Part shown: piece after piece, positions 1-64,000 of the stretch
Layout of the letters: each line of letters starts with the position of its first letter
Numbering within the stretch: the stretch's first letter is position 1
The notes under the pieces: generated by a model
Told to the model about the DNA's origin: nothing
What the model saw: only the letters and a program-made list of their open reading frames with translations
The model's database searches: none
Source: an uncultured Eubacteriales bacterium
GTDB lineage: Bacteria > Bacillota > Peptococcia > Peptococcales > SKKY01
Assembly: GCA_964642925.1 (NCBI GenBank)
Contig: CAZXPJ010000002.1
Location: forward strand, 80,494-144,493
Direction of reading: 5' to 3'
Length of the DNA stretch: 64,000 bases
Translations under genes and position numbers: made by a program

Positions 1-79
1 TTCAAATGGGAGGCAATGAAGCTTATGCCCCCGTTTGTCGCCCATGTTATTTAAAGAGAAAGTATAAGTATTAAAAGAA

Positions 80-643
80 CTAAACTTTTATTATTTCATC
101 TTCCGTTATAATTAAATCCACAGGAATGTCATGCTTTTCAAAAGAAATTTTATCCACTAACTGTAGGGCAAAAGCCACTGCAGTTTTATTTTTCCCTTTA
201 TATTTTTTAAAAAACTTATCATAATAGCCTTTTCCATATCCAATTCGCCAACCATTTTTATCAAAGGCAAGCCCCGGAACCACAACAAAATCAAAGTCCT
301 GGGGAACAATAGCTTTTTCATCAAATTTCGGTTCTCCAATACCAAATTTATTAATAGTAAAATCCCTAAGGTTTTTAATTAAAACAGGATACATCGAGTC
401 ATCAGCCTTATTAATATAAGGCACATAAACTTCTTTTGTTTTTAATGCATCTTGTAAAATTTCAGTAGTATCTACTTCACTGCCAAAAGATAGAAAACAA
501 AAAAGTGTTTTACTCTTTTTATATTCTTCAGATGCAAGCAGCTTTTTTGTAATTATATTACTTTTAACTTTAATCTCTTCTAATGAAAGCAAGTCTCTTT
601 TTAACAATATTTCCTTCCGTAAAGTTTTCTTCAAATAAATCAC
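80..643 (-). CDS. 5-formyltetrahydrofolate cyclo-ligase
   Basis: 187-aa ORF. Its length and the C-terminal GYGKGYYDKF motif are typical of the 5-FTHF cyclo-ligase (MTHFS) family. Confidence 0.75.
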   Translation of the reverse strand: MIYLKKTLRKEILLKRDLLSLEEIKVKSNIITKKLLASEEYKKSKTLFCFLSFGSEVDTTEILQDALKTKEVYVPYINKADDSMYPVLIKNLRDFTINKFGIGEPKFDEKAIVPQDFDFVVVPGLAFDKNGWRIGYGKGYYDKFFKKYKGKNKTAVAFALQLVDKISFEKHDIPVDLIITEDEIIKV

Positions 644-699
644 CCCATAAAGAATTATATACTTAATTGTAAAAAAAGTATTAATTCTTAAAATAGTAC

Positions 700-728
700 T
701 TGAAAAATCTTCTCCGTTAAATTATTAT
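700..728 (+). promoter_or_regulatory. sigma-A type promoter of groES-groEL
   Basis: TTGAAA (700-705), a 17-nt spacer, then TATTAT (723-728). It lies immediately upstream of the CIRCE element. Confidence 0.55.
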
Positions 729-738
729 AGTAAATAGA

Positions 739-765
739 TTAGCACTCATCAAGAGAGAGTGCTAA
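739..765 (+). promoter_or_regulatory. CIRCE operator (HrcA binding site)
   Basis: TTAGCACTC-N9-GAGTGCTAA is a perfect match to the CIRCE inverted-repeat consensus. It sits between the promoter and groES. Confidence 0.92.
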
Positions 766-815
766 TAATATTATAAAAAATAAATTAAAATAAAGGTATT
801 AGGAGGGTGACAAAA

Positions 816-1100
816 ATGATTAAACCATTAGCAGACAGATTAGCACTAAAACTTATCCCAACAGAGGAAATGACAGCAAGCGGTATTGTATTACCGGATT
901 CTGCAAAAGAAAAGCCACAAAAGGGTGAAGTAATTGCGGTAGGTTCAGGAAGAGTTCTTGAAAATGGAACAAGAATGCCTAGTGAAGTAAAAGTAGGAGA
1001 TATCGTATTATTCTCTAAGTACACAGGAATGGAACACACTATAAATGGAGAAAAAATATTAATTTTAGCAGAGAGAGATCTTTTAGCAATATTAAATTAA
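816..1100 (+). CDS. groES: co-chaperonin GroES
   Basis: [12 protein letters not shown]... is a typical Cpn10 sequence. AGGAGG at 801-806 lies 9 nt upstream of the ATG at 816. The ORF-track start at 807 (GTG) overlaps the RBS. Confidence 0.95.
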
Positions 1101-1118
1101 ATTACAGAATATACTTAA

Positions 1119-2777
<1,659 letters not shown>

Positions 2778-2788
2778 GCAACAAGCTT

Positions 2789-2819
2789 AAGCCATCGGAG
2801 AAATCCGATGGCTTTTTTA
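2789..2819 (+). terminator. intrinsic terminator after groEL
   Basis: AGCCATCGGA-GAAA-TCCGATGGCT hairpin followed by TTTTTT. Confidence 0.8.
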
Positions 2820-2887
2820 TACAATAATTATATTTTTGTGGTACAATGGCCAATGTAGTAAAACAAATCGCATGAGGAGTGTTAAAT

Positions 2888-3514
2888 ATGAGTAATGCAG
2901 GCTATCAGGTTAGAGAAAGAAAAAGTGATGTAAAAGCAAAAAAATTAAGAAGAGAAAAGATAATTCCAGGTATTCTCTATGGTACTGGATTTGATCAATC
3001 CTTAATGATCGAAATGGATCAAAAAGAATTGACTAAATTAATGAGAGAAAACTCTTATTCTTCTTCAATTCCTTTAACAGGTTTAGAAAAAGACATTAAT
3101 GTTATTATTAAAGAAATCCAAACTAACTTCTTAACAGGAATACCTACACACTTTGATTTCCAAGCTATCAAAAAAGGTGAAATCGTAACTGTTGCAATTC
3201 CTATTAGAATTGTTGGAGAAGAGGCACTTAAAGGAAAAGATATCTTTATTCAAATTGACCTTAATGAAGTAAACATTAGAGGACCAATAGAGAAATTACC
3301 AAGTCACATTGATGTAGATGTAAGTAGTTTCGAACTTAATGATAGAATAGTATTATCTGAACTGGAATTTGATGAGGCCCTAGAGATTCAAGAAGAACCA
3401 GAAGCTATTGTTTGTATAGCTCACTCTTCAATAGTTGAAGAGGAAGAAGAAGAAGAAACAGACGAGCCAGCAGCTGAAGTAGCTACTGATAAAGAAGCAG
3501 AAACAAAAGAATAA
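2888..3514 (+). CDS. ctc: 50S ribosomal protein L25 / general stress protein Ctc
   Basis: The N-terminal L25 fold sequence (RRE.KIPGILYG) and the acidic C-terminal tail are typical of Ctc-type bL25. GAGGAG RBS lies 8 nt before the ATG at 2888. Confidence 0.85.
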   Translation: MSNAGYQVRERKSDVKAKKLRREKIIPGILYGTGFDQSLMIEMDQKELTKLMRENSYSSSIPLTGLEKDINVIIKEIQTNFLTGIPTHFDFQAIKKGEIVTVAIPIRIVGEEALKGKDIFIQIDLNEVNIRGPIEKLPSHIDVDVSSFELNDRIVLSELEFDEALEIQEEPEAIVCIAHSSIVEEEEEEETDEPAAEVATDKEAETKE

Positions 3515-3538
3515 AAATAAAAACAAAACATTAAATTG

Positions 3539-3570
3539 AAACCCCCATCTAAAAAAGATGGGGGTTTCCT
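3539..3570 (+). terminator. terminator after ctc
   Basis: AAACCCCCATCT-AAAAA-AGATGGGGGTTT, a 12-bp stem. Confidence 0.7.
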
Positions 3571-3852
3571 ATTTGTAAAAATATAGGGTATATTTAATAA
3601 AAGGGTATAATAAAGAAAAAAGGAAACTGATTAACAGTTTCCTAAGATTTCATAATTGACCCTACTGGTCGAGTCATTTGACCCATTTAGTTTAAAAATT
3701 TATTTTAACTCGATATGTGAAGTTGAATGGATAAAGCAGTTAAGCGATTGAGGGAAGTTTTAGAGGTATGTGATTCTGAATGATATTATGGTATTTAAAT
3801 TTTGGTTTAATATCTTATTTTATAGTAAAATAATAATAAGTTTAAACATAGG

Positions 3853-3888
3853 TTCCCTGGGATTTTTCCCGGGGAATTCTTTTTTTTC
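3853..3888 (+). terminator. strong orphan intrinsic terminator (no annotated gene upstream)
   Basis: A 10-bp stem, TTCCCTGGGA-TTTT-TCCCGGGGAA (one G-U pair), is followed by TTCTTTTTTTT. It lies about 280 nt downstream of the ctc terminator, and no ORF longer than 20 aa lies between them on the + strand. Confidence 0.75.
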
Positions 3889-3979
3889 TTGCCTATTCTT
3901 TCTTTTTCTACTCTTTTCATCTCGCTTTCTCTCATAATTTCCCTAAAACAGACCTTTTCTTTCTAAATGCGTGTTTTAA

Positions 3980-4022
3980 CCTTTTTTCCATGACCTTGTA
4001 TTATCTAGTCATGGAAGGGAGG
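3980..4022 (+). promoter_or_regulatory. Shine-Dalgarno-sequestering hairpin in the leader of the DUF1659/DUF2922 operon
   Basis: CCTTTTTTCCATGAC (3980-3994) pairs with GTCATGGAAGGGAGG (4008-4022), giving 12 Watson-Crick and 3 G-U pairs with a 13-nt loop. The 3' arm contains the whole SD GGAAGGGAGG, 7 nt before the ATG at 4030. Confidence 0.5.
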
Positions 4023-4029
4023 TGATCAC

Positions 4030-4254
4030 ATGGCAGTTATAGTTAATCCATTGGATACAAAAATGGTCCTAGCTTTTCAAGTAGGGACTACAGAAGATGG
4101 CAAAGCAATTATTAAGAAAAAAACTTACTCAAAAGTAAAATCAGATGCAACAAATGAAGATTTTCATGAAGTAGCTTTAGCGATTGCAAGTCTTCAAACA
4201 AACCTAGTAGATGATATCTACAGAGATGACTTAATGACAATTGAAGAGGAGTAA
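4030..4254 (+). CDS. DUF1659 family small protein
   Basis: 74 aa. The pattern (L.F..G...dGk.i.k.KtysnVK.dAt.ed...va.ai.sLQ) matches my recollection of DUF1659. Its pairing with a DUF2922 gene is typical in Firmicutes. Confidence 0.65.
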   Translation: MAVIVNPLDTKMVLAFQVGTTEDGKAIIKKKTYSKVKSDATNEDFHEVALAIASLQTNLVDDIYRDDLMTIEEE

Positions 4255-4297
4255 AAATTTAACGGTTTTTAAATCATAGGAGAAGGGAGGGAAGAAC

Positions 4298-4522
4298 ATG
4301 GAAACAAAAGTATTAGAGTTAATCTTTATTAATGCTGGGGGTAAAAAAGTTACATTATCACTTAATGATCCTAGAGAAGATCTTACGGAAGTAGAAGTAA
4401 GGGGAGTAATGGATCAGATTATTGCTAAAAACTTATTTAATACTACAGCTGGAGATATTGCAGCAGTAAGCGGAGCAAGAGTTGTCAGTAGAGTAGTTGC
4501 GGATATTTATGAAGTTGAATAA
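4298..4522 (+). CDS. DUF2922 family small protein
   Basis: 74 aa. K.LEL.F.N..GK.VT.SL..P.. then ..V...M..II..N.F....GD matches my recollection of DUF2922. Strong RBS GGAGAAGGGAGGG. Confidence 0.65.
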   Translation: METKVLELIFINAGGKKVTLSLNDPREDLTEVEVRGVMDQIIAKNLFNTTAGDIAAVSGARVVSRVVADIYEVE

Positions 4523-4542
4523 TAAAAAAGGAGAGGTATTTT

Positions 4543-4572
4543 ATTAAGGGATCTGGAAAGATCCCTTAATTT
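4543..4572 (+). terminator. hairpin after the DUF2922 gene
   Basis: ATTAAGGGATC-TGGAAA-GATCCCTTAAT, an 11-bp perfect stem. The U-tract is weak. Confidence 0.5.
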
Positions 4573-4663
4573 AAAATAAATGAGGAATATTACATATAAT
4601 AGAGAAACATATATATGGGGAGGTAAAAATTAAAACAAAATAATCTAAGGAGATGAAATAACT

Positions 4664-5176
4664 TTGAAGAAAGTAATTACACTAGATAACATAGCGATTG
4701 TCGAGGCAATAATTCCATTAAGAGAAGAAAATGGGGGAAATTTCACGAAAGTCATAATTGAGAATGGTTTTGAATGGACAGAGGAGGTAAGGTGTAGTAC
4801 ATATATAAAAAAACTAGCAAGAGTAGTATCTTTTGATACGCAAGCTTGGATTGCCAATGCATCCAAGGTAATAAGCAGGTCTTATGGTATTCCTTTGCCA
4901 CTGCACCCAGGAGTTGTATTGGTTCCAGTTAAGGTAAGGATAGCGGAATATAAAGATGAGGGAACTAGTGGTTATGTTAACCTACTGAAAATAGAAGGAA
5001 TGGAAAGAGTTGATAAAAAGATAACTAGATTGTTCTTCACTAGCGGACTTGAAATAGATGTAATGAGTAGTTATGGAAATCTTAATCCACTTTTAATACA
5101 AGCAAAATGTTGTTACAAAATTCAGTTTGAAAGTTTCAGGAATTTCTTTAAACAAAAAGAAAAGATATTACCCTAG
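4664..5176 (+). CDS. ComK-like competence transcription factor (tentative)
   Basis: 170 aa with a TTG start and AAGGAG RBS. Its architecture resembles ComK (PF06338): VEAIIP near the N-terminus, a central IPLPLHPGVVLVPVKV segment (compare PPIMVDP..IFLFPT), then T.LFFTSGLEIDV..SY and Q at the C-terminal end. Similarity was judged by eye only. Confidence 0.5.
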   Translation: MKKVITLDNIAIVEAIIPLREENGGNFTKVIIENGFEWTEEVRCSTYIKKLARVVSFDTQAWIANASKVISRSYGIPLPLHPGVVLVPVKVRIAEYKDEGTSGYVNLLKIEGMERVDKKITRLFFTSGLEIDVMSSYGNLNPLLIQAKCCYKIQFESFRNFFKQKEKILP

Positions 5177-5211
5177 AAGAAAAAATATCTATATCCCCAA
5201 AAAAAGATAAA

Positions 5212-5246
5212 AAAAGCTTTTCGTTATTAATGAAAAGCTTTTTTTG
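5212..5246 (+). terminator. terminator after the ComK-like gene
   Basis: AAAAGCTTTT ... AAAAGCTTTT, a 10-bp self-complementary stem with an 11-nt loop, followed by a T-run. Confidence 0.65.
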
Positions 5247-5910
5247 ATTTTATCTTTATAGGGTATGTATTTGTAAATTAGGTCTTATGTTCTATCAAAA
5301 ATCAATTTTTCATTCGATCTTATTTTAAAAACTCATCAAATTTGTGAAGCTTATTCAAAGATTAATTAGGCCGCATAACTTGATAGGAATGAAGAAAATG
5401 CTACTACTAAAGTTCCTACTAAAACCTAAGATATTGTTTTACTAGCAATAATTAAAGCTTTTTTGTGAAGATAGAATCAAATACTCAAATAAAAGTTATA
5501 AAACAAGCCCATCGTTTAATACCCTATTGATAAAGAATCAAGTTACAAAGTGTTCATTAATAAATATGAAAAAAAGTTAGAACAAAAAATAGAATAAATA
5601 ATCCATATTACAAGTCTCCGACAGAGGAAGGTAGGGACTATAGAGTGAGATGTTTATCTATCTCTATTAAACTTGTTTCTTCTGCTAGTTTACTTAAAAT
5701 TTCGTAGCTTACTGCATCATCCAATATTAATAAGTTATGAAGCATGTTATTCTCATCTTTAAGCAATTTAATAAAAGAAATTTTTGAGAAATTAATTTTA
5801 CCTTTGAGCTATTACACTTTATAATGGTACTATAATCAGTACTAAAGTCGTGTTATAATATTCATATATATTTTTAATACATAGGATTTTGTTTACAAGG
5901 AGAAAATAAA

Positions 5911-6438
5911 TTGAGAAGAAAAGACAGAGAAATGGATAAGGAATTTGCTTTAGAAGTGATTGACAATTCTGCTTATGGAGTTGTCTCCATGGTAGGGGAG
6001 TCTGGCATTCCTTACGGGATTCCTTTATCTATTGTAAGAGATGATAATAATTTATATTTTCATTCGGCAATGTCGGGGAAAAAAGTAAATATATTACAGG
6101 ATAATTCTAAAGTTAGTGTAACTTTTGTAGGGGAAGTAAAAGTTCCTGATATCTATAATAAAGAAGAACTAGATAAAATTATTCAAAATAAAGAAAAAGC
6201 GGGAAAGATAATCAGCAGTAAAGTATTTACTACAGAGTTTGAATCGGCAATTATTTTTGGACAAGTAAAACTTTTAGAAGAAAAGGAAGAAAAAATTAAG
6301 GGACTTAGACTTATATGTGAAAAATATACTCCTTCAAAAATGGAATATTTCCCAATTGCAATTGAGTCTGGATTAAACATAACTAATATCTATAAAATTG
6401 AAATAGAGGAAATAACAGCTAAGAGAAAGAAAATATAA
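5911..6438 (+). CDS. pyridoxamine 5'-phosphate oxidase family (FMN-binding, Nim-like) protein
   Basis: 175 aa with a TTG start. The N-terminus MRRKDREM....A.EV.....YGV.SM is characteristic of the Pyridox_ox_2 / NimA-like family. Confidence 0.7.
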   Translation: MRRKDREMDKEFALEVIDNSAYGVVSMVGESGIPYGIPLSIVRDDNNLYFHSAMSGKKVNILQDNSKVSVTFVGEVKVPDIYNKEELDKIIQNKEKAGKIISSKVFTTEFESAIIFGQVKLLEEKEEKIKGLRLICEKYTPSKMEYFPIAIESGLNITNIYKIEIEEITAKRKKI

Positions 6439-6448
6439 TTAAGAAAGA

Positions 6449-8698
6449 ATGATGCATATGAGAAAGAAGATTATATTAATATTACTGTTAACAATAATCT
6501 TTATTTCCAATGGCTATGCTCTGAACGAAAATTTTGAATACCAAAATTTTTTTGAAAATACTAAGGAAATAATATTAATTATTGACTCATCTACAGGACA
6601 AATAGTAGATGCTAATAAAGCTGCGGCAAATTTCTACGGCTATACTAGATCAGAACTTATAAAGATGAATATTAAAGAAATTAATACCTTAGCAGAAAAA
6701 GAAATAGAAAAAGAAATAGTAAAAGCTTCAAGAGATAATATTGATTCTTTTAATTTTGAGCATAAGCTCAAGGATGGTAGTATAAGACAGGTGGAGGTCT
6801 TTTCTTCTCCTATAGTTGAGGTAGATGGTGAAACAAAACTATTCTCAGTTATTCATGATATAACAGAAAAGAAACTTGCTGAAAAAGAAGCTGCTAGACA
6901 GACTAGAATAACATTTTATATTTTAGGAGCTTTTATATTAATTTTACTTAATTCCGTTTCTTTGATAAATAAAGCAAAAAAAGCAGAAGCTAAAACAAAG
7001 GATAAGTATAAAAATCTTTTTGAGCATATGCAGGAGGGTTTTGCCCTCCATGAGATTATCTTGGATGATGCTGGTAAGCCTGTAGATTATCGTTTTTTAG
7101 AAGCAAATAAAGCATTTGAAAGGATTACAGGATTAAAAATAAAGGATATAAGGGGCAAAACAGTAAAAGAAGTTTTACCAAATACAGAGGATTATTGGAT
7201 TGAAAAATATGGTGAGGTTGCCCTTAGTGAACATTCTTTATTCTTCCCGAATTTTTCCATTGAAATGAATAAACATTTTAATGTTAGTGTTTATAGTCCA
7301 TCTCCCAAAAAATTTGCTACGATTTTTACAGATATATCACTAGAGAAAGTAATTCAAGAGAAGATATCAATAGATAGAAATTTGTTCAGGACCACTATTG
7401 ATTCTATTGGAGATGGTGTGATTTCCACGGATATAGATGGAAATGTCAATATAATGAACAAGGTAGCAGAAGAATTAACGGGTTGGGAAAGATCTGCTGC
7501 TAAAGGCATGCCCATTCAAAGAGTCTTTAATATTGTTAACGGAAGCACGGATCAGCCCTGTACAGGTATTTTAGATTCAGTTATTAAAAAAGGCCAAACT
7601 ATAGAATTGGAGAAGGATACTTTTCTAGTCAAAAAGAATAATGAAAGAATTACCATTGAGGACAGTGCATCCCCAATTAAGGATGAAAATGGGCAGATTA
7701 AAGGTGCAGTTATAGTCTTTAGAGACTATACAGAGAAAAAAGAAAAGCAAGATAAAATAGAATATCTTAGTTATCATGATAATATTACTGGTTTATATAA
7801 TAGACATTTCTTGGAAGAAGAAATGAAACGATTAGATGTAGAACGTAACTTACCTATTACTATAGGTATGATAGATGTTAATGGTCTAAAAATGGTCAAC
7901 GATGTTTTTGGTCACGACTCAGGGGATTGGTTATTAAGAAAAATTGCTGATGTTTTAAAAGAACAATGTAGGGCTGATGATATTGTTGCTAGATTCGGTG
8001 GAGATGAATTTGTCATCTTATTACCAAAAACAAATAGCAAAGATACAGAATTAATAATGAATAGAATAAATAAAGCTCTAGATATACTAGAAAAAGAAAA
8101 CTTTATTCTGTCCGTGTCTGCTGGTTGGAGTACAAAAGAAAATATAAATCAGGAAATGAAAGAGGTTCTAGAAGAAGCCGAAAGCCGTATGTATCAAAAA
8201 AAGATTACGGAAACGCAGAAAATGAGACATAGAACAATTGATTTAATATTAAAGAAATATTATGAGGATAATCCTAAAGAAAAGGCCCACTCGGAAGAGG
8301 TGGGGGAGTTAAGTAGTAAAATAGGGAAATTAATGAATTTAAATGATGAAAAGATTAGAGATTTAAGATTAGCTGGACTCACCCATGATATTGGGAAAAG
8401 TGTAACGGGCTTAAAAATTGATAAAATTAAACGACACCCTGAAATTGGTTATCAAATAATTAAATCAGCAGATAAATATTCTAATGTGGCTGAAATTATT
8501 TTATCCCACCATGAAAGATGGGATGGAAAAGGATATCCAAGAAGACTATCAGGGGAAGAAATCCCCCTTGGAGCTAGGATTATGGCTGTTGCCCTGGCTT
8601 GGCTTAAGACAGAATCAATTGAAGACCTCCAGGAATGTTCAGGTAAGCAACTTGATCCAGAAATAGTTAAACTTTTTTTAGAATCTCTAACTGAGTAG
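6449..8698 (+). CDS. membrane-anchored PAS/PAC - GGDEF - HD-GYP c-di-GMP signalling protein
   Basis: 749 aa. It has an N-terminal hydrophobic segment and a second TM near aa 160-180, with several PAS-like segments. The GGDEF signature is [12 protein letters not shown]. The C-terminal HD-GYP signatures are HDIGK and [11 protein letters not shown]. Confidence 0.85.
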
Positions 8699-8708
8699 GA
8701 GAAGTAAA

Positions 8709-9164
8709 ATGTTATTAAAGGATACAATTTCTACTATCGAAAATTATATAAATGATAATATTTATGTTTATTATGAAATTTGCCAAGAATCTTCTAAGAG
8801 CCTTGAAGATGTGGTTAGGAATCTTGATGAAACTTTTTCTCAATCCTTGCTTAGGCTGATTGATGAAAAAAACATGACGGACACAGAAACCTATAAAAGG
8901 GCTAACATTGACCGGAAGCTTTTTTCAAAAATCCGTAATAAGGAAAACTACAAACCTAGTAAAATTACAGCGGTTTCTTTTGCCATTGCTTTAAAGCTAA
9001 ATTTGGATGAAACAAAGGATTTATTATTAAAAGCTGGCTTTGCTCTTTCAAATAGTAGTAAATTTGACCTTATTATTCAATATTTCCTAGAAGAGGAGAA
9101 TTACGATATATTTGAAATAAATGAAGCTTTACTTGCTTTTGACCAAAGCTTATTAGGACTATAA
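8709..9164 (+). CDS. helix-turn-helix domain protein (XRE-like), of the type commonly adjacent to vWA genes
   Basis: 151 aa. The central [18 protein letters not shown].....PSK..A..FA.AL.L...E...LL..AG..L motif is HTH-like. Confidence 0.6.
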
Positions 9165-9244
9165 AAATGTCGCTTCCTAAACGACCTAGCTAAATAATTG
9201 AAATGTTATCCTTAATTTATAATAAATGATTGGGGGATAATAAA

Positions 9245-9836
9245 ATGAAAAAAGACTTAATGGAGTTAGTATTTATACTTGATAGAAGTGGGTCAATGAG
9301 CGGTCTTGAAAGTGATACTATTGGTGGATATAATGGGCTTTTAGAAAAACAGAAGAAAGAATCTGGACAAGCGGTAATAACAACAGTGCTTTTTGATGAC
9401 AGGTATGAATTGTTACATGATCGGATTAATCTTCAAGGAATAAATCCCATTACTGATAAGGAATATTATGTACGGGGGACCACAGCTTTACTAGATGCAA
9501 TAGGTAAAACAATTAATAAAATAGCAAATGCCCAGAAGCATACCGGGAAAGAAGAGCAGGCAGATCAAGTAATGTTTGTGATAACTACTGATGGAATGGA
9601 AAATGCAAGTCGAGAATTTACTTATGAAAAATTCGTCAAATGATTGAAAAACAGAAGGAAAAGTATAATTGGGAATTAGTGAAGATAGGGCAGCAACCTA
9701 TAACTCTGATGAAGAAGGAACTAATCTTAATTACCAGGTACTTAATGAATTAGTAACTGATATGAGATTATACAATAGTATGCCAGCAGACTGGAAAAAT
9801 AAAATTGAAAAAGATCATGAAAAAAGAGGTAAGTAA
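9245..9836 (+). pseudogene. vWA (von Willebrand factor A) domain protein, disrupted
   Basis: The N-terminal part is intact with a MIDAS motif (VFILDRSGSM ... TTDGMEN) and stops at TGA 9641-9643. The homologous continuation QMIEKQKEKYNWEL reads in a second frame from 9637. The C-terminal EDRAATYNSDEEGTNLNYQVLNELV...DWKNKIEKDHEKRGK reads in the third frame from 9681 to the TAA at 9834-9836. Confidence 0.7.
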
Positions 9837-9845
9837 TAATCTTTG

Positions 9846-9881
9846 ATATCCTCCTACTTAAAAGTGTAGGGGGATATTTTT
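9846..9881 (+). terminator. terminator after the vWA pseudogene
   Basis: ATATCCTCCTAC-N8-GTAGGGGGATAT, a 12-bp stem, followed by TTTTT. Confidence 0.75.
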
Positions 9882-9987
9882 ACGTCAAAAATACTAACAG
9901 AATATTCTGATAATATGTTTAAATGGAATAAGAGGCGGGTATGTCATTAATAAGCAACAAAATTAAAAGAGAAGGAGTTAGTTAAAA

Positions 9988-10875
9988 ATGGCTAAAAAAG
10001 AAATTCTAGTAAGTTATGGTGTAGACATTGATGCAGTAGCAGGTTGGCTTGGATCTTATGGTGGTGAAGATTCTCCAGATGATATTTCTAGAGGTATGTT
10101 TGCTGGTGAAGTTGGAATCCCCCGTCTATTAAAATTATTTAAGAAATATAACATAAAAGCTACCTGGTTTGCCCCAGGACATTCTATTGAAACTTTCCCA
10201 GAGGAAATGAAAATGATCGTTGATGCTGGCCATGAAGTTGGGGCTCATGGATATTCCCATGAGAATCCTTTAGCAATGTCTCCAAAGCAAGAGGAAGATG
10301 TTCTTATTAAGTCTATTGAATTAATTAAGGAATTAACAGGTAAAAAACCTACAGGCTATGTAGCTCCATGGTGGGAATATTCCCATGTAACTGCTGAACT
10401 TTTACTTAAGCATGGTATTAAATATGACCATAGCTTGATGCATAGGGATTGCACACCTTATTATGTTAGAACAGGAGATACTTGGACAAAAATTGATTAT
10501 GACAAGGAAGCTGCAGAATGGATGAAACCATTAATTCGCGGAGAGGAAACAGATTTAATTCAGATCCCAGCTAACTGGTATCTAGACGATCTACCTCCAA
10601 TGATGTTTGTTAAAACATCCCCCAATTCTTATGGATTTGCAAATCCAAGAGACATTATTAATGGTCTTTATCAAGATACTTTTGATTATATTTACCGTGA
10701 AAACGACTATGCAGTTTTCCCAATGACTATTCATCCAGATGTTAGTGGTAGACCTCACGTGTTATTAGCCCATGAAAGATTAATTGAACATATTAATAAA
10801 CACGAAGGTGTTCGCTGGGTTACTATGGATGAAATTGCAGATGATTTTGCCAAACGTTTTCCAAGAAAGAAATAA
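9988..10875 (+). CDS. polysaccharide deacetylase (CE4 / PuuE-like) family hydrolase
   Basis: 295 aa. Contains CE4-like motifs ([28 protein letters not shown]) and has no signal peptide. Confidence 0.7.
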
Positions 10876-10896
10876 GTAAAAGAATATAATAAAAGA

Positions 10897-10930
10897 GCAT
10901 ATCTTGATTTAAATCAAGGTATGCTTTTTT
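10897..10930 (+). terminator. terminator after the deacetylase gene
   Basis: GCATATCTTGA-TTTAAA-TCAAGGTATGC stem followed by TTTTTT. Confidence 0.75.
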
Positions 10931-10951
10931 AATAGGAGAGGAGGTATAATT

Positions 10952-11410
10952 ATGCAGAAGTTACCTATTTCTATATCAGTTGGTTTATTAGCTGGTATAT
11001 GGACATATATTTCAGCTATAACAGGTATATTAACATGGCCTGCCTTTGCAGGTTGGGCAGTTTATTTTTTTACTGGAGGGGATATGAAAGGTATTAAAGA
11101 GTCAGTTCCTCCAGCTTTAGTAGGATTAGTTCTAGGCTATATATCAGTTTATATTAATAGCAATTATTGGAATGGTGTTTTAGCCTTATCCGTTCTTGTT
11201 GTAATTATTGCTTTTATTATGACTTATTTAATGAATTATCCTTTATTTGCATTAGCTCCCGCAGCATTTTTAGGTGCTGCAGTATATTTTGGGGCTGGAG
11301 GTTTAGTTGCGGCATCAGTTCCATTCTTTATAGGTTTAATTATTTTAGGTCTACTTTCTACAAGTCTAGGGGGTATAATTGAGAATATGATTGGAGGGAA
11401 AAGTCAGTGA
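10952..11410 (+). CDS. DUF1097 (YcdZ-like) inner-membrane protein
   Basis: 152 aa with 4-5 TM segments. The N-terminus ISISVGLLAGIWTYISAITGILTWPAFAGWAVYFFTGGDMKGI parallels E. coli YcdZ as I recall it. Confidence 0.6.
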   Translation: MQKLPISISVGLLAGIWTYISAITGILTWPAFAGWAVYFFTGGDMKGIKESVPPALVGLVLGYISVYINSNYWNGVLALSVLVVIIAFIMTYLMNYPLFALAPAAFLGAAVYFGAGGLVAASVPFFIGLIILGLLSTSLGGIIENMIGGKSQ

Positions 11411-12384
11411 AAAAAGATAAAGTTATTGTGATATCAACGGGTGGAACCATAGCCATGAGATATGATCCAATTCGAAAAGCAGTTTTTCCTGCTGTTACTG
11501 GCAAGGAATTATTAGAGGCAGTTCCTCCCCTTGCTGATCTTTGTCCAGTGGAAGTATATGAATTTTCTAATGTTCCCAGTTCCCATATGAATCCTCAATT
11601 AATGTTAAAATTAGCTTTGAAAGTTGAGGAATTATTAGCAGAAGATAATGTTCTAGGGGCGGTTATAACCCATGGTACGGACACTTTGGAGGAGACAGCT
11701 TATTTTTTAAATTTAGTTTTAAAAACTCAAAAACCTATCTGTGTGGTTGGAGCTATGCGTAGTTCCGCTGAAATAAGCCCAGACGGTCCTAAAAATATTT
11801 TTAATGCTGTCAAAACCGCTGCTAGCTCTGATGCTAGAAGTAAGGGGGTTTTAGTTGTCTTGAATGATGAAATTCATTCAGCTGTGGAAGTTACTAAAAC
11901 TAGTTCTTCTAATGTCAGCACCTTTAAGTCTCCATTTTGGGGCCCCTTAGGTTATGTTGATGATGATCGGGTTATTTTTCGTAGATCACCCATATCCTTA
12001 CAGAGAATAGATACAAAGGAAGTAATCGAAGATGTATACCTGGTAAAATTAGCAGCTGGAACGGATGATTTTATAATCCAAGCCCTAGTGGATAAAAAAG
12101 TAAAAGGTATAGTTATTGAGGGTATGGGTAGAGGAAATATTCCCCCTAAAGTAGTGCCAGGAATTGAAAAAGCTATTAAGGGAAATATCCCTGTTGTTCT
12201 TACAACGAGATGTCTTACAGGAAGGGTTTTAGGTGTTTATGGTTATGAAGGTGCCGCTAAACCCTTAAGTGAAATGGGCGTTATTCTTGGTGGAGATTTA
12301 AGTGGACAGAAAGCAAGGATAAAGCTTATGTTGGCTTTGAGTAAAACAAAGGATCCTAAAGAACTAGCAAAATATTTTGATTAA
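11407..12384 (+). CDS. L-asparaginase (type I-like)
   Basis: 325 aa. Contains TGGTIAM and HGTDTLEETA catalytic motifs. The GTG start overlaps the upstream stop codon (GTGA). Confidence 0.85.
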   Translation: MKKDKVIVISTGGTIAMRYDPIRKAVFPAVTGKELLEAVPPLADLCPVEVYEFSNVPSSHMNPQLMLKLALKVEELLAEDNVLGAVITHGTDTLEETAYFLNLVLKTQKPICVVGAMRSSAEISPDGPKNIFNAVKTAASSDARSKGVLVVLNDEIHSAVEVTKTSSSNVSTFKSPFWGPLGYVDDDRVIFRRSPISLQRIDTKEVIEDVYLVKLAAGTDDFIIQALVDKKVKGIVIEGMGRGNIPPKVVPGIEKAIKGNIPVVLTTRCLTGRVLGVYGYEGAAKPLSEMGVILGGDLSGQKARIKLMLALSKTKDPKELAKYFD

Positions 12385-13307
12385 TTCTTTAGAATATCTT
12401 CTAGTGCTTGATAAACATAAGGGTATTTAAATTCAAATCCTTTATCTAATAGTTTAAAGGGAATAGCTCTTTGTCCCGTGGTAATAGTTTTTGCTACTTC
12501 ACCCATAAGGAGATCTAAAGCAAAGCCAGGGGTTCTTATTATTGCTGGTTTTCTTAAGACTTTACCAAGACTTCGAGAAAATTCTTTCATATTAACCGGG
12601 TTAGGAGCTGTTCCATTAACTCCTCCCCGGATTTCTTTATTTTCCAGAGCAAATAAATAGGCTTCTGCTATATCTTCTAAATGAATCCAAGAAAAATATT
12701 GTCTTCCATCTCCTAATGGGCCCCCTGCTCCAAAAGAGTAAGGAATCATCATTTTCTTAAGAGCTCCAGCATTTTTTCCTAGAACAATACCTGTTCTTAT
12801 AAGCACTACCCTTGCTCCAAAATCTTCTCCTTTTAACGCCTCTCTTTCCCATCTTTGGCAAACTTTAGCTAAAAAATCATCACCAGGATGATCTGACTCC
12901 CTGAGTTTTTCGGTGCCTTTGTCCCCATAATAACCCACTGCTGAAGCACTTACTAAAACTCTTTTTTTACCATCTTTTACTTTTTCAAGACCCCGAACTA
13001 TTTGACGTGTTATAGCTATCCGACTTGAGAGAATTTTCTTTTTCTTTGCCTTTGACCAACGGAGAGAAAAAATAGGTTCTCCCGCCATATTAATTATTCC
13101 CCAAGAATTAGCAATGAGATCCTCAGGGATTTCATCTCCTAGACCATATCCGTAAGGAAGGAATTCTATTCCTTTTAGATTATATAGTTCTTCTTTTATT
13201 ATTTCATTTTCTCTTACAAGGACAACAGCTTCCATGTCTCTTTGAGAAATTTTCTTTAATATTTCAGAGCCAATAAAGCCTGTTCCACCAGTAATAAGTA
13301 ATTTCAT
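12381..13307 (-). CDS. TIGR01777 (YfcH-like) NAD-dependent epimerase/dehydratase family protein
   Basis: Begins MKLLITGGTGFIGSEI and has a DUF1731-like C-terminal end. GAGGTG RBS lies 7 nt upstream of the internal ATG at 13307; the ORF-track start is 13322. Confidence 0.8.
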   Translation of the reverse strand: MKLLITGGTGFIGSEILKKISQRDMEAVVLVRENEIIKEELYNLKGIEFLPYGYGLGDEIPEDLIANSWGIINMAGEPIFSLRWSKAKKKKILSSRIAITRQIVRGLEKVKDGKKRVLVSASAVGYYGDKGTEKLRESDHPGDDFLAKVCQRWEREALKGEDFGARVVLIRTGIVLGKNAGALKKMMIPYSFGAGGPLGDGRQYFSWIHLEDIAEAYLFALENKEIRGGVNGTAPNPVNMKEFSRSLGKVLRKPAIIRTPGFALDLLMGEVAKTITTGQRAIPFKLLDKGFEFKYPYVYQALEDILKN

Positions 13308-13411
13308 TATATTACACCTCATATTTAAATTATGTTATAGAATATACCCCATTTTATGATAAAATGAAACAAACACCTTAGGAATACTACAAACTGAAAA
13401 GAGGAAAATTA

Positions 13412-13798
13412 ATGAATTTAGAGAACATTCTAAAAGTAGGCATGAAAAATGAGAGAGAATTTACTGTATCTTATGAGGATACTGCAGAATATATTGGCAA
13501 TCCAGGAGTGAAAATGTTATCTACTCCTGCCATGATGAAGTATATGGAATTAACATCTGGGGATATTGTTTTTCCTCATTTACCCACAACCCATAATCCA
13601 GTAGGGACCATGGTTTGCATCAAACACCTAGCTTCAACACCAGTTGATGCTAAAGTCCTTGTGAAATCAACATTATCAGAGATAGATAGAAAAAGACTCA
13701 CCTTCCAAGTAGAGGCTTATTACGGGGAAATACTTGTTGGATCAGGCTCCTATGAGCAATTTATTGTAGAATTAGAGAATTTCATGAAAAAACAATAG
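13412..13798 (+). CDS. hotdog-fold thioesterase family protein
   Basis: 128 aa. The pattern F.V...D.........MLSTP.M...ME is typical of the small FlK-like thioesterase family. Confidence 0.6.
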   Translation: MNLENILKVGMKNEREFTVSYEDTAEYIGNPGVKMLSTPAMMKYMELTSGDIVFPHLPTTHNPVGTMVCIKHLASTPVDAKVLVKSTLSEIDRKRLTFQVEAYYGEILVGSGSYEQFIVELENFMKKQ

Positions 13799-14052
13799 CC
13801 AAAATAGTGTTTTTATAATACAATAGTCATCATAATTAAATAATTAGTGATAATTATTAAAAATCATTTTTGTAGGATGGGTAAGATGGTAGGTGCATTT
13901 CTCAATGGGGAGAAGAAGCAAATGATTTTAATAACCTAATATACCTATATCCTTATTTAAGTAAAAATGAAGAATAAACTAATTATCTCCTTCTAGGATT
14001 TTTTCCTGAGGAGTTTTTTTAATACCCAAAATTATATAAAGGTGGATCATCA

Positions 14053-15132
14053 ATGAAAAAGAAATCGATAAAAATTATCTTTATCATCCTAGTTTCTTTG
14101 GCTCTTATTTTAAGTGGATGTTCTCCTAAAGATGAATTGGATGAAAAAGGAAAAAAGCTAAAGCTAAATTTTGCAACCTTTTGGCCTGGTGAAAATTTTT
14201 ATGTTACAGAAGGACATAACTTATGGATTAAAACAATTAAAGAAAGAGTAGAAAAGGAAACTAGTCATACTCTAGATGTTCGGCTTTTCCCAGGGGGGGT
14301 TCTTCTTGGAGCTACAGAAATTTATGAAGGGGTTGTAAGTGGGGCTGCGGATGTAGGTTCCACATGTCCCTCCTATACACCAGGAGCTTTTCCTGCCACT
14401 ACTGCCTTGGAACTTCCAGGCTTTAAAAATGACAATGCAATAGTTTCTTCTATGACAGTGGAAGAAGCCTATCGAAATATAGAGGCTATAAATAAGGAAT
14501 ATAAGGATGTTAAGGTAATGCTTTTTTGGGCTACTGGCCCTGGAGATTTATTTACCCAAAGTCCTGTAAGAAATTTGGAAGATCTAAAGGGAATGGAGAT
14601 AAGAGTAGCTGCAGGTTCTGTACCTGCTCTTCAAGCCCTAGGAGGAACACCTGTTACAATGCCTATGGGTGAATCTTATTTAGCTCTTAACCAAGGAATA
14701 GTAAAAGGAATTTTAGGTCCTGCTGAAATTATGAAGGGTTTTAGATTAGCAGAGGTTACTAATTCAATTACTAAAACTCCTTTTTTATATAACACAGTTT
14801 TTGTTAAAGTTATGAATCTAAAAACCTGGAATTCTCTTCCAGTAGAGGTCCAAGAAATTATTGAGGAAGTAAATGCAGAATTTGTAATTAAATATGCGGA
14901 GCTAGGAAAAAAAGAATCGGAATTAGGAGAAAGCCTAGCTCTTAATGATTATAATCATGAATTAATAAATCTGTCTGAGGAAGAGAAGGCTAGATGGATC
15001 ACGTCCCTTCTTTCTGTTCAGGAGAATTGGGTTCAGCAATTGGAAGCAAAGAATCTTCCAGGAGGGGATATATTGGAGAAGGTAAAAGAAATAGATGGTA
15101 AATGTTCGAAAATTTATGGGAGTGAAAAATAG
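14053..15132 (+). CDS. TRAP transporter substrate-binding lipoprotein (DctP family)
   Basis: 359 aa. Has signal peptide and lipobox LSGC. It is followed directly by TRAP small and large permease genes. Confidence 0.75.
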   Translation: MKKKSIKIIFIILVSLALILSGCSPKDELDEKGKKLKLNFATFWPGENFYVTEGHNLWIKTIKERVEKETSHTLDVRLFPGGVLLGATEIYEGVVSGAADVGSTCPSYTPGAFPATTALELPGFKNDNAIVSSMTVEEAYRNIEAINKEYKDVKVMLFWATGPGDLFTQSPVRNLEDLKGMEIRVAAGSVPALQALGGTPVTMPMGESYLALNQGIVKGILGPAEIMKGFRLAEVTNSITKTPFLYNTVFVKVMNLKTWNSLPVEVQEIIEEVNAEFVIKYAELGKKESELGESLALNDYNHELINLSEEEKARWITSLLSVQENWVQQLEAKNLPGGDILEKVKEIDGKCSKIYGSEK

Positions 15133-15627
15133 ATGAAAGACTTGGATAGATTTATCGGAAGAATATCCTCTGGATTTTCCTTAATAGGACAAGTGACCCT
15201 GGTAGGAATAATGCTTTTAATAATTGCTAATATAGTACTCAGGCGTTTTGCCGCATCCATTCCTGGGACAGTGGAAATGGTGGAGTTAGGTGGAGCTTTA
15301 ATTTTAGCTTCTAGTGTTGCCTATTGTTTATATAGCGGTGGACATATTTTTGTAGATGTACTTGTTCAGAGACTTTCTGTAAAAAAACAAAATGGGATAG
15401 ATATTATTACTAGTTTATTTATGTTTGTCCTTAATTCTATTCTTAGCTGGCAATCTTTTGTTTATGGAATGAGAATGAATGAGAGAGGTTTTGTAACTGG
15501 GCAATTGGAACTTCCTATAGCTCCAATTGTATATGTAATGGGTTTAGGTTTTTTCTTGATGGTCTTAATAAATATAACTCATATATATAATTCGGGAAAA
15601 ATACTAATTAAAGGAGGAAAAAAATGA
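15133..15627 (+). CDS. TRAP transporter small permease (DctQ family)
   Basis: 164 aa with 4 TM segments. The start abuts the upstream stop codon, and the gene overlaps the dctM-like gene by 4 nt. Confidence 0.75.
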   Translation: MKDLDRFIGRISSGFSLIGQVTLVGIMLLIIANIVLRRFAASIPGTVEMVELGGALILASSVAYCLYSGGHIFVDVLVQRLSVKKQNGIDIITSLFMFVLNSILSWQSFVYGMRMNERGFVTGQLELPIAPIVYVMGLGFFLMVLINITHIYNSGKILIKGGKK

Positions 15628-16925
15628 ATCCTGTGATTCTAGCCTTTATTTCCGTACTTTTACTGTTTATTTTAATATTTACCAGAATGCCAGTAGCCTT
15701 TGTTATGCTCCTTATCGGAATGGGGGGCTATGCTATCGTAGTTTCTCCTCAAGCAGCTTTTACAATAACAGTACAAACTTTGTATTCTAATTTTTCTTCC
15801 TATTCTCTTATTGTGGTACCTCTTTTTGTTTGGATGGGTTTTATAGCTTTTTACTCTGGTCTAAGTACAAAAATATTTGAGGCTACTTATAAAATAGTTG
15901 GAGATCTTCCTGGTGGCTTGGCTATTGCTACTGTAGTAGCTTGTACTGCTTTTGGAGCAATCTGCGGTTCAACTACTGCAACAGCAGCTACTATGAGTTC
16001 TGTAGCTTTACCAGAGATGAATAAATATAATTATAAGAGGTCTTTTTCTACAGCCACAATCGCAGCTTCAGCAATTATTGGAGTAATGGTTCCACCTAGT
16101 GTAATATTTATCCTTTATGGAGTATCCACCGGGGAATCTATTGCCGCCTTATTTATGGCTGGAGTAATACCAGGATTATTGTTAATGACAGTTTTTATGC
16201 TAATAGCTTGGTTCCTTGCTTTTAAAAATCCTGAAATAGCTCCTGCTGGGCCTTCAGTTCCTGTAACTGAAAAACTTAAAGCCATTTTTTCAGCAGGAAT
16301 GGAAGTCATCGTAATTTTCTTAGCAGTTATGGGTGGCCTGTTTGCTGGTTGGTTTACACCAACTGAGGCGGGAGCTGTGGGAGTTTTTGCAACACTGGCC
16401 GTTACAGTTCTCCGTAAAAGCCTAACCTGGGAGGGATTTAGAAAATCTTTATCTGCCTCAGTTAATTTATCAGCGATGATTTTATTCTTGGTGGCAGCAG
16501 CTTTTGTTTATAGCAAGTTCTTAGCTGTGACAGGACTTCCTATAGCTATGGCACAAATGGCTATTTCCACCACACTTCCTCCGGTTATGGTTCTCACGCT
16601 GATTTTATTTATTTATTTTTTATTAGGGCTTTTTATAGATAGCTTGGCTTTAGTTCTAATGACAACACCTATTTTTTATCCAATTATTCTTCAATTAGGA
16701 TTTGACCCTATTTGGTTTGGGGTAATCGTAGTTTTAGCCCTGGGAATGGGTGTAATAACTCCTCCTGTAGGAGCAAATGTTTATGTAGTTGCAGGAGTAG
16801 CAAAGGATATGAATGTAATGGAAATTTTTAGTGGCGTATGGCCCTATTTAATCGGAATTATTTTTTGTCTAATATTATTAATAATTTTTCCTGGGATAGC
16901 ACTCTTTCTTCCAGGGCTAATATAA
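15624..16925 (+). CDS. TRAP transporter large permease (DctM family)
   Basis: 433 aa polytopic membrane protein, typical of DctM in length and sequence. Confidence 0.85.
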   Translation: MNPVILAFISVLLLFILIFTRMPVAFVMLLIGMGGYAIVVSPQAAFTITVQTLYSNFSSYSLIVVPLFVWMGFIAFYSGLSTKIFEATYKIVGDLPGGLAIATVVACTAFGAICGSTTATAATMSSVALPEMNKYNYKRSFSTATIAASAIIGVMVPPSVIFILYGVSTGESIAALFMAGVIPGLLLMTVFMLIAWFLAFKNPEIAPAGPSVPVTEKLKAIFSAGMEVIVIFLAVMGGLFAGWFTPTEAGAVGVFATLAVTVLRKSLTWEGFRKSLSASVNLSAMILFLVAAAFVYSKFLAVTGLPIAMAQMAISTTLPPVMVLTLILFIYFLLGLFIDSLALVLMTTPIFYPIILQLGFDPIWFGVIVVLALGMGVITPPVGANVYVVAGVAKDMNVMEIFSGVWPYLIGIIFCLILLIIFPGIALFLPGLI

Positions 16926-16936
16926 AGGAGAGAATT

Positions 16937-18571
16937 ATGATTATTACAGATATATTAATAAAAAATGCTAAAGAATTTCCTCAGGATATTAGCCTAGTTG
17001 AAATTAACCCAGAAGTCCTGGAGAAAAGAGAAAAAGAATGGAAAGAGTTTGATCTTGTAGAAACAGGAAATGTAGCTCAGCATCGGAGGGAAATAACTTG
17101 GAAGGAATTTAATGATGATGCTAACAAGTTTGCCAAGATGCTTATGGATCAAGGAATTAAAAAAGGTGATAAAGTAGCTATTCTTTTAATGAACTGTCTA
17201 GAGTGGCTACCGGTTTATTTTGGGATCTTAAAAACAGGAGCCCTGGTTGTTCCAATGAATTTTCGCTATACCTCGGAGGAAATTAAATATTGTTTAAATC
17301 TTGCGGAAGCAGATGCCTTAGTTTTTGGAGAAGAATTTACCCAAAGGGTAGAAAAAATTAAAGACTGTACTCCAAAAGTAAAATCTTTAGTTTTTGTTGG
17401 AGAAAATTGTCCCAATTTTTCTCTATGTTATGATAAAATGATTGTTAATTATCAAGGTGATGAGCCAGAAGTAGATATTAGTCCTGAAGATGATGGAGCA
17501 ATCTACTTTTCATCAGGAACTACTGGATTTCCTAAGGGAATTCTCCACACTCATAGTAGTTTACTTTCTGCTTGTTACACAGAGAACAAGCATCATAGCC
17601 AAACAAAAGAGGATATTTTCCTTTGCATTCCACCCCTTTACCATACAGGGGCTAAAATGCATTGGTTTGGAAGTTTTTTAGTAGGGGGAAAAGGTATTCT
17701 TTTAAAGGGTGTTAAGCCTGAATGGATAATTAAAACTGCAGCAGAAGAAAAGGCAAGCATTGTCTGGCTTTTAGTTCCTTGGGCTCAGGATATTCTTGAT
17801 GAAATAGATAGAAAAAACATTAAAATAGAAGACTATGATCTAAGCAATTGGCGATTAATGCATATAGGCGCCCAACCGGTACCTCCTAGCTTAATTAGTC
17901 GTTGGACTAAAGTCTTTCCAAAGCATCAATATGATACAAATTATGGCTTAAGTGAATCCATTGGACCAGGATGTGTGCATCTTGGGGTAGAAAATATTCA
18001 CAAGGTGGGAGCTATTGGAAAAGCTGGTTATAAGTGGGAAGTTATTATAACTGACGAAAAAGGAAAACCCGTAACTCAAGGGGATGTTGGAGAACTAATG
18101 GTTAAAGGACCAGGAGTTATGAAATGCTATTACAATGACCCTAAGGCTACAGGTGAAGTTCTTTTTGGTGATTGGTTATTAACTGGAGATATGGCTAGGA
18201 TGGATGAGGATGGTTTTATCCATTTAGTTGATAGGAAAAAAGATGTTGTAATAAGTGGTGGAGAGAACATTTACCCAGTACAAATAGAAGATTTCCTAAG
18301 AAAACATAATTCTATTAAAGATGCGGCAGTTATAGGCTTATTTGATTCTCGTCTAGGGGAAATTGCAGCAGCTGTAGTTGAGATAAAAGAAGAAGCAAAA
18401 ATCACTAAAGAAGAGATCATGCTTTTTTGCGAAGACTTACCAAGATATAAAAGACCGAAAAAGATATTTTTTGATAAAATTCCTAGAAATCCAACAGGAA
18501 AAATCGAAAAATTAAAAATTAGAGAAAAATATTGTGCAGATAATCTGGTGGATATCCAGAATAAAATTTAA
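16937..18571 (+). CDS. AMP-forming acyl-CoA synthetase / ligase
   Basis: Contains the AMP-binding motif YFSSGTTGFPKG, GDMARMDEDGFIHLVDRKKD and the C-terminal PRNPTGKI. AAAGGAG RBS precedes the ATG at 16937. The ORF-track start at 16838 is an upstream extension overlapping dctM. Confidence 0.85.
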   Translation: MIITDILIKNAKEFPQDISLVEINPEVLEKREKEWKEFDLVETGNVAQHRREITWKEFNDDANKFAKMLMDQGIKKGDKVAILLMNCLEWLPVYFGILKTGALVVPMNFRYTSEEIKYCLNLAEADALVFGEEFTQRVEKIKDCTPKVKSLVFVGENCPNFSLCYDKMIVNYQGDEPEVDISPEDDGAIYFSSGTTGFPKGILHTHSSLLSACYTENKHHSQTKEDIFLCIPPLYHTGAKMHWFGSFLVGGKGILLKGVKPEWIIKTAAEEKASIVWLLVPWAQDILDEIDRKNIKIEDYDLSNWRLMHIGAQPVPPSLISRWTKVFPKHQYDTNYGLSESIGPGCVHLGVENIHKVGAIGKAGYKWEVIITDEKGKPVTQGDVGELMVKGPGVMKCYYNDPKATGEVLFGDWLLTGDMARMDEDGFIHLVDRKKDVVISGGENIYPVQIEDFLRKHNSIKDAAVIGLFDSRLGEIAAAVVEIKEEAKITKEEIMLFCEDLPRYKRPKKIFFDKIPRNPTGKIEKLKIREKYCADNLVDIQNKI

Positions 18572-18589
18572 ACCAGAAGGGACAGAGTC

Positions 18590-20335
18590 ATGAAAAAACT
18601 AATGATAGGTAATGAAGCAATTGCCCGAGGAGCTTATGAAGCTGGGGTTAGAGTTATTTCCTCTTATCCGGGAACCCCAAGTACAGAAATTACGGAAATT
18701 ATTTCTCAATACGATGAAATTTATTCTGAATGGGCACCTAATGAAAAAGTTGCCATGGAGGTAGCTATTGGAGCTTCTATTGGTGGAGCTAGGAGTATGT
18801 GCGCAATGAAACATGTAGGTCTTAATGTGGCTGCAGATCCATTGTTTACAGCTTCTTATACAGGAGTTAACGGTGGCCTTGTAATTGTTGTTGCCGATGA
18901 TCCTGGTATGCATAGTTCGCAAAATGAACAGGATTCAAGGCACTACGCTCGAGCTTCTAAAATTCCTATGCTTGAGCCAACAGATAGTCAAGAATGTTTA
19001 GACTTTGTAAAACTAGCCTTTTCTATAAGTGAAGAATTTGATACCCCTGTAATTATTAGACTTACTACCAGGGTATCTCATTCTCAGAGTGTTGTAGAAA
19101 CAGGAACAAGAGATCAAGTGCCTCTTAAAGATTATGTAAAAAATATAGGAAAATATGTAATGATGCCTGCTATGGCAAGAAAGAGACATCATTTTGTAAT
19201 AGAAAGAATGGAAAGACTAAGAGAGTACTCTAATAACTCAGGAATTAATAAAATAATAAATCCAGGGAGGAAAATAGGAGCTGTAACTTCTGGTATTTCC
19301 TATCAATATTCACAAGATGCCTTGGGAGATGAAGTAACCTACCTTAAAGTGGGAATGGTTTATCCTCTTCCAGATGAAATGTTCAAGGATTTTTATAATT
19401 CCGTGGATAAAGTATATGTCCTGGAAGAACTTGAGCCTTTTATGGAAGAAAGATTTAAGATTATAGGCCTTAATAATGTAATTGGAAAAGATATTTTCCC
19501 TGTATTTGGAGAATATAGTGTAGGAATGATTAAAGAGAAAATCCTGGGTATAAAAAATAAAGAAGAAGTAGAAATTGATGATAAAAATGTTCCCGTTAGA
19601 CCACCCGTATTATGTCCTGGTTGTCCTCACAGGGGAGCTTATTATGTACTAAATAAATTGAAGTTAAATGTAATGGGAGATATTGGTTGTTATACTTTAG
19701 GAGCCTTGGCTCCCCTTGAAGCTCTGGATACTACAGTTTGTATGGGTGCCAGTATAGGCATGGCCCATGGAATTGAAAAAGCTAGGGGCAAGGAATTCGC
19801 TAAGAAAACAGTAGCTGTGATTGGGGATTCAACTTTTATTCATTCAGGTATTACGGGATTGGCGGATATTGTTTATAATAAAGGTATCTCCACAGTAATA
19901 ATTCTTGATAATTCCATTACAGGAATGACAGGACACCAAGAAAACCCTACCACAGGGAAAACTTTAAAGGGAGAAGAGACCTCTAGTATTAATCTAGTTA
20001 AGTTGGTTCAAGCCCTAGGAGTTAAAAGAGTAACTGTTTGTGATCCTTATAATCATAAAGAATTTACGAAAATTGTAAAAGAAGAAATAAATGCTGAAGA
20101 ACCTTCAGTAATTATAGCTCAAAGACCTTGTGCTCTTTTGAAAAGTGTAAAAATACAGCCTGCTTACCATATAGATCAAGAAAAATGTAGATATTGCAAA
20201 ATGTGTTTAAAAATTGGTTGCCCTTCAATAATTGATCGGGGAGATACAGTGGAAATCAATGATGCATTATGTGTAGGATGTGGACTTTGTGCTTCCATTT
20301 GTCCTTTCGGAGCCATAGTTAGGGAGGAAGAATAA
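18590..20335 (+). CDS. iorA: indolepyruvate ferredoxin oxidoreductase subunit alpha
   Basis: 581 aa. Has a TPP-binding region and two C-terminal 4Fe-4S clusters (CRYCKMCLKIGCP, CVGCGLCASICP). It is followed by iorB. Confidence 0.88.
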   Translation: MKKLMIGNEAIARGAYEAGVRVISSYPGTPSTEITEIISQYDEIYSEWAPNEKVAMEVAIGASIGGARSMCAMKHVGLNVAADPLFTASYTGVNGGLVIVVADDPGMHSSQNEQDSRHYARASKIPMLEPTDSQECLDFVKLAFSISEEFDTPVIIRLTTRVSHSQSVVETGTRDQVPLKDYVKNIGKYVMMPAMARKRHHFVIERMERLREYSNNSGINKIINPGRKIGAVTSGISYQYSQDALGDEVTYLKVGMVYPLPDEMFKDFYNSVDKVYVLEELEPFMEERFKIIGLNNVIGKDIFPVFGEYSVGMIKEKILGIKNKEEVEIDDKNVPVRPPVLCPGCPHRGAYYVLNKLKLNVMGDIGCYTLGALAPLEALDTTVCMGASIGMAHGIEKARGKEFAKKTVAVIGDSTFIHSGITGLADIVYNKGISTVIILDNSITGMTGHQENPTTGKTLKGEETSSINLVKLVQALGVKRVTVCDPYNHKEFTKIVKEEINAEEPSVIIAQRPCALLKSVKIQPAYHIDQEKCRYCKMCLKIGCPSIIDRGDTVEINDALCVGCGLCASICPFGAIVREEE

Positions 20336-20907
20336 TGAAAGATATTAGTATTTTGATCGTAGGAGTTGGAGGCCAAGGTACATTGCTTACTAGCCGAATT
20401 TTAGGTAGTGTGGCAATGGAACTAGGTTATGATGTTAAAATGAGTGAGCTTCACGGAATGTCTCAAAGGGGAGGGTCTGTTGTAACTTATGTAAAAATGG
20501 GGGAGAAAGTAAATTCTCCTATTATTGAGGAGCAAGAGGCAGATATTATTTTAGCTTTTGAAGAACTTGAGGGTTTAAGGTGGAATAGGTTTTTGAAGAA
20601 AGATGGACTAATGGTTGTAAACACTCAGAAAATTGACCCTATGCCAGTAATTATAAGAAAAGCTGAATATCCAAAGAATATAAGAGAAAAATTACAGGAA
20701 GCCTATCCAGAGACTATTTTAATTAATGCTTTAGAGATAGCTAGAAATTTAGGTAATGTAAAAGTGGTTAATGTAATTATGTTGGGCAAAATTGCTCGAA
20801 TCCTTGAGATAGAGGAAGAATTATTTATTAAAGCTATTAAAGAATCAGTACCTGCAAAATTGCTAGACTTAAATAAAGAAGCCTTTGCAGCGGGTTATAA
20901 TAGTTAA
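20335..20907 (+). CDS. iorB: indolepyruvate ferredoxin oxidoreductase subunit beta
   Basis: 190 aa. Contains ILIVGVGGQGTLL, the gamma-type domain of 2-oxoacid:ferredoxin oxidoreductases. The ATG overlaps the iorA stop codon. Confidence 0.85.
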   Translation: MKDISILIVGVGGQGTLLTSRILGSVAMELGYDVKMSELHGMSQRGGSVVTYVKMGEKVNSPIIEEQEADIILAFEELEGLRWNRFLKKDGLMVVNTQKIDPMPVIIRKAEYPKNIREKLQEAYPETILINALEIARNLGNVKVVNVIMLGKIARILEIEEELFIKAIKESVPAKLLDLNKEAFAAGYNS

Positions 20908-20922
20908 AGGGGGTAATTAAGG

Positions 20923-22224
20923 GTGCAAATTTGGAATCCTATATTTGAATGTATGGATAGAGAAGAACTGAAAAGAGTTCAGTCAGAGAGATTGGCTGCA
21001 GCTATAGATAGAGTCTATCATAATGTACCTTTTTATAGAAAAAAGATGCAGGAAAAGGGCCTATTACCGGGGGATATAAAAACTATAGATGATTTAAAAA
21101 ATCTTCCCTTTACTAATAAACAGGATCTTAGAGATAATTATCCCTTTGGATTGTTTGCCACCCCTATGAGTGAGATAGTGCGGATCCACGCTTCCTCTGG
21201 AACTACAGGAAAACAAACTGTTGTTGGCTACACAAGGAGGGATTTAGATACCTGGTCAGAAGTAATGGCTAGAACTCTAACAGCAGCGGAAATTGGTAGG
21301 GATTCATTTTTGCAGATAGCTTATGGCTACGGGTTATTCACAGGTGGTTTAGGAATTCATTATGGGGCAGAAAAAGTAGGAGCTTCAGTTATTCCTATCT
21401 CCGGTGGAAATACAAAAAGTCAGTTACAGGTTATGGAGGATTTTGGAACAACAAATCTAGCCTGTACTCCTTCCTATGCCTTGTACCTTGCGGAAGAAAT
21501 AGAAGAAAGAAATATAGATAGAAATAAACTAAAACTTAGAACGGGAATTTTTGGTGCAGAACCTTGGACGGAAAGTATGAGAAAAGAAATTGAAGAAAGA
21601 TTAGGAATAAAGGCCACAGACATTTATGGCTTATCAGAAATTATAGGACCTGGGGTTGCTTTTGAATGTATGAGCAGAAAAGGATTACATATTTCTGAAG
21701 ATCATTTTATACCTGAAATTATTCATCCTGTTACAGGAGAAGTTCTAGAGGAAGGTAGTGAGGGAGAACTAGTCTTTACTACAATTACTAAAGAAGGTCT
21801 TCCTTTAATTCGTTATCGTACTCATGACATTTCAAAACTAAGCTTTAGCAAATGTGATTGTGGTAGAAGTCTAGTTAGAATGACCAAGGTAACAGGTAGA
21901 ACGGATGACATGTTAATTATTAGAGGAGTAAATGTATTCCCATCACAAATTGAAAGTGTTCTCTTAGAAACATCAGATATTGCTCCTCACTATCAGTTAA
22001 TTTTAGATAGAAAAGGAAAGTTAGATGAATTAGAAGTCTTAGTGGAGATGTCTCCTAATTTGTTCTCTGACGAAGTAAGGAAACTGGAGATAGTTGAGTC
22101 AAATATTAAAAAAGAATTACAGTCTACATTAGGTATTAGTGTAAAAGTGAGATTAGTGGAGCCTAAAACAATAGCTCGAAGTGAAGGAAAAGCTGTGCGG
22201 GTAATAGATAAAAGAAAGTTCTAG
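20923..22224 (+). CDS. paaK: phenylacetate--CoA ligase family protein
   Basis: 433 aa with a GTG start. Contains SSGTTGK and typical PaaK N- and C-terminal domains (E.M.REEL...Q.ERL; [20 protein letters not shown]). Confidence 0.88.
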
Positions 22225-22248
22225 TAAATTCCTAAGGAGGTAAAAATT

Positions 22249-22680
22249 ATGTTGGTAAAACAGATCTCTGTTTTTATTGAAAACAAATCAGGACGTCTTG
22301 CGGATGTGGTGAGCTGTCTTGCGGCAGAAGGCATCGATACTAGAGCTCTTTCCCTGGCGGACACAACAAATTTTGGTGTCCTCAGACTTATTGTGGATCA
22401 ACCGGAAAAAGCTATGGAAACTTTAAAAAAATCTAACTTTGCTGCTAGCACTACGGAAGTAATTTCTGTAATGATCCCAGATGTTCCAGGGGGATTAGCG
22501 GAAGTATTAAATATCTTTTCTGAAAGAAATATAGACATTGAATACATGTATGCTTTTATTGGTAAGGAGTCAGAGAAAGCTACTGTAATCTTGAGGATTG
22601 ATAATCCTCAAGAGGCAATTACAAAATTAAAAGGTAGTAAAGTTGAACTGCTTCCCGCAGAAAGAGTTTATAGTATGTAA
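22249..22680 (+). CDS. ACT domain-containing protein (two ACT modules)
   Basis: 143 aa. Begins QISVFIENKSGRLADV. It is the standard partner gene of paaK and iorAB clusters in anaerobes. Confidence 0.75.
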   Translation: MLVKQISVFIENKSGRLADVVSCLAAEGIDTRALSLADTTNFGVLRLIVDQPEKAMETLKKSNFAASTTEVISVMIPDVPGGLAEVLNIFSERNIDIEYMYAFIGKESEKATVILRIDNPQEAITKLKGSKVELLPAERVYSM

Positions 22681-22683
22681 AAA

Positions 22684-22714
22684 ATAGGCCCCTTTATAAA
22701 AGGAGCCTATTTTT
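22684..22714 (+). terminator. terminator after the ACT gene
   Basis: ATAGGCCCCTT-N5-AAGGAGCCTAT stem (one mismatch) followed by TTTT. Confidence 0.65.
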
Positions 22715-22731
22715 AAAAGGAGGAAATAAAG

Positions 22732-23034
22732 ATGATGACTATTAATTCTATACAAGAAATTCAAGAGGCTATTTCACAAAATGAGTATGTACTTCTTTTT
22801 ATTGGAGATTCTGCCTGTAGCACATCTAGAGCTTTAGATAATAAAATTGAAGAATTTGGTCAAAAGCATTCCAAAGTTAAAGTTCTCTATACTTTGCTAG
22901 CAGCCTTGCCCAGCCTTGCTTCTGAATATATGGTTTTTGTAGCCCCTCTTGTAATACTTTTTGTTGAGGGAAAAGAAGTTTATAGAGAAGGAAGATTTGT
23001 AGAGTTTGCAAAATTAGAAAAGTTTATCCAATAA
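22732..23034 (+). CDS. thioredoxin-fold protein with monothiol C-x-x-S site
   Basis: 100 aa. The layout is beta-strand VLLFIG, then SACSTS at the WCGPC position, then a cis-Pro region APLVILFVEGKEV. Confidence 0.5.
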   Translation: MMTINSIQEIQEAISQNEYVLLFIGDSACSTSRALDNKIEEFGQKHSKVKVLYTLLAALPSLASEYMVFVAPLVILFVEGKEVYREGRFVEFAKLEKFIQ

Positions 23035-23069
23035 AAGTAAAAAAAATAGGTGGAAAGGGGGCGGATTAT

Positions 23070-26000
23070 ATGGAAAATATTGTAAATATTCTAACCCAAG
23101 TGACAGCAGGAGCTTTTACAGGTTATATTACAAATACCTATGCAATAAAAATGCTTTTTAAAGAATATACAATTTTCAAAAGCATTAAAATAGGTGGAGT
23201 AATAATTAAAACCAAGGATGATTTTATAAAAAGAATCAGTGAATTGGTGGAAAAAGATATAATCAATGATAAAACCCTTGGTCGTGAACTACATAAAGAG
23301 AAATTTAAGGAAAGTATAGACAACTTTACAAGAGATTTCTTTATTGAAGCCCTCTTTGAAAGATTAGGAGACAGGAAGATAAAGGATCTTCAATTTTCAG
23401 CTGAAACAATAGAGGAAGCAAAAAAATATATTAAAAAATTGATCGAGAATAATATAGAGGAAGCTAGTGATTTAGTATTTAAAAATATAACTTTACAGGA
23501 TGTTTTGAGCCCAGAACAATTATCAATAAGTTTAAATAACCTGATTACAATAGTTTTAAAAAGAATTAATGACCAAGAAGTGGCTTCAGAGTTTATCCAA
23601 GAATTCCTTAAGGAAAATGGACATTATACTATAGAAGAATTATTTAAACTATCAGAAGGAATCTTAGAAGAAGAAATTAATAAAATTTATCTTGAAAACC
23701 CTAATTTGATAGATAGAATTTTTGCCATAATAAATAAAGAGGATTTGATTAAGAATTTTCAGTCTGTATTAGGGAATAAAAAAATAAAAGATATACTATT
23801 ACCCTCCCCCAGAGAAAATACTTTGGAAGATTTAAAGAAAAGTCTTAATATATTTATGGAATCACAAGAGGGATCCTTTCTGTTAAAAGAACTTTCTATA
23901 GAAATAATTAAAAAATTAAAAGAAAATGATAAATCCCCTATGGACCTCCTTGGGGATGATTTTATGTCAGAGTTAGAGGAATATTTAGAGAATATTTTAC
24001 CTTTTTTCATATCTCAAGTAGTACTGTGGATAAAAGAAAATTCCAAAGAAATAGAAGACCTTATTCAAGAAGGAATAGATGAAACTGTCCAGGGCGTAGA
24101 AGGAATGCGAGGAATGCTCCTGGCCATGATTAAAGATACTCTCTTAACAGACCTAGCATCAAAAAATATGCTAGCTCAACAGCTTGTAGATTTTATTAAT
24201 GACAAAATTAATCTTAAAGAAGTATCTTCAGGTATTTATGAAGAAATTTTTGCTTTTTTGAAAAAGAAAAAGATTAGCGAAATTATTGATGTTTTAGAAA
24301 AAAATGTTTTAATTAATCCAGAGATTCTGGCAGGGTATTTTAAAAAAGGATTAAATATTTTACTTGATTCTTTTGGAGTTAAATTATTAGAAAAATCAGT
24401 AGGTGAGATCTACCTGCCTAACTTTTCTGAAATTATAAATTCCCAAGAAGCTAAGGAAATTGTAATTAAACAATCAACCCAGGCTCTTAATCAAAAATTG
24501 GCAAATACTTTAAGGATTCCTTTAGAAGACCTTCTTCCTAAAGGAAATATTAAGTATCAATTTACCATGAAAAAGAAATCCTTCAATTTACAGGAAGATA
24601 TTTCTTTGACCATGCCTACTGTTGGAAAGGAAATAATCTTAACCTCAGTAGAAAATTATATTAAAAACTTGAAACATAAAGATTTAGGCTCCTATCTAAA
24701 TAGTTTTAATCAGAACCAGAATATTCACAAAAATACTGCGGAAAAACTACTTAACATACTTCATATAAATCTTCCTCAGATTCTTTCTGGGAAAATAGAA
24801 GCTTTAGTAGCAGATAATCTGAATAAACTTACTCCAGAAGAAGTAAGTGAAGTTGTTCATGACTTTATGGGTAGGGAGTTAGAGCCAATTACTAAGTTTG
24901 GTGGATTTTTAGGTGGAATTGCAGGCCTAATTCTTGCCCTTACTGGAGGAGGCATTCCTTTAACCTCTTTTGCAATTAGCCCTTTTTCATTATTGATATA
25001 TGGGGCTGTAGGAGTATTAACAAATGTTTTGGCATTAGAAATGATCTTTAGACCCTATAAAGAAAAAAAGTTTCTTAATAAAATTGGACTTTCTAATATC
25101 TCCCAAGGTTATATTATGAAAAACAAAAAATCTTTTGCTAAAAACATGGGAAAATTTGTTGATGAAAGTCTTTTGGAGCGAAGAATGATTACCAGTCGTT
25201 TTGAAAACCTAAAAATGGAATTAGCTTTTAATATTAAGAAAGAAATTTCAAAGGAAGATTATGCAATAATTGAAAAACTAGTTAATGAAAATCATTCAAA
25301 GATTGAAAGTGAACTTTTGGAAAAATCTCTAAAATCAGTTGAGAAAAACAAGGAAATTATAAGTAAAAATATTGCTGAAAAAGTTTCTATGATAGAAATT
25401 GGAAAATTACTTGGTCAAGACTTTAATAAGATAATTTTTTATGGGGAAGAGAAAGTAAGACAAACATACAAGAATCTGCTATCTTCAGAAGAAAAAATTT
25501 ATAAGCTTATTTCTCCAGAAATTTCTCATTTTTTAAAAATAAACCTTGAAGAAAAGATAGAATTATATTTAAATGGTGTTAAGGGACTAATATCCCAAAT
25601 AAAATCTCAAGAATTTATGAATGAACCCGTATCTTCCTGGATAGGTCATGGAAGAAAAAAGGATTTAGCTGATAAAATCCATGAGAAAGTTGAAGCAGGC
25701 TTATTCAATGAAAAATCAATTGGTAGAATATCCCACTTGATAAGAAAGAAAACCCAAGAACCATTAAATTCTAATTCCACAATAGGGAACATTTTTAATG
25801 GTAAACTTAGAGAATATGTGGATAATAACATTCCCTATATTATGGATAAATTAGAAAATTTAATTTTAAGAGCACTTGTAAATAACAAAGAAGATATTAT
25901 TAGAAAAATTCAATTAAATGTATATGAAAACTTAGCTGGCTTACAAAAAGGAGGATATGCTCTAATGGGGGGAGACCAGTTGATCGTAGATGTTTCAGAG

Positions 26001-26966
26001 CATATTATCTCAACAAAATTGCCCCCTTATCTAAAAAAATCAAAAAAGGACCTAGGAATGAACTTCAAAAAGGTCCTTGAAGAAAAGTTTTATACAATTA
26101 AACTTAAAGATATTCAGCTAAGTTTAAACGAAAAAGAACTGGACGTATTTATAACAGAAATACTAAGTTCGGAGGCTACAAAAAACAATATTCTTAGAGT
26201 GGTGCATTCTGCATCCACAGAAATAATTGCAAAAGTAGCAGAACTTCCTTTGGAAAAAATTATTGAAATATTCGGAAAAGAATTATTGATTTTAGAAGAA
26301 GATTTTTCCCATGAAGTAGACCTAAGAAAAAAAGAAATTTCAAAAGTAATTTCACAACATATTCTATTAATTATAGAAAGATTAACCTCCAAGATTAGTT
26401 TTAAAGATTTATTTGAAAACAATGAATGCTTTATTAATATTTTAGGAGAAGATAGAAGAACGGGAAAAGTATTCCACAACTTATTATTAAAAACTTATAA
26501 TGAAGATTTAAAAAAACTAAAGTTAGAGAATATTATTTCTCCTTCCTTACTTGCTATGGATCTTGAAAAATCTCTAGAGAAAACAATCAAAAATCCAGAG
26601 ATGCAAGATTATATACAAGAATTGATAGTAGAGATTATTAAAGATCTTGGTGAGAACCGATTGTCTTTTATAGCTCCTGAGACAAAAGATGATATATTAG
26701 ACCTTATAGTTTTTTCTGGATTAGATTCTTTAGAAAAGAATCTTCCAGATATATTATTAGCAGTGGATTTTAAAAGAATTACAGAAGAAGAAATAAATAA
26801 AATGGAAGGGAGGGAAATTCATAATTTATTTAAATCCTTTGCAGGGAAATACTTTACCCGTCTTAAGCTTTGGGGAGCTATCGGAGCAGGTTTTGGAATC
26901 CATGGGGGAATTAGTTTATTGGCTACAGTATCTTATTTAATGAAAAGAGGAAGAACTAGTGAGTAA
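23070..26966 (+). CDS. giant tandem-DUF445 membrane-associated protein
   Basis: 1298 aa. There are two DUF445-type N-terminal signatures: GYITNTYAIKMLFKEY near aa 18 and GVLTNVLALEMIFRPY near aa 648. There are two matching module ends: EVSEVVHDFMGRELEPITKFGGFLGGIAGL near aa 600 and REIHNLFKSFAGKYFTRLKLWGAIGAGFG at the C-terminus. I saw no P-loop. Confidence 0.7.
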   Translation: MENIVNILTQVTAGAFTGYITNTYAIKMLFKEYTIFKSIKIGGVIIKTKDDFIKRISELVEKDIINDKTLGRELHKEKFKESIDNFTRDFFIEALFERLGDRKIKDLQFSAETIEEAKKYIKKLIENNIEEASDLVFKNITLQDVLSPEQLSISLNNLITIVLKRINDQEVASEFIQEFLKENGHYTIEELFKLSEGILEEEINKIYLENPNLIDRIFAIINKEDLIKNFQSVLGNKKIKDILLPSPRENTLEDLKKSLNIFMESQEGSFLLKELSIEIIKKLKENDKSPMDLLGDDFMSELEEYLENILPFFISQVVLWIKENSKEIEDLIQEGIDETVQGVEGMRGMLLAMIKDTLLTDLASKNMLAQQLVDFINDKINLKEVSSGIYEEIFAFLKKKKISEIIDVLEKNVLINPEILAGYFKKGLNILLDSFGVKLLEKSVGEIYLPNFSEIINSQEAKEIVIKQSTQALNQKLANTLRIPLEDLLPKGNIKYQFTMKKKSFNLQEDISLTMPTVGKEIILTSVENYIKNLKHKDLGSYLNSFNQNQNIHKNTAEKLLNILHINLPQILSGKIEALVADNLNKLTPEEVSEVVHDFMGRELEPITKFGGFLGGIAGLILALTGGGIPLTSFAISPFSLLIYGAVGVLTNVLALEMIFRPYKEKKFLNKIGLSNISQGYIMKNKKSFAKNMGKFVDESLLERRMITSRFENLKMELAFNIKKEISKEDYAIIEKLVNENHSKIESELLEKSLKSVEKNKEIISKNIAEKVSMIEIGKLLGQDFNKIIFYGEEKVRQTYKNLLSSEEKIYKLISPEISHFLKINLEEKIELYLNGVKGLISQIKSQEFMNEPVSSWIGHGRKKDLADKIHEKVEAGLFNEKSIGRISHLIRKKTQEPLNSNSTIGNIFNGKLREYVDNNIPYIMDKLENLILRALVNNKEDIIRKIQLNVYENLAGLQKGGYALMGGDQLIVDVSEHIISTKLPPYLKKSKKDLGMNFKKVLEEKFYTIKLKDIQLSLNEKELDVFITEILSSEATKNNILRVVHSASTEIIAKVAELPLEKIIEIFGKELLILEEDFSHEVDLRKKEISKVISQHILLIIERLTSKISFKDLFENNECFINILGEDRRTGKVFHNLLLKTYNEDLKKLKLENIISPSLLAMDLEKSLEKTIKNPEMQDYIQELIVEIIKDLGENRLSFIAPETKDDILDLIVFSGLDSLEKNLPDILLAVDFKRITEEEINKMEGREIHNLFKSFAGKYFTRLKLWGAIGAGFGIHGGISLLATVSYLMKRGRTSE

Positions 26967-27726
26967 AAAAAGCAAATTAGTATTTTTTTTAATAATAGCA
27001 TCCTTATCATTCTTTACTTTTTCTGGATGTGATCGGGGGCCGAAAAAAATCACAGAACCATTAAATATCATATCTATCAATCATGATGATGTGGTAAAAA
27101 AAGAAGAATCGGTTCTTATAGAATATACAATTAAATATCCACAAATAAAAGAATCTGGAAATCATGCCGGCTTAATTAAAATAAATGAGTATTATAAAGA
27201 GCAATTTAATGAAATGACGGAAAAGGATTGTCAAGAATCGAAGAGGATGGCGGAGGAAGACTATCAACAAGCAATGGAGGCAGGATATGATTTCCGTAAT
27301 CACGCTTTGGGTAACAGTTTTGAGGTGACTTATAATAATAATGGCTTATTATCAATAAATAATATTGAATATAGATATTGGGGTGGAGTACATCCAAATT
27401 CCTTTAGGGAATCGTCTTTTTTTGATATTAATAACGGGCAAAGGTTAACATTAGGAAAATTATTTAACAAAGAAGATGATAAAGCTTTTAGTTATGTTTT
27501 AGGAGAAGTAAGAAAACAGATAGAAGAAATAGGAATTGATGAATTATATTTATTTGAAGATGCTCTTGAGCTTTTAGAAGAGTCTTACTATGAAAATGAT
27601 TTTTATTTTGATGGTGAAAATCTTGTAATATATTTTCAACAGTATGCTATTGCCCCTTATGCTGCAGGTTTCCCAGAATTCAAGATACCTATAAAGGACA
27701 TTCCATATTTCAATAAAAGGGGTTAA
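26959..27726 (+). CDS. DUF4163/DUF3298 (RsiV/PdaC-like) lipoprotein
   Basis: 255 aa. Has lipobox FSGC, YPQI...KIN.YY (DUF4163-like) and YWGGVHPN...FFDI..G..LTLGKLF (DUF3298-like). The GTG start overlaps the upstream gene by 8 nt. Confidence 0.7.
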   Translation: MSKKSKLVFFLIIASLSFFTFSGCDRGPKKITEPLNIISINHDDVVKKEESVLIEYTIKYPQIKESGNHAGLIKINEYYKEQFNEMTEKDCQESKRMAEEDYQQAMEAGYDFRNHALGNSFEVTYNNNGLLSINNIEYRYWGGVHPNSFRESSFFDINNGQRLTLGKLFNKEDDKAFSYVLGEVRKQIEEIGIDELYLFEDALELLEESYYENDFYFDGENLVIYFQQYAIAPYAAGFPEFKIPIKDIPYFNKRG

Positions 27727-27729
27727 AAG

Positions 27730-28854
27730 ATGAAAAATTCTTTAGTTATCGGAGAAGTTAAAGGTATTAAAATAGAGATTAACATTAGTTGGCTAATTAT
27801 TTTTGCCCTTGTAACTTTTATGCTAGCAACAAACTTTTTCCCTCTAAATTACCCTGAATGGGATACCACTCTTTCTTGGTTTCTAGGAGCCTTGATAGCA
27901 ATCTTTATGTTTGTTTCTGTTCTCTTACATGAATTATCCCACTCTATTGTTGCTATTAAAAATGGTATAGATGTGAAAAAAATAACTCTATTTATTTTTG
28001 GTGGAGTGGCGCAAATTGAAAAAGAACCAGATGAGCCATTAAAAGAACTAAAAATTGCTATAGCAGGTCCTGCCATGAGCATATTCCTAAGTGTAGTGTT
28101 TTCTCTCTTAGCAGGTGGTGCAGCAGCTCTAGGAGCATCAGAATATATCACTGTGCCTTTAAATTATCTTGCAGCTGTAAATATGGTATTAGCAATATTC
28201 AACATGGTTCCAGCCTTTCCTTTAGACGGTGGTAGGGTGCTGCGAGCTTTAATTTGGTATTTCAAAAAAGATATAAGAATGGCTACCAAAATCTCTTCTT
28301 CTATTGGAGGTTTCTTTGGCTATTTCCTAATTTTTACGGGTATATTCCAGGCTTTAGGAGGTCAATTTATAGGTGGCCTTTGGTTCGTTTTTATTGGATG
28401 GTTTATTAATCAAGCATCTCAAATAAGTTATCAGCAAACTCTAATAACGGATATTTTTAAGAAGATAAAAGTAAAAGAATTTATGACAAAAGATGTAGTT
28501 GTGATTGATTATCATAAGACCATAAAAGAGATGGTTGATGAATATCTATATAATTATAAATATAAAAGTTTCCCAGTAAGAAGGATAGATGAGATAGTTG
28601 GAGTAGTTGGTATAAATGAGATTAAAAATATGCCAAATCATCTTTGGGATGAGAAACTTGTTGTTGAAATAATGCGTCCTCTTACTGAGGATATGGTAGT
28701 TTCTCCAGATAGCAATGTAACGGATTCCCTTAAGAATTTAGCAAAAAACGGACTAGGCCGGGTTTTAGTTATGGAAGACGAGGAAGTTGTAGGAATAATA
28801 TCTAACACAGATGTTCTTAACTATATTAGAATTAATAGTGAATTAGAGGCATAG
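27730..28854 (+). CDS. site-2 protease (M50) family zinc metalloprotease with C-terminal CBS pair
   Basis: 374 aa. Contains HELSHS (HExxH), NMVPAFPLDGGR, multiple TM segments and two CBS-like repeats at the C-terminus. Confidence 0.85.
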   Translation: MKNSLVIGEVKGIKIEINISWLIIFALVTFMLATNFFPLNYPEWDTTLSWFLGALIAIFMFVSVLLHELSHSIVAIKNGIDVKKITLFIFGGVAQIEKEPDEPLKELKIAIAGPAMSIFLSVVFSLLAGGAAALGASEYITVPLNYLAAVNMVLAIFNMVPAFPLDGGRVLRALIWYFKKDIRMATKISSSIGGFFGYFLIFTGIFQALGGQFIGGLWFVFIGWFINQASQISYQQTLITDIFKKIKVKEFMTKDVVVIDYHKTIKEMVDEYLYNYKYKSFPVRRIDEIVGVVGINEIKNMPNHLWDEKLVVEIMRPLTEDMVVSPDSNVTDSLKNLAKNGLGRVLVMEDEEVVGIISNTDVLNYIRINSELEA

Positions 28855-28922
28855 TACTATTTGAAAATTCTGTTATAATTAGAATGGTTTAATATATGTA
28901 ATAGGTAAAGGGGTTTTATATT

Positions 28923-30596
28923 TTGAATCAGAAGATACGTTTGGGAGATTTGCTTGTAGATAATAATATAATAACTCAGGAACAGTTAATGGAAGCCCTT
29001 CAAGAACAAAAAGATACTAAAAAGAGATTGGGCTCTGTCCTTATTGATCTTAAATTTGTTTCTGAAGAAAAACTTAATGAATTTTTATCCAAACAACTAA
29101 ACATCGAATATAGAAGTTTGACTATCCAAGATCTAGACCTAGAAGCGGCAAAACTCATTCCTGAAAATGTTGCTAGAAGAAGCAATGTTATTCCTTTTTC
29201 CAAAATAGGCAATTCACTTTATTTAGCTATGAGTGATCCATTAGATCGTTTATCTGTTCAAGATGTAAGGTTCCTAACTAATTTAGAAGTTAAGCCTGTT
29301 CTTGTTAAAGAATCAGATATAAAGAACTTAATAGATAGTACCTTTAAAAGTGGAGATATTAAAGATGCTGCTAATGAGTATTTAAATAATTTAGATGATT
29401 TAAGTGAGTTAGAAAGAGGCTCATTAGATATTAATGCAGCACCCATTGTAAAATTAATTAAATCAATTTTTGACAGCGCGGTTAGTATGAATTCCAGTGA
29501 TATACATATTGAACCTGAAGAGGAAAAAATGAGAGTTCGTTTTAGAATTGATGGTATTTTACAAGAGACTCTATCTACGGATATTAAACCTCATAATTCT
29601 GTAGTTAATAGAATAAAAATTTTATCAGGAATGAATATTTCAGAAAAAAGATTACCCCAAGATGGAAGAATTCTTCATGATAGTAATGGTATGCCCATAG
29701 ATATGAGAGTATCTTCTATGCCCACTAATCATGGGGAGAAAATAGTTATTAGACTTTTAAACAGAGCTAATTTTATGGTACACAAAAAGAGCTTGGGTTT
29801 CTCTGAAAGAGATGAGTTAATTTTTGAAAAATTTCTTAAGACACCCTATGGGATTATAATTGTCACAGGGCCAACAGGAAGTGGTAAAACCACAACCTTA
29901 TACTCTATGCTGAATGAATTAAATGACAATAAGAAAAATATAATAACTTTAGAAGATCCAATTGAATTTGATATAAAAGGAATTAGTCAAACCCAAGTTA
30001 ATACAGAAGCGGGGCTTTTTTTTAGCAATGGATTAAGATCTATACTTCGCCAAGATCCGGATATTGTTATGGTTGGTGAAATTCGTGATGGTGAGACAGC
30101 GGATATTGCCATTAGGGCAGCTTTAACGGGACACTTAGTATTGACAACTTTACATACAAATAATGCTGTAGGAAGTATTCCTCGTTTAATAGATATGGGA
30201 ATCGAACCCTTTTTATTATCCTCATCTTTAATAGGGATAATATCTCAACGCCTAGTCAGAAAAATTTGCCCAAAATGTAAAGTTGAATATAAGGCAACAG
30301 AAGATGAAAAAAGGCTATTGGGAGTTTCTTTAGAAGAGGACCTAACTTTATATAAAGGAGAGGGCTGTGGAAATTGTATGCAGTCTGGATATAAGGGAAG
30401 AACTGGTGTTTTTGAAGTATTGGAAGTATCCCGAGGAATTCGGAAACTAATAGATGAAGGTGCCAGCGGTGATGATATAAATGATTTAGCCTTATCCCAA
30501 GGTTTTCAGGGCTTATTTTTAGATGGTAAGAAGAAAGTTCTTGACGGGGTAACAACAATAGAGGAACTTATAAGGGCTGCTTATATTGGCGGATAG
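28923..30596 (+). CDS. pilB: type IV pilus assembly ATPase PilB (GspE family) with MshEN-type N-domain
   Basis: 557 aa with a TTG start. Contains Walker A GPTGSGKTTT, LRQDPDIVMVGEIRD and the tetracysteine CPKC...CGNC. The N-terminus carries tandem RLGxxL...Q repeats. Confidence 0.9.
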   Translation: MNQKIRLGDLLVDNNIITQEQLMEALQEQKDTKKRLGSVLIDLKFVSEEKLNEFLSKQLNIEYRSLTIQDLDLEAAKLIPENVARRSNVIPFSKIGNSLYLAMSDPLDRLSVQDVRFLTNLEVKPVLVKESDIKNLIDSTFKSGDIKDAANEYLNNLDDLSELERGSLDINAAPIVKLIKSIFDSAVSMNSSDIHIEPEEEKMRVRFRIDGILQETLSTDIKPHNSVVNRIKILSGMNISEKRLPQDGRILHDSNGMPIDMRVSSMPTNHGEKIVIRLLNRANFMVHKKSLGFSERDELIFEKFLKTPYGIIIVTGPTGSGKTTTLYSMLNELNDNKKNIITLEDPIEFDIKGISQTQVNTEAGLFFSNGLRSILRQDPDIVMVGEIRDGETADIAIRAALTGHLVLTTLHTNNAVGSIPRLIDMGIEPFLLSSSLIGIISQRLVRKICPKCKVEYKATEDEKRLLGVSLEEDLTLYKGEGCGNCMQSGYKGRTGVFEVLEVSRGIRKLIDEGASGDDINDLALSQGFQGLFLDGKKKVLDGVTTIEELIRAAYIGG

Positions 30597-30608
30597 GGGT
30601 TTTATTTA

Positions 30609-31844
30609 ATGGCTGTTTATAAATATCGAGCTATGGGCAAAGATGGAAAAATAAGAAGCTCCGAAATTGAAGGAGCTTCTGTAAATGATGCTAGAATAAA
30701 AATTAAAGAAATGGATTTAACTCCTATTGAAATTATTCCAGAAAGAGAAAAAAAAGAAAAAGGCGATGGTTTTTTAAATGCAAGTCTATTTAAACCGAAA
30801 AAATCCCAAAAATATCTTAAGGTAGATGTTTTAAGCCATTTTTGTAGACAGTTATCTGTTATTATAGATTCAGGAATAAATACGATTAAAGGTTTGGAGG
30901 TTTTAAAACTTCAAATTTCCGATAAGAGGACTCAGGGTGAAATTGACAGATTGATTAACTCCATAGAGCGAGGTTTAACTATATCTGAAGCAATGGATGC
31001 TCCTGGAAGTCTCTTTCCTCCTATTTTAGCGGGAATGGTTAGGGCAGGAGAATCAACAGGAAAAATTGATATAGTACTAAGAAGCATGGCAGATTATTAT
31101 GAAAAAGAGAACTTGTTGCAGAAGAAAATAAAGTCTGCATCAGTTTATCCCATAATCGTATTAGTAATGGCTTTGGCCTTGGTAATATTTTTCGTGAATT
31201 TCCTCTTTCCTATGGTTATTAATATAGTAGAAAGTTCTGGTGGCAAACTCCCTTTCCTGACAAGAGCAGTTATTGGAATTTCAACCCTATTACGAGATTA
31301 TTTTTACCTTATAATTCCATTATTTATTTTAATCATCTTAGGAATAAGAAATTATTTATCTAAAGAAAAAGGTAAAAGATTGCTAGATAAGTTTCTTTTT
31401 AAATTACCCTTGATCGGTACTTCAAAAAAAAATATTATTAGCTTAAGATTCTCCATGGCCATGTATGTTTTTACTCTTAGTGGATTTTCTATTATTCAAG
31501 GTTTAGTATTATTAAAAAGTATTGTAGGGAGCCCTCTAGCTGAAGATAGCATAGATTCTACAATTAAGGGTCTCCAAAGGGGAGAATCCATTAGTGAAAA
31601 TCTTAAAAGAGATCAATTTTTTGACGATATATTAATTCAAATGGTATCAATTGGAGAAGAAACAGGGCAAATGCAAAAGCTTACAGAAAAGTTAGTGGAT
31701 TATTATGATAAAGAAGTGGAGTTAGGAATAAACAAGCTAATTTCCCTTGCTGAACCTACTTTAATGTTAGTTATTGGTGTAGTAGTAGGAGCCTTGATAA
31801 TCTCAGTAGCCTTACCAATGTTAACCATGTTCACTAATATTTAG
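30609..31844 (+). CDS. pilC: type IV pilus platform protein PilC (GspF family)
   Basis: 411 aa with two GspF repeats and 3 TM segments. Typical sequence (F.RQLS..IDSGI....L). Confidence 0.88.
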   Translation: MAVYKYRAMGKDGKIRSSEIEGASVNDARIKIKEMDLTPIEIIPEREKKEKGDGFLNASLFKPKKSQKYLKVDVLSHFCRQLSVIIDSGINTIKGLEVLKLQISDKRTQGEIDRLINSIERGLTISEAMDAPGSLFPPILAGMVRAGESTGKIDIVLRSMADYYEKENLLQKKIKSASVYPIIVLVMALALVIFFVNFLFPMVINIVESSGGKLPFLTRAVIGISTLLRDYFYLIIPLFILIILGIRNYLSKEKGKRLLDKFLFKLPLIGTSKKNIISLRFSMAMYVFTLSGFSIIQGLVLLKSIVGSPLAEDSIDSTIKGLQRGESISENLKRDQFFDDILIQMVSIGEETGQMQKLTEKLVDYYDKEVELGINKLISLAEPTLMLVIGVVVGALIISVALPMLTMFTNI

Positions 31845-31869
31845 ATTTTAATAAGACGGGAGCCAGAAA

Positions 31870-32775
31870 ATGAGCAAACTGTTTATTCAGATAATGGACA
31901 CAAATATAACTTTAACTGCTGGTTCATTAAAAAGACAGGATGAATATACCATCTCTTTCCAAAAGGAGATAGAAATGGATATTTCTAAGGAAAATCCAGA
32001 TGCTTTTGGGCAAAGAGTTATAGATGAGTTCACTTTAGCTAATGTTTTTGTTCATGGAAGAAAAAAACAAGATATTGACATAATTTATAGCAAACAAGGA
32101 ATTCTATATAGAATCATCAAAATTCCCTTAATGCCCATGGATGATTTAGAAAAAATGATGGAAATGGAAAAAGGAGAATATTTATCTGTAAATCCCGATG
32201 ATTACGAGATAAGATATAAAGTTGTTGACAAATATGATGAAAATGGACAAATATTTTGGGATATTGCTATTGCAGGAGCGGAAAAGAAAAAATTAAACCA
32301 AATTGTAGATACATTAGATAAATTTGCTTTTAAAATAAATTTTGTAGATATACTACCTTCTAATTATGAGCGTTTCTTTTCAAAAGTAGAGGAGAGGGAT
32401 TTAATTATATTAGAAGATGATGGAGATTCTTCAAGAATATGTATTTTAAAGAGTGGCAAGGTTTTTCTTTATGCTGACTTTCCTATAGATAATAAAGAAA
32501 TGTTTATTTCTGGCGATTATAGCAAGCTTATTTCAGAAGTAAGAGGTTATATGGAGTATTATTCATCTCGTAACTTCGGCAAGACTATTGATGCACTTAT
32601 TTTATTAAGAAATTATAATGAAAAGATTATTCGTGAGGAAATTCTAAATTTAGTTCAGATAAAGATATATAAAACTGAAGAATTACAAGAGATATTACTA
32701 AAAAACAAAGAAGAAGGCTCCCAGGAGACATCAATAGAAAGATTCTATGCAGCAATGAGTTTAATGAATTTATAG
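31870..32775 (+). CDS. pilM: PilM-like pilus assembly protein
   Basis: 301 aa with no TM. Actin-like PilM pattern (P.M..DDLE..M..E..EYL...P.DYE.RY.V; A.A.K..L.Q....L....F....VD.LP). It sits in the standard pilC-pilM-pilN-pilO order. Confidence 0.6.
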   Translation: MSKLFIQIMDTNITLTAGSLKRQDEYTISFQKEIEMDISKENPDAFGQRVIDEFTLANVFVHGRKKQDIDIIYSKQGILYRIIKIPLMPMDDLEKMMEMEKGEYLSVNPDDYEIRYKVVDKYDENGQIFWDIAIAGAEKKKLNQIVDTLDKFAFKINFVDILPSNYERFFSKVEERDLIILEDDGDSSRICILKSGKVFLYADFPIDNKEMFISGDYSKLISEVRGYMEYYSSRNFGKTIDALILLRNYNEKIIREEILNLVQIKIYKTEELQEILLKNKEEGSQETSIERFYAAMSLMNL

Positions 32776-32785
32776 CCGGGGGCAG

Positions 32786-33439
32786 GTGAGCATTTTGACA
32801 AAAGATAATTTCAATTTTATTCCAGAAGCATATCTAGAAAAAGAAAAAATAAGAAAAAGACAAAGAATGGTTAAAATTTTATTACCCATTCTAATTCTTA
32901 TGCTTATTTTACCTGTAGCCCTAATTTATTTCAGTAACCAAAATACTCTAGAAAAAATTGATAAACTGCAAGAGGAACAAAAAATCCTACTAGAAGAAGT
33001 TCAAGAAATGGAATTGGTAGAATCAAATATTGCCGAAATAGAAGGTAGAATTAGTATCTTTTCAGATTTGTTAAGCAATTCCTATAAAAGAGTTATTAAT
33101 ATTAGAAATATTGAAAAATACATACCCAAAGAGATTATTTATACTAAAATTTCTCTTTTGTTTTCCGACTATACAGCCTTTTCCTCGGAGGAAATAGAAT
33201 TAGGAGCCAAGGAAGAAGCTGTAGAGGAACCAGAGCTTAAGATTTACGAAAATGTTCCAAACATAATGGTTATTGAGGGAAAAACAAGAAAATTAGAAGC
33301 CATTAGCAGATTCGTTTATCAACTTAATCAGGATCCTTTAATGGAAGTTGTAAATATGGAGCAAATAAGTTGGCTAGAAGAAGAAAAAATAAACTCCTTT
33401 CTTATAATTGTTGAAATAAAGGAGGATGTTTTAAAATGA
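32786..33439 (+). CDS. pilN: PilN-like pilus assembly protein
   Basis: 217 aa. N-terminal FNFIPE motif, one TM and a coiled coil. The true start may be the TTG at 32795. Confidence 0.5.
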   Translation: MSILTKDNFNFIPEAYLEKEKIRKRQRMVKILLPILILMLILPVALIYFSNQNTLEKIDKLQEEQKILLEEVQEMELVESNIAEIEGRISIFSDLLSNSYKRVINIRNIEKYIPKEIIYTKISLLFSDYTAFSSEEIELGAKEEAVEEPELKIYENVPNIMVIEGKTRKLEAISRFVYQLNQDPLMEVVNMEQISWLEEEKINSFLIIVEIKEDVLK

Positions 33440-34188
33440 CTGACAAAAGGTTAAAATACCTAAAAATTGCTGGCCTAACTTTTATCCTTGCTTTTTATCT
33501 TTATTTTCTCATATTTAGTCAACTCCAGGATAATATAATCTTAAAAAGAGAAGAAAAAAGACTAATTGAAGAAAACCTAGCTTATGCAGAAAGGCTAGAA
33601 GGATTAAAAAATACCGAAGAAATTTTAACATATTTAGAAAAAGAGGCACTTTTAGTTGAAGAAAAACTTAAACATGACTTGAGGGATGGAGCTTTTCTTG
33701 TTAATTTAACGGAGAAAATATCAAAAGAAAAGTTAATATTGGCATCCTATTCTATAAGTCCAGTACAAGACTTTCAAAGTTTTTACGCTTTACCTGGTAA
33801 AATTACTTTAGTGGGAAATTATAGAGGAGTAATGAATGTTCTTAACTATATGGAATATCAGCCTAATATGACTCAAATTCAGGATATCACAATAAAAGAT
33901 ATGGAAGAGAATGAAATTGAAATGTATTATGGAAGTGGAGAGGATTTTGGTCTACTAACAGATAAAATTCTAGTAGAAAGAGATCCAGCTACGGTTCTAC
34001 CTGGGGAAAGCCCCTATGAGGAAGTGGAAATAACTAGGTCCATTGAAGTCAATTTGGATGAATTGTTTTCTGGAAGGGTAATAGCAGAATGCACTTATGT
34101 TCTTTATACAATCCCCAGTCCTCAGGCGAAAATAGAATTAAATAATATTCAAAATTGGAGAACAGGGAATCCTAATCCTTTTCAATAA
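33436..34188 (+). CDS. pilO: PilO-like pilus assembly protein
   Basis: 250 aa with an N-terminal TM and a coiled coil. It overlaps pilN by 4 nt. The call rests mainly on position and topology. Confidence 0.45.
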   Translation: MTDKRLKYLKIAGLTFILAFYLYFLIFSQLQDNIILKREEKRLIEENLAYAERLEGLKNTEEILTYLEKEALLVEEKLKHDLRDGAFLVNLTEKISKEKLILASYSISPVQDFQSFYALPGKITLVGNYRGVMNVLNYMEYQPNMTQIQDITIKDMEENEIEMYYGSGEDFGLLTDKILVERDPATVLPGESPYEEVEITRSIEVNLDELFSGRVIAECTYVLYTIPSPQAKIELNNIQNWRTGNPNPFQ

Positions 34189-34221
34189 AATTAACTAAGT
34201 TAAAACTAAGGAGGACTTTAT

Positions 34222-35265
34222 ATGGATAGGATCACAGGGGCATTAAAAATCGCTATAGAGAGTAAGGCTTCGGATATCCATTTAAGTCACGGAAGCCCAC
34301 CTATTCTAAGAATAAATGGGGAATTGGTTAAAACTGAGTTTTCCCCTCTAGAGGACGAGATTATTGAAAAATTTATTAGGGATATTGGAACTCCCCTCCT
34401 CCTTGAGGAATATAAGGAAAAAGGGGAAGCTGATTTTGCTCATTTGATTTTCCAACAAAGGTTTAGGATTAATATATTCCGGGAGCGTTGCAACAATGCA
34501 GTAACTATGCGCTTAATAAATGATGAAATTCCAGATATAGATAAAATGGGAATGCCAGAGGTATTTAAGGTCTTAAGCAAAAAGAAAAATGGGTTAATTC
34601 TTGTAACAGGACCGACAGGCTCAGGTAAGTCTACAACGATGGCTGCTATTATTAATGAAATCAATAAAAATGAGAGCCGTCATATTATTACTCTTGAAGA
34701 TCCAATAGAATATATTTTTGCAAATAATAAAAGTCTTATTAAACAAAGAGAAGTAAATGTGGATACAAAAAGTTTCTCTAATGGGGTAAGAGCTTCCCTC
34801 CGCCAAGACCCAGATGTAATTTTAGTAGGAGAAATGAGAGATTTTGAAACAGTAAGTGCCGCGATAATGGCAGCGGAAACAGGGCACCTTGTTATATCCA
34901 CATTGCATACTCTAGGAGCAACCAAAACAATAGATAGAATAATTGATGTATTTCCTCCTCACCAACAAGGACAGATTCGTTCCCAATTAGCTATGACCTT
35001 AGAGGGTGTTATTTCTCAAGTTCTTTTGAAAAATATAAGAAATAACGGTAGAGTAGCCGCTTATGAAATTATGCTGGCTAATCATGCAATCCGGAATTTA
35101 ATTAGAGAAGGGAAAACTCATCAATTGCAAAATGTTATTCAAACTAGTGCCAAAAGCGGTATGATAACTATGGATATGTACTTAAAAAATTTAGTTAATG
35201 AGCAGATAGTAACTCATGAAGCTGCATCAGAACATATAGTAGAAGAGTTAACCCTTGTTAATTAA
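34222..35265 (+). CDS. pilT: twitching-motility (retraction) ATPase PilT
   Basis: 347 aa. Contains ASDIHL, Walker A GPTGSGKSTT, LRQDPDVILVGEMRD and TGHLVISTLHT. Confidence 0.9.
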   Translation: MDRITGALKIAIESKASDIHLSHGSPPILRINGELVKTEFSPLEDEIIEKFIRDIGTPLLLEEYKEKGEADFAHLIFQQRFRINIFRERCNNAVTMRLINDEIPDIDKMGMPEVFKVLSKKKNGLILVTGPTGSGKSTTMAAIINEINKNESRHIITLEDPIEYIFANNKSLIKQREVNVDTKSFSNGVRASLRQDPDVILVGEMRDFETVSAAIMAAETGHLVISTLHTLGATKTIDRIIDVFPPHQQGQIRSQLAMTLEGVISQVLLKNIRNNGRVAAYEIMLANHAIRNLIREGKTHQLQNVIQTSAKSGMITMDMYLKNLVNEQIVTHEAASEHIVEELTLVN

Positions 35266-35304
35266 ACGAAATATTTAACAATAAAATCATTGGAGGAATT
35301 AAAT

Positions 35305-35826
35305 TTGGATAAGGTAAGTAAAGTTCTTATATCTCAAGAGGAAATTACTAAAAAAGTTAAAGAGCTAGGAAAAAGAATTACAAAGGACTATGAAGGTAAG
35401 AGTTTATTATGTGTTTGTATTTTAAAAGGATCTTTTATGTTTACAGCAGACTTAATTAGAGAAATAAAACTGCCTTTAGAGATTGATTTTATGGCTGTTT
35501 CAAGTTATGGATCTTCTACAAAGTCTTCAGGTATTGTTAAGATTATTAAAGACCTAGACCGCTCAGTAGAGGGTAAACATGTTCTAATTATTGAGGACAT
35601 TATAGATTCAGGATTAACCTTACAATATCTTTTTAGCAATCTTGTTAATAGAAAAGCTGAAAGTGTTAAAATTTGTTCCTTTCTTGATAAAAAAGAGAGA
35701 AGAGTAGTTGATATTCTTCCAGATTATATTGGTTATGAAATACCTGATGAATTTGTTATAGGATATGGGCTAGATTTTGCAGGGAAATATCGAAATTTAA
35801 ACTATGTTGGTATTTATAGTGAATAA
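35305..35826 (+). CDS. hpt: hypoxanthine phosphoribosyltransferase
   Basis: Contains the PRPP motif [14 protein letters not shown] and a typical Hpt N-terminus. GGAGG lies 8 nt before the TTG at 35305. The ORF-track start at 35290 overlaps the RBS. Confidence 0.88.
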
Positions 35827-35840
35827 ACTTTTAAATATTT

Positions 35841-35869
35841 AAAAAACCGGGTAACTACCGGTTTTTTTT
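35841..35869 (+). terminator. terminator after hpt
   Basis: AAAAAACCGG-GTAACTA-CCGGTTTTTTTT. Confidence 0.75.
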
Positions 35870-35906
35870 GTTATAATAGCATAAAATAGGACAAGAGGAG
35901 GCCAAT

Positions 35907-37412
35907 ATGGGAATAGAAAAACAACTTTCCAGAATACGATATTTGGCTGAAACAGAAGAAAAAAATAAAGATGAAATAAAAGTTCTAGAAAAAGGCCTAA
36001 TGGATCACATCTTATTAATGGAGGAAATACTCCAAAGTATACCTGATGTAATAGGTGTTATTCGACCAGATTTGACCATGGCTTTTTTTAATGAAGCAGG
36101 TTATAAATTGTTTAATTTAGATAGGGATAGGGTGCGTTCAAAAAAATGTTATGAGCTTTTTAATAAAACAGAAAAATGTGAATTCTGTGTATTAGACCAT
36201 GTTATTAGAAGTAAACAAGAATTAATTGGTGATAAGTTTGTAAAAGAATTAGACCGGTATATGGAGTTCTTTTATAAGCCTGTTTTTGATGTTGAAGGTA
36301 ATGTAGATTTAATTATCTTAAAATTGAGAGATATGACAGGTCAAAAATTAATTGAGGAACAATTACAGACTCAAGAAAAAGCTTATAGAAAAATATTCGA
36401 GTTTTCTCCCTACGGGATAATGATAGTACAAGATACAAAAATAATGATGGTAAATTCAGAAGTAATAAAGACTTTAGGTTATAGAGAAAAAGAATTAAAA
36501 GATATGGATGTAAGTAAAATTGTTCATGAAGATTATCTACAGAGAGCTATCAAAACTTTTAAAAGTCTAAATAGCGAAAGAGTAATGAAGATAGAAACGG
36601 AATTAGTTATTATAAAAAAAGATGGTAAAAAATGTTATATGGATGTAACTGCTAGTAAAACAGATTTTCTAGGAAAAAGTGCTCTACAAGTTACTTTAAG
36701 AGACGCAACTAAACTTAAAAATGAAATGGATAAAGCATCAAAAATCCAGAAAGTAAGAATGGACCAGCTCCTTGTTAATTTAGATAAGATAAACTTTTCA
36801 AGAGTTTATGTTCCTAAAAGTATAGTCTCTGGGGATTTTTTCCACATATTCCGTACTGGAGAAAATGAAATGGTAGGATTTTTAGGAGATTCTAATGGGA
36901 ATGGAGTTTCCGCAGCTCTTTTAAACTCCGCTGTAAAGGTAATAATAAATGATGTTATAAGAAAAACTACTGAGCCTGAAGAGCTATTAGATATGCTTCA
37001 TGAAAAATTTCAGCCAATTTTTTCAGAAGACTATATTGCAGCTATTTGTTTTAAGATAGATTTCTTAAATAAAAAAATAACTATTACTAGCGCGGGCATT
37101 AATGAATATATTATTGAAAGAAAAGGCAGTCCTACTTTGAACATATTAAAAGGTCCTCCTATTGGAGGTAAAATGCCTAATACTAGTTTTGATACTATGG
37201 TGCATGATTTTCATCCTAAGGACAAAATTTATGTATTTACAGATGGTTTTGGCAAAACAATTCAGGATAAAATATTTAAAGAAAAAATCTTTAAGAAAAG
37301 TTTAGAAGAACAAAGGGAATATATTGCAGATTATTTTGCGAAGCCAGACAATGTTAAGGACGATGTAATGTGGATTGGCATTGAGAGTTTGCTAGAAAAA
37401 GAAATAGGGTAA
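35907..37412 (+). CDS. PAS-domain PP2C (SpoIIE-type) serine phosphatase
   Basis: 501 aa. Two PAS-like segments precede SGDFFHIF ... GDSNGNGVSAALL ... FTDGF, the SpoIIE/PPM family motifs. Confidence 0.8.
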   Translation: MGIEKQLSRIRYLAETEEKNKDEIKVLEKGLMDHILLMEEILQSIPDVIGVIRPDLTMAFFNEAGYKLFNLDRDRVRSKKCYELFNKTEKCEFCVLDHVIRSKQELIGDKFVKELDRYMEFFYKPVFDVEGNVDLIILKLRDMTGQKLIEEQLQTQEKAYRKIFEFSPYGIMIVQDTKIMMVNSEVIKTLGYREKELKDMDVSKIVHEDYLQRAIKTFKSLNSERVMKIETELVIIKKDGKKCYMDVTASKTDFLGKSALQVTLRDATKLKNEMDKASKIQKVRMDQLLVNLDKINFSRVYVPKSIVSGDFFHIFRTGENEMVGFLGDSNGNGVSAALLNSAVKVIINDVIRKTTEPEELLDMLHEKFQPIFSEDYIAAICFKIDFLNKKITITSAGINEYIIERKGSPTLNILKGPPIGGKMPNTSFDTMVHDFHPKDKIYVFTDGFGKTIQDKIFKEKIFKKSLEEQREYIADYFAKPDNVKDDVMWIGIESLLEKEIG

Positions 37413-37447
37413 GATATACTTATGAAGTAAAAAGGAGTGATGATTTT

Positions 37448-38059
37448 ATGAAGAAAAAAATAATGATAATGATTCTTCTGGTAGTTTTGGTAGCAAGCCT
37501 TTCTGCCTGTGGAAATAAAACTGATAAAGAAATATCTTTATCAAGGCTTGTAGCCTTTGAAGAGGGAAACTATTGGAAATATAATGGTTACGGCAATGAG
37601 TTCGCTAGTTTAGAAAGAAAAGTACTATATAAAGAAGGAAATAAGGTCCAAATAATGGATAGTAATCCAGGAACCACTATGGCTGTAATATATGAAATTA
37701 CTGATGAAAAAATATCAGTAATTTATAATGAGGGCGAGTCCTATGATGAGGTTAATATTTTAGAAACTGAAGGAAATATGGATCAACCAATCCTTATGGC
37801 CCCAATTAAAGTAGGGCAAACATGGGAAAGCGAAGGAAACAAATATACTGTATTGTCTATTACAGAAAAGGTAGAGACAGAAGTAGAAAACTTTGAGGAC
37901 TGCGTAAAGGTTCAAATTGAGTATCCAGAAAATCCAGCAGTTTTTAATGTTTATTACAAGCCGGACTTAGGAATGGTTAAGCAAGAATACATTGATGAAG
38001 TAGAAGATTTTAAGGTCACTACAATTTTAAGCGAATACCAGGTAAAAGGATATAAATAA
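37448..38059 (+). CDS. lipoprotein of unknown function
   Basis: 203 aa with signal peptide and lipobox LSAC. I recognise no family. Confidence 0.6.
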   Translation: MKKKIMIMILLVVLVASLSACGNKTDKEISLSRLVAFEEGNYWKYNGYGNEFASLERKVLYKEGNKVQIMDSNPGTTMAVIYEITDEKISVIYNEGESYDEVNILETEGNMDQPILMAPIKVGQTWESEGNKYTVLSITEKVETEVENFEDCVKVQIEYPENPAVFNVYYKPDLGMVKQEYIDEVEDFKVTTILSEYQVKGYK

Positions 38060-38105
38060 AACCAGTGGTACTGTAAAAGGTACCACCTTTTTTTGGGAGG
38101 TATAG

Positions 38106-39734
38106 ATGGAAAAAAGAAATAATTTAGAATATTTAATTCCAGCCATGGCAAGTATTGATGAAATAGCTAGAGAATTAAATAAAAAAGAAAATCTATATAT
38201 AGTGGCATATGAAAAAGATTCAAAAATAAAAAATCTTTCGGAAAATATGAGAGAAGAAGAAACTATACAATTCATTTCAAGAAATTGCGATTGTGGTCAA
38301 AGAATATTTGAAAGAAGTCTAATTTTTATATTCATTGCAGCCATTAAAGACCTACTACCAGAGGAAGAGGTTATAGTAGAGCATTCTCTTTCAGGAGGAG
38401 TCTATCTTCTTTTAGAAAAAAGAAGATCTGATTCCTACCTAAAAAAAGACATAATAAAAAAAATGTCGGAGTTTATTGAAAAAGATATTTCTATTAAAAA
38501 AGTAATGCACCCAAAAGAAGAAATGAAAGAATATTTTAAGGAAAAAGGATACTTTGATAAACATTATATGCTTAACTACTTGCAAGAAGAAGAAGTTCCA
38601 ATGTATGAATTAGGAAATGCTAAGGAAACATTTTATGGGGAGTTAATCCCCTCCTGTGGATATGTAAAAAAGTTTGATATTGAAATACATGGAGAAGGAT
38701 TTGTACTTCTTTTTCCTGATAGATTCAGTGATTATAAAATCCCTAATTTTACCCCTCGACATAATCTTGCCCGTACTTTTAATGAATGGGGTAAATATGT
38801 AGATTTTATGGATATTGGTAATGTGGCAGAATTGAATTATCATATAGAAAGAGGACGCCAGGACCTAATAGTTAGAGTTAATGAAGCACTTCATGAAAAG
38901 AAAATAGCCGGAATATCAGATCAGATATGTGCATCTGGAGATAAGGGAAAGTTAATCCTTATTGCTGGTCCTTCTTCTGCAGGTAAAACTACTTTTATGG
39001 GTAGGTTAATGGTTCAACTGATGACCAATGGTAAAAGACCTTTAAGAATATCTCTTGATGATTATTTTATAAATAGAGAAGAGACTCCAAGGGATCAAAA
39101 TGGGGATTACGACTTCGAAAGTCTTTATGCCTTGGACCTAAATTTGTTCAATAAAAATATTGAAGACCTTCTTAATGGCTTTAAAACAGAAATTCCCATT
39201 TATGATTTTGTATCCGGCAGCAGAAAAAAAGAGACAAAAATAATTAAACCAGGAAGAGATCAACCAATTATTGTAGAGGGCATTCACGGTATTAATGAAG
39301 AACTAACTTTTTCTCTTCCAAGAGGGGATAAATTTAAAATATTTATTTCCCCTATGACTCAGTTGAATATAGATAGACATAATCGGATTCCCACTTCAGA
39401 TATAAGAAAACTTCGGAGAATGGTAAGGGATGAAAGAACTAGAGGAATAAAACCAATAGACACTTTTAAACGATGGGAGTCTGTAAGAAATGGTGAAGAA
39501 AAGAATATCTTTCCTTATCAAGAGGATGCTGATGCTATGTTTAATTCAGCTTTAGTTTATGAATTAGCCCTGATGAAAAATTTTGCAGAGCCACTTTTAA
39601 GAGAAATACAACCGGAAAGTTTTCACTACCATGAAGCTCAAAGGCTCTTAACATTTTTACAATCTTTTGCTAGAATGAATATTGGTAAAAATTCCATCCC
39701 TGAAAATTCAATTTTAAAAGAATTTATAGGGTAA
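38106..39734 (+). CDS. long uridine-kinase-like nucleoside kinase (N-terminal ThrRS/TGS-like domain plus P-loop kinase)
   Basis: 542 aa. Has Walker A AGPSSAGKTTF in the C-terminal half and IVEGIHG, typical of the Udk/PRK family. The roughly 270-aa N-terminal extension is as seen in clostridial long Udk homologues. Confidence 0.65.
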   Translation: MEKRNNLEYLIPAMASIDEIARELNKKENLYIVAYEKDSKIKNLSENMREEETIQFISRNCDCGQRIFERSLIFIFIAAIKDLLPEEEVIVEHSLSGGVYLLLEKRRSDSYLKKDIIKKMSEFIEKDISIKKVMHPKEEMKEYFKEKGYFDKHYMLNYLQEEEVPMYELGNAKETFYGELIPSCGYVKKFDIEIHGEGFVLLFPDRFSDYKIPNFTPRHNLARTFNEWGKYVDFMDIGNVAELNYHIERGRQDLIVRVNEALHEKKIAGISDQICASGDKGKLILIAGPSSAGKTTFMGRLMVQLMTNGKRPLRISLDDYFINREETPRDQNGDYDFESLYALDLNLFNKNIEDLLNGFKTEIPIYDFVSGSRKKETKIIKPGRDQPIIVEGIHGINEELTFSLPRGDKFKIFISPMTQLNIDRHNRIPTSDIRKLRRMVRDERTRGIKPIDTFKRWESVRNGEEKNIFPYQEDADAMFNSALVYELALMKNFAEPLLREIQPESFHYHEAQRLLTFLQSFARMNIGKNSIPENSILKEFIG

Positions 39735-39752
39735 AAAATCGGAGGTAATTAA

Positions 39753-39989
39753 GTGAAGAAAAAGTTTAACCCTTTATGGATCCCATTTTTAACTTTTTGG
39801 ATTCCATCACAAGTTGCTAAAATACCCATGGAAAACCAATCAATAAAAACAGCAATAATATGGGCTATAATAATAGTGCAAGTTTATTTTCTTTATAAAG
39901 GGATAAATTATATTAAATATAATAATCGGGCAGGTGGGAATAATGCCGGAGGTAAGGAAAACAAGGATACTAGAGGAGTTAAGAAATAA
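39753..39989 (+). CDS. small membrane protein, unknown function
   Basis: 78 aa with a GTG start 7 nt after GGAGG. It has two hydrophobic segments. Its Gly/Asn-rich tail overlaps the niaR start in another frame. Confidence 0.4.
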   Translation: MKKKFNPLWIPFLTFWIPSQVAKIPMENQSIKTAIIWAIIIVQVYFLYKGINYIKYNNRAGGNNAGGKENKDTRGVKK

Positions 39990-40455
39990 AGATTATCTAA
40001 AAGGGTCAGAAATAGCTAAGATTTTTTCTGTAACCAGGCAAGTAATTGTAAAAGATATTGCTATACTAAGAGCAGAGGGTAATGATATCTTTGCCACACC
40101 TAGGGGATACTTTTTAAATTCACCTGAAAAACAAAAGGGAATAAGGAAAGTTGTGGCTACCAAACACCAAAAAGAAAATATTGAAAGAGAACTAGAAATT
40201 ATTGTTGAAAATGGTGGTAAGATATTAGATGTTATTGTAGAGCACCCAGTATATGGAGAAATCAGAGCAAATCTTATGATTGAAAACCGGGGTGATTTAC
40301 TTTTGTTTATGGAAAAGACAAAAAAAAGAAAAGCAAAACCCTTATCCAGCCTAACAGATGGTGTTCATCTGCATACAATCGAAGGAGAATCTCAAGAAAT
40401 TTTAGAGCGGATAGTATATAATCTTGATTTGGAAGGTTTTTTAATAAAATATTGA
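39943..40455 (+). CDS. niaR: NAD-metabolism transcriptional repressor NiaR (HTH plus 3H domain)
   Basis: Contains SVTRQVIVKDIAILRAEGNDIFATPRGY (HTH_11) and a 3H-domain with HPVYGE ... HLHTIEG. The start was chosen at the ATG (MPEVRK). Confidence 0.85.
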   Translation: MPEVRKTRILEELRNKDYLKGSEIAKIFSVTRQVIVKDIAILRAEGNDIFATPRGYFLNSPEKQKGIRKVVATKHQKENIERELEIIVENGGKILDVIVEHPVYGEIRANLMIENRGDLLLFMEKTKKRKAKPLSSLTDGVHLHTIEGESQEILERIVYNLDLEGFLIKY

Positions 40456-40463
40456 ATAAATAT

Positions 40464-40491
40464 TTGACTTAAATTTCAGATTCATTATAAT
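40464..40491 (+). promoter_or_regulatory. near-consensus sigma-A promoter upstream of mecA
   Basis: TTGACT (40464-40469), a 16-nt spacer, then TATAAT (40486-40491). Confidence 0.55.
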
Positions 40492-40524
40492 GAATATACG
40501 TTCCTCAAATAGGAGGTGTCTGTT

Positions 40525-41127
40525 GTGAATTTTAAAAGAATTAGTGACAATAAAATACAAGTCATAATTAGTAAGGACGATTTAGAAAACAAAAATGTAC
40601 AAAAGTGGGACTTGATGCCGAATAGTCACAATGCCCAAGAACTTTTTCAGGAGATGCTGGATCAAGCATATGAGGAATGTGGCTTTGAAGTGGACCCTGA
40701 AACTCAATTAATGGTAGAAGCCTACCCAATGACTACAGATAGTCTTATTGTAACTTTAACAAAAGTTAATAAAATAGATAAATCATTTTTTCAGTCCTTT
40801 GTTGATGAGGATGTTTTTGATGATTATGATGAATTTGATGAATTCATAGACGTGGAAAGTGACGAGTTGATTTATGAGTTTAAAGATTTGGAAGATGTTT
40901 TTCAAATGTCTGCTCAAATAAGTCCACTCTATTTCGGCAAGTCGGATTTGTATAAGTTTCAAGATAGTTTTTATCTAGTATTCAAAAACCCAGAAAAACT
41001 CTTAGAAAGCAGTATTGGTACTATAGGAGAATATGGTAACTTAGCTAGGTTCCATGATTGTCTATTGGCTGAGCGGGGAGAAATAATTATAAAAAATGAT
41101 GCTCTTAAAAAGCTTTCTCAGGTATAA
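40525..41127 (+). CDS. mecA: adaptor protein MecA (ClpC adaptor / negative regulator of competence)
   Basis: NFKRISDNKIQVIISKDDLE... has the typical MecA N-domain, acidic linker and C-domain. The GTG at 40525 lies 8 nt after AGGAGG. The ORF-track start at 40516 overlaps the RBS. Confidence 0.8.
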   Translation: MNFKRISDNKIQVIISKDDLENKNVQKWDLMPNSHNAQELFQEMLDQAYEECGFEVDPETQLMVEAYPMTTDSLIVTLTKVNKIDKSFFQSFVDEDVFDDYDEFDEFIDVESDELIYEFKDLEDVFQMSAQISPLYFGKSDLYKFQDSFYLVFKNPEKLLESSIGTIGEYGNLARFHDCLLAERGEIIIKNDALKKLSQV

Positions 41128-41137
41128 GAATATCTAG

Positions 41138-41166
41138 AAAAGCCCTTTTGAGGGCTCTTTTTTTTA
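41138..41166 (+). terminator. terminator after mecA
   Basis: AGCCCT-TTTG-AGGGCT followed by CTTTTTTTT. Confidence 0.7.
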
Positions 41167-41184
41167 CTCTAAGGGAGGAATTTT

Positions 41185-41817
41185 ATGAAAAATGATAATT
41201 ATAAAGAAATTCTTAAGCTGTTAAAAGATAATTATAAAGATGCTAAGGCAGGTTTAGATTTTGAAAATCCCTATCAATTATTGGTGGCTACAATTTTGTC
41301 AGCTCAAACCACGGATGTTCAGGTTAATAAAGTAACTAAAACTCTTTTCCTTAAGTATCCTTCAGCAAAAGAGCTGTCCCTTGCCTCCCAAGAAGAGTTG
41401 GAGGAAGATATTAAAACAATAGGTTTATACAAAAATAAGAGTAAAAATCTTATAAAAACAGGAAAATTATTAATAGAAAAATTTAATGGCCAGGTCCCTA
41501 GTAGTAGAGAAGAATTAATAGAATTAGCAGGAGTTGGTAGAAAGACGGCTAATGTGGTCCTTAGTAATGCTTTTTCTCTTCCTGCTATTGCGGTGGATAC
41601 TCATGTTTTCAGGGTTTCAAAAAGGTTGGGTTTTTCCCAAGGTAAGAATCCAGAACAAGTAGAAAAAGATTTAATGAAAATAATTCCCAGAGAAGATTGG
41701 AAAGATGCTCATCATTGGCTAATTTGGCATGGAAGATTGGTTTGTAAGGCTCAAAATCCTAATTGCTCTGATTGTCCTCTTTCCCAGGAATGTCTTTTTT
41801 GGCAAAATTCTCGTTAA
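41185..41817 (+). CDS. nth: endonuclease III
   Basis: 210 aa. Contains the HhH-GPD motif (LAGVGRKTANVVL, VDTHV) and the C-terminal 4Fe-4S cluster C-x6-C-x2-C-x5-C. Confidence 0.92.
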   Translation: MKNDNYKEILKLLKDNYKDAKAGLDFENPYQLLVATILSAQTTDVQVNKVTKTLFLKYPSAKELSLASQEELEEDIKTIGLYKNKSKNLIKTGKLLIEKFNGQVPSSREELIELAGVGRKTANVVLSNAFSLPAIAVDTHVFRVSKRLGFSQGKNPEQVEKDLMKIIPREDWKDAHHWLIWHGRLVCKAQNPNCSDCPLSQECLFWQNSR

Positions 41818-42529
41818 AATCTTTCCAAAGTTGCTTGGTAATAGAATTCATTATTCTATCTTTAGCCTTTGGATTTTTAATTACCATATCAGCTAGGAGT
41901 TCTTTTATTTCCTGCCGCTTACTTTTTCCATCAATAGGACAAGCTTTCTTAGCTGTTGGCAAAGAGTGTTTTTCAATTAAGCGAATAACATCCTTCTCGT
42001 AAACAAAAATTAAGGGACGAATTACTGTAATCCCAGTTCTGTCTAAATATACCTTAGGCTCAAATGTGTTAATCCTCCCCTCATATGTAAGACTAAGCAT
42101 AAATGTTTCTACGCAGTCATCCATATGATGACCTAAGGCCACTTTGTTACAGCCAATACTTTTAGCATAATTATTTAAAGCCCCTCTTCTCATATTTGCA
42201 CATAATGAGCAGGGGTTTTTTTCTGCTCTTTCTTCAAAAACCACTTTACCTATATCAGTTTCCACATAATGGAAAGGAATATCTAGGCTTTCTGAAAAAG
42301 CTTTTACTTGAGAATAGTCTATTTCCCAGCCCAAGTCTAAAAATACAGAATTCAATTCGATTTTGATAGGCCATATTTTCTTAATCGTGTATAATGAGTA
42401 TAATAATATTATGCTATCTTTGCCACCGGATACTCCGATGGCAATATTGTCCCCATCTTCCAGGAGTTGGAACATTTTAATAGCACGTTTTACTTTGTTA
42501 ATTAGTTGGTAACGCATTTTCTTCCACAA
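41759..42529 (-). CDS. PP-loop ATPase, TtcA-like tRNA 2-thiocytidine biosynthesis family
   Basis: 256 aa. Contains the SGGKDS PP-loop, C.LC..MRRG and GHH.DD motifs. Confidence 0.8.
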   Translation of the reverse strand: MWKKMRYQLINKVKRAIKMFQLLEDGDNIAIGVSGGKDSIILLYSLYTIKKIWPIKIELNSVFLDLGWEIDYSQVKAFSESLDIPFHYVETDIGKVVFEERAEKNPCSLCANMRRGALNNYAKSIGCNKVALGHHMDDCVETFMLSLTYEGRINTFEPKVYLDRTGITVIRPLIFVYEKDVIRLIEKHSLPTAKKACPIDGKSKRQEIKELLADMVIKNPKAKDRIMNSITKQLWKDFNENFAKKDIPGKEDNQSN

Positions 42530-42603
42530 AACTATTTCACCTCAGGGAGATTATATAAGATAAATAAAAAAATAAAAAGATATTTTTAAGGGGGATTTTA
42601 TTA

Positions 42604-43461
42604 ATGGCTGTAATTCTTGATGGTAAAAAAATCGCAGGTGATATTCGGCAAGAAATAAAAAAAGAAGCTGAGAAGATTCTCGAAGAAAGAAATATGAAAC
42701 CAGGGTTAGCAGTTATCATTGCAGGAGATGATCCAGCTTCAGCAATTTATGTTAGAAACAAGGAAAAGGCTGCTTTAGAAGTAGGTTTTCACTCCGTAGT
42801 AAAAAGGTATCCAGCTAACATTACTCAAAAAGAATTATTAGCTGCTGTGGATGAAATAAATCAGGATGATGATATCCATGGAATGATTGTACAACTTCCT
42901 TTGCCAAAGCATTTAAATGAAAAAGAGATAATAAATAGAATAGACCCTAAAAAGGATGCTGATGGTCTTCACCCTTTAAACTTAGGGGCCCTTGTAATTG
43001 GAGATAAGGGAATTGTATCCTGTACCCCTAAGGGATGTATAAGACTCATAAAAGAAACGGGAATAGAGCTATCTGGCAAAAAAGCAGTAGTGATAGGGAG
43101 AAGCAACATGGTGGGTAAACCGGTGGCTTTATTATTACTACAAGAGAATGCTACAGTGACCATTTGTCATTCTCGTACCAAGGATCTAAAAAAAGAATTA
43201 ATAGAGGCAGACATTATTGTAGCTGCTGTTGGTGTCCGTAATCTAGTGCAAAAAGACATGGTCAAAAAAGGTGCAATTGTAATTGATGTAGGAACTAATC
43301 GTTCAGAAGATGGAAAAATTTGTGGAGATGTAAATTTTGAAGAAGTATTAGAGGTTGCTGGTTTTATAACCCCGGTACCAGGAGGAGTAGGTCCCATGAC
43401 TATAGCTATGTTATTATCTAATACTCTTGAAGCTTTTTATAATTTGACAGGGAAAAAATAG
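42604..43461 (+). CDS. folD: bifunctional methylene-THF dehydrogenase / methenyl-THF cyclohydrolase
   Basis: 285 aa. Contains ILDGK, PGLAVI..GDDPAS..YV, VQLPLP and TPVPGGVGPMT. Confidence 0.95.
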   Translation: MAVILDGKKIAGDIRQEIKKEAEKILEERNMKPGLAVIIAGDDPASAIYVRNKEKAALEVGFHSVVKRYPANITQKELLAAVDEINQDDDIHGMIVQLPLPKHLNEKEIINRIDPKKDADGLHPLNLGALVIGDKGIVSCTPKGCIRLIKETGIELSGKKAVVIGRSNMVGKPVALLLLQENATVTICHSRTKDLKKELIEADIIVAAVGVRNLVQKDMVKKGAIVIDVGTNRSEDGKICGDVNFEEVLEVAGFITPVPGGVGPMTIAMLLSNTLEAFYNLTGKK

Positions 43462-43467
43462 AAAGGA

Positions 43468-44013
43468 TTGATATTCTTGGAATTCAAAGATAGAGACGCC
43501 GTAATCCTTGGGAATCTGGAAAAGATGGAGCAGTATAGTCTTAAAATACAAAAATCTTATACTGAAGATTTTCGAGATAATCTTCATGAAGTCCTATTAG
43601 AAGCTTCTATTAAAAAAATTCGAACTTCTCGTAGAGCAATTGAAGACTTGAGCAAACCTAGTAGAATGATGTTAGAACATTTTTCCTATTTCATTGGAGA
43701 TCATACTCATTCCATGGGTTATAAAATTGGCCAGTTTCTTGATGGAAGATCAGTACTAGTGGATTTTGAAGTAGAAGAGTGGGGCAATATAGTTTTAAAT
43801 TTAGGCAATATAACTCTAAAGTGGAGAGATGAAGATTATACTTACCTATTTTATCCGGATAAAATAATGATTAAATCAAAAAACAGGAGTAATCCAGATT
43901 TTTTCCTTTCCTTCAGTTTTAGCTTTAACTATACTAAGGTTCATTTAAGGTATAAGGGAATTAAAGAGGACCCTCAAACAGAATACTGGCATGAAGGATT
44001 GGAAACTGAATAA
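43468..44013 (+). CDS. hypothetical protein
   Basis: 181 aa ORF with a TTG start, packed tightly after folD. No recognisable motif. Confidence 0.4.
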   Translation: MIFLEFKDRDAVILGNLEKMEQYSLKIQKSYTEDFRDNLHEVLLEASIKKIRTSRRAIEDLSKPSRMMLEHFSYFIGDHTHSMGYKIGQFLDGRSVLVDFEVEEWGNIVLNLGNITLKWRDEDYTYLFYPDKIMIKSKNRSNPDFFLSFSFSFNYTKVHLRYKGIKEDPQTEYWHEGLETE

Positions 44014-44035
44014 ATCTGTCTAGTGGAGGGCTTTT

Positions 44036-45262
44036 ATGGAAGGTCTGAAAATATTAATAATATTTATTATCATGATTTTCTTACTTCAAAGAAAAACTAA
44101 CACTGGGATAGTAATGGTTTTAGGAGCTTTATTATTTGGTTTGTTTTACTTTATGAATCCTATAGTAATTCTAAAAGTTGCTGGAAGATCCTTGTTTACG
44201 AGAAGTACCATAGAACTGATGCTAGTGTTAGTTTTAATTACATCCTTAGAAATTACCTTAAGAGTTAGTGAATTAATGCCTAAAATGATCAAATCTTTAA
44301 AGGGTTTAGTTACTGATTCAAGAATAATAATGGCTTTTCTACCAGCTTTTCTAGGTCTTTTGCCCTCTCCCGGGGGAGCCAGATTTTCTGCACCTATGGT
44401 AGGAGAAATTGGGGACCAAATCAAATCCTTAAATCAGGAAGAAAAAAGCCTAATAAATTATTGGTTTAGACATATTTGGGAATATATTTTTCCTCTTTAC
44501 CCGGGCTTAATTCTTGCCTCTACTCTTATAGAGAGGGAAGTAGGAGAAGTTTTTAAATACAATCTTCCATTTACTTTATTAGCACTTTTAATTGGTTTTT
44601 TATATTGTTATAGAAATTTAGAAAAAGATGAAATAAAAATTGTCTATACTGGATCAAAAGATGGTTTATGGAAAAACTTTTTAAAGGGTATTTTCCCAAT
44701 TCTACTAATCATTATTCTAGTTGTTTTTATTAAAGTTAATATTATTTATTCTCTATTAACAGCAATTATTATGGTTATTATATGGAAAGCTATTCCTTAT
44801 AATGAAATAATTAACATGATAAAAGGGTCCTTCTCTTTTAATTTAATAATATTAGTTTTTGGAGTAATCTTTTTTAGAAATATGATGGAAGCCAGTGGTG
44901 GTTTTAGTGAAATTATTCAAATTATCGAAAATCTAGGAATTTCCCCCTGGATAGTAGTGGCTGTACTACCTTTAGTAACAGGAATTCTAACGGGAATGGT
45001 CTTACCTATGGTAAGTATTAGTTTTCCCGTAATAATTGGATTTATAGGTACAGGAGTAGATGTACAGTGGGCTTTGTTTTCCTTGGCCTTTGGTTTTGGA
45101 TTTTCAGGAGTAATGCTTTCTCCTCTACATCTTTGTCTTCTTCTTACTATCGATCATTTTAAAGCTGACTTTAATAAAACATATAAGCTGCTTATTATAC
45201 CCCAGGCAATTTTGTTGCTATGTATATATATAGTTTATAGAGTTTATCTTGTAATCTATTAG
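44036..45262 (+). CDS. DUF401 family integral membrane protein
   Basis: 408 aa polytopic protein. The motif LLPSPGGARFSAPMV matches my recollection of DUF401. Confidence 0.55.
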   Translation: MEGLKILIIFIIMIFLLQRKTNTGIVMVLGALLFGLFYFMNPIVILKVAGRSLFTRSTIELMLVLVLITSLEITLRVSELMPKMIKSLKGLVTDSRIIMAFLPAFLGLLPSPGGARFSAPMVGEIGDQIKSLNQEEKSLINYWFRHIWEYIFPLYPGLILASTLIEREVGEVFKYNLPFTLLALLIGFLYCYRNLEKDEIKIVYTGSKDGLWKNFLKGIFPILLIIILVVFIKVNIIYSLLTAIIMVIIWKAIPYNEIINMIKGSFSFNLIILVFGVIFFRNMMEASGGFSEIIQIIENLGISPWIVVAVLPLVTGILTGMVLPMVSISFPVIIGFIGTGVDVQWALFSLAFGFGFSGVMLSPLHLCLLLTIDHFKADFNKTYKLLIIPQAILLLCIYIVYRVYLVIY

Positions 45263-45293
45263 TAAAATTTAATTTTAAAGAGGAGTTTACATA

Positions 45294-46691
45294 ATGTTAT
45301 CTATTGCACATATAATAAGCATAATCATTACAATAATAGGGGTTTCTGCCTTAGGAATGTATTCAATAAAGGGTGTTAAGGACTCTAGCGACTTTGCAGT
45401 AGGAGGTAAAAACATTGGAGTTCCTCTATTAGTAGGAACCTTAGTTGGTACCTTAGTCGGTGGCGCCTCAACAATTGGAACGGCTCAATTGGCCTATACC
45501 CATGGTTTAAGTGCTTGGTGGTTTACTATTGGAGCAGGATTAGGATTTTTAATACTAGGAACTTTTTTTGCCAAACCCTTAAGAGAAACCAACTCAACAA
45601 CAGGACCGGAACTCCTAGCTAAAGCATATGGAGCAAAGGCTGGTCCTTTAGCAAGTACTTTTACATCTGCTGGCATATTTTTAAGCATAGTAGGGCAAAT
45701 TTTGTCCTCCATCGCTCTTCTTACAGCCATATTCAATATGAACGGTGTAGTAGCTGCTATTATTACTGTTGTTTTAGTTATTTTCTACGTAATCTTTGGT
45801 GGAGTAATGGGTACAGGGATGGTGGGAATTTTAAAGACAGTTTTAATTTATTTTTCCATGATTGTTGTAGGGGTTATTGCTTACAATAATGTAGGGGGTC
45901 TTAGTGGATACACGAATAACCTTGAACCTTTTCCTAACTTCAGTTTTTTTGGCCGGGGAGTTCTTGTGGATTTAGCCGCAGGCTTTTCTCTTATAGTAGG
46001 TGTTCTTTCTACTCAAACTTATCTACAAGCAATGTTTAGCGGGACTACATATCGTGAGTCCAGAAAATCTGCTATAATTTCTGGACTATTGATTCCTCCT
46101 TTAGGTGCAGGGGGAATATTGGTAGGTTTATATATGAAGATAAGTTATCCAGGAATAGTGCCAAAAGAGGCTTTACCCTTATTTATTATGAATTATCTCC
46201 CTGATTGGGTTGGGGGGATTGTGTTAGCTACACTTCTAGTTTCAGTAATCGGAACAGGGGCTGGTTTAGTTTTAGGAGTATCCACCATGTTAAGCCGTGA
46301 TATTTATCAAGGGCTAATAAAAAAAGATGCCACAGATCAACAGGTGCTTTTCTTTAGTAGAGGAGCCATAATTATAGTTACTATGCTTACATTGCTTTTC
46401 GCTGTAGGTAATATGAATTCTCTAATTCTTCAATGGGGTTTTCTATCCATGGGTATCAGGGGATCTTCAATAGTTTTTCCTCTAATAGGAGCATTGTTCT
46501 TGAAAAAGTATATACGACCTAAAGCTGCAATTTTAGCAATTTGGCTAGCACCAACAGTTACAATAATATGGGCAATCTTTATGAGTGATATTATTGACCC
46601 TCTATATATAGGTCTTATATTAAGCTTATTAATAATAATAGTGGGTAGTTTTGGCTATTCTCCTGTAAAAGATATTGCTAAAAATAAATAA
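45294..46691 (+). CDS. sodium:solute symporter (SSS) family transporter
   Basis: 465 aa with about 12-13 TM segments. The N-terminal region (F.VGG....P...GTL..T..GG.STIG.AQLAY..G.SAWWF) is typical of the SSF family. Confidence 0.7.
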   Translation: MLSIAHIISIIITIIGVSALGMYSIKGVKDSSDFAVGGKNIGVPLLVGTLVGTLVGGASTIGTAQLAYTHGLSAWWFTIGAGLGFLILGTFFAKPLRETNSTTGPELLAKAYGAKAGPLASTFTSAGIFLSIVGQILSSIALLTAIFNMNGVVAAIITVVLVIFYVIFGGVMGTGMVGILKTVLIYFSMIVVGVIAYNNVGGLSGYTNNLEPFPNFSFFGRGVLVDLAAGFSLIVGVLSTQTYLQAMFSGTTYRESRKSAIISGLLIPPLGAGGILVGLYMKISYPGIVPKEALPLFIMNYLPDWVGGIVLATLLVSVIGTGAGLVLGVSTMLSRDIYQGLIKKDATDQQVLFFSRGAIIIVTMLTLLFAVGNMNSLILQWGFLSMGIRGSSIVFPLIGALFLKKYIRPKAAILAIWLAPTVTIIWAIFMSDIIDPLYIGLILSLLIIIVGSFGYSPVKDIAKNK

Positions 46692-46730
46692 ATTAAGTAT
46701 ATTCTAATAAAGATAAATACAATTGATGGG

Positions 46731-48047
46731 GTGATTTGTTTGGGACTTACCAAACATGAAGTAATATTAAGATATATAAGGGACCTAGCTATAGGATCTA
46801 AGGTTTCTGTCAGACAAATCGCTAAAGATCTAGATGTAAGCGAAGGTACAGCATATAGAGCAATAAAAGAAGCTGAGAACCAAGGATGGGTTAGTTCTAT
46901 TCCTAAAGTAGGAACCATTAGAATAGAAGATGAAAAGAAAGAATTAGAGGATTTAAGCCTTAGAGAGATAGCTTTAATTGTTGAGGGTGAAATAGTTTCT
47001 GGAACCAATAAACTGGGCTTCGTACCAGGTAATTTTATCGTTGGGGCATCTAGTAAAGAAACTCTTTTGAAGTATTTAGGCCCAGAAACTTTATTCTTAG
47101 TAGGAGATAATAAAGAACTTCAAGAAATAGCAGTAGAATTAGAAGTGCCCATTCTCCTTACAGGAGGCTTTAGTTTAGAAGATGATGTATTAACTAAATT
47201 ACAAGAAAAAAATATCCCTTTAATTTATTGTCCCTATGAAACATTTGTAGCTATTACTTTAATAAACAATGCTGTAAGTGAAAGACTTAAAATTAAAGAA
47301 TTAATTCGTATTGAAGATATAATGATTGATAAACCCTATTATTTAAAACCAGAACAAAGTGTAAATGATTGGCATGTTTTAGCGGAAAAAACAGGTCATA
47401 GTCGTTTCCCTGTAGTTGACGAAAAGAATAAAGTAGCAGGGATTATTACTGCTATAGATGTAGCAGGTAAAAGTAAGAGAGAAATAATCAATAATATTAT
47501 GAATAAAAATGTGCTTACAACGAGACCTAATAATTTAGTAACTCATTTATCCAGACTTTTGATTTGGGAAAGTTTCGAATTAATTCCTGTTACCGATGAT
47601 GAAAACAACTTATTAGGGGTTGTAAGCAGACAAGATATTCTTAATAGTTTTCAGCAACTACAAAAACAACCTCAATTTGGTGAGACAGTAGATAACCTCA
47701 CTCTAAGTGGATTTAAACTTGGAGAACATGAAGGGGGAGTCAAAGTTTATGGTGAAATAACTCAATTTATGGTTAATGAATCAGAAACTGCTAGCACGGG
47801 AGTCTTAACCATGATTCTCCACACAGCTTCCTACATTGCCATAAAGAAACAATTTCGCTGGAACACTCAGACAGAAGTCTTTACCCTTTATCAATTTGCT
47901 CCTGTAGAAGTTGGAGAGTTTGTGGAGGTTTTTACTAAAATATTATTACTTGATAGAAGATCTGCGGTTCTCGAAGTGGAATTATATTCTGCAACAAAGC
48001 TGAAAGCCAAGGCTACAGCCACTGTCCGTATGGTTAAAAGTAAATAA
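46731..48047 (+). CDS. YtoI-like protein (winged-helix, DRTGG, CBS pair and hotdog domains)
   Basis: 438 aa. The N-terminal HTH (VSVRQIAKDLDVSEGTAYRAIKEAE) is followed by a DRTGG-like segment, two CBS repeats and a thioesterase-like C-terminus. Confidence 0.6.
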   Translation: MICLGLTKHEVILRYIRDLAIGSKVSVRQIAKDLDVSEGTAYRAIKEAENQGWVSSIPKVGTIRIEDEKKELEDLSLREIALIVEGEIVSGTNKLGFVPGNFIVGASSKETLLKYLGPETLFLVGDNKELQEIAVELEVPILLTGGFSLEDDVLTKLQEKNIPLIYCPYETFVAITLINNAVSERLKIKELIRIEDIMIDKPYYLKPEQSVNDWHVLAEKTGHSRFPVVDEKNKVAGIITAIDVAGKSKREIINNIMNKNVLTTRPNNLVTHLSRLLIWESFELIPVTDDENNLLGVVSRQDILNSFQQLQKQPQFGETVDNLTLSGFKLGEHEGGVKVYGEITQFMVNESETASTGVLTMILHTASYIAIKKQFRWNTQTEVFTLYQFAPVEVGEFVEVFTKILLLDRRSAVLEVELYSATKLKAKATATVRMVKSK

Positions 48048-48061
48048 ACTATTAAAAAATC

Positions 48062-48091
48062 ATGATCCTGTATAAATGCAGGATCATTTTT
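48062..48091 (+). terminator. terminator between the ytoI-like gene and dnaE
   Basis: ATGATCCTG-N8-CAGGATCAT followed by TTTT. Confidence 0.7.
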
Positions 48092-48126
48092 AGTATAATG
48101 AAAAAAAAGTCAAAGGATAGGATAAA

Positions 48127-51100
48127 ATGAGTTTTGTACATTTACATAATCACTCCTGTTACAGTCTTTTAGACGGAGCCTGTAAACTTGAAGATATGGT
48201 TATAACAGCTAAAAATCAAGGGATGCCAGCTATTGCACTTACTGACCACGGGGTAATGCATGGAGCTATTGATTTTTATAAAATTTGCAAGAAAAATGAT
48301 ATTAAACCTATTATTGGTTGTGAAGTGTATGTAGCTCCAGGAAGCAGGTTTACTAAAGACGGTGGGCGTAATGAGCGAGCTTATCACTTAATCTTATTAG
48401 CGAAAAATATGCAGGGTTATAAAAATCTAATAAAACTTGTTTCCTCTGCTTGGCTGGAAGGATTTTACTATAAACCAAGAATAGATACGGACTTAATTGA
48501 AAAATATAGTGAAGGATTAATTGCCACCAGTGCCTGTATGGCTGGGGAAATTCCTCAAGCTCTAATGAGGGGTGAAAGAGAAAAAGCAATAGAGAGAGCC
48601 TTATGGTATAAAAATATTTTTGGGAAAGATAATTTTTATATCGAGCTTCAGAATCAAGGAATTCAAGAACAAAGGAAACTGAACATGGAACTAGTAGATG
48701 TTGCTTCAGAAACAGGAATTCCTATTGTAGGAGCTAATGATATCCATTATGTAAAACCAGAACATGCTAAAATGCATGACATTTTATTATGCTTGCAAAC
48801 AGGAAAAGTTTTAAGTGATGAAAATAGGATGAAGTTTCCTACAGATGAATTTTACTTAAAATCAGCAGAAGAAATGAAACTAGCCCTGGGAGATTACCCA
48901 GAAGCTTTGACCAACACCATAAAAATAGCGGAGGAATGTAATCTAGAGTTAGATTTTTCTCAAATGCATATGCCAGATTTCCAGGTTCCTCCAGGTTATG
49001 ATACAGACTCTTACTTTGATTTCCTTTGTAGTGAGGGATTAAAGCAACGTTACCCTAAAGCAAATAACCAGGTAATGGAAAGATTGGATTTTGAAACTAA
49101 AATGCTTAGAAAAATGGGTTATATAGAATATTTCCTTATAGTTTGGGACTTTATAAACTATGCTAAAAATAATGGAATTTATGTTGGACCTGGACGAGGA
49201 AGTGCCGCTGGAAGTATTGTCTCCTATTTATTAGGAATTACAGATATCGATCCATTGAAGTATGATCTTCTATTTGAGAGATTTCTTAATCCTGAAAGAG
49301 TATCTATGCCTGATATAGATATTGACTTTTGCTATGAACGAAGAAGTGAAGTTATTGATTATGTAGTTAAAAAATATGGTGAAGATAAGGTTTCCCAAAT
49401 TATAACCTTTGGAACCATGGCGGCTAGGGGAGCAATTCGTGATGTGGGTAGGGTAATGAATATACCTCTCCCCATTGTAGATAGAGTTGCAAAAATGGTG
49501 CCTACGGAGATTGGCATTACCTTAAGTAGAGCTATAGATTTGAATCCAGAGATTCAAAAAGAAATGGATTCAGACCCACAAGTTAAAGAAATGATTAAGA
49601 TGGCTAGAGAATTAGAAGGTATGCCTAGGCATGCAGGAACTCATGCTGCAGGAGTAGTGATTTCAAAAAATTCTCTTGATACTTATTTACCCCTACAAAC
49701 TACTTCTGAGGGATTTGTTACCACTCAGTTCGCTAAGGAAAATGTGGAAGAAATTGGCCTTCTTAAAATGGATTTTTTAGGGTTAAGAACTCTTACGGTA
49801 ATTAATAAAGCTATTGAAATGATTAAAAGAAATCGAAATCTAACCATTGATTTTTCAGAAATTGATTTGGGAGATGAGGAAACATATAAATTATTGTCTC
49901 GAGGAGAAACCTTAGGTATTTTTCAATTGGAAAGTGCAGGGCTAAGAGCAATTATCAAAGAACTACAACCAGAATGTTTTGAGGATGTCATAGCACTAGT
50001 TGCTCTTTATCGTCCAGGACCTTTGGGTAGTGGTATGGTAGAAGATTTTATTAAAAGAAAGCATAAAGAGAAAAGAGTAGAATACCTTCATCCAGTTTTA
50101 GAACCCATATTAAATAACACTTATGGGGTAATAATATACCAAGAACAGGTTATGAGGATTGCCAGTGAAATGTCAGGTTTCTCTCTAGGAGAAGCCGATT
50201 TATTAAGAAGAGCCATGGGAAAGAAACAAAAGGATATAATTGATGGCTTAAAGAAACAGTTTATTGATGGAGCAAAAGAAAAAGACATTCCCCAGGAGAT
50301 TTCAGGAAAAGTTTTCGAGTTAATAGAATACTTCGCAGGATATGGATTTAATAAGAGCCATAGTGCAGCTTATGCTCTATTATCTTTTCAAACAGCATAT
50401 TTAAAAACTCATTTTCCTCATGAGTACATGGCGGCTTTACTATCAAGTATTATGGATTCCCAAGATAAAGTTAATTTCTATATTAACGAATGTATTAGGA
50501 TGGGAATAAAGGTTCTTCCTCCAGATGTTAATCAAAGTGGGGAGACTTTTGAAGCAGTGGAGGATCAAATTGTTTTTGGATTAGTAGCAGTTAAAAATGT
50601 AGGTAAAAATGCTATAGAAGAGATTCATAAATCAAGAAAAACTGATGGCAATTTTGCTAGCATTCAAGACTTTACAACTAGAGTAGATCTTTCCATAGTT
50701 AATAAAAGGACAATTGAAAGTTTAATTAAGGCTGGTGGCTTTAAAAGTATTAATCCTAATCGAGCTCAACTTTTACAAATGCTTGAGCCTTGCTATACTC
50801 ATGGGCAAAACATACAAAAGGATTTAAATTCATCTCAAGTTTCTTTCTTTGATATAACGGAAGACGCAGGTTTTGATATTAAGAATATAGTTATTGAGAC
50901 TCCAGATTCCGAGGATTTTACTGATAAAGAGAAACTGAATTTAGAAAAAGAATATCTTGGTTTTTATGTAAGTGGACACCCTTTAGATGAGTTTAAAAAC
51001 ACTATTAAGAAAAAGATTAAATATCAGATCTCGGATCTTCCTAATCTTAAGGATAAAATGCGGCTAAGAATAGCAGGCATCATGACTAGGGCAGAAAGGA

Positions 51101-51537
51101 AGCCTACTAAAAGAGGGCAGACTATGGCATACTGTACCTTAGAAGACTTATCTGGAGAAATTGAAGTCTTGGTTTTTCCCAGTACCTTAGAAAAATATTA
51201 CGATTTTGTAGGAGCAGACCGTTATGTAATAATTGATGGGACTCTTCAGCTTCAAGAGGATGGCGTAAAGTTCTTTGCAGAAAAAATATCGGAGCTCACT
51301 AAAGAAAAAGATGATACATTAATATTAGAATTTATAAAACAATTAAATGACAATAGAATATTTCCAGAACTACAAAAAATTTTTTTAGAGTACCCAGGAA
51401 ATACAGAAGTTATTTTCCGTTTTCCTGATTTAAAAAAAGAAATGAAACTTCCTGAAAATAACTGGGTAAGTTTAGATGTAGGTCTCATTAAAGAACTAAG
51501 AAAGTTTGAAAATCTCTTTAGTTTTAAAAAAGAATAA
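48127..51537 (+). CDS. dnaE: DNA polymerase III alpha subunit DnaE
   Basis: 1136 aa. Has a PHP domain (FVHLHNHS.YSLLDGA), a polymerase core (PDIDIDF) and an OB fold at the C-terminus. Confidence 0.97.
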   Translation: MSFVHLHNHSCYSLLDGACKLEDMVITAKNQGMPAIALTDHGVMHGAIDFYKICKKNDIKPIIGCEVYVAPGSRFTKDGGRNERAYHLILLAKNMQGYKNLIKLVSSAWLEGFYYKPRIDTDLIEKYSEGLIATSACMAGEIPQALMRGEREKAIERALWYKNIFGKDNFYIELQNQGIQEQRKLNMELVDVASETGIPIVGANDIHYVKPEHAKMHDILLCLQTGKVLSDENRMKFPTDEFYLKSAEEMKLALGDYPEALTNTIKIAEECNLELDFSQMHMPDFQVPPGYDTDSYFDFLCSEGLKQRYPKANNQVMERLDFETKMLRKMGYIEYFLIVWDFINYAKNNGIYVGPGRGSAAGSIVSYLLGITDIDPLKYDLLFERFLNPERVSMPDIDIDFCYERRSEVIDYVVKKYGEDKVSQIITFGTMAARGAIRDVGRVMNIPLPIVDRVAKMVPTEIGITLSRAIDLNPEIQKEMDSDPQVKEMIKMARELEGMPRHAGTHAAGVVISKNSLDTYLPLQTTSEGFVTTQFAKENVEEIGLLKMDFLGLRTLTVINKAIEMIKRNRNLTIDFSEIDLGDEETYKLLSRGETLGIFQLESAGLRAIIKELQPECFEDVIALVALYRPGPLGSGMVEDFIKRKHKEKRVEYLHPVLEPILNNTYGVIIYQEQVMRIASEMSGFSLGEADLLRRAMGKKQKDIIDGLKKQFIDGAKEKDIPQEISGKVFELIEYFAGYGFNKSHSAAYALLSFQTAYLKTHFPHEYMAALLSSIMDSQDKVNFYINECIRMGIKVLPPDVNQSGETFEAVEDQIVFGLVAVKNVGKNAIEEIHKSRKTDGNFASIQDFTTRVDLSIVNKRTIESLIKAGGFKSINPNRAQLLQMLEPCYTHGQNIQKDLNSSQVSFFDITEDAGFDIKNIVIETPDSEDFTDKEKLNLEKEYLGFYVSGHPLDEFKNTIKKKIKYQISDLPNLKDKMRLRIAGIMTRAERKPTKRGQTMAYCTLEDLSGEIEVLVFPSTLEKYYDFVGADRYVIIDGTLQLQEDGVKFFAEKISELTKEKDDTLILEFIKQLNDNRIFPELQKIFLEYPGNTEVIFRFPDLKKEMKLPENNWVSLDVGLIKELRKFENLFSFKKE

Positions 51538-51551
51538 GTGGGGGTAATGTT

Positions 51552-52058
51552 TTGAAAGAGAAAATTGCCATTTATCCTGGCACCTTTGATCCTGTAACAA
51601 ATGGTCACATTCATATTATAGAAAGGTCAGTAAAAATCTTCGATAAGGTAATTATCGCTGTAGCTAATGATAATTATAAGACAACGATCTTTTCTGCTAA
51701 AGAAAGAGTGGAATTACTTACAGAATGTTTTAAAGATGAACCAAGAGTTGAAATTGATATTTTTTCAGGTTTGGTTACAGATTATTCAGTTAAAAAGAAC
51801 GCTATCGCTTTAATAAGGGGACTAAGGGCAATCTCGGATTTTGAATATGAGATGCAGATGGCTGCAATGAACAGAACCTTGAATAAAAACCTAGAAACCA
51901 TTTTTCTAATGACAGATGCCAAGTATTCCTTTATAAGTTCCACCTTGATCAAAAAGGTAGCTTGTTTAGGAGGAGATGTGGATACTTTAGTTCCTAAAAT
52001 TGTTAGAGAATATCTGGAAGAAAAGTACAGAAAGGAGCCTAAGTATCATGGAGAATAA
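51552..52058 (+). CDS. coaD: pantetheine-phosphate adenylyltransferase
   Basis: 168 aa with a TTG start. Contains YPGTFDPVTNGH and ISST motifs. Confidence 0.92.
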   Translation: MKEKIAIYPGTFDPVTNGHIHIIERSVKIFDKVIIAVANDNYKTTIFSAKERVELLTECFKDEPRVEIDIFSGLVTDYSVKKNAIALIRGLRAISDFEYEMQMAAMNRTLNKNLETIFLMTDAKYSFISSTLIKKVACLGGDVDTLVPKIVREYLEEKYRKEPKYHGE

Positions 52059-52269
52059 TTGGAATGATTATGTGGTAATTAAGGCCTTGGAGAATGGAGT
52101 AAATATTAGTGGAATAACTAGGGGCAAGGATACTAAGCTTCATCATACTGAAAAAGTAGATAAAAATGAGATCCTAATTGCTCAATTTACAGAGCAAACA
52201 TCAGCTATTAAAATTAAAGGGAAAGTAGAATTATATACAAAGCATGGTCTTATTAAGACGGAAGAATAG
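52048..52269 (+). CDS. small conserved-looking hypothetical protein
   Basis: 73 aa from an ATG preceded by AAAGGAG. It overlaps the coaD end by 11 nt. Family not recognised. Confidence 0.4.
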   Translation: MENNWNDYVVIKALENGVNISGITRGKDTKLHHTEKVDKNEILIAQFTEQTSAIKIKGKVELYTKHGLIKTEE

Positions 52270-52281
52270 TGAGGAGCCTAA

Positions 52282-53244
52282 ATGATAAAAAAAATCGGCA
52301 TATTAACTAGTGGTGGCGATGCCCCAGGTATGAATGCCGCTATTCGTAGTGTTGTAAGAACGGCAATTTATAATAACATTAAGGTCTTAGGGTTTGAAAG
52401 AGGATATCAAGGATTAATAGATAATTCTTTTTATGAAATGGGTATGACTAGTGTTTCTGATATTATACAAAGAGGTGGAACAATCTTAAAAACTGCCCGA
52501 TGTGAAGCTTTTAAGACAACAGAGGGTCAGAAATATGCTAGTACTATTCTAGAGAAAAACCAAGTAGACGCCTTAGTGGTTATTGGAGGAGAAGGTACTT
52601 TTAAAGGTGCTTTAGAAATCCAAAAAATGGGTGTGAAAGTAATTGGAATTCCTGGAACAATTGATAATGATGTTTACGGAACGGAATATTCCATAGGCTT
52701 TGATACAGCAGTAGATACAGTAGTTGGGGCTTTAAACAAGATACGAGATACGGCTTCTAGTCATGAGAGAATCTTTGTAGTTGAGTGTATGGGTAGGAAT
52801 TCAGGATGGATAGCTTTAATGTCAGGAATAGCTGGGGGAGCAGAAGATATTTTGATTCCTGAAAGAGAATTTTCTTATCAGGAATCAGCTCAAAAGATTA
52901 AAGATGGTTTTGAGAGAGGCAAGGCTCATGGAATTATTGTCTTAGCTGAAGGTGTAGAAAAATCAGAGATTTTCTCTGAAAAGCTTGAGCAGCATTTGGG
53001 AATGTCAGTTAATAGGATTGTTTTAGGACACATTCAAAGGGGAGGAAACCCTAGCTCTTTTGATAAAATATTAGCTAGTAAACTGGGTTATTGGGCAATT
53101 GAAGAATTACTAAAAAGCAATTATGGTAATATGGTAGGAGTTAAGGGAAAGGAAAAGGTCTTAGTTCCTTTTAAAGAAACGGCAAACAATATAAAAAATG
53201 TAGATGAAGAATTATATGAAATGGCAAAGGTATTGAACCTTTAA
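52282..53244 (+). CDS. pfkA: ATP-dependent 6-phosphofructokinase
   Basis: 320 aa. Contains GILTSGGDAPGMNAAIR, IGGEGT and PGTIDND. Confidence 0.96.
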   Translation: MIKKIGILTSGGDAPGMNAAIRSVVRTAIYNNIKVLGFERGYQGLIDNSFYEMGMTSVSDIIQRGGTILKTARCEAFKTTEGQKYASTILEKNQVDALVVIGGEGTFKGALEIQKMGVKVIGIPGTIDNDVYGTEYSIGFDTAVDTVVGALNKIRDTASSHERIFVVECMGRNSGWIALMSGIAGGAEDILIPEREFSYQESAQKIKDGFERGKAHGIIVLAEGVEKSEIFSEKLEQHLGMSVNRIVLGHIQRGGNPSSFDKILASKLGYWAIEELLKSNYGNMVGVKGKEKVLVPFKETANNIKNVDEELYEMAKVLNL

Positions 53245-53258
53245 GGGGTTGAGAGAAA

Positions 53259-54989
53259 ATGCGAAAGACAAAAATAGTAGCAACAATAGGGCCTGCTAGT
53301 AGCAGTGTTTTATTGTTGACGGATTTGATAAATAAAGGGATGGATGTTGCCCGTTTGAATTTTTCTCATGGAACCCATGAGTCACATTATGAACTTATAA
53401 AAAACATAAGAGAAGCAGAAAAAAACACTGGAAAAGAAATTGCTATTATGATGGATACAATGGGCCCTGAAATTCGCACAAGAAAATTTAAGGGTGAAAA
53501 GGCATTCTTGCAAGTAGGGCAAGAGATAATAGTGACTTCTGAGGAAATACTGGGAGATGAAAAAAGGATTTCTGTGACCTATGATCATATTAGTGAAGAT
53601 TTAAAAGTAAAAGATAGAATTTTAATTGATGATGGTTTAATTGAACTTATTGTAACAAAAGTAGAGAAAAATGAAGTTTATACTCAAGTTGTTACAGGAG
53701 GAGAAGTTTCCAATAATAAAGGAGTTAATCTTCCAGGAAAAAATTTGCAATTACCATCTTTAATTGATAAAGATATTGCAGATTTAGAATTTGGAATGCG
53801 TCATAAAATTGATTATGTTGCTGCTAGCTTTATCAGAACAGGGAGAGATGTATTAGAAATAAGAAAAATTATTGAAAGAGCAAATTCTGATATGGATATA
53901 ATTGCTAAAATAGAAAATGCCGAAGGTGTAGAAAATATAGATGAAATCCTAGAACTTGCTGATGGGGTTATGGTTGCCCGTGGAGATTTAGGAGTGGAAA
54001 TACCTCCAGAAGAAGTACCTATTGCTCAAAAAATGATTATAAAAAAAGCAAATTATAAAGGTAAACCAGTTATTACAGCTACTCAAATGCTTGAATCTAT
54101 GATTCGCAACCCAATTCCTACTCGAGCGGAAGCCTCGGATGTTGCTAATGCTATTATTGATGGCACTGATGCAATAATGCTTTCAGGAGAAACAGCAGCG
54201 GGTAAATATCCTATTCTCGCTGTGGAAATGATGAATCGCATCGCAATTAAGACTGAAGCTGAAGAGGAATTTATTGGAAAGAATGAAGATTTTACTCCTG
54301 TTAAAAACACTATTCCTGATTCTATTGCTAGTGCAGCATGTAGACTTTCAGGAACTCTTGAAGCTAGAGCTATTATAACTTCTACAGCTTCAGGTTCAAC
54401 AGCTAAAATGGTTTCTAAATATCGTCCTAAAGCTCAGATTATAGCAGCTACACCTAGTTCTAGAGTATATCGTAAGCTTAAATTGGTATGGGGAGTAGAG
54501 TCAATCATAACTTCTCAAAATGAAGGTACCGATGAAATGATCAAAAGTGCTATTAACACCTCTCTTATGGAAGGACTTATTAAAAATGGAGATCTTGTTG
54601 TCCTTACCGCGGGAGTTCCTGTAAAAATAAAGGGAACTACCAATTTAATTAAGGTGGAGGTAGTAGGCAAGGTAGTTATAAGTGGAGTGGGTATGGGAGA
54701 GGGAACGATTACTGGAAATGTAAGGATTGTCAAAGATCCAAAAAAAGTAGATAATATTTCCCCAGAGGATATTGTAGTTTGTTATAGTACGGATAAAGAT
54801 TATGTACCCCTAATGAAAATAGCTAAAGGCATAATTAGTGAAATGGGTGGCCTTACAAGTCATACAGCCATAGCAGCTTATTCATTGAAGAAACCAGCCC
54901 TAATAGGAGCTAAAGATGCAGTTTCATGTTTAAGAGAAGGAGAAAAAATAACTCTAGACTTAGACAGAGGTGTAATTTATTTAACTTAA
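53259..54989 (+). CDS. pyk: pyruvate kinase with C-terminal PEP-utilizer mobile domain
   Basis: 576 aa. Contains KIV.TIGPAS and MVARGDLGVEIP. The extra C-terminal domain carries GGLTSHTAIAA. Confidence 0.96.
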   Translation: MRKTKIVATIGPASSSVLLLTDLINKGMDVARLNFSHGTHESHYELIKNIREAEKNTGKEIAIMMDTMGPEIRTRKFKGEKAFLQVGQEIIVTSEEILGDEKRISVTYDHISEDLKVKDRILIDDGLIELIVTKVEKNEVYTQVVTGGEVSNNKGVNLPGKNLQLPSLIDKDIADLEFGMRHKIDYVAASFIRTGRDVLEIRKIIERANSDMDIIAKIENAEGVENIDEILELADGVMVARGDLGVEIPPEEVPIAQKMIIKKANYKGKPVITATQMLESMIRNPIPTRAEASDVANAIIDGTDAIMLSGETAAGKYPILAVEMMNRIAIKTEAEEEFIGKNEDFTPVKNTIPDSIASAACRLSGTLEARAIITSTASGSTAKMVSKYRPKAQIIAATPSSRVYRKLKLVWGVESIITSQNEGTDEMIKSAINTSLMEGLIKNGDLVVLTAGVPVKIKGTTNLIKVEVVGKVVISGVGMGEGTITGNVRIVKDPKKVDNISPEDIVVCYSTDKDYVPLMKIAKGIISEMGGLTSHTAIAAYSLKKPALIGAKDAVSCLREGEKITLDLDRGVIYLT

Positions 54990-55017
54990 AATAGAAATAT
55001 TGAGAGGAGGTGAAGAG

Positions 55018-55209
55018 ATGAAAGAATTATATAAGTCTAATAATGATAAAATGATTTTTGGAGTAGCTGGAGGTATTGGAGAGTTTTTTGGCATTTCTGG
55101 TACAGTAATAAGATTACTCTTGGTTATTTTTACTATGGCAGGAGGAAGTGGTTTCTTGCTTTATATTCTTGCGGCTATCATAATGCCCTCTAGTAATGTG
55201 TATAGATAA
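55018..55209 (+). CDS. PspC-domain small membrane protein (copy 1)
   Basis: 63 aa. KELYKSNNDKMIFGVAGGIGEFFGIS..VIRLL is the canonical PspC domain. GAGGAGG RBS precedes the ATG at 55018. Confidence 0.8.
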   Translation: MKELYKSNNDKMIFGVAGGIGEFFGISGTVIRLLLVIFTMAGGSGFLLYILAAIIMPSSNVYR

Positions 55210-55254
55210 AAATGAAGAAATAAAAAAAATGAATAAGCACAAATAAGATACTCT

Positions 55255-55395
55255 AGCGCCAGAACCCAGAAAGGGTTGACGAGGAGGAAGTTAATCGAAA
55301 ATTTCGGCGGATGCTTCCCGGTTTCTGCTTAATCGATAGGGAGGGTACAAAACCTGAAAGTGATTTCAGGAACAAAAACCTCGCCCTTAAGCAGT
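55255..55395 (+). ncRNA. glmS ribozyme (GlcN6P-dependent self-cleaving riboswitch)
   Basis: The core is readable: A|GCGCCAGAAC, the P1 hairpin ACCC-AGAAA-GGGU, UUGACGAGG, GGAAG/CUUCC, AUCGAAAAUUUCGGCGGAUGC, the 8-bp helix CUGCUUAA/UUAAGCAG, and the peripheral hairpin CCUGAAA-GUGA-UUUCAGG. It lies directly upstream of a glmS-derived ORF. The predicted cleavage site is between 55255 and 55256. Confidence 0.9.
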
Positions 55396-55422
55396 TGTGC
55401 TTAAAAATAAGGAGGCACTTTT

Positions 55423-56547
55423 ATGTGCGAAAAAGCTATAAATGCAGAAGATATAGAAAAAATAATTTATCCACACTTTATGATCAAAGAAATATATGAA
55501 CAACCAGAGGTTTTTAAAAAAACTCTCCAGGGAAGATTAAATGGAAATAAAGTTGATTTTAGTGAATTAGCTATCCCAATAGAAGAGATAAAAAAATGGA
55601 AAAAAATATTTTTTGTTGCCTGTGGGACCTCTTATCATGCAAGTCTTGTGGGTAAAGAAATAATAGAAAGATGTACTAATATTCCAGTGGAAGTGGAAAT
55701 TGCATCAGAATATAGATATAGAAAAGCTATGGTAGATGAAGATACTTTAGTTATAGTTATAAGTCAGTCTGGTGAAACAACAGATACCTTTGAGTCTATC
55801 CAAAAATCTAAAGATGCTGGGGCAAAGGTTTTAGCCATAACTAATGTAGTTGATAGCCCCATTGCTAAAAAATCAGATTATGTTGCATATATCTGGGCAG
55901 GTACAGAAATATCCATAGCTTCAACTAAAGCTTATACAACAACATTAATTGTTTTATATCTTTTAACTTTCTATATAGCCGAAATAAGGGGAAGCATGGA
56001 TCAAGAGGAATTATCCTCATTAGTTGGGGAACTGGTTAAAATGCCTTATTATGGGAAGCTAGCTTTAGAGGATGAAATGCCTAAGGAAATTGCGGAATTT
56101 TTAAAGCCAGAAACAGATGCTTTCTATGTAGGTAGAGGAATAGATAAGTTGATCGCCTTAGAGGGTGTTTTAAAACTTAAAGAGACATCATATATGCATG
56201 CGGAAGCCTATGCGGCAGGGGAACTAAAACACGGAACTTTTGCTTTATTAAGTAATGAAACAAATATGATGGTTATTAATACTCAACAGGAACTTTCAGA
56301 TAAAACTTTATTAAATGCCCAAGAAGTTAGAGAAAAAGGAGCTAGATTATTTATATTAGCCCAATTAGGTGATGAGGAATCAAAGAATTACGCGGATAAG
56401 GTTTTATATATTCCTAAAATGCATGATTTTTTTACCCCAATCATAGCTGCTATACCTCTTCAACTTATTGCTTATTATACTGCATTAGGTAAAGGAAGAA
56501 ATGTGGATCAACCAAGAAACCTAACTAAGGCTGTTACCGAGGAGTAG
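55423..56547 (+). CDS. GlmS isomerase-domain-only protein (two SIS domains; glutaminase domain absent)
   Basis: 374 aa. It begins MC, then EKAINAEDIEKIIYPHFMIKEIYEQPE, which corresponds to roughly residue 235 onward of a 600-aa GlmS. It also contains CGTSYHA, SQSGETTD, GELKHG and the C-terminal DQPRNLTKAVTEE. AAGGAGG RBS is present. Confidence 0.85.
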   Translation: MCEKAINAEDIEKIIYPHFMIKEIYEQPEVFKKTLQGRLNGNKVDFSELAIPIEEIKKWKKIFFVACGTSYHASLVGKEIIERCTNIPVEVEIASEYRYRKAMVDEDTLVIVISQSGETTDTFESIQKSKDAGAKVLAITNVVDSPIAKKSDYVAYIWAGTEISIASTKAYTTTLIVLYLLTFYIAEIRGSMDQEELSSLVGELVKMPYYGKLALEDEMPKEIAEFLKPETDAFYVGRGIDKLIALEGVLKLKETSYMHAEAYAAGELKHGTFALLSNETNMMVINTQQELSDKTLLNAQEVREKGARLFILAQLGDEESKNYADKVLYIPKMHDFFTPIIAAIPLQLIAYYTALGKGRNVDQPRNLTKAVTEE

Positions 56548-56551
56548 AAAA

Positions 56552-56752
56552 ATGAAAAAAATGTACAAATCGAATAAAGACAAAATGATATTTGGAGTTT
56601 GCGGAGGTATTGGAGAATTCTTTGGAGTTTCCAGTACACTCATTAGATTGCTATTTGTTATTTTTACATTAGCTAGAGGAAGCGGTGTTCTTTTTTATAT
56701 AATTGCGGCGATTATAATGCCTTCAGATAATGTATATAAGCTAACAAAATAG
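56552..56752 (+). CDS. PspC-domain small membrane protein (copy 2)
   Basis: 66 aa. KKMYKSNKDKMIFGVCGGIGEFFGVS..LIRLL is a paralog of the 55018 gene. It starts 4 nt after the glmS-like stop codon. Confidence 0.8.
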   Translation: MKKMYKSNKDKMIFGVCGGIGEFFGVSSTLIRLLFVIFTLARGSGVLFYIIAAIIMPSDNVYKLTK

Positions 56753-56770
56753 AAAAATAAAATATAATTT

Positions 56771-56808
56771 AGGCTCTCTTAAGGCAATAAATCCTTAGGA
56801 GAGCCTTT
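56771..56808 (+). terminator. hairpin after pspC copy 2
   Basis: A 14-bp stem, AGGCTCTCTTAAGG-N8-CCTTAGGAGAGCCT (one G-U pair). The U-tract is weak. Confidence 0.5.
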
Positions 56809-56839
56809 AAGTTAAAACTTTATTAAAAGAGGTGGAAAA

Positions 56840-57514
56840 ATGATACCAGTAAGGGATGATAATCCTTACCATAATAGACCCTATATGACCTGGTTTATTA
56901 TTCTTGCAAGTGCTGCAATATTCGTATTCCAAATGTCCCTGTCTTATGAAGAACTTGAGGCCTTAGTTGTTACTTATGGTTTTATACCAGAGAATTTAAC
57001 TGCTTTAATAGAGGGAGATATTTCTCTTTTAAAGAAGGTTGTTACTAGCGTGTTTGCTTGTATGTTTCTTCATGGAAGCTGGGTTCATTTACTAGGTAAT
57101 ATGTGGAGTTTATGGCTTTTCGGAGATAATGTAGAGGATAAAATAGGAAGATTAAATTTTTTCTTTTTCTATATTTTTTGCGGTATCGCGGCAACAGGGG
57201 CTCATTACTTTTTTAATATGAATTCAGATTTTCCTGTAATTGGGGCTTCAGGAGCTATTGCCGGTATAATGGCTGCTTATGTGGTAATGTTTCCCCTAGC
57301 TAAAATAGTTACCTTAATTCCAATTCTATGGATTCCCATTTTTTTTCATATTCCAGCATTTATTTTTATAGGTTTATGGTTCTTCCTACAAGTATTCTTG
57401 GGAATATCTGAGTTATCTGTAATTGATGCTGCTGGGGGAGTTGCTTGGTGGGCTCATGTAGGGGGTTTTATTTTTGGTGCCATCTTTATAAGGCTCTATA
57501 GTAAAAAAAATTAA
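56840..57514 (+). CDS. rhomboid family intramembrane serine protease
   Basis: 224 aa with 6 TM segments. Contains HGSWVHLLGNM, GASGAIAG (catalytic Ser) and AH.GG (catalytic His). Confidence 0.88.
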   Translation: MIPVRDDNPYHNRPYMTWFIILASAAIFVFQMSLSYEELEALVVTYGFIPENLTALIEGDISLLKKVVTSVFACMFLHGSWVHLLGNMWSLWLFGDNVEDKIGRLNFFFFYIFCGIAATGAHYFFNMNSDFPVIGASGAIAGIMAAYVVMFPLAKIVTLIPILWIPIFFHIPAFIFIGLWFFLQVFLGISELSVIDAAGGVAWWAHVGGFIFGAIFIRLYSKKN

Positions 57515-57539
57515 TTAAGAAATTAGTAAATATTTCTTA

Positions 57540-57548
57540 TGTTATAAT
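57540..57548 (+). promoter_or_regulatory. extended -10 element upstream of the antiporter gene
   Basis: TGTTATAAT matches TGnTATAAT, 25 nt upstream of the ATG at 57573. Confidence 0.4.
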
Positions 57549-57572
57549 ATAAAACATAGGAAGGGGAATTTT

Positions 57573-59042
57573 ATGTCACAGGGTTTAATCATTAACAGTA
57601 ATTATTACATCTTACTTGCAGCCTTATTATTAATATCAGGAGTCATTACAACTAAATTTTCTAATAAATTTGGTGTTCCGGCTCTTATTTTTTTTATATT
57701 AGTTGGTATGGTTGCTGGAAGTGATGGTCTTGGTTTAATATATTTCGATAATGCCAGTGTAGCCCAAGGTGTTGGGATTCTGGCTTTAATAGTAATAGTT
57801 TTTGAAGGTGGTCTTTTAACTAATAAAAAAACAGTAAAAACCATATTGGCTCCCTCTATGATTCTTGCTACAGCAGGTGTATTTATCACCAGTATTATAG
57901 TTGGCCTAGGAGCAGTATATATTTTAAATGTTTCTCTTATAGAGGGTTTTTTATTTGGTTCTATTGTTGGTTCCACAGATGCTGCTGCTGTTTTTACAGT
58001 TCTTAAAGGTAAAAATATAAGAAAAGATTTAGGAAATACTCTGGAAGTAGAGTCAGCTTCCAATGATCCTATGGCTATGTTTCTCACAGTTTCCTTCTTA
58101 AGTTTTTTATCCATGGAAAACTCTAATTACTTTATGCTTATATTGTCTTTTTTCTGGCAAATGGGCTTTGGAGCTGTTTTAGGTTTTTTACTTGGGAAAG
58201 TTGCTTCCTTTTCGATAAATTATATAAATTTAGAATCTTCTGGTCTATATCCCGTGTTCGCATTTTCCTTTGCCCTTCTTACATATAGTATTGCTGATTT
58301 ACTTCAAGCCAGTGGACTACTGGCAGTTTATTTTTCAGCTTTTGTTATTGGAAATAATGAGCTTACTTTCCGTCACTCAATTTTTAAATTTAATGAAGGC
58401 TTTGCTTGGATGATGCAGATTTGGATGTTTGTTATTCTTGGCTTGTTTGTTTTCCCCAGCGAGCTTTTTACTATGGATATAGCTATCAAGGGCTTTGGTC
58501 TAGCTTTTGTTTTAATCTTTATTGCTCGACCCATTGCTGTTTATCTTTGCCTTTTTAGGTATAAGTTTAGTAATAAGGAAAAAGCTTTCTTATCTTGGGC
58601 AGGTTTAAAGGGAGCTGTGCCCATTGTTTTAGCTACATTTCCAATGATCCATGGTCTTGATAATAGCCAGCTATTCTTCAATGTGGTTTTTTTCGTGGTT
58701 TTAATATCCACCCTAGTCCAAGGATCTACTATATCCAAATTAGCTGAAATTCTAAAACTTACAGGTTGTAAAAAGGTAGATTCACCTTATTCTATTGAAT
58801 TAGTATCTATTGGAAAGGCTAATGCGGAAATAATAGAGTTTGAGGTAAATGAAGATGTTGATTTTGTCAATAGAACCTTAGAGGAAATTGATTTTCCAAA
58901 GGATGTTCTTGTTAATGCTATTGTAAGGAATGGCGATTTAGTAACACCAACAGGTACAACCATGGTGTTAAATGGAGATATAATATATATTCTTGTTTCG
59001 AAAAAAAGCAAAGGTGCTTTAGAAAAAATGCTGCAAGTATAA
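57573..59042 (+). CDS. K+/H+ antiporter (CPA1, NhaP2-like) with C-terminal TrkA-C/RCK_C domain
   Basis: 489 aa. A polytopic N-terminal domain typical of NhaP2/CvrA is joined to a soluble C-terminal domain (ELVSIG...EF.V.....V.RTL.EIDFP.D.LV.AI.R.G). Confidence 0.8.
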   Translation: MSQGLIINSNYYILLAALLLISGVITTKFSNKFGVPALIFFILVGMVAGSDGLGLIYFDNASVAQGVGILALIVIVFEGGLLTNKKTVKTILAPSMILATAGVFITSIIVGLGAVYILNVSLIEGFLFGSIVGSTDAAAVFTVLKGKNIRKDLGNTLEVESASNDPMAMFLTVSFLSFLSMENSNYFMLILSFFWQMGFGAVLGFLLGKVASFSINYINLESSGLYPVFAFSFALLTYSIADLLQASGLLAVYFSAFVIGNNELTFRHSIFKFNEGFAWMMQIWMFVILGLFVFPSELFTMDIAIKGFGLAFVLIFIARPIAVYLCLFRYKFSNKEKAFLSWAGLKGAVPIVLATFPMIHGLDNSQLFFNVVFFVVLISTLVQGSTISKLAEILKLTGCKKVDSPYSIELVSIGKANAEIIEFEVNEDVDFVNRTLEEIDFPKDVLVNAIVRNGDLVTPTGTTMVLNGDIIYILVSKKSKGALEKMLQV

Positions 59043-59062
59043 AAAATTCTTTAAGTTTGGGG

Positions 59063-61741
59063 ATGTTTATCATTAAAGAATATTACAAAATGTCTATAGA
59101 AGAAGTTGTAAAATCCTTTGATTCATCTGTCGACTTAGGTTTAACAAAGGAAGAAATAGAAAAAAGACATGTTAAATATGGTAAAAATAAATTACCAGAG
59201 CCAGAAAAAAAGAGTCCTATTTTAGTTTTTCTTTCTAATTTTAATAATGTTTTAATTTATCTATTATTGGCATCTGCAATAATAACGGCCCTACTTGATC
59301 ACCTTATAGATGCAACAGTTATATTTGCAGTGGTAATTATTAACGCAATAATTGGTTTTATTCAAGAAGGAAAAGCAGAAAAAGCCCTTGAGGGAATTAA
59401 GAAGATGCTTTCCCTACATGCTAATGTAATTCGAGATGGAAATTTAGGAAAGATTGATGCAGAAGATCTTGTTCCCGGTGACATAGTTGAAATAAAAGCT
59501 GGGGATAAGGTTCCTGGGGATATGCGTATTTTAGAAAGTATTAATCTTAGAGCGGAAGAATCGGCCTTAACAGGAGAGTCTTTAGATGCAGAAAAATCTA
59601 CTGAAAATATAGAGATAGATGTAGTATTAGGAGACAGAAAAAATATGCTTTATTCTGGAACCCTTATTACATCAGGAAATGGTAAAGGAATAGTAATAGG
59701 GATTGGCAAAGATACGGAGATTGGAAAAATATCATCTATGATTTCTGGGGTTGAAAAGGCAACCACCCCTTTAATTGAAAAAATAAATGGCTTTGGTAAG
59801 CAACTATCAATTTTTACGGTTTTTTTAGCAGTTTCCTTCTTTTCTTTTGGATTCTTTATAAGGGATTATGAATTAGTAGATATGTTTCTAGCAACAGTAA
59901 GTTTAGTTGTGGCGGCAATTCCTGAGGGGCTACCTGTTATTATGACCATAACTTTGGCCGTGGGAGTTCAAAAGATGGTAAAAAGAAATGCTATAATTCG
60001 CCATCTACCCTCTGTAGAAACATTAGGATCAGTAAATATTATTTGTTCTGATAAAACAGGAACTTTAACAAAAAATGAAATGACCGTAAAAACTCTCGTT
60101 ACCCATAATCAAATTTATGAAGTTTCGGGAGAAGGGTATAAGCCGGAAGGTATTATTCTTAAAAATGGGGAAGAAGTTAATTTTCAAAAGGAAGACGCCC
60201 TTTCTCTTTTAATTAAAACAGGAAGAATTTGCAATGATTCAGATATTGAAAAAAACGAGGAAGGCAATTGGAGAGTTGTGGGAACACCTACCGAGGGTTC
60301 TTTAATCACCTTAGCTTATAAAGCAGGAATGGAAAATTTGCCTGAAGAAAGAATTGCTTCATTACCCTTTAATTCCTCTGAGAAGTATATGATTACCCTT
60401 AATGAGTTTGAGGGTAAAAAGTATCTATTTTTAAAAGGTGCTCCCGAGAAGGTTTTAAAACTATCAACTCTTCAGTACACTGAATCAGGAATTAATGAGA
60501 TCACAACAAATTATTGGGAAGCAGAAATTGAAAAATTAGCTGGATTAGGTGAGAGAGTTTTAGCTTTAGCCTATAAAGAATATGTAAGCACAAATGAAGA
60601 GGATCCCTTTATTAACCCAGAAGGCTTTGTATTTCTTGGTTTAACCGGGATAATTGATCCACCAAGGGCAGAAGCAATAAAAGCAATAGAAGAATGTAAG
60701 AAAGCTGGAATTAGTGTTAAAATGATTACTGGAGACCATTCAGTGACAGCCAGTGTTATTGCTGAGAAAATGGGTATTGGAAATAATAATGGTGTCCTTG
60801 TAGGCTCGGAGATTGAAAAAATGAGTTCAGAAGAGCTTAAAGAAAAAGTTCTTATTTATGATATCTTTGCTAGAACTGAACCAGAGCATAAGCTTCGATT
60901 AGTAGAGGCAATTCAGGAAAACAATCTTCTTTGTGCCATGACAGGAGATGGAGTAAACGATGCTCCAGCCTTGAAAAAAGCTGATATTGGAATAGCAATG
61001 GGCATAAAAGGTACAGAAGTATCCAAAGAAGCTGCTGGAATGGTCTTAGTGGATGATAACTTTGCCTCCATAGTTAATGCTGTGGAAGAAGGTAGAACAG
61101 TCTATGATAATATAAAGAAGAATATGATTTTTATGCTTCCTACAAATGGGGCAGAAATGATAGTTCTAATGGCAGCTATTTTATTTGGTATAGCAATGCC
61201 AATTACCCCAGTGCAAATCTTGTGGGTAAACATGGTAACAACTATAACCTTAGAGTTTGCTCTGATTTTTGAACCTATGGAAAATAAGGTTATGGAAAGG
61301 CCTCCTAGGCCTAAAAATGAAGGAATCTTTAGTGGATATTTTATCATGAGAACCCTTCTTGTCTCAGCACTAACTGGTTTTTTAACATTTTACTTATACA
61401 ATCTTTTTCAACAAAATGGGGAAAGTATTCCTTACTCAAGAACAGTAGCTTTAAATATGTTAGTTTTAGCTCAAGCTTTTTACCTTTTAAACTGCCGTAA
61501 AATTCATGATCTAACAATAGGCAAAGGCTTTTTTGAAAACAAAAAGATATTTTATGTTATTGGGATTTTAATCCTTCTTCAATTACTTATAACCTATTTA
61601 CCGGTTCTCAATATTTTCTTTGGAACAGCGGCTCTTAGACTTTCTTCTTGGTTATATCCTATAATTGGTGGAGCATTTATCTTTGGAGTTATTGAAATTG
61701 AGAAAATAGTTACAGGAAAACTCTTTAGGATCCCAAAATAG
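59063..61741 (+). CDS. P-type (type IIA, Ca2+-like) cation-transporting ATPase
   Basis: Contains TGES, PEGLP, the phosphorylation motif CSDKTGTLT, TGD and GDGVNDAPALKKADIG. The start is uncertain: TTG 59057, ATG 59063 or ATG 59090. Confidence 0.9.
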   Translation: MFIIKEYYKMSIEEVVKSFDSSVDLGLTKEEIEKRHVKYGKNKLPEPEKKSPILVFLSNFNNVLIYLLLASAIITALLDHLIDATVIFAVVIINAIIGFIQEGKAEKALEGIKKMLSLHANVIRDGNLGKIDAEDLVPGDIVEIKAGDKVPGDMRILESINLRAEESALTGESLDAEKSTENIEIDVVLGDRKNMLYSGTLITSGNGKGIVIGIGKDTEIGKISSMISGVEKATTPLIEKINGFGKQLSIFTVFLAVSFFSFGFFIRDYELVDMFLATVSLVVAAIPEGLPVIMTITLAVGVQKMVKRNAIIRHLPSVETLGSVNIICSDKTGTLTKNEMTVKTLVTHNQIYEVSGEGYKPEGIILKNGEEVNFQKEDALSLLIKTGRICNDSDIEKNEEGNWRVVGTPTEGSLITLAYKAGMENLPEERIASLPFNSSEKYMITLNEFEGKKYLFLKGAPEKVLKLSTLQYTESGINEITTNYWEAEIEKLAGLGERVLALAYKEYVSTNEEDPFINPEGFVFLGLTGIIDPPRAEAIKAIEECKKAGISVKMITGDHSVTASVIAEKMGIGNNNGVLVGSEIEKMSSEELKEKVLIYDIFARTEPEHKLRLVEAIQENNLLCAMTGDGVNDAPALKKADIGIAMGIKGTEVSKEAAGMVLVDDNFASIVNAVEEGRTVYDNIKKNMIFMLPTNGAEMIVLMAAILFGIAMPITPVQILWVNMVTTITLEFALIFEPMENKVMERPPRPKNEGIFSGYFIMRTLLVSALTGFLTFYLYNLFQQNGESIPYSRTVALNMLVLAQAFYLLNCRKIHDLTIGKGFFENKKIFYVIGILILLQLLITYLPVLNIFFGTAALRLSSWLYPIIGGAFIFGVIEIEKIVTGKLFRIPK

Positions 61742-61829
61742 CAGTTTACTCTTGTTTTTGCTTTAGGAAGAGGCTAAAATTTTATATTAGAAGAAATAAT
61801 ATTTTTAATCATAAGTCGGAGGGGAATAA

Positions 61830-62390
61830 ATGAAAAAGGTTTTTTTAGTATTAGTAGTAATAACCCTTATCTTTACTGGGTGTCAGAAAAACGAATTTTT
61901 ACCTGATAATAAATTACTCTACAAAGGTGATCTTGAAAATGGTAAAAGAGAAGGTATGGGTACACTTTATTATGAAGATGATACGGTTTTTTATGAAGGT
62001 GAGTGGAAGAATGATAAGTTCAATGGAGAAGGAAAAATTTATTACACAGATGGAACACTTCGTTATGAGGGTGAATTTGTAGATAACCTTATGCAAGGTG
62101 AGGGTAGAATATATAGTGAAGAAGGGAATTTAGTTTATGAAGGTCAATGGTTAGAAAATGAAATGAGTGGCCGGGGGAACCTTTATTATGATAATGAAGT
62201 TCTAATGTATGAAGGTGAAATGGCAAAAAATAAAATGAATGGTAACGGCTTATTTTATTATGAAACTGGAGAATTAATGTATAAAGGTGGCTTTAGAAAC
62301 AATGACCTTCATGGTGAAGGTATTCTTTATTCTGAAAAGGGTAATATATTGCATGATGGAGAATTTAGAGATGGAACTAAATGGAAATAA
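61830..62390 (+). CDS. MORN-repeat lipoprotein
   Basis: 186 aa with lipobox FTGC. About seven tandem YEGE..N....G.G..YY MORN-type repeats. Confidence 0.75.
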   Translation: MKKVFLVLVVITLIFTGCQKNEFLPDNKLLYKGDLENGKREGMGTLYYEDDTVFYEGEWKNDKFNGEGKIYYTDGTLRYEGEFVDNLMQGEGRIYSEEGNLVYEGQWLENEMSGRGNLYYDNEVLMYEGEMAKNKMNGNGLFYYETGELMYKGGFRNNDLHGEGILYSEKGNILHDGEFRDGTKWK

Positions 62391-62414
62391 TAGAATAATA
62401 AGGAGGAATATTTA

Positions 62415-63074
62415 ATGCAGGTAAAAGAAATTATGACAACGGCACCTATAACAATAACAAAAAATACATTGTTACCAGAGGCATTAGAATTAATGCAGGG
62501 TAATAGTATCAGGAGACTTCTTGTTGTAGATGACAAAGGTAAATTAATTGATATCGTAACTAAAAAAGATCTGAATGAAGTAAGCGCATCTCCTGCAACT
62601 AGTTTAAGTATCTTTGAATTAAATTATTTATTAGCAAAAACCACTATTGGTGATATCTTAAAGGTAAGAAAAGATAGACCTGGAACTCTTGTGACTATAG
62701 ATGAAAATGCTTTAGTTGGGCAGGCTGCAGTTCTTTTAAGGGAATATAAAATTGGTGGTCTTCCAGTAATGAGTGGAGATAAAGTAGTTGGAATTGTAAC
62801 TGAGTCTGACATTTTTGATGTATTTATCACTGTTATGGGCTATAAAGAGCCTGGTACAAGACTAATCATAGAAATTGAAGAAGACAAAGAAGGAACAATT
62901 AAGGACATATCTGAGATTATTTTTAATAATCATGGTAATATTCAGAAACTATTAGCATACTTAAACAAAGAAGGTAAATACATGATTGAATTAAGAATTA
63001 CCTCAGAAAATGATGAAAAAATAATCAAGGAATTAAAAGAAAAATCCTATTTAATAAAAAATATTGTAAGCTGA
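62415..63074 (+). CDS. CBS-pair plus ACT domain protein (AcuB-like)
   Basis: 219 aa. Two CBS repeats (IRRLLVVDDKGKLIDIVT; GGLPVMSGDKVVGIVTESDI) are followed by an ACT-like C-terminus. Confidence 0.75.
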   Translation: MQVKEIMTTAPITITKNTLLPEALELMQGNSIRRLLVVDDKGKLIDIVTKKDLNEVSASPATSLSIFELNYLLAKTTIGDILKVRKDRPGTLVTIDENALVGQAAVLLREYKIGGLPVMSGDKVVGIVTESDIFDVFITVMGYKEPGTRLIIEIEEDKEGTIKDISEIIFNNHGNIQKLLAYLNKEGKYMIELRITSENDEKIIKELKEKSYLIKNIVS

Positions 63075-63091
63075 AAAGATGGGGAGGAAAA

Positions 63092-63559
63092 ATGAGTACA
63101 AAAAAAATTAGTATAATATCTATTTTTTTCGTAATAGCAGGATTCTTCCTTACTGGATATATATTTGCAGGTGAGGATGGGGCAAGGACAGAATCTCAGG
63201 ACTTAGCTAAACTTAGAGAAGAACAAAAAGTTATCTCTGAGAAGTTAGCCCAGCTAGAGAAAGCAATAAAAGTAATAGACAAAGATGAAGATACAAAAAA
63301 AGATCCTGAAAAGGATCTAGAGAAAGATAATGCTGTAGTACCTACACCAAATAAAGTTTTGGTAGCTTATGTAAAGGATGAATATAATGGAGTAAATACT
63401 AGGGCAGATATAGGAACAAACCACCCTATTGTAGAAAAAGTTCCTCCCAAGTCTCCCATGGTGATTATAGAAACTAAGAATGATTGGTACCGGGTAAAAC
63501 TAGAAAGTGGTAATATTGCCTGGGTTGCATCCTGGGTAGTTCGAGTTCAAGAAGAATAA
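63092..63559 (+). CDS. membrane-anchored bacterial SH3 (SH3_3) domain protein
   Basis: 155 aa. Has an N-terminal TM, a charged linker and a C-terminal SH3b-like domain (VNTRADIGTNHPIVEKV....V.I.E..NDWY.VKL.SG..AWV). Confidence 0.65.
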   Translation: MSTKKISIISIFFVIAGFFLTGYIFAGEDGARTESQDLAKLREEQKVISEKLAQLEKAIKVIDKDEDTKKDPEKDLEKDNAVVPTPNKVLVAYVKDEYNGVNTRADIGTNHPIVEKVPPKSPMVIIETKNDWYRVKLESGNIAWVASWVVRVQEE

Positions 63560-63573
63560 AAAAATTAAAATAT

Positions 63574-63616
63574 AATGGCCTTTTATGTAATTTATCACAT
63601 AAGGCCATTTTTTTTA
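63574..63616 (+). terminator. terminator after the SH3 gene
   Basis: AATGGCCTT...AAGGCCATT stem with an inner ATGT/ACAT extension, followed by TTTTTTTT. Confidence 0.75.
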
Positions 63617-63684
63617 TTTTAATATCTTGTAATTTTGGTATAAATTTGTAATCATTAAAAACATCAAAGAATGGAGGAAGATAA

Positions 63685-64000
63685 ATGATTGAAAAAAAAT
63701 AAGCGGAATAGAAATATATGATGCCTTTGTCGCTGGAAAGAATAAAGTAGTAAGTTTTAGGCAGGAACTAAATAGGATCAATGTTTTTCCTGTTAATGAT
63801 AGCGATACAGGTAATAATTTATCTAATACCTTAATACATATTACAGAAAGCATAGATCCTATTAAATCTCCCGATGAAATGGTTAAGTTAATTGCCGATG
63901 CTTCATTAAGTGGTGCTAGGGGAAACTCGGGAATAATTTTTGCTCAATTCTTAAATGGTTTAGCAGTAGAAATTTCCCCAGAAAGCTTTAAAAGAGAGGT
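63685..64000 (+). CDS. DAK2-domain protein (YloV family), 5' part running off the window, with an apparent frameshift at an A8 tract
   Basis: GGAGG (63673-63677) lies 7 nt before the ATG at 63685. MIEKK then meets TAA at 63700. The conserved frame (ISGIEIYDAFVAGKNKV...INVFPVNDSDTGNNLSNT...SGARGNSGIIFAQF) runs in the +2 frame from 63699 to the window end. One extra A in the A8 run (63692-63699) would join the two frames. Confidence 0.7.

Follow-up and report, generated by a model that had tools for sequence, protein, structure and literature searches.

What does a glmS ribozyme control when the gene behind it encodes the isomerase half of GlmS alone? As the textbook amidotransferase, GlmS is said to have no use for ammonia from outside, and it counts as the essential and universal way into UDP-GlcNAc and as an antibiotic target. 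A locus of the kind in question is present in DNA from an uncultured Eubacteriales bacterium (SKKY01; assembly GCA_964642925.1, contig CAZXPJ010000002.1, forward strand, positions 80,494-144,493). This stretch of 64,000 nt, the part of the host genome that was analysed, is referred to as the window, and all coordinates below are window positions. A preliminary description, made from the sequence alone, had left two readings side by side: a recent in-frame deletion with a decaying gene, or a functional ammonia-dependent GlcN6P synthase or deaminase still under GlcN6P feedback. The former was rejected and the latter is favoured by the comparisons reported here, because the deletion is old, the gene is under purifying selection and the ribozyme is conserved.

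Anatomy of the locus

The locus comprises the following features.

55018-55209, + strand: pspC-1, small PspC-domain membrane protein, 63 aa from its ATG (Pfam PspC, E = 1.8e-21)
55244-55394, + strand: glmS ribozyme (RF00234), by family a GlcN6P-activated self-cleaving RNA
55397-55418, + strand: hairpin GUGCUU...AGGCAC, read directly from the sequence, predicted part of the expression platform
55423-56547, + strand: gene of the glutaminase-less GlmS, 374 aa, 2xSIS isomerase/synthase domain alone
55423-55431, + strand: deletion scar ATG TGC / GAA = M-C / E, from protein and DNA alignments
56524-56526, + strand: codon ACT of Thr368, equivalent to E. coli Ala602, adjoining the Schiff-base Lys369 (= K603)
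56552-56752, + strand: pspC-2, tandem paralogue of pspC-1 (Pfam PspC, E = 3.6e-24)

The ribozyme matched the covariance model RF00234 from end to end (model positions 1-167 of 167, not truncated) with 101.7 bits and E = 1.2e-22, against a gathering score of 37, which bears out its earlier description as intact-looking. By homology, the cleavage site A|GCGCC is predicted between A55255 and G55256. In an alignment of nine related ribozymes, compensatory changes, that is double changes that keep the pair, were present in 18 of the 35 predicted pairs. Twenty-eight nt separate the 3' end of the ribozyme from the start codon of the ORF, and both lie on the same strand. The predicted hairpin that follows it overlaps the Shine-Dalgarno sequence AAGGAGG (55409-55415), situated 7 nt 5' of the glmS start codon, and the hairpin appears to be common to the full-length relatives; the string TTGTGCTTAAAAATAAGGAGGCAC at the hairpin was conserved in six of seven aligned loci.

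The ORF begins with MCEKAINAEDIEK. Its sole Pfam match was to the 2xSIS half (SIS, 192.9 bits, in two stretches) and neither GATase_6 nor GATase_7 matched the 374 aa. On the NCBIfam glmS model TIGR01135, residues 6-374 aligned to positions 239-607 of 607. With phmmer, residues 12-374 aligned to residues 244-608 of E. coli GlmS and also to the isolated isomerase domain 1MOQ (E = 8.7e-83). Based on these alignments, the N-terminus of the ORF coincides with the interdomain linker, where the preliminary description had placed it. The total scores were 415.5 for TIGR01135 (cut-off 418.05) and 424.4 for NF001484 (cut-off 381). A tblastn search of the 64-kb window with the glutaminase domain of a close relative returned nothing, even at E <= 10. 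Pfam, TIGR01135 and tblastn thus agree with the preliminary description that the whole glutaminase domain is absent and that the Met and Cys codons alone are left of it.

The neighbours of the 374-aa gene encode PK, two PspC proteins, a rhomboid protease and a Na/H exchanger; PFK, like PK, is encoded just upstream. The position of pspC-1 upstream of glmS is conserved in short-form and full-length relatives alike (called in L001-L018, 5' of the ribozyme). Its paralogue pspC-2 (76% aa identity over 63 aa by BLASTP) occurs at the window and P0001 loci, but the full-length loci L015, L017 and L018 lack it. Since pspC-2 starts 5 nt past the glmS stop codon, it is probably co-transcribed with glmS and hence also placed behind the ribozyme. 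A sigma-70 promoter scan of the interval from pspC-1 to the ribozyme gave no convincing site. Elsewhere in the window lie genes for an asparaginase, an IorA-like oxidoreductase and a phenylacetate-CoA-ligase-like enzyme, which are taken as amino-acid-fermentation genes.

Age and maintenance of the deletion

Compared with the syntenic 606-aa orthologue P0005, 232 codons (696 bp) are missing, equivalent to residues 3-234 in P0005 numbering. The scar fuses codons 1-2 of the glutaminase domain to linker residue E235 of P0005 (the E of EITWN). The in-frame deletion between codon 2 and approximately codon 235 that had been proposed at the outset was therefore recovered by alignment, with the junction MC|E.

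Three diverged orthologues, with 90, 78 and 71% identity, are also isomerase-only and occupy the same PK-PspC-ribozyme slot, which in sister taxa (L015, L017 and L018) holds a full-length GlmS of 606 aa. In the tree, the short forms were monophyletic with 100% bootstrap support and were nested, again with 100% support, inside the full-length clade. Orthology of the 374-aa gene with glmS is thus supported by synteny and phylogeny. The MC|E junction was kept by three of the four short lineages (the window, P0001 and L014, the last read from a GTG start) and was lost in the P0002 lineage through a shift of the start codon. The differing N-termini (MCEK..., MEEK... and MGKGG...) had suggested independent truncations inside the clade, but these were ruled out by the 100% clade support, the junction behind the GTG start of L014 and the derived residues common to all four lineages. 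The deletion is old and predates the split of the four lineages, which reaches down to about 70% aa identity. These comparisons place in the clade ancestor a single in-frame deletion that removed codons 3-234 from glmS at its usual chromosomal position and spared the promoter, the ribozyme, the ribosome-binding site, the start codon and the Cys2 codon. A GTDB genome scan that took the alignment of the four short forms as its query, and in which generic GlmS peptides were used, gave a best locus of 50% identity among the matches listed.

The 374-aa gene is under purifying selection. Among the short orthologues, dN/dS ranged from 0.086 (at dS 0.54) to 0.20, with dS between 0.5 and 1.1, and neither frameshifts nor stop codons were present. 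For a full-length pair dN/dS was 0.031; with values about three times higher, selection on the short forms is somewhat relaxed. The ribozyme scored 100-102 bits in all four short lineages of the clade. Its identity to the ribozymes of the three orthologues was 93, 79 and 80%, whereas third codon positions of the gene agreed at 76, 58 and 55%, so the ribozyme evolves at a much lower rate than synonymous sites.

The locus might in principle be the product of mis-assembly, or of a recent deletion in a gene now decaying, and the MC dipeptide does resemble a fresh scar. An identical 374-aa protein in an identical context was however found on 15 contigs from independent runs, which disposes of the mis-assembly that the preliminary description had named as a possible refutation. 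A decaying gene is contradicted by the age of the deletion in four long-diverged lineages, by the dN/dS of 0.09-0.20 over open frames and by the conservation of both the ribozyme and the Shine-Dalgarno sequence. Artefact and pseudogene are consequently hardly credible. Of the two initial readings, the decaying gene was dropped and a functional enzyme under GlcN6P feedback is the one that the sequences favour.

Recurrence and the residue-602 signature

The isomerase-only gene behind a ribozyme recurs in several lineages, a point that had been missed on first reading. Three further isomerase-only lineages with a ribozyme were found, including the cultured Anaerosphaera multitolerans, where a ribozyme of 71 bits lies 19 nt upstream of the gene for WP_127723569.1. 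At the P0268 locus, glmM is followed by a ribozyme (90.7 bits) and then by an isomerase-only gene that also starts MC. The isomerase-only gene of P0254 has a ribozyme at 93.7 bits, and that of P0371 starts 37 nt past glmU. For A. multitolerans, the top 120 homologues included no further GlmS of its family. The preliminary description had reasoned that negative feedback by GlcN6P suits a synthase but would be paradoxical for a deaminase; this argument is strengthened by isomerase-only genes that follow glmM and a ribozyme, or glmU. In the literature searched, no description of a truncated, isomerase-only or ammonia-dependent GlmS was found.

A large isomerase-only GlmS-like family from soil and peat has the same NLTKAV tail and adjoins genes for DeoR regulators and BadF-type sugar kinases. 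No ribozyme was detected in the representatives scanned. Its context looks catabolic, so that the signature is not specific to the anabolic direction. The NLTKAV tail had been considered as a marker of that direction and was rejected on account of this family.

All sugar-site residues (S347, Q348, S349, T352, K485, E488, H504 and K603 in E. coli numbering) are present in the 374-aa protein, and T302, Q348, S349, T352, T402, K403, K485, E488, H504 and K603 were invariant in all short forms. The protein differs at position 602, which adjoins the Schiff-base lysine. Among 193 aligned full-length GlmS, 98% have Ala here, whereas all 16 short forms have Thr or Val (four of four in the window clade and 12 of 12 other isomerase-only representatives). 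Four full-length GlmS had Thr602, and in all four Cys1 was replaced by Ser; Thr or Val602 occurred in 4/4 of the Cys1->Ser full-length forms and in 0/186 of the full-length GlmS starting MC. A near-identical copy of one of these Cys1->Ser/T602 proteins lies on a locus (L143) with a ribozyme of 72.3 bits. Ala602, which corresponds to Ala676 of hGFAT2, touches Trp74, the gate of the ammonia channel (PMC7948480; PMC10087520). Besides A602T, the convergent changes, which adjoin catalytic residues, comprised I489T, V399I and a rewritten C-tail (positions 606 and 607).

On the proteins compared, A602T/V is the signature substitution of glutaminase-less GlmS. Under this name we propose a grouping, not a curated family, of proteins that are derived from GlmS, have no working glutaminase (by domain loss or Cys1->Ser), carry Thr or Val at position 602 and retain an intact sugar site. 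The 374-aa protein, with Thr368 at this position, belongs to it. The C-terminus had been called canonical in the preliminary description, which did not hold: the window protein ends in ...PRNLTKAVTEE and canonical GlmS in ...PRNLAKSVTVE, and this difference proved diagnostic. The sugar site of canonical GlmS is closed by the tail ...NLAKSVTVE, which also lines the ammonia channel.

Compared with the ribozyme-led GlmS of Bacillus and other Bacillota (TIGR01135), the locus has the same PK-PspC-ribozyme-glmS order (seen in the 606-aa relatives), a ribozyme at the same level of about 100 bits, the same 2xSIS fold and catalytic residues and the same logic of negative feedback by GlcN6P. It differs by the absence of the class-II glutaminase domain, the tail LTKAVTEE in place of LAKSVTVE and the additional I489T and V399I, and the protein cannot obtain glutamine nitrogen through an intramolecular channel. 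The closest laboratory counterpart is 1MOQ (E. coli GlmS 241-608), with near-identical boundaries (residues 12-374 align to 4-368 of 368). That construct is man-made and keeps A602, I489 and V399, whereas the natural protein has the convergent substitutions, a history of selection and its own regulation.

Archaeal GlmD (NF041128) and NagB-II (NF046059; PDB 8EOL, 3HBA) resemble the 374-aa protein as isomerase-only enzymes with two SIS domains, and would share with it the reversible chemistry GlcN6P <-> Fru6P + NH3. They are shorter (about 325-335 aa versus 374) and the alignment to 8EOL ends at residue 318, short of the GlmS C-tail. They are also catabolic, whereas the 374-aa gene derives from a bona fide glmS and falls outside both families; neither is known to be ribozyme-regulated. 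NagB run in reverse is an alternative source of GlcN6P, as in the suppression of E. coli glmS mutants and in the anabolic deaminase of Giardia, and at high ammonium it makes GlcN6P from Fru6P and free ammonia, as proposed here. NagB has an unrelated fold and is induced by amino sugars, not repressed by GlcN6P. At the present locus, the solution would be built into the glmS gene itself, with glmS regulation kept.

Nitrogen source and direction of the reaction

We consider it fairly probable that a functional GlcN6P synthase, regulated by feedback and independent of glutamine, is encoded here. As the arrangement has been kept by selection and has arisen repeatedly, the enzyme probably makes GlcN6P, a precursor of the cell wall, directly from free ammonia. 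The 2xSIS domain would still bind Fru6P, Lys369 (K603) would form the Schiff base, and isomerisation would proceed via Glu254 (E488) and His270 (H504). Nitrogen would come from free NH3 and not from the glutaminase channel (Fru6P + NH3 <-> GlcN6P), with A602T, I489T, V399I and the rewritten C-tail presumably re-fitting the former channel exit for solvent ammonia. GlcN6P would activate self-cleavage of the 5' ribozyme and thereby lower the expression of glmS, and probably that of pspC-2. In a host that lives in ammonia-rich anaerobic digesters and has amino-acid-fermentation genes in the window, the glutaminase half may have become dispensable.

Several points count against this proposal. E. 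coli GlmS and its isolated isomerase domain reportedly use exogenous ammonia poorly or not at all, and those SIS-only relatives that have been characterised, GlmD and NagB-II, act as deaminases. The tail signature also occurs in the catabolic-looking soil and peat family, selection on the short forms is somewhat relaxed, and a full-length glmS, a nagB or a separate glutaminase gene may lie outside the 64-kb window. The runs carrying the 374-aa protein were digestates of full-scale biogas plants, in which total ammonia nitrogen is a main driver of community composition (PMC7842101). A biogas fermenter was also the source of A. multitolerans, and members of its family use peptone and amino acids for fermentation (PMC6486247). 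In engineered yeast at high ammonium, GlmD, a SIS-only enzyme, has been made to work as a synthase (PMC12385614), by analogy with which ammonia-fed synthesis is chemically feasible.

The 374-aa protein could instead be a catabolic deaminase converting GlcN6P to Fru6P and NH3. Its architecture is that of GlmD and NagB-II, the reaction is reversible, so that one protein can in principle do either, and the soil and peat family joins the same tail to DeoR regulators and BadF-type kinases. The HMM similarity to the known deaminases is real but weak, the scores (105.3 for GlmD against a cut-off of 580, 130.8 for NagB-II against 430) being far below threshold. For a deaminase, shut-off by the ribozyme at high GlcN6P has the wrong sign, and yet it is conserved in the four lineages of the clade and in the three further ones. 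Moreover, the gene replaces glmS at the orthologous locus, other cases stand in glmM-glmS or glmU-glmS arrangements, and neither nagA, a sugar transporter nor a sugar-responsive regulator lies beside the 374-aa gene in the window. A deaminase is accordingly held to be unlikely. Rather unlikely, in our estimation, is an accessory isozyme in a cell with another route to GlcN6P, which would catalyse a different reaction, for instance a PGI-like one or one on another amino sugar, and use the ribozyme for regulatory coupling. The isolated E. coli isomerase domain is said to have PGI-like activity, a second glmS might lie outside the 64-kb window, and constraint on the short forms is mildly relaxed. 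Every residue specific to the Fru6P/GlcN6P chemistry is nevertheless invariant, including the Schiff-base lysine, the locus is the orthologous glmS locus, A. multitolerans gave no second GlmS of the family among its top 120 homologues, and an ordinary glycolytic PFK and PK are already encoded just upstream in the window.

Glutamine-dependent synthesis could also be restored by a glutaminase subunit encoded elsewhere that docks in trans. Many amidotransferases are two-subunit enzymes, glutaminase-only GlmS pieces of about 240-250 aa are numerous in the protein database, and the genome extends beyond the 64 kb analysed. Neither the window nor the surroundings of any short gene contained a glutaminase-like sequence, however. 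With the exception of a single fragment from a P0005-like full-length sister organism, the stand-alone glutaminases had at most 61% identity to the sister-clade domain, in a set of short or partial proteins, mostly contig-end fragments or entries labelled partial, that did not include the full-length sisters. The residues that contact the glutaminase and the Trp74 gate (A602 and C-tail positions 606 and 607) are exactly those convergently replaced, a pattern contrary to the one expected of a retained interface, and the Cys1->Ser full-length proteins share A602T. A split enzyme is therefore regarded as very unlikely.

Beyond this locus, the ammonia-dependent synthase may be one member of a natural class. 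According to this broader proposal, which we regard as evenly balanced, the dependence of GlmS on glutamine has been lost repeatedly among anaerobes of ammonia-rich habitats, by deletion of the glutaminase or by Cys1->Ser, each time with A602T/V and in most lineages with I489T/S and V399I, so that solvent NH3 reaches the Fru6P Schiff base. The ribozyme would have been kept in Bacillota, and these ribozyme-regulated GlcN6P synthases would be mis-annotated by current pipelines as glutamine amidotransferases. If this is true, few changes, in a concrete set of residues, suffice to switch an active site from channel-fed to ammonia-fed, the loss of the glutaminase half is tied to ammonia-rich habitats, and the selective value of the ribozyme persists through a change in the nitrogen source of the enzyme. 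Metabolic reconstructions of digester and gut anaerobes would then change as well, because the A. multitolerans homologue is named GlmS, the glutamine-dependent enzyme, at NCBI. Anaerosphaera multitolerans DSM 107952 is a cultured strain with the arrangement, which makes the reading directly testable.

Anatomy of the ribozyme and the truncated gene

The region under study comprises a glmS ribozyme, a short glmS gene behind it and two PspC-domain genes:

55018-55209: PspC-domain gene, 5' flank of the short glmS gene
55244-55394, + strand: glmS ribozyme (Rfam RF00234, 101.7 bits against a gathering score of 37, E = 1.2e-22)
between 55255 and 55256, + strand: predicted cleavage site A/GCGCC, read from the sequence
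55409-55415, + strand: Shine-Dalgarno sequence AAGGAGG, 7 nt 5' of the ATG at 55423
55423-56547, + strand: short glmS, ORF of 374 aa with ATG start (Pfam: SIS domains only)
56552-56752: second PspC-domain gene, starting 5 nt past the glmS stop codon

The RF00234 match spans all 167 model positions, which confirms the glmS ribozyme recognised by eye in the preliminary description; the RNA is an ordinary member of its family. Just 3' of it, a 6-bp hairpin GUGCUU...AGGCAC (55397-55418) overlaps the Shine-Dalgarno sequence. Short-form and full-length relatives alike keep this hairpin, which may provide an extra layer of translational control.

Residues 6-374 of the ORF aligned with positions 239-607 of the 607-position glmS model of NCBIfam, and with phmmer residues 12-374 matched residues 244-608 of E. 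coli GlmS and residues 4-368 of the 368 in the crystallised isomerase-domain construct 1MOQ. The window protein, which has the same boundaries as this laboratory construct, therefore starts at the interdomain linker, behind a relic Met-Cys. When the nearest full-length relative's glutaminase domain was used as a tblastn query, no match appeared anywhere in the 64 kb of the window at a cut-off as loose as E <= 10. The preliminary reading of an isomerase-only ORF beginning at the domain boundary was thus upheld, but the C-terminus it called canonical differs from the norm (PRNLTKAVTEE versus PRNLAKSVTVE). The protein is an orthologue of GlmS, yet two defining features of GlmS are missing from it: the canonical C-tail and the glutaminase domain. 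Its scores against the GlmD and NagB-II deaminase families lie far below the cut-offs, so it belongs to neither. No NCBIfam model exists for isomerase-only GlmS; all such proteins match GlmS models best.

Origin and maintenance of the deletion

The identical protein was found on 15 contigs from many independent sequencing runs, with constant neighbours. Homology searches yielded three short orthologues with identities of 90% (374 aa), 78% (364 aa) and 71% (363 aa), followed by full-length proteins of 606 aa at 66%. In all three, pyruvate kinase and PspC genes precede the short gene, and the roughly 200 nt between PspC and the short gene hold a glmS ribozyme (100.6-102.4 bits). In three loci of sister taxa (L015, L017 and L018) the 606-aa relatives, with ribozymes of 101-107 bits, fill the same slot. 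The upstream genes are alike in all three; on the downstream side, L015 and L017 also carry the rhomboid, Na/H-exchanger and P-type-ATPase genes. The short gene is therefore the glmS orthologue at its normal locus. Mis-assembly or another artefact is contradicted by the 15 contigs and by the diverged short orthologues at the same locus.

Trees recover the four short forms as a single clade with 100% bootstrap support and place it, also with 100%, inside the full-length clade. In the DNA alignment, ATG TGY G.. is kept in the window, in the orthologue P0001 and in the orthologous locus L014, where the start codon is GTG and the protein reads MCEEMGKGGY. The retained codons are joined to the equivalent of E235 of the 606-aa protein, so that 232 codons (696 bp) are gone, in line with the roughly 700 bp expected earlier between codons 2 and about 235. 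The start codon later moved downstream in the lineage of the orthologue P0002, with loss of MC; the dipeptide is therefore a scar and not a functional element. The deletion in the window clade is one ancient event.

The closest pair of short orthologues has a dN/dS of 0.086 (dS 0.54) and the other short pairs 0.12-0.20, against 0.031 for one full-length pair, so constraint is somewhat relaxed yet clearly purifying. This contradicts a pseudogene, and the recent deletion and decaying gene considered in the preliminary description are rejected on such values and on a deletion older than the split of four lineages. The window ribozyme is 93, 79 and 80% identical to those of the three short orthologues, compared with 76, 58 and 55% at third codon positions of the gene. 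Nine related ribozymes, when aligned, show double changes that preserve pairing at 18 of 35 predicted pairs. Ever since the deletion, therefore, the truncated gene has been maintained, and so has the RNA.

Recurrence and residue signature of glutaminase loss

An exhaustive profile search of cluster representatives revealed many further GlmS-like proteins of 360-390 aa beginning at the linker, three of them with an MC start. Twelve short forms outside the window clade were kept as not being obvious fragments, and each resembles at least one full-length GlmS more than it resembles the other short forms. In trees, the short P0353 groups with the full-length P0259, and the window clade with P0004-7, both with 100% support, which speaks strongly for separate origins in at least some cases. 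P0254 shares 65% identity with the full-length P0025 but just 49% with the window protein; P0288 has one short relative at 68%, followed by full-length Peptoniphilus proteins at 58%. DNA context was obtained for five cases.

Genomic context of further isomerase-only and Cys1-to-Ser GlmS proteins
P0254 (L103): ribozyme of 93.7 bits, 112-nt gap to a new start codon
P0268 (L104, from the biogas project that also yielded the window organism): glmM, ribozyme of 90.7 bits, MC-start gene 29 nt on
P0288 (WP_127723569.1; L227 and L228, Anaerosphaera multitolerans): ribozyme of 71 bits, 19 nt upstream
P0371 (L105 and L106, Deferribacteraceae MAG): gene start 37 nt past glmU, no ribozyme
P0347-type (L143): full-length, Cys1 to Ser, ribozyme of 72.3 bits

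A ribozyme with an isomerase-only GlmS is found in at least four lineages, and a ribozyme-less short gene can occupy a glmU-glmS operon. The deletion scar of the P0254 lineage differs from that of the window: within the 112 nt (L103 425-536) the old Shine-Dalgarno sequence AAGGAGG persists at 434-440 with no ORF behind it. A. multitolerans is available as cultured strain GS7-6-2 (DSM 107952, assembly RLIH01) from a biogas fermenter (PMC6486247). Its protein is named 'isomerizing glutamine--fructose-6-phosphate transaminase' in RefSeq, and its best 120 homologues include no second GlmS of its family from this organism, which is weak evidence. Glutaminase-only GlmS pieces of about 240-250 aa were also observed (P0139, P0141, P0144 and P0166). 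Their clusters of 15-72 members are too large to be dismissed at once as contig-end fragments, and they could represent the converse split or truncation.

When the four window-clade proteins and the 12 remaining short forms were aligned with 193 full-length proteins (E. coli numbering, Cys1 as in PDB 1JXA), T302, Q348, S349, T352, T402, K403, K485, E488, H504 and K603 proved invariant in every short form. Four positions change together; they flank the catalytic residues Glu488 and Lys603 and the loop 399-403.

Residues distinguishing short from full-length GlmS
602: full-length Ala (98%); other short forms Thr/Val (12/12); window clade Thr (4/4)
607: full-length Val (98%); other short forms replaced or lost (11/12); window clade replaced (4/4)
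489: full-length Ile (90%); other short forms Thr/Ser (10/12); window clade Thr (4/4)
399: full-length Val (98%); other short forms Ile (10/12); window clade Ile (3/4)

For Ala602 (Ala676 in human GFAT2), contact with the Trp74 gate of the ammonia channel has been reported, and the C-tail shuts the sugar site (PMC7948480; PMC10087520). Thr602 also occurs in four full-length representatives (P0256, P0260, P0277 and P0347), all starting MSG instead of MCG, so the glutaminase nucleophile is lost; they look like glutaminase-dead GlmS still carrying the domain. Among proteins of 590-640 aa, 186 combine an MC start with Ala602, seven another start with Ala, four MS with Thr and none MC with Thr. L143 (2058-4200) encodes a near-identical copy of P0347 and has kept its ribozyme. 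JGI metagenomes, scanned for D-x-P-R-N-L-T-K-A-V, gave at least 120 loci. At least 106 were GlmS-like, and at least 79 of these had no in-frame glutaminase domain, a minority of the 79 being short or broken frames; exactly one of the matches listed was full-length, L143 with its Cys1 to Ser change. Thr or Val at 602 thus marks GlmS proteins no longer using their own glutaminase.

The signature alone gives no flux direction. It is also present in a family of GlmS-like, isomerase-only proteins that is abundant in soil and peat (L108-L226; ...ASGSSRHAG...VDHPRNLTKAVLAE), about 35-40% identical to GlmS and covered by no NCBIfam model. The gene is flanked by a divergent DeoR regulator on its upstream side and by a BadF/BadG-type kinase 23 nt downstream (examples L129 6169-7315 and L123 6017-7388), and no ribozyme was detected in the four members scanned. 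This context looks catabolic; the same chemistry may therefore run both ways, with its direction possibly set by regulation and context.

Proposed function and genomic surroundings

The pairing of a ribozyme with a glutaminase-less GlmS is a genuine variation on a well-known system, kept by selection and seen repeatedly. Key ribozyme-distribution surveys aside, the full-text literature searched describes no GlmS that lies behind a glmS ribozyme and is truncated, isomerase-only or ammonia-dependent. The variant is surprising for amidotransferase enzymology, and the cultured strain allows direct testing. What is said of its anatomy and evolution is solidly grounded; the biochemistry is inferred, on good grounds.

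The window protein has an intact sugar-site machinery but no glutaminase. A GlcN6P-responsive RNA is kept, and the former channel-exit residues have been remodelled in parallel across many lineages. We lean towards a GlcN6P synthase using solvent ammonia under GlcN6P feedback, which would catalyse Fru6P + NH3 <-> GlcN6P. At the window locus the synthetic direction would prevail, as a ribozyme lowering expression at high GlcN6P suits a producer and not a consumer, and as the short gene replaces glmS at its own locus, with equivalents elsewhere wired to glmM or glmU. A split enzyme, in which a trans-acting glutaminase encoded elsewhere restores glutamine use, is disfavoured because the residues contacting the glutaminase are the ones that changed. 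The analysis covered single loci of these genomes, which may hold such a glutaminase, a second glmS or a nagB elsewhere. For the ammonia-dependent synthase there is a parallel in engineered yeast, where the SIS-only GlmD made GlcN6P from Fru6P and ammonium (PMC12385614). An ammonia-rich biogas habitat fits this reading: among the runs with the window protein are SRR8925715, SRR8925726 and SRR8925799, from full-scale biogas-plant digestates, and the study concerned names total ammonia nitrogen as a primary determinant of community composition (PMC7842101). The family of A. multitolerans ferments peptone and amino acids (PMC6486247). An asparaginase, an indolepyruvate:ferredoxin-oxidoreductase-like pair and a phenylacetate-CoA-ligase-like gene in the window (11407-12384, 18590-22224) suggest an amino-acid-fermenting, ammonia-producing lifestyle.

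The two PspC-domain genes of the window are 76% identical. From its distance to the glmS stop codon, the second is probably also behind the ribozyme. The window and P0001 loci carry this second gene and the loci with full-length glmS do not, a comparison that excludes the other two short lineages, whose contigs end before that position. In L015 a glycine riboswitch (57.4 bits) and a PTS_EIIC_2-family gene are inserted between glmS and the rhomboid gene (10039-11253), and in L018 a glycine riboswitch precedes a Gly_transporter gene. Elsewhere in the window, a 1298-aa protein with no assigned function (23070-26966) lies upstream of a type IV pilus or type II secretion set (28923-35265), with pilB-, pilC-, pilM-, pilN-, pilO- and pilT-like genes recognised by eye from translations only.
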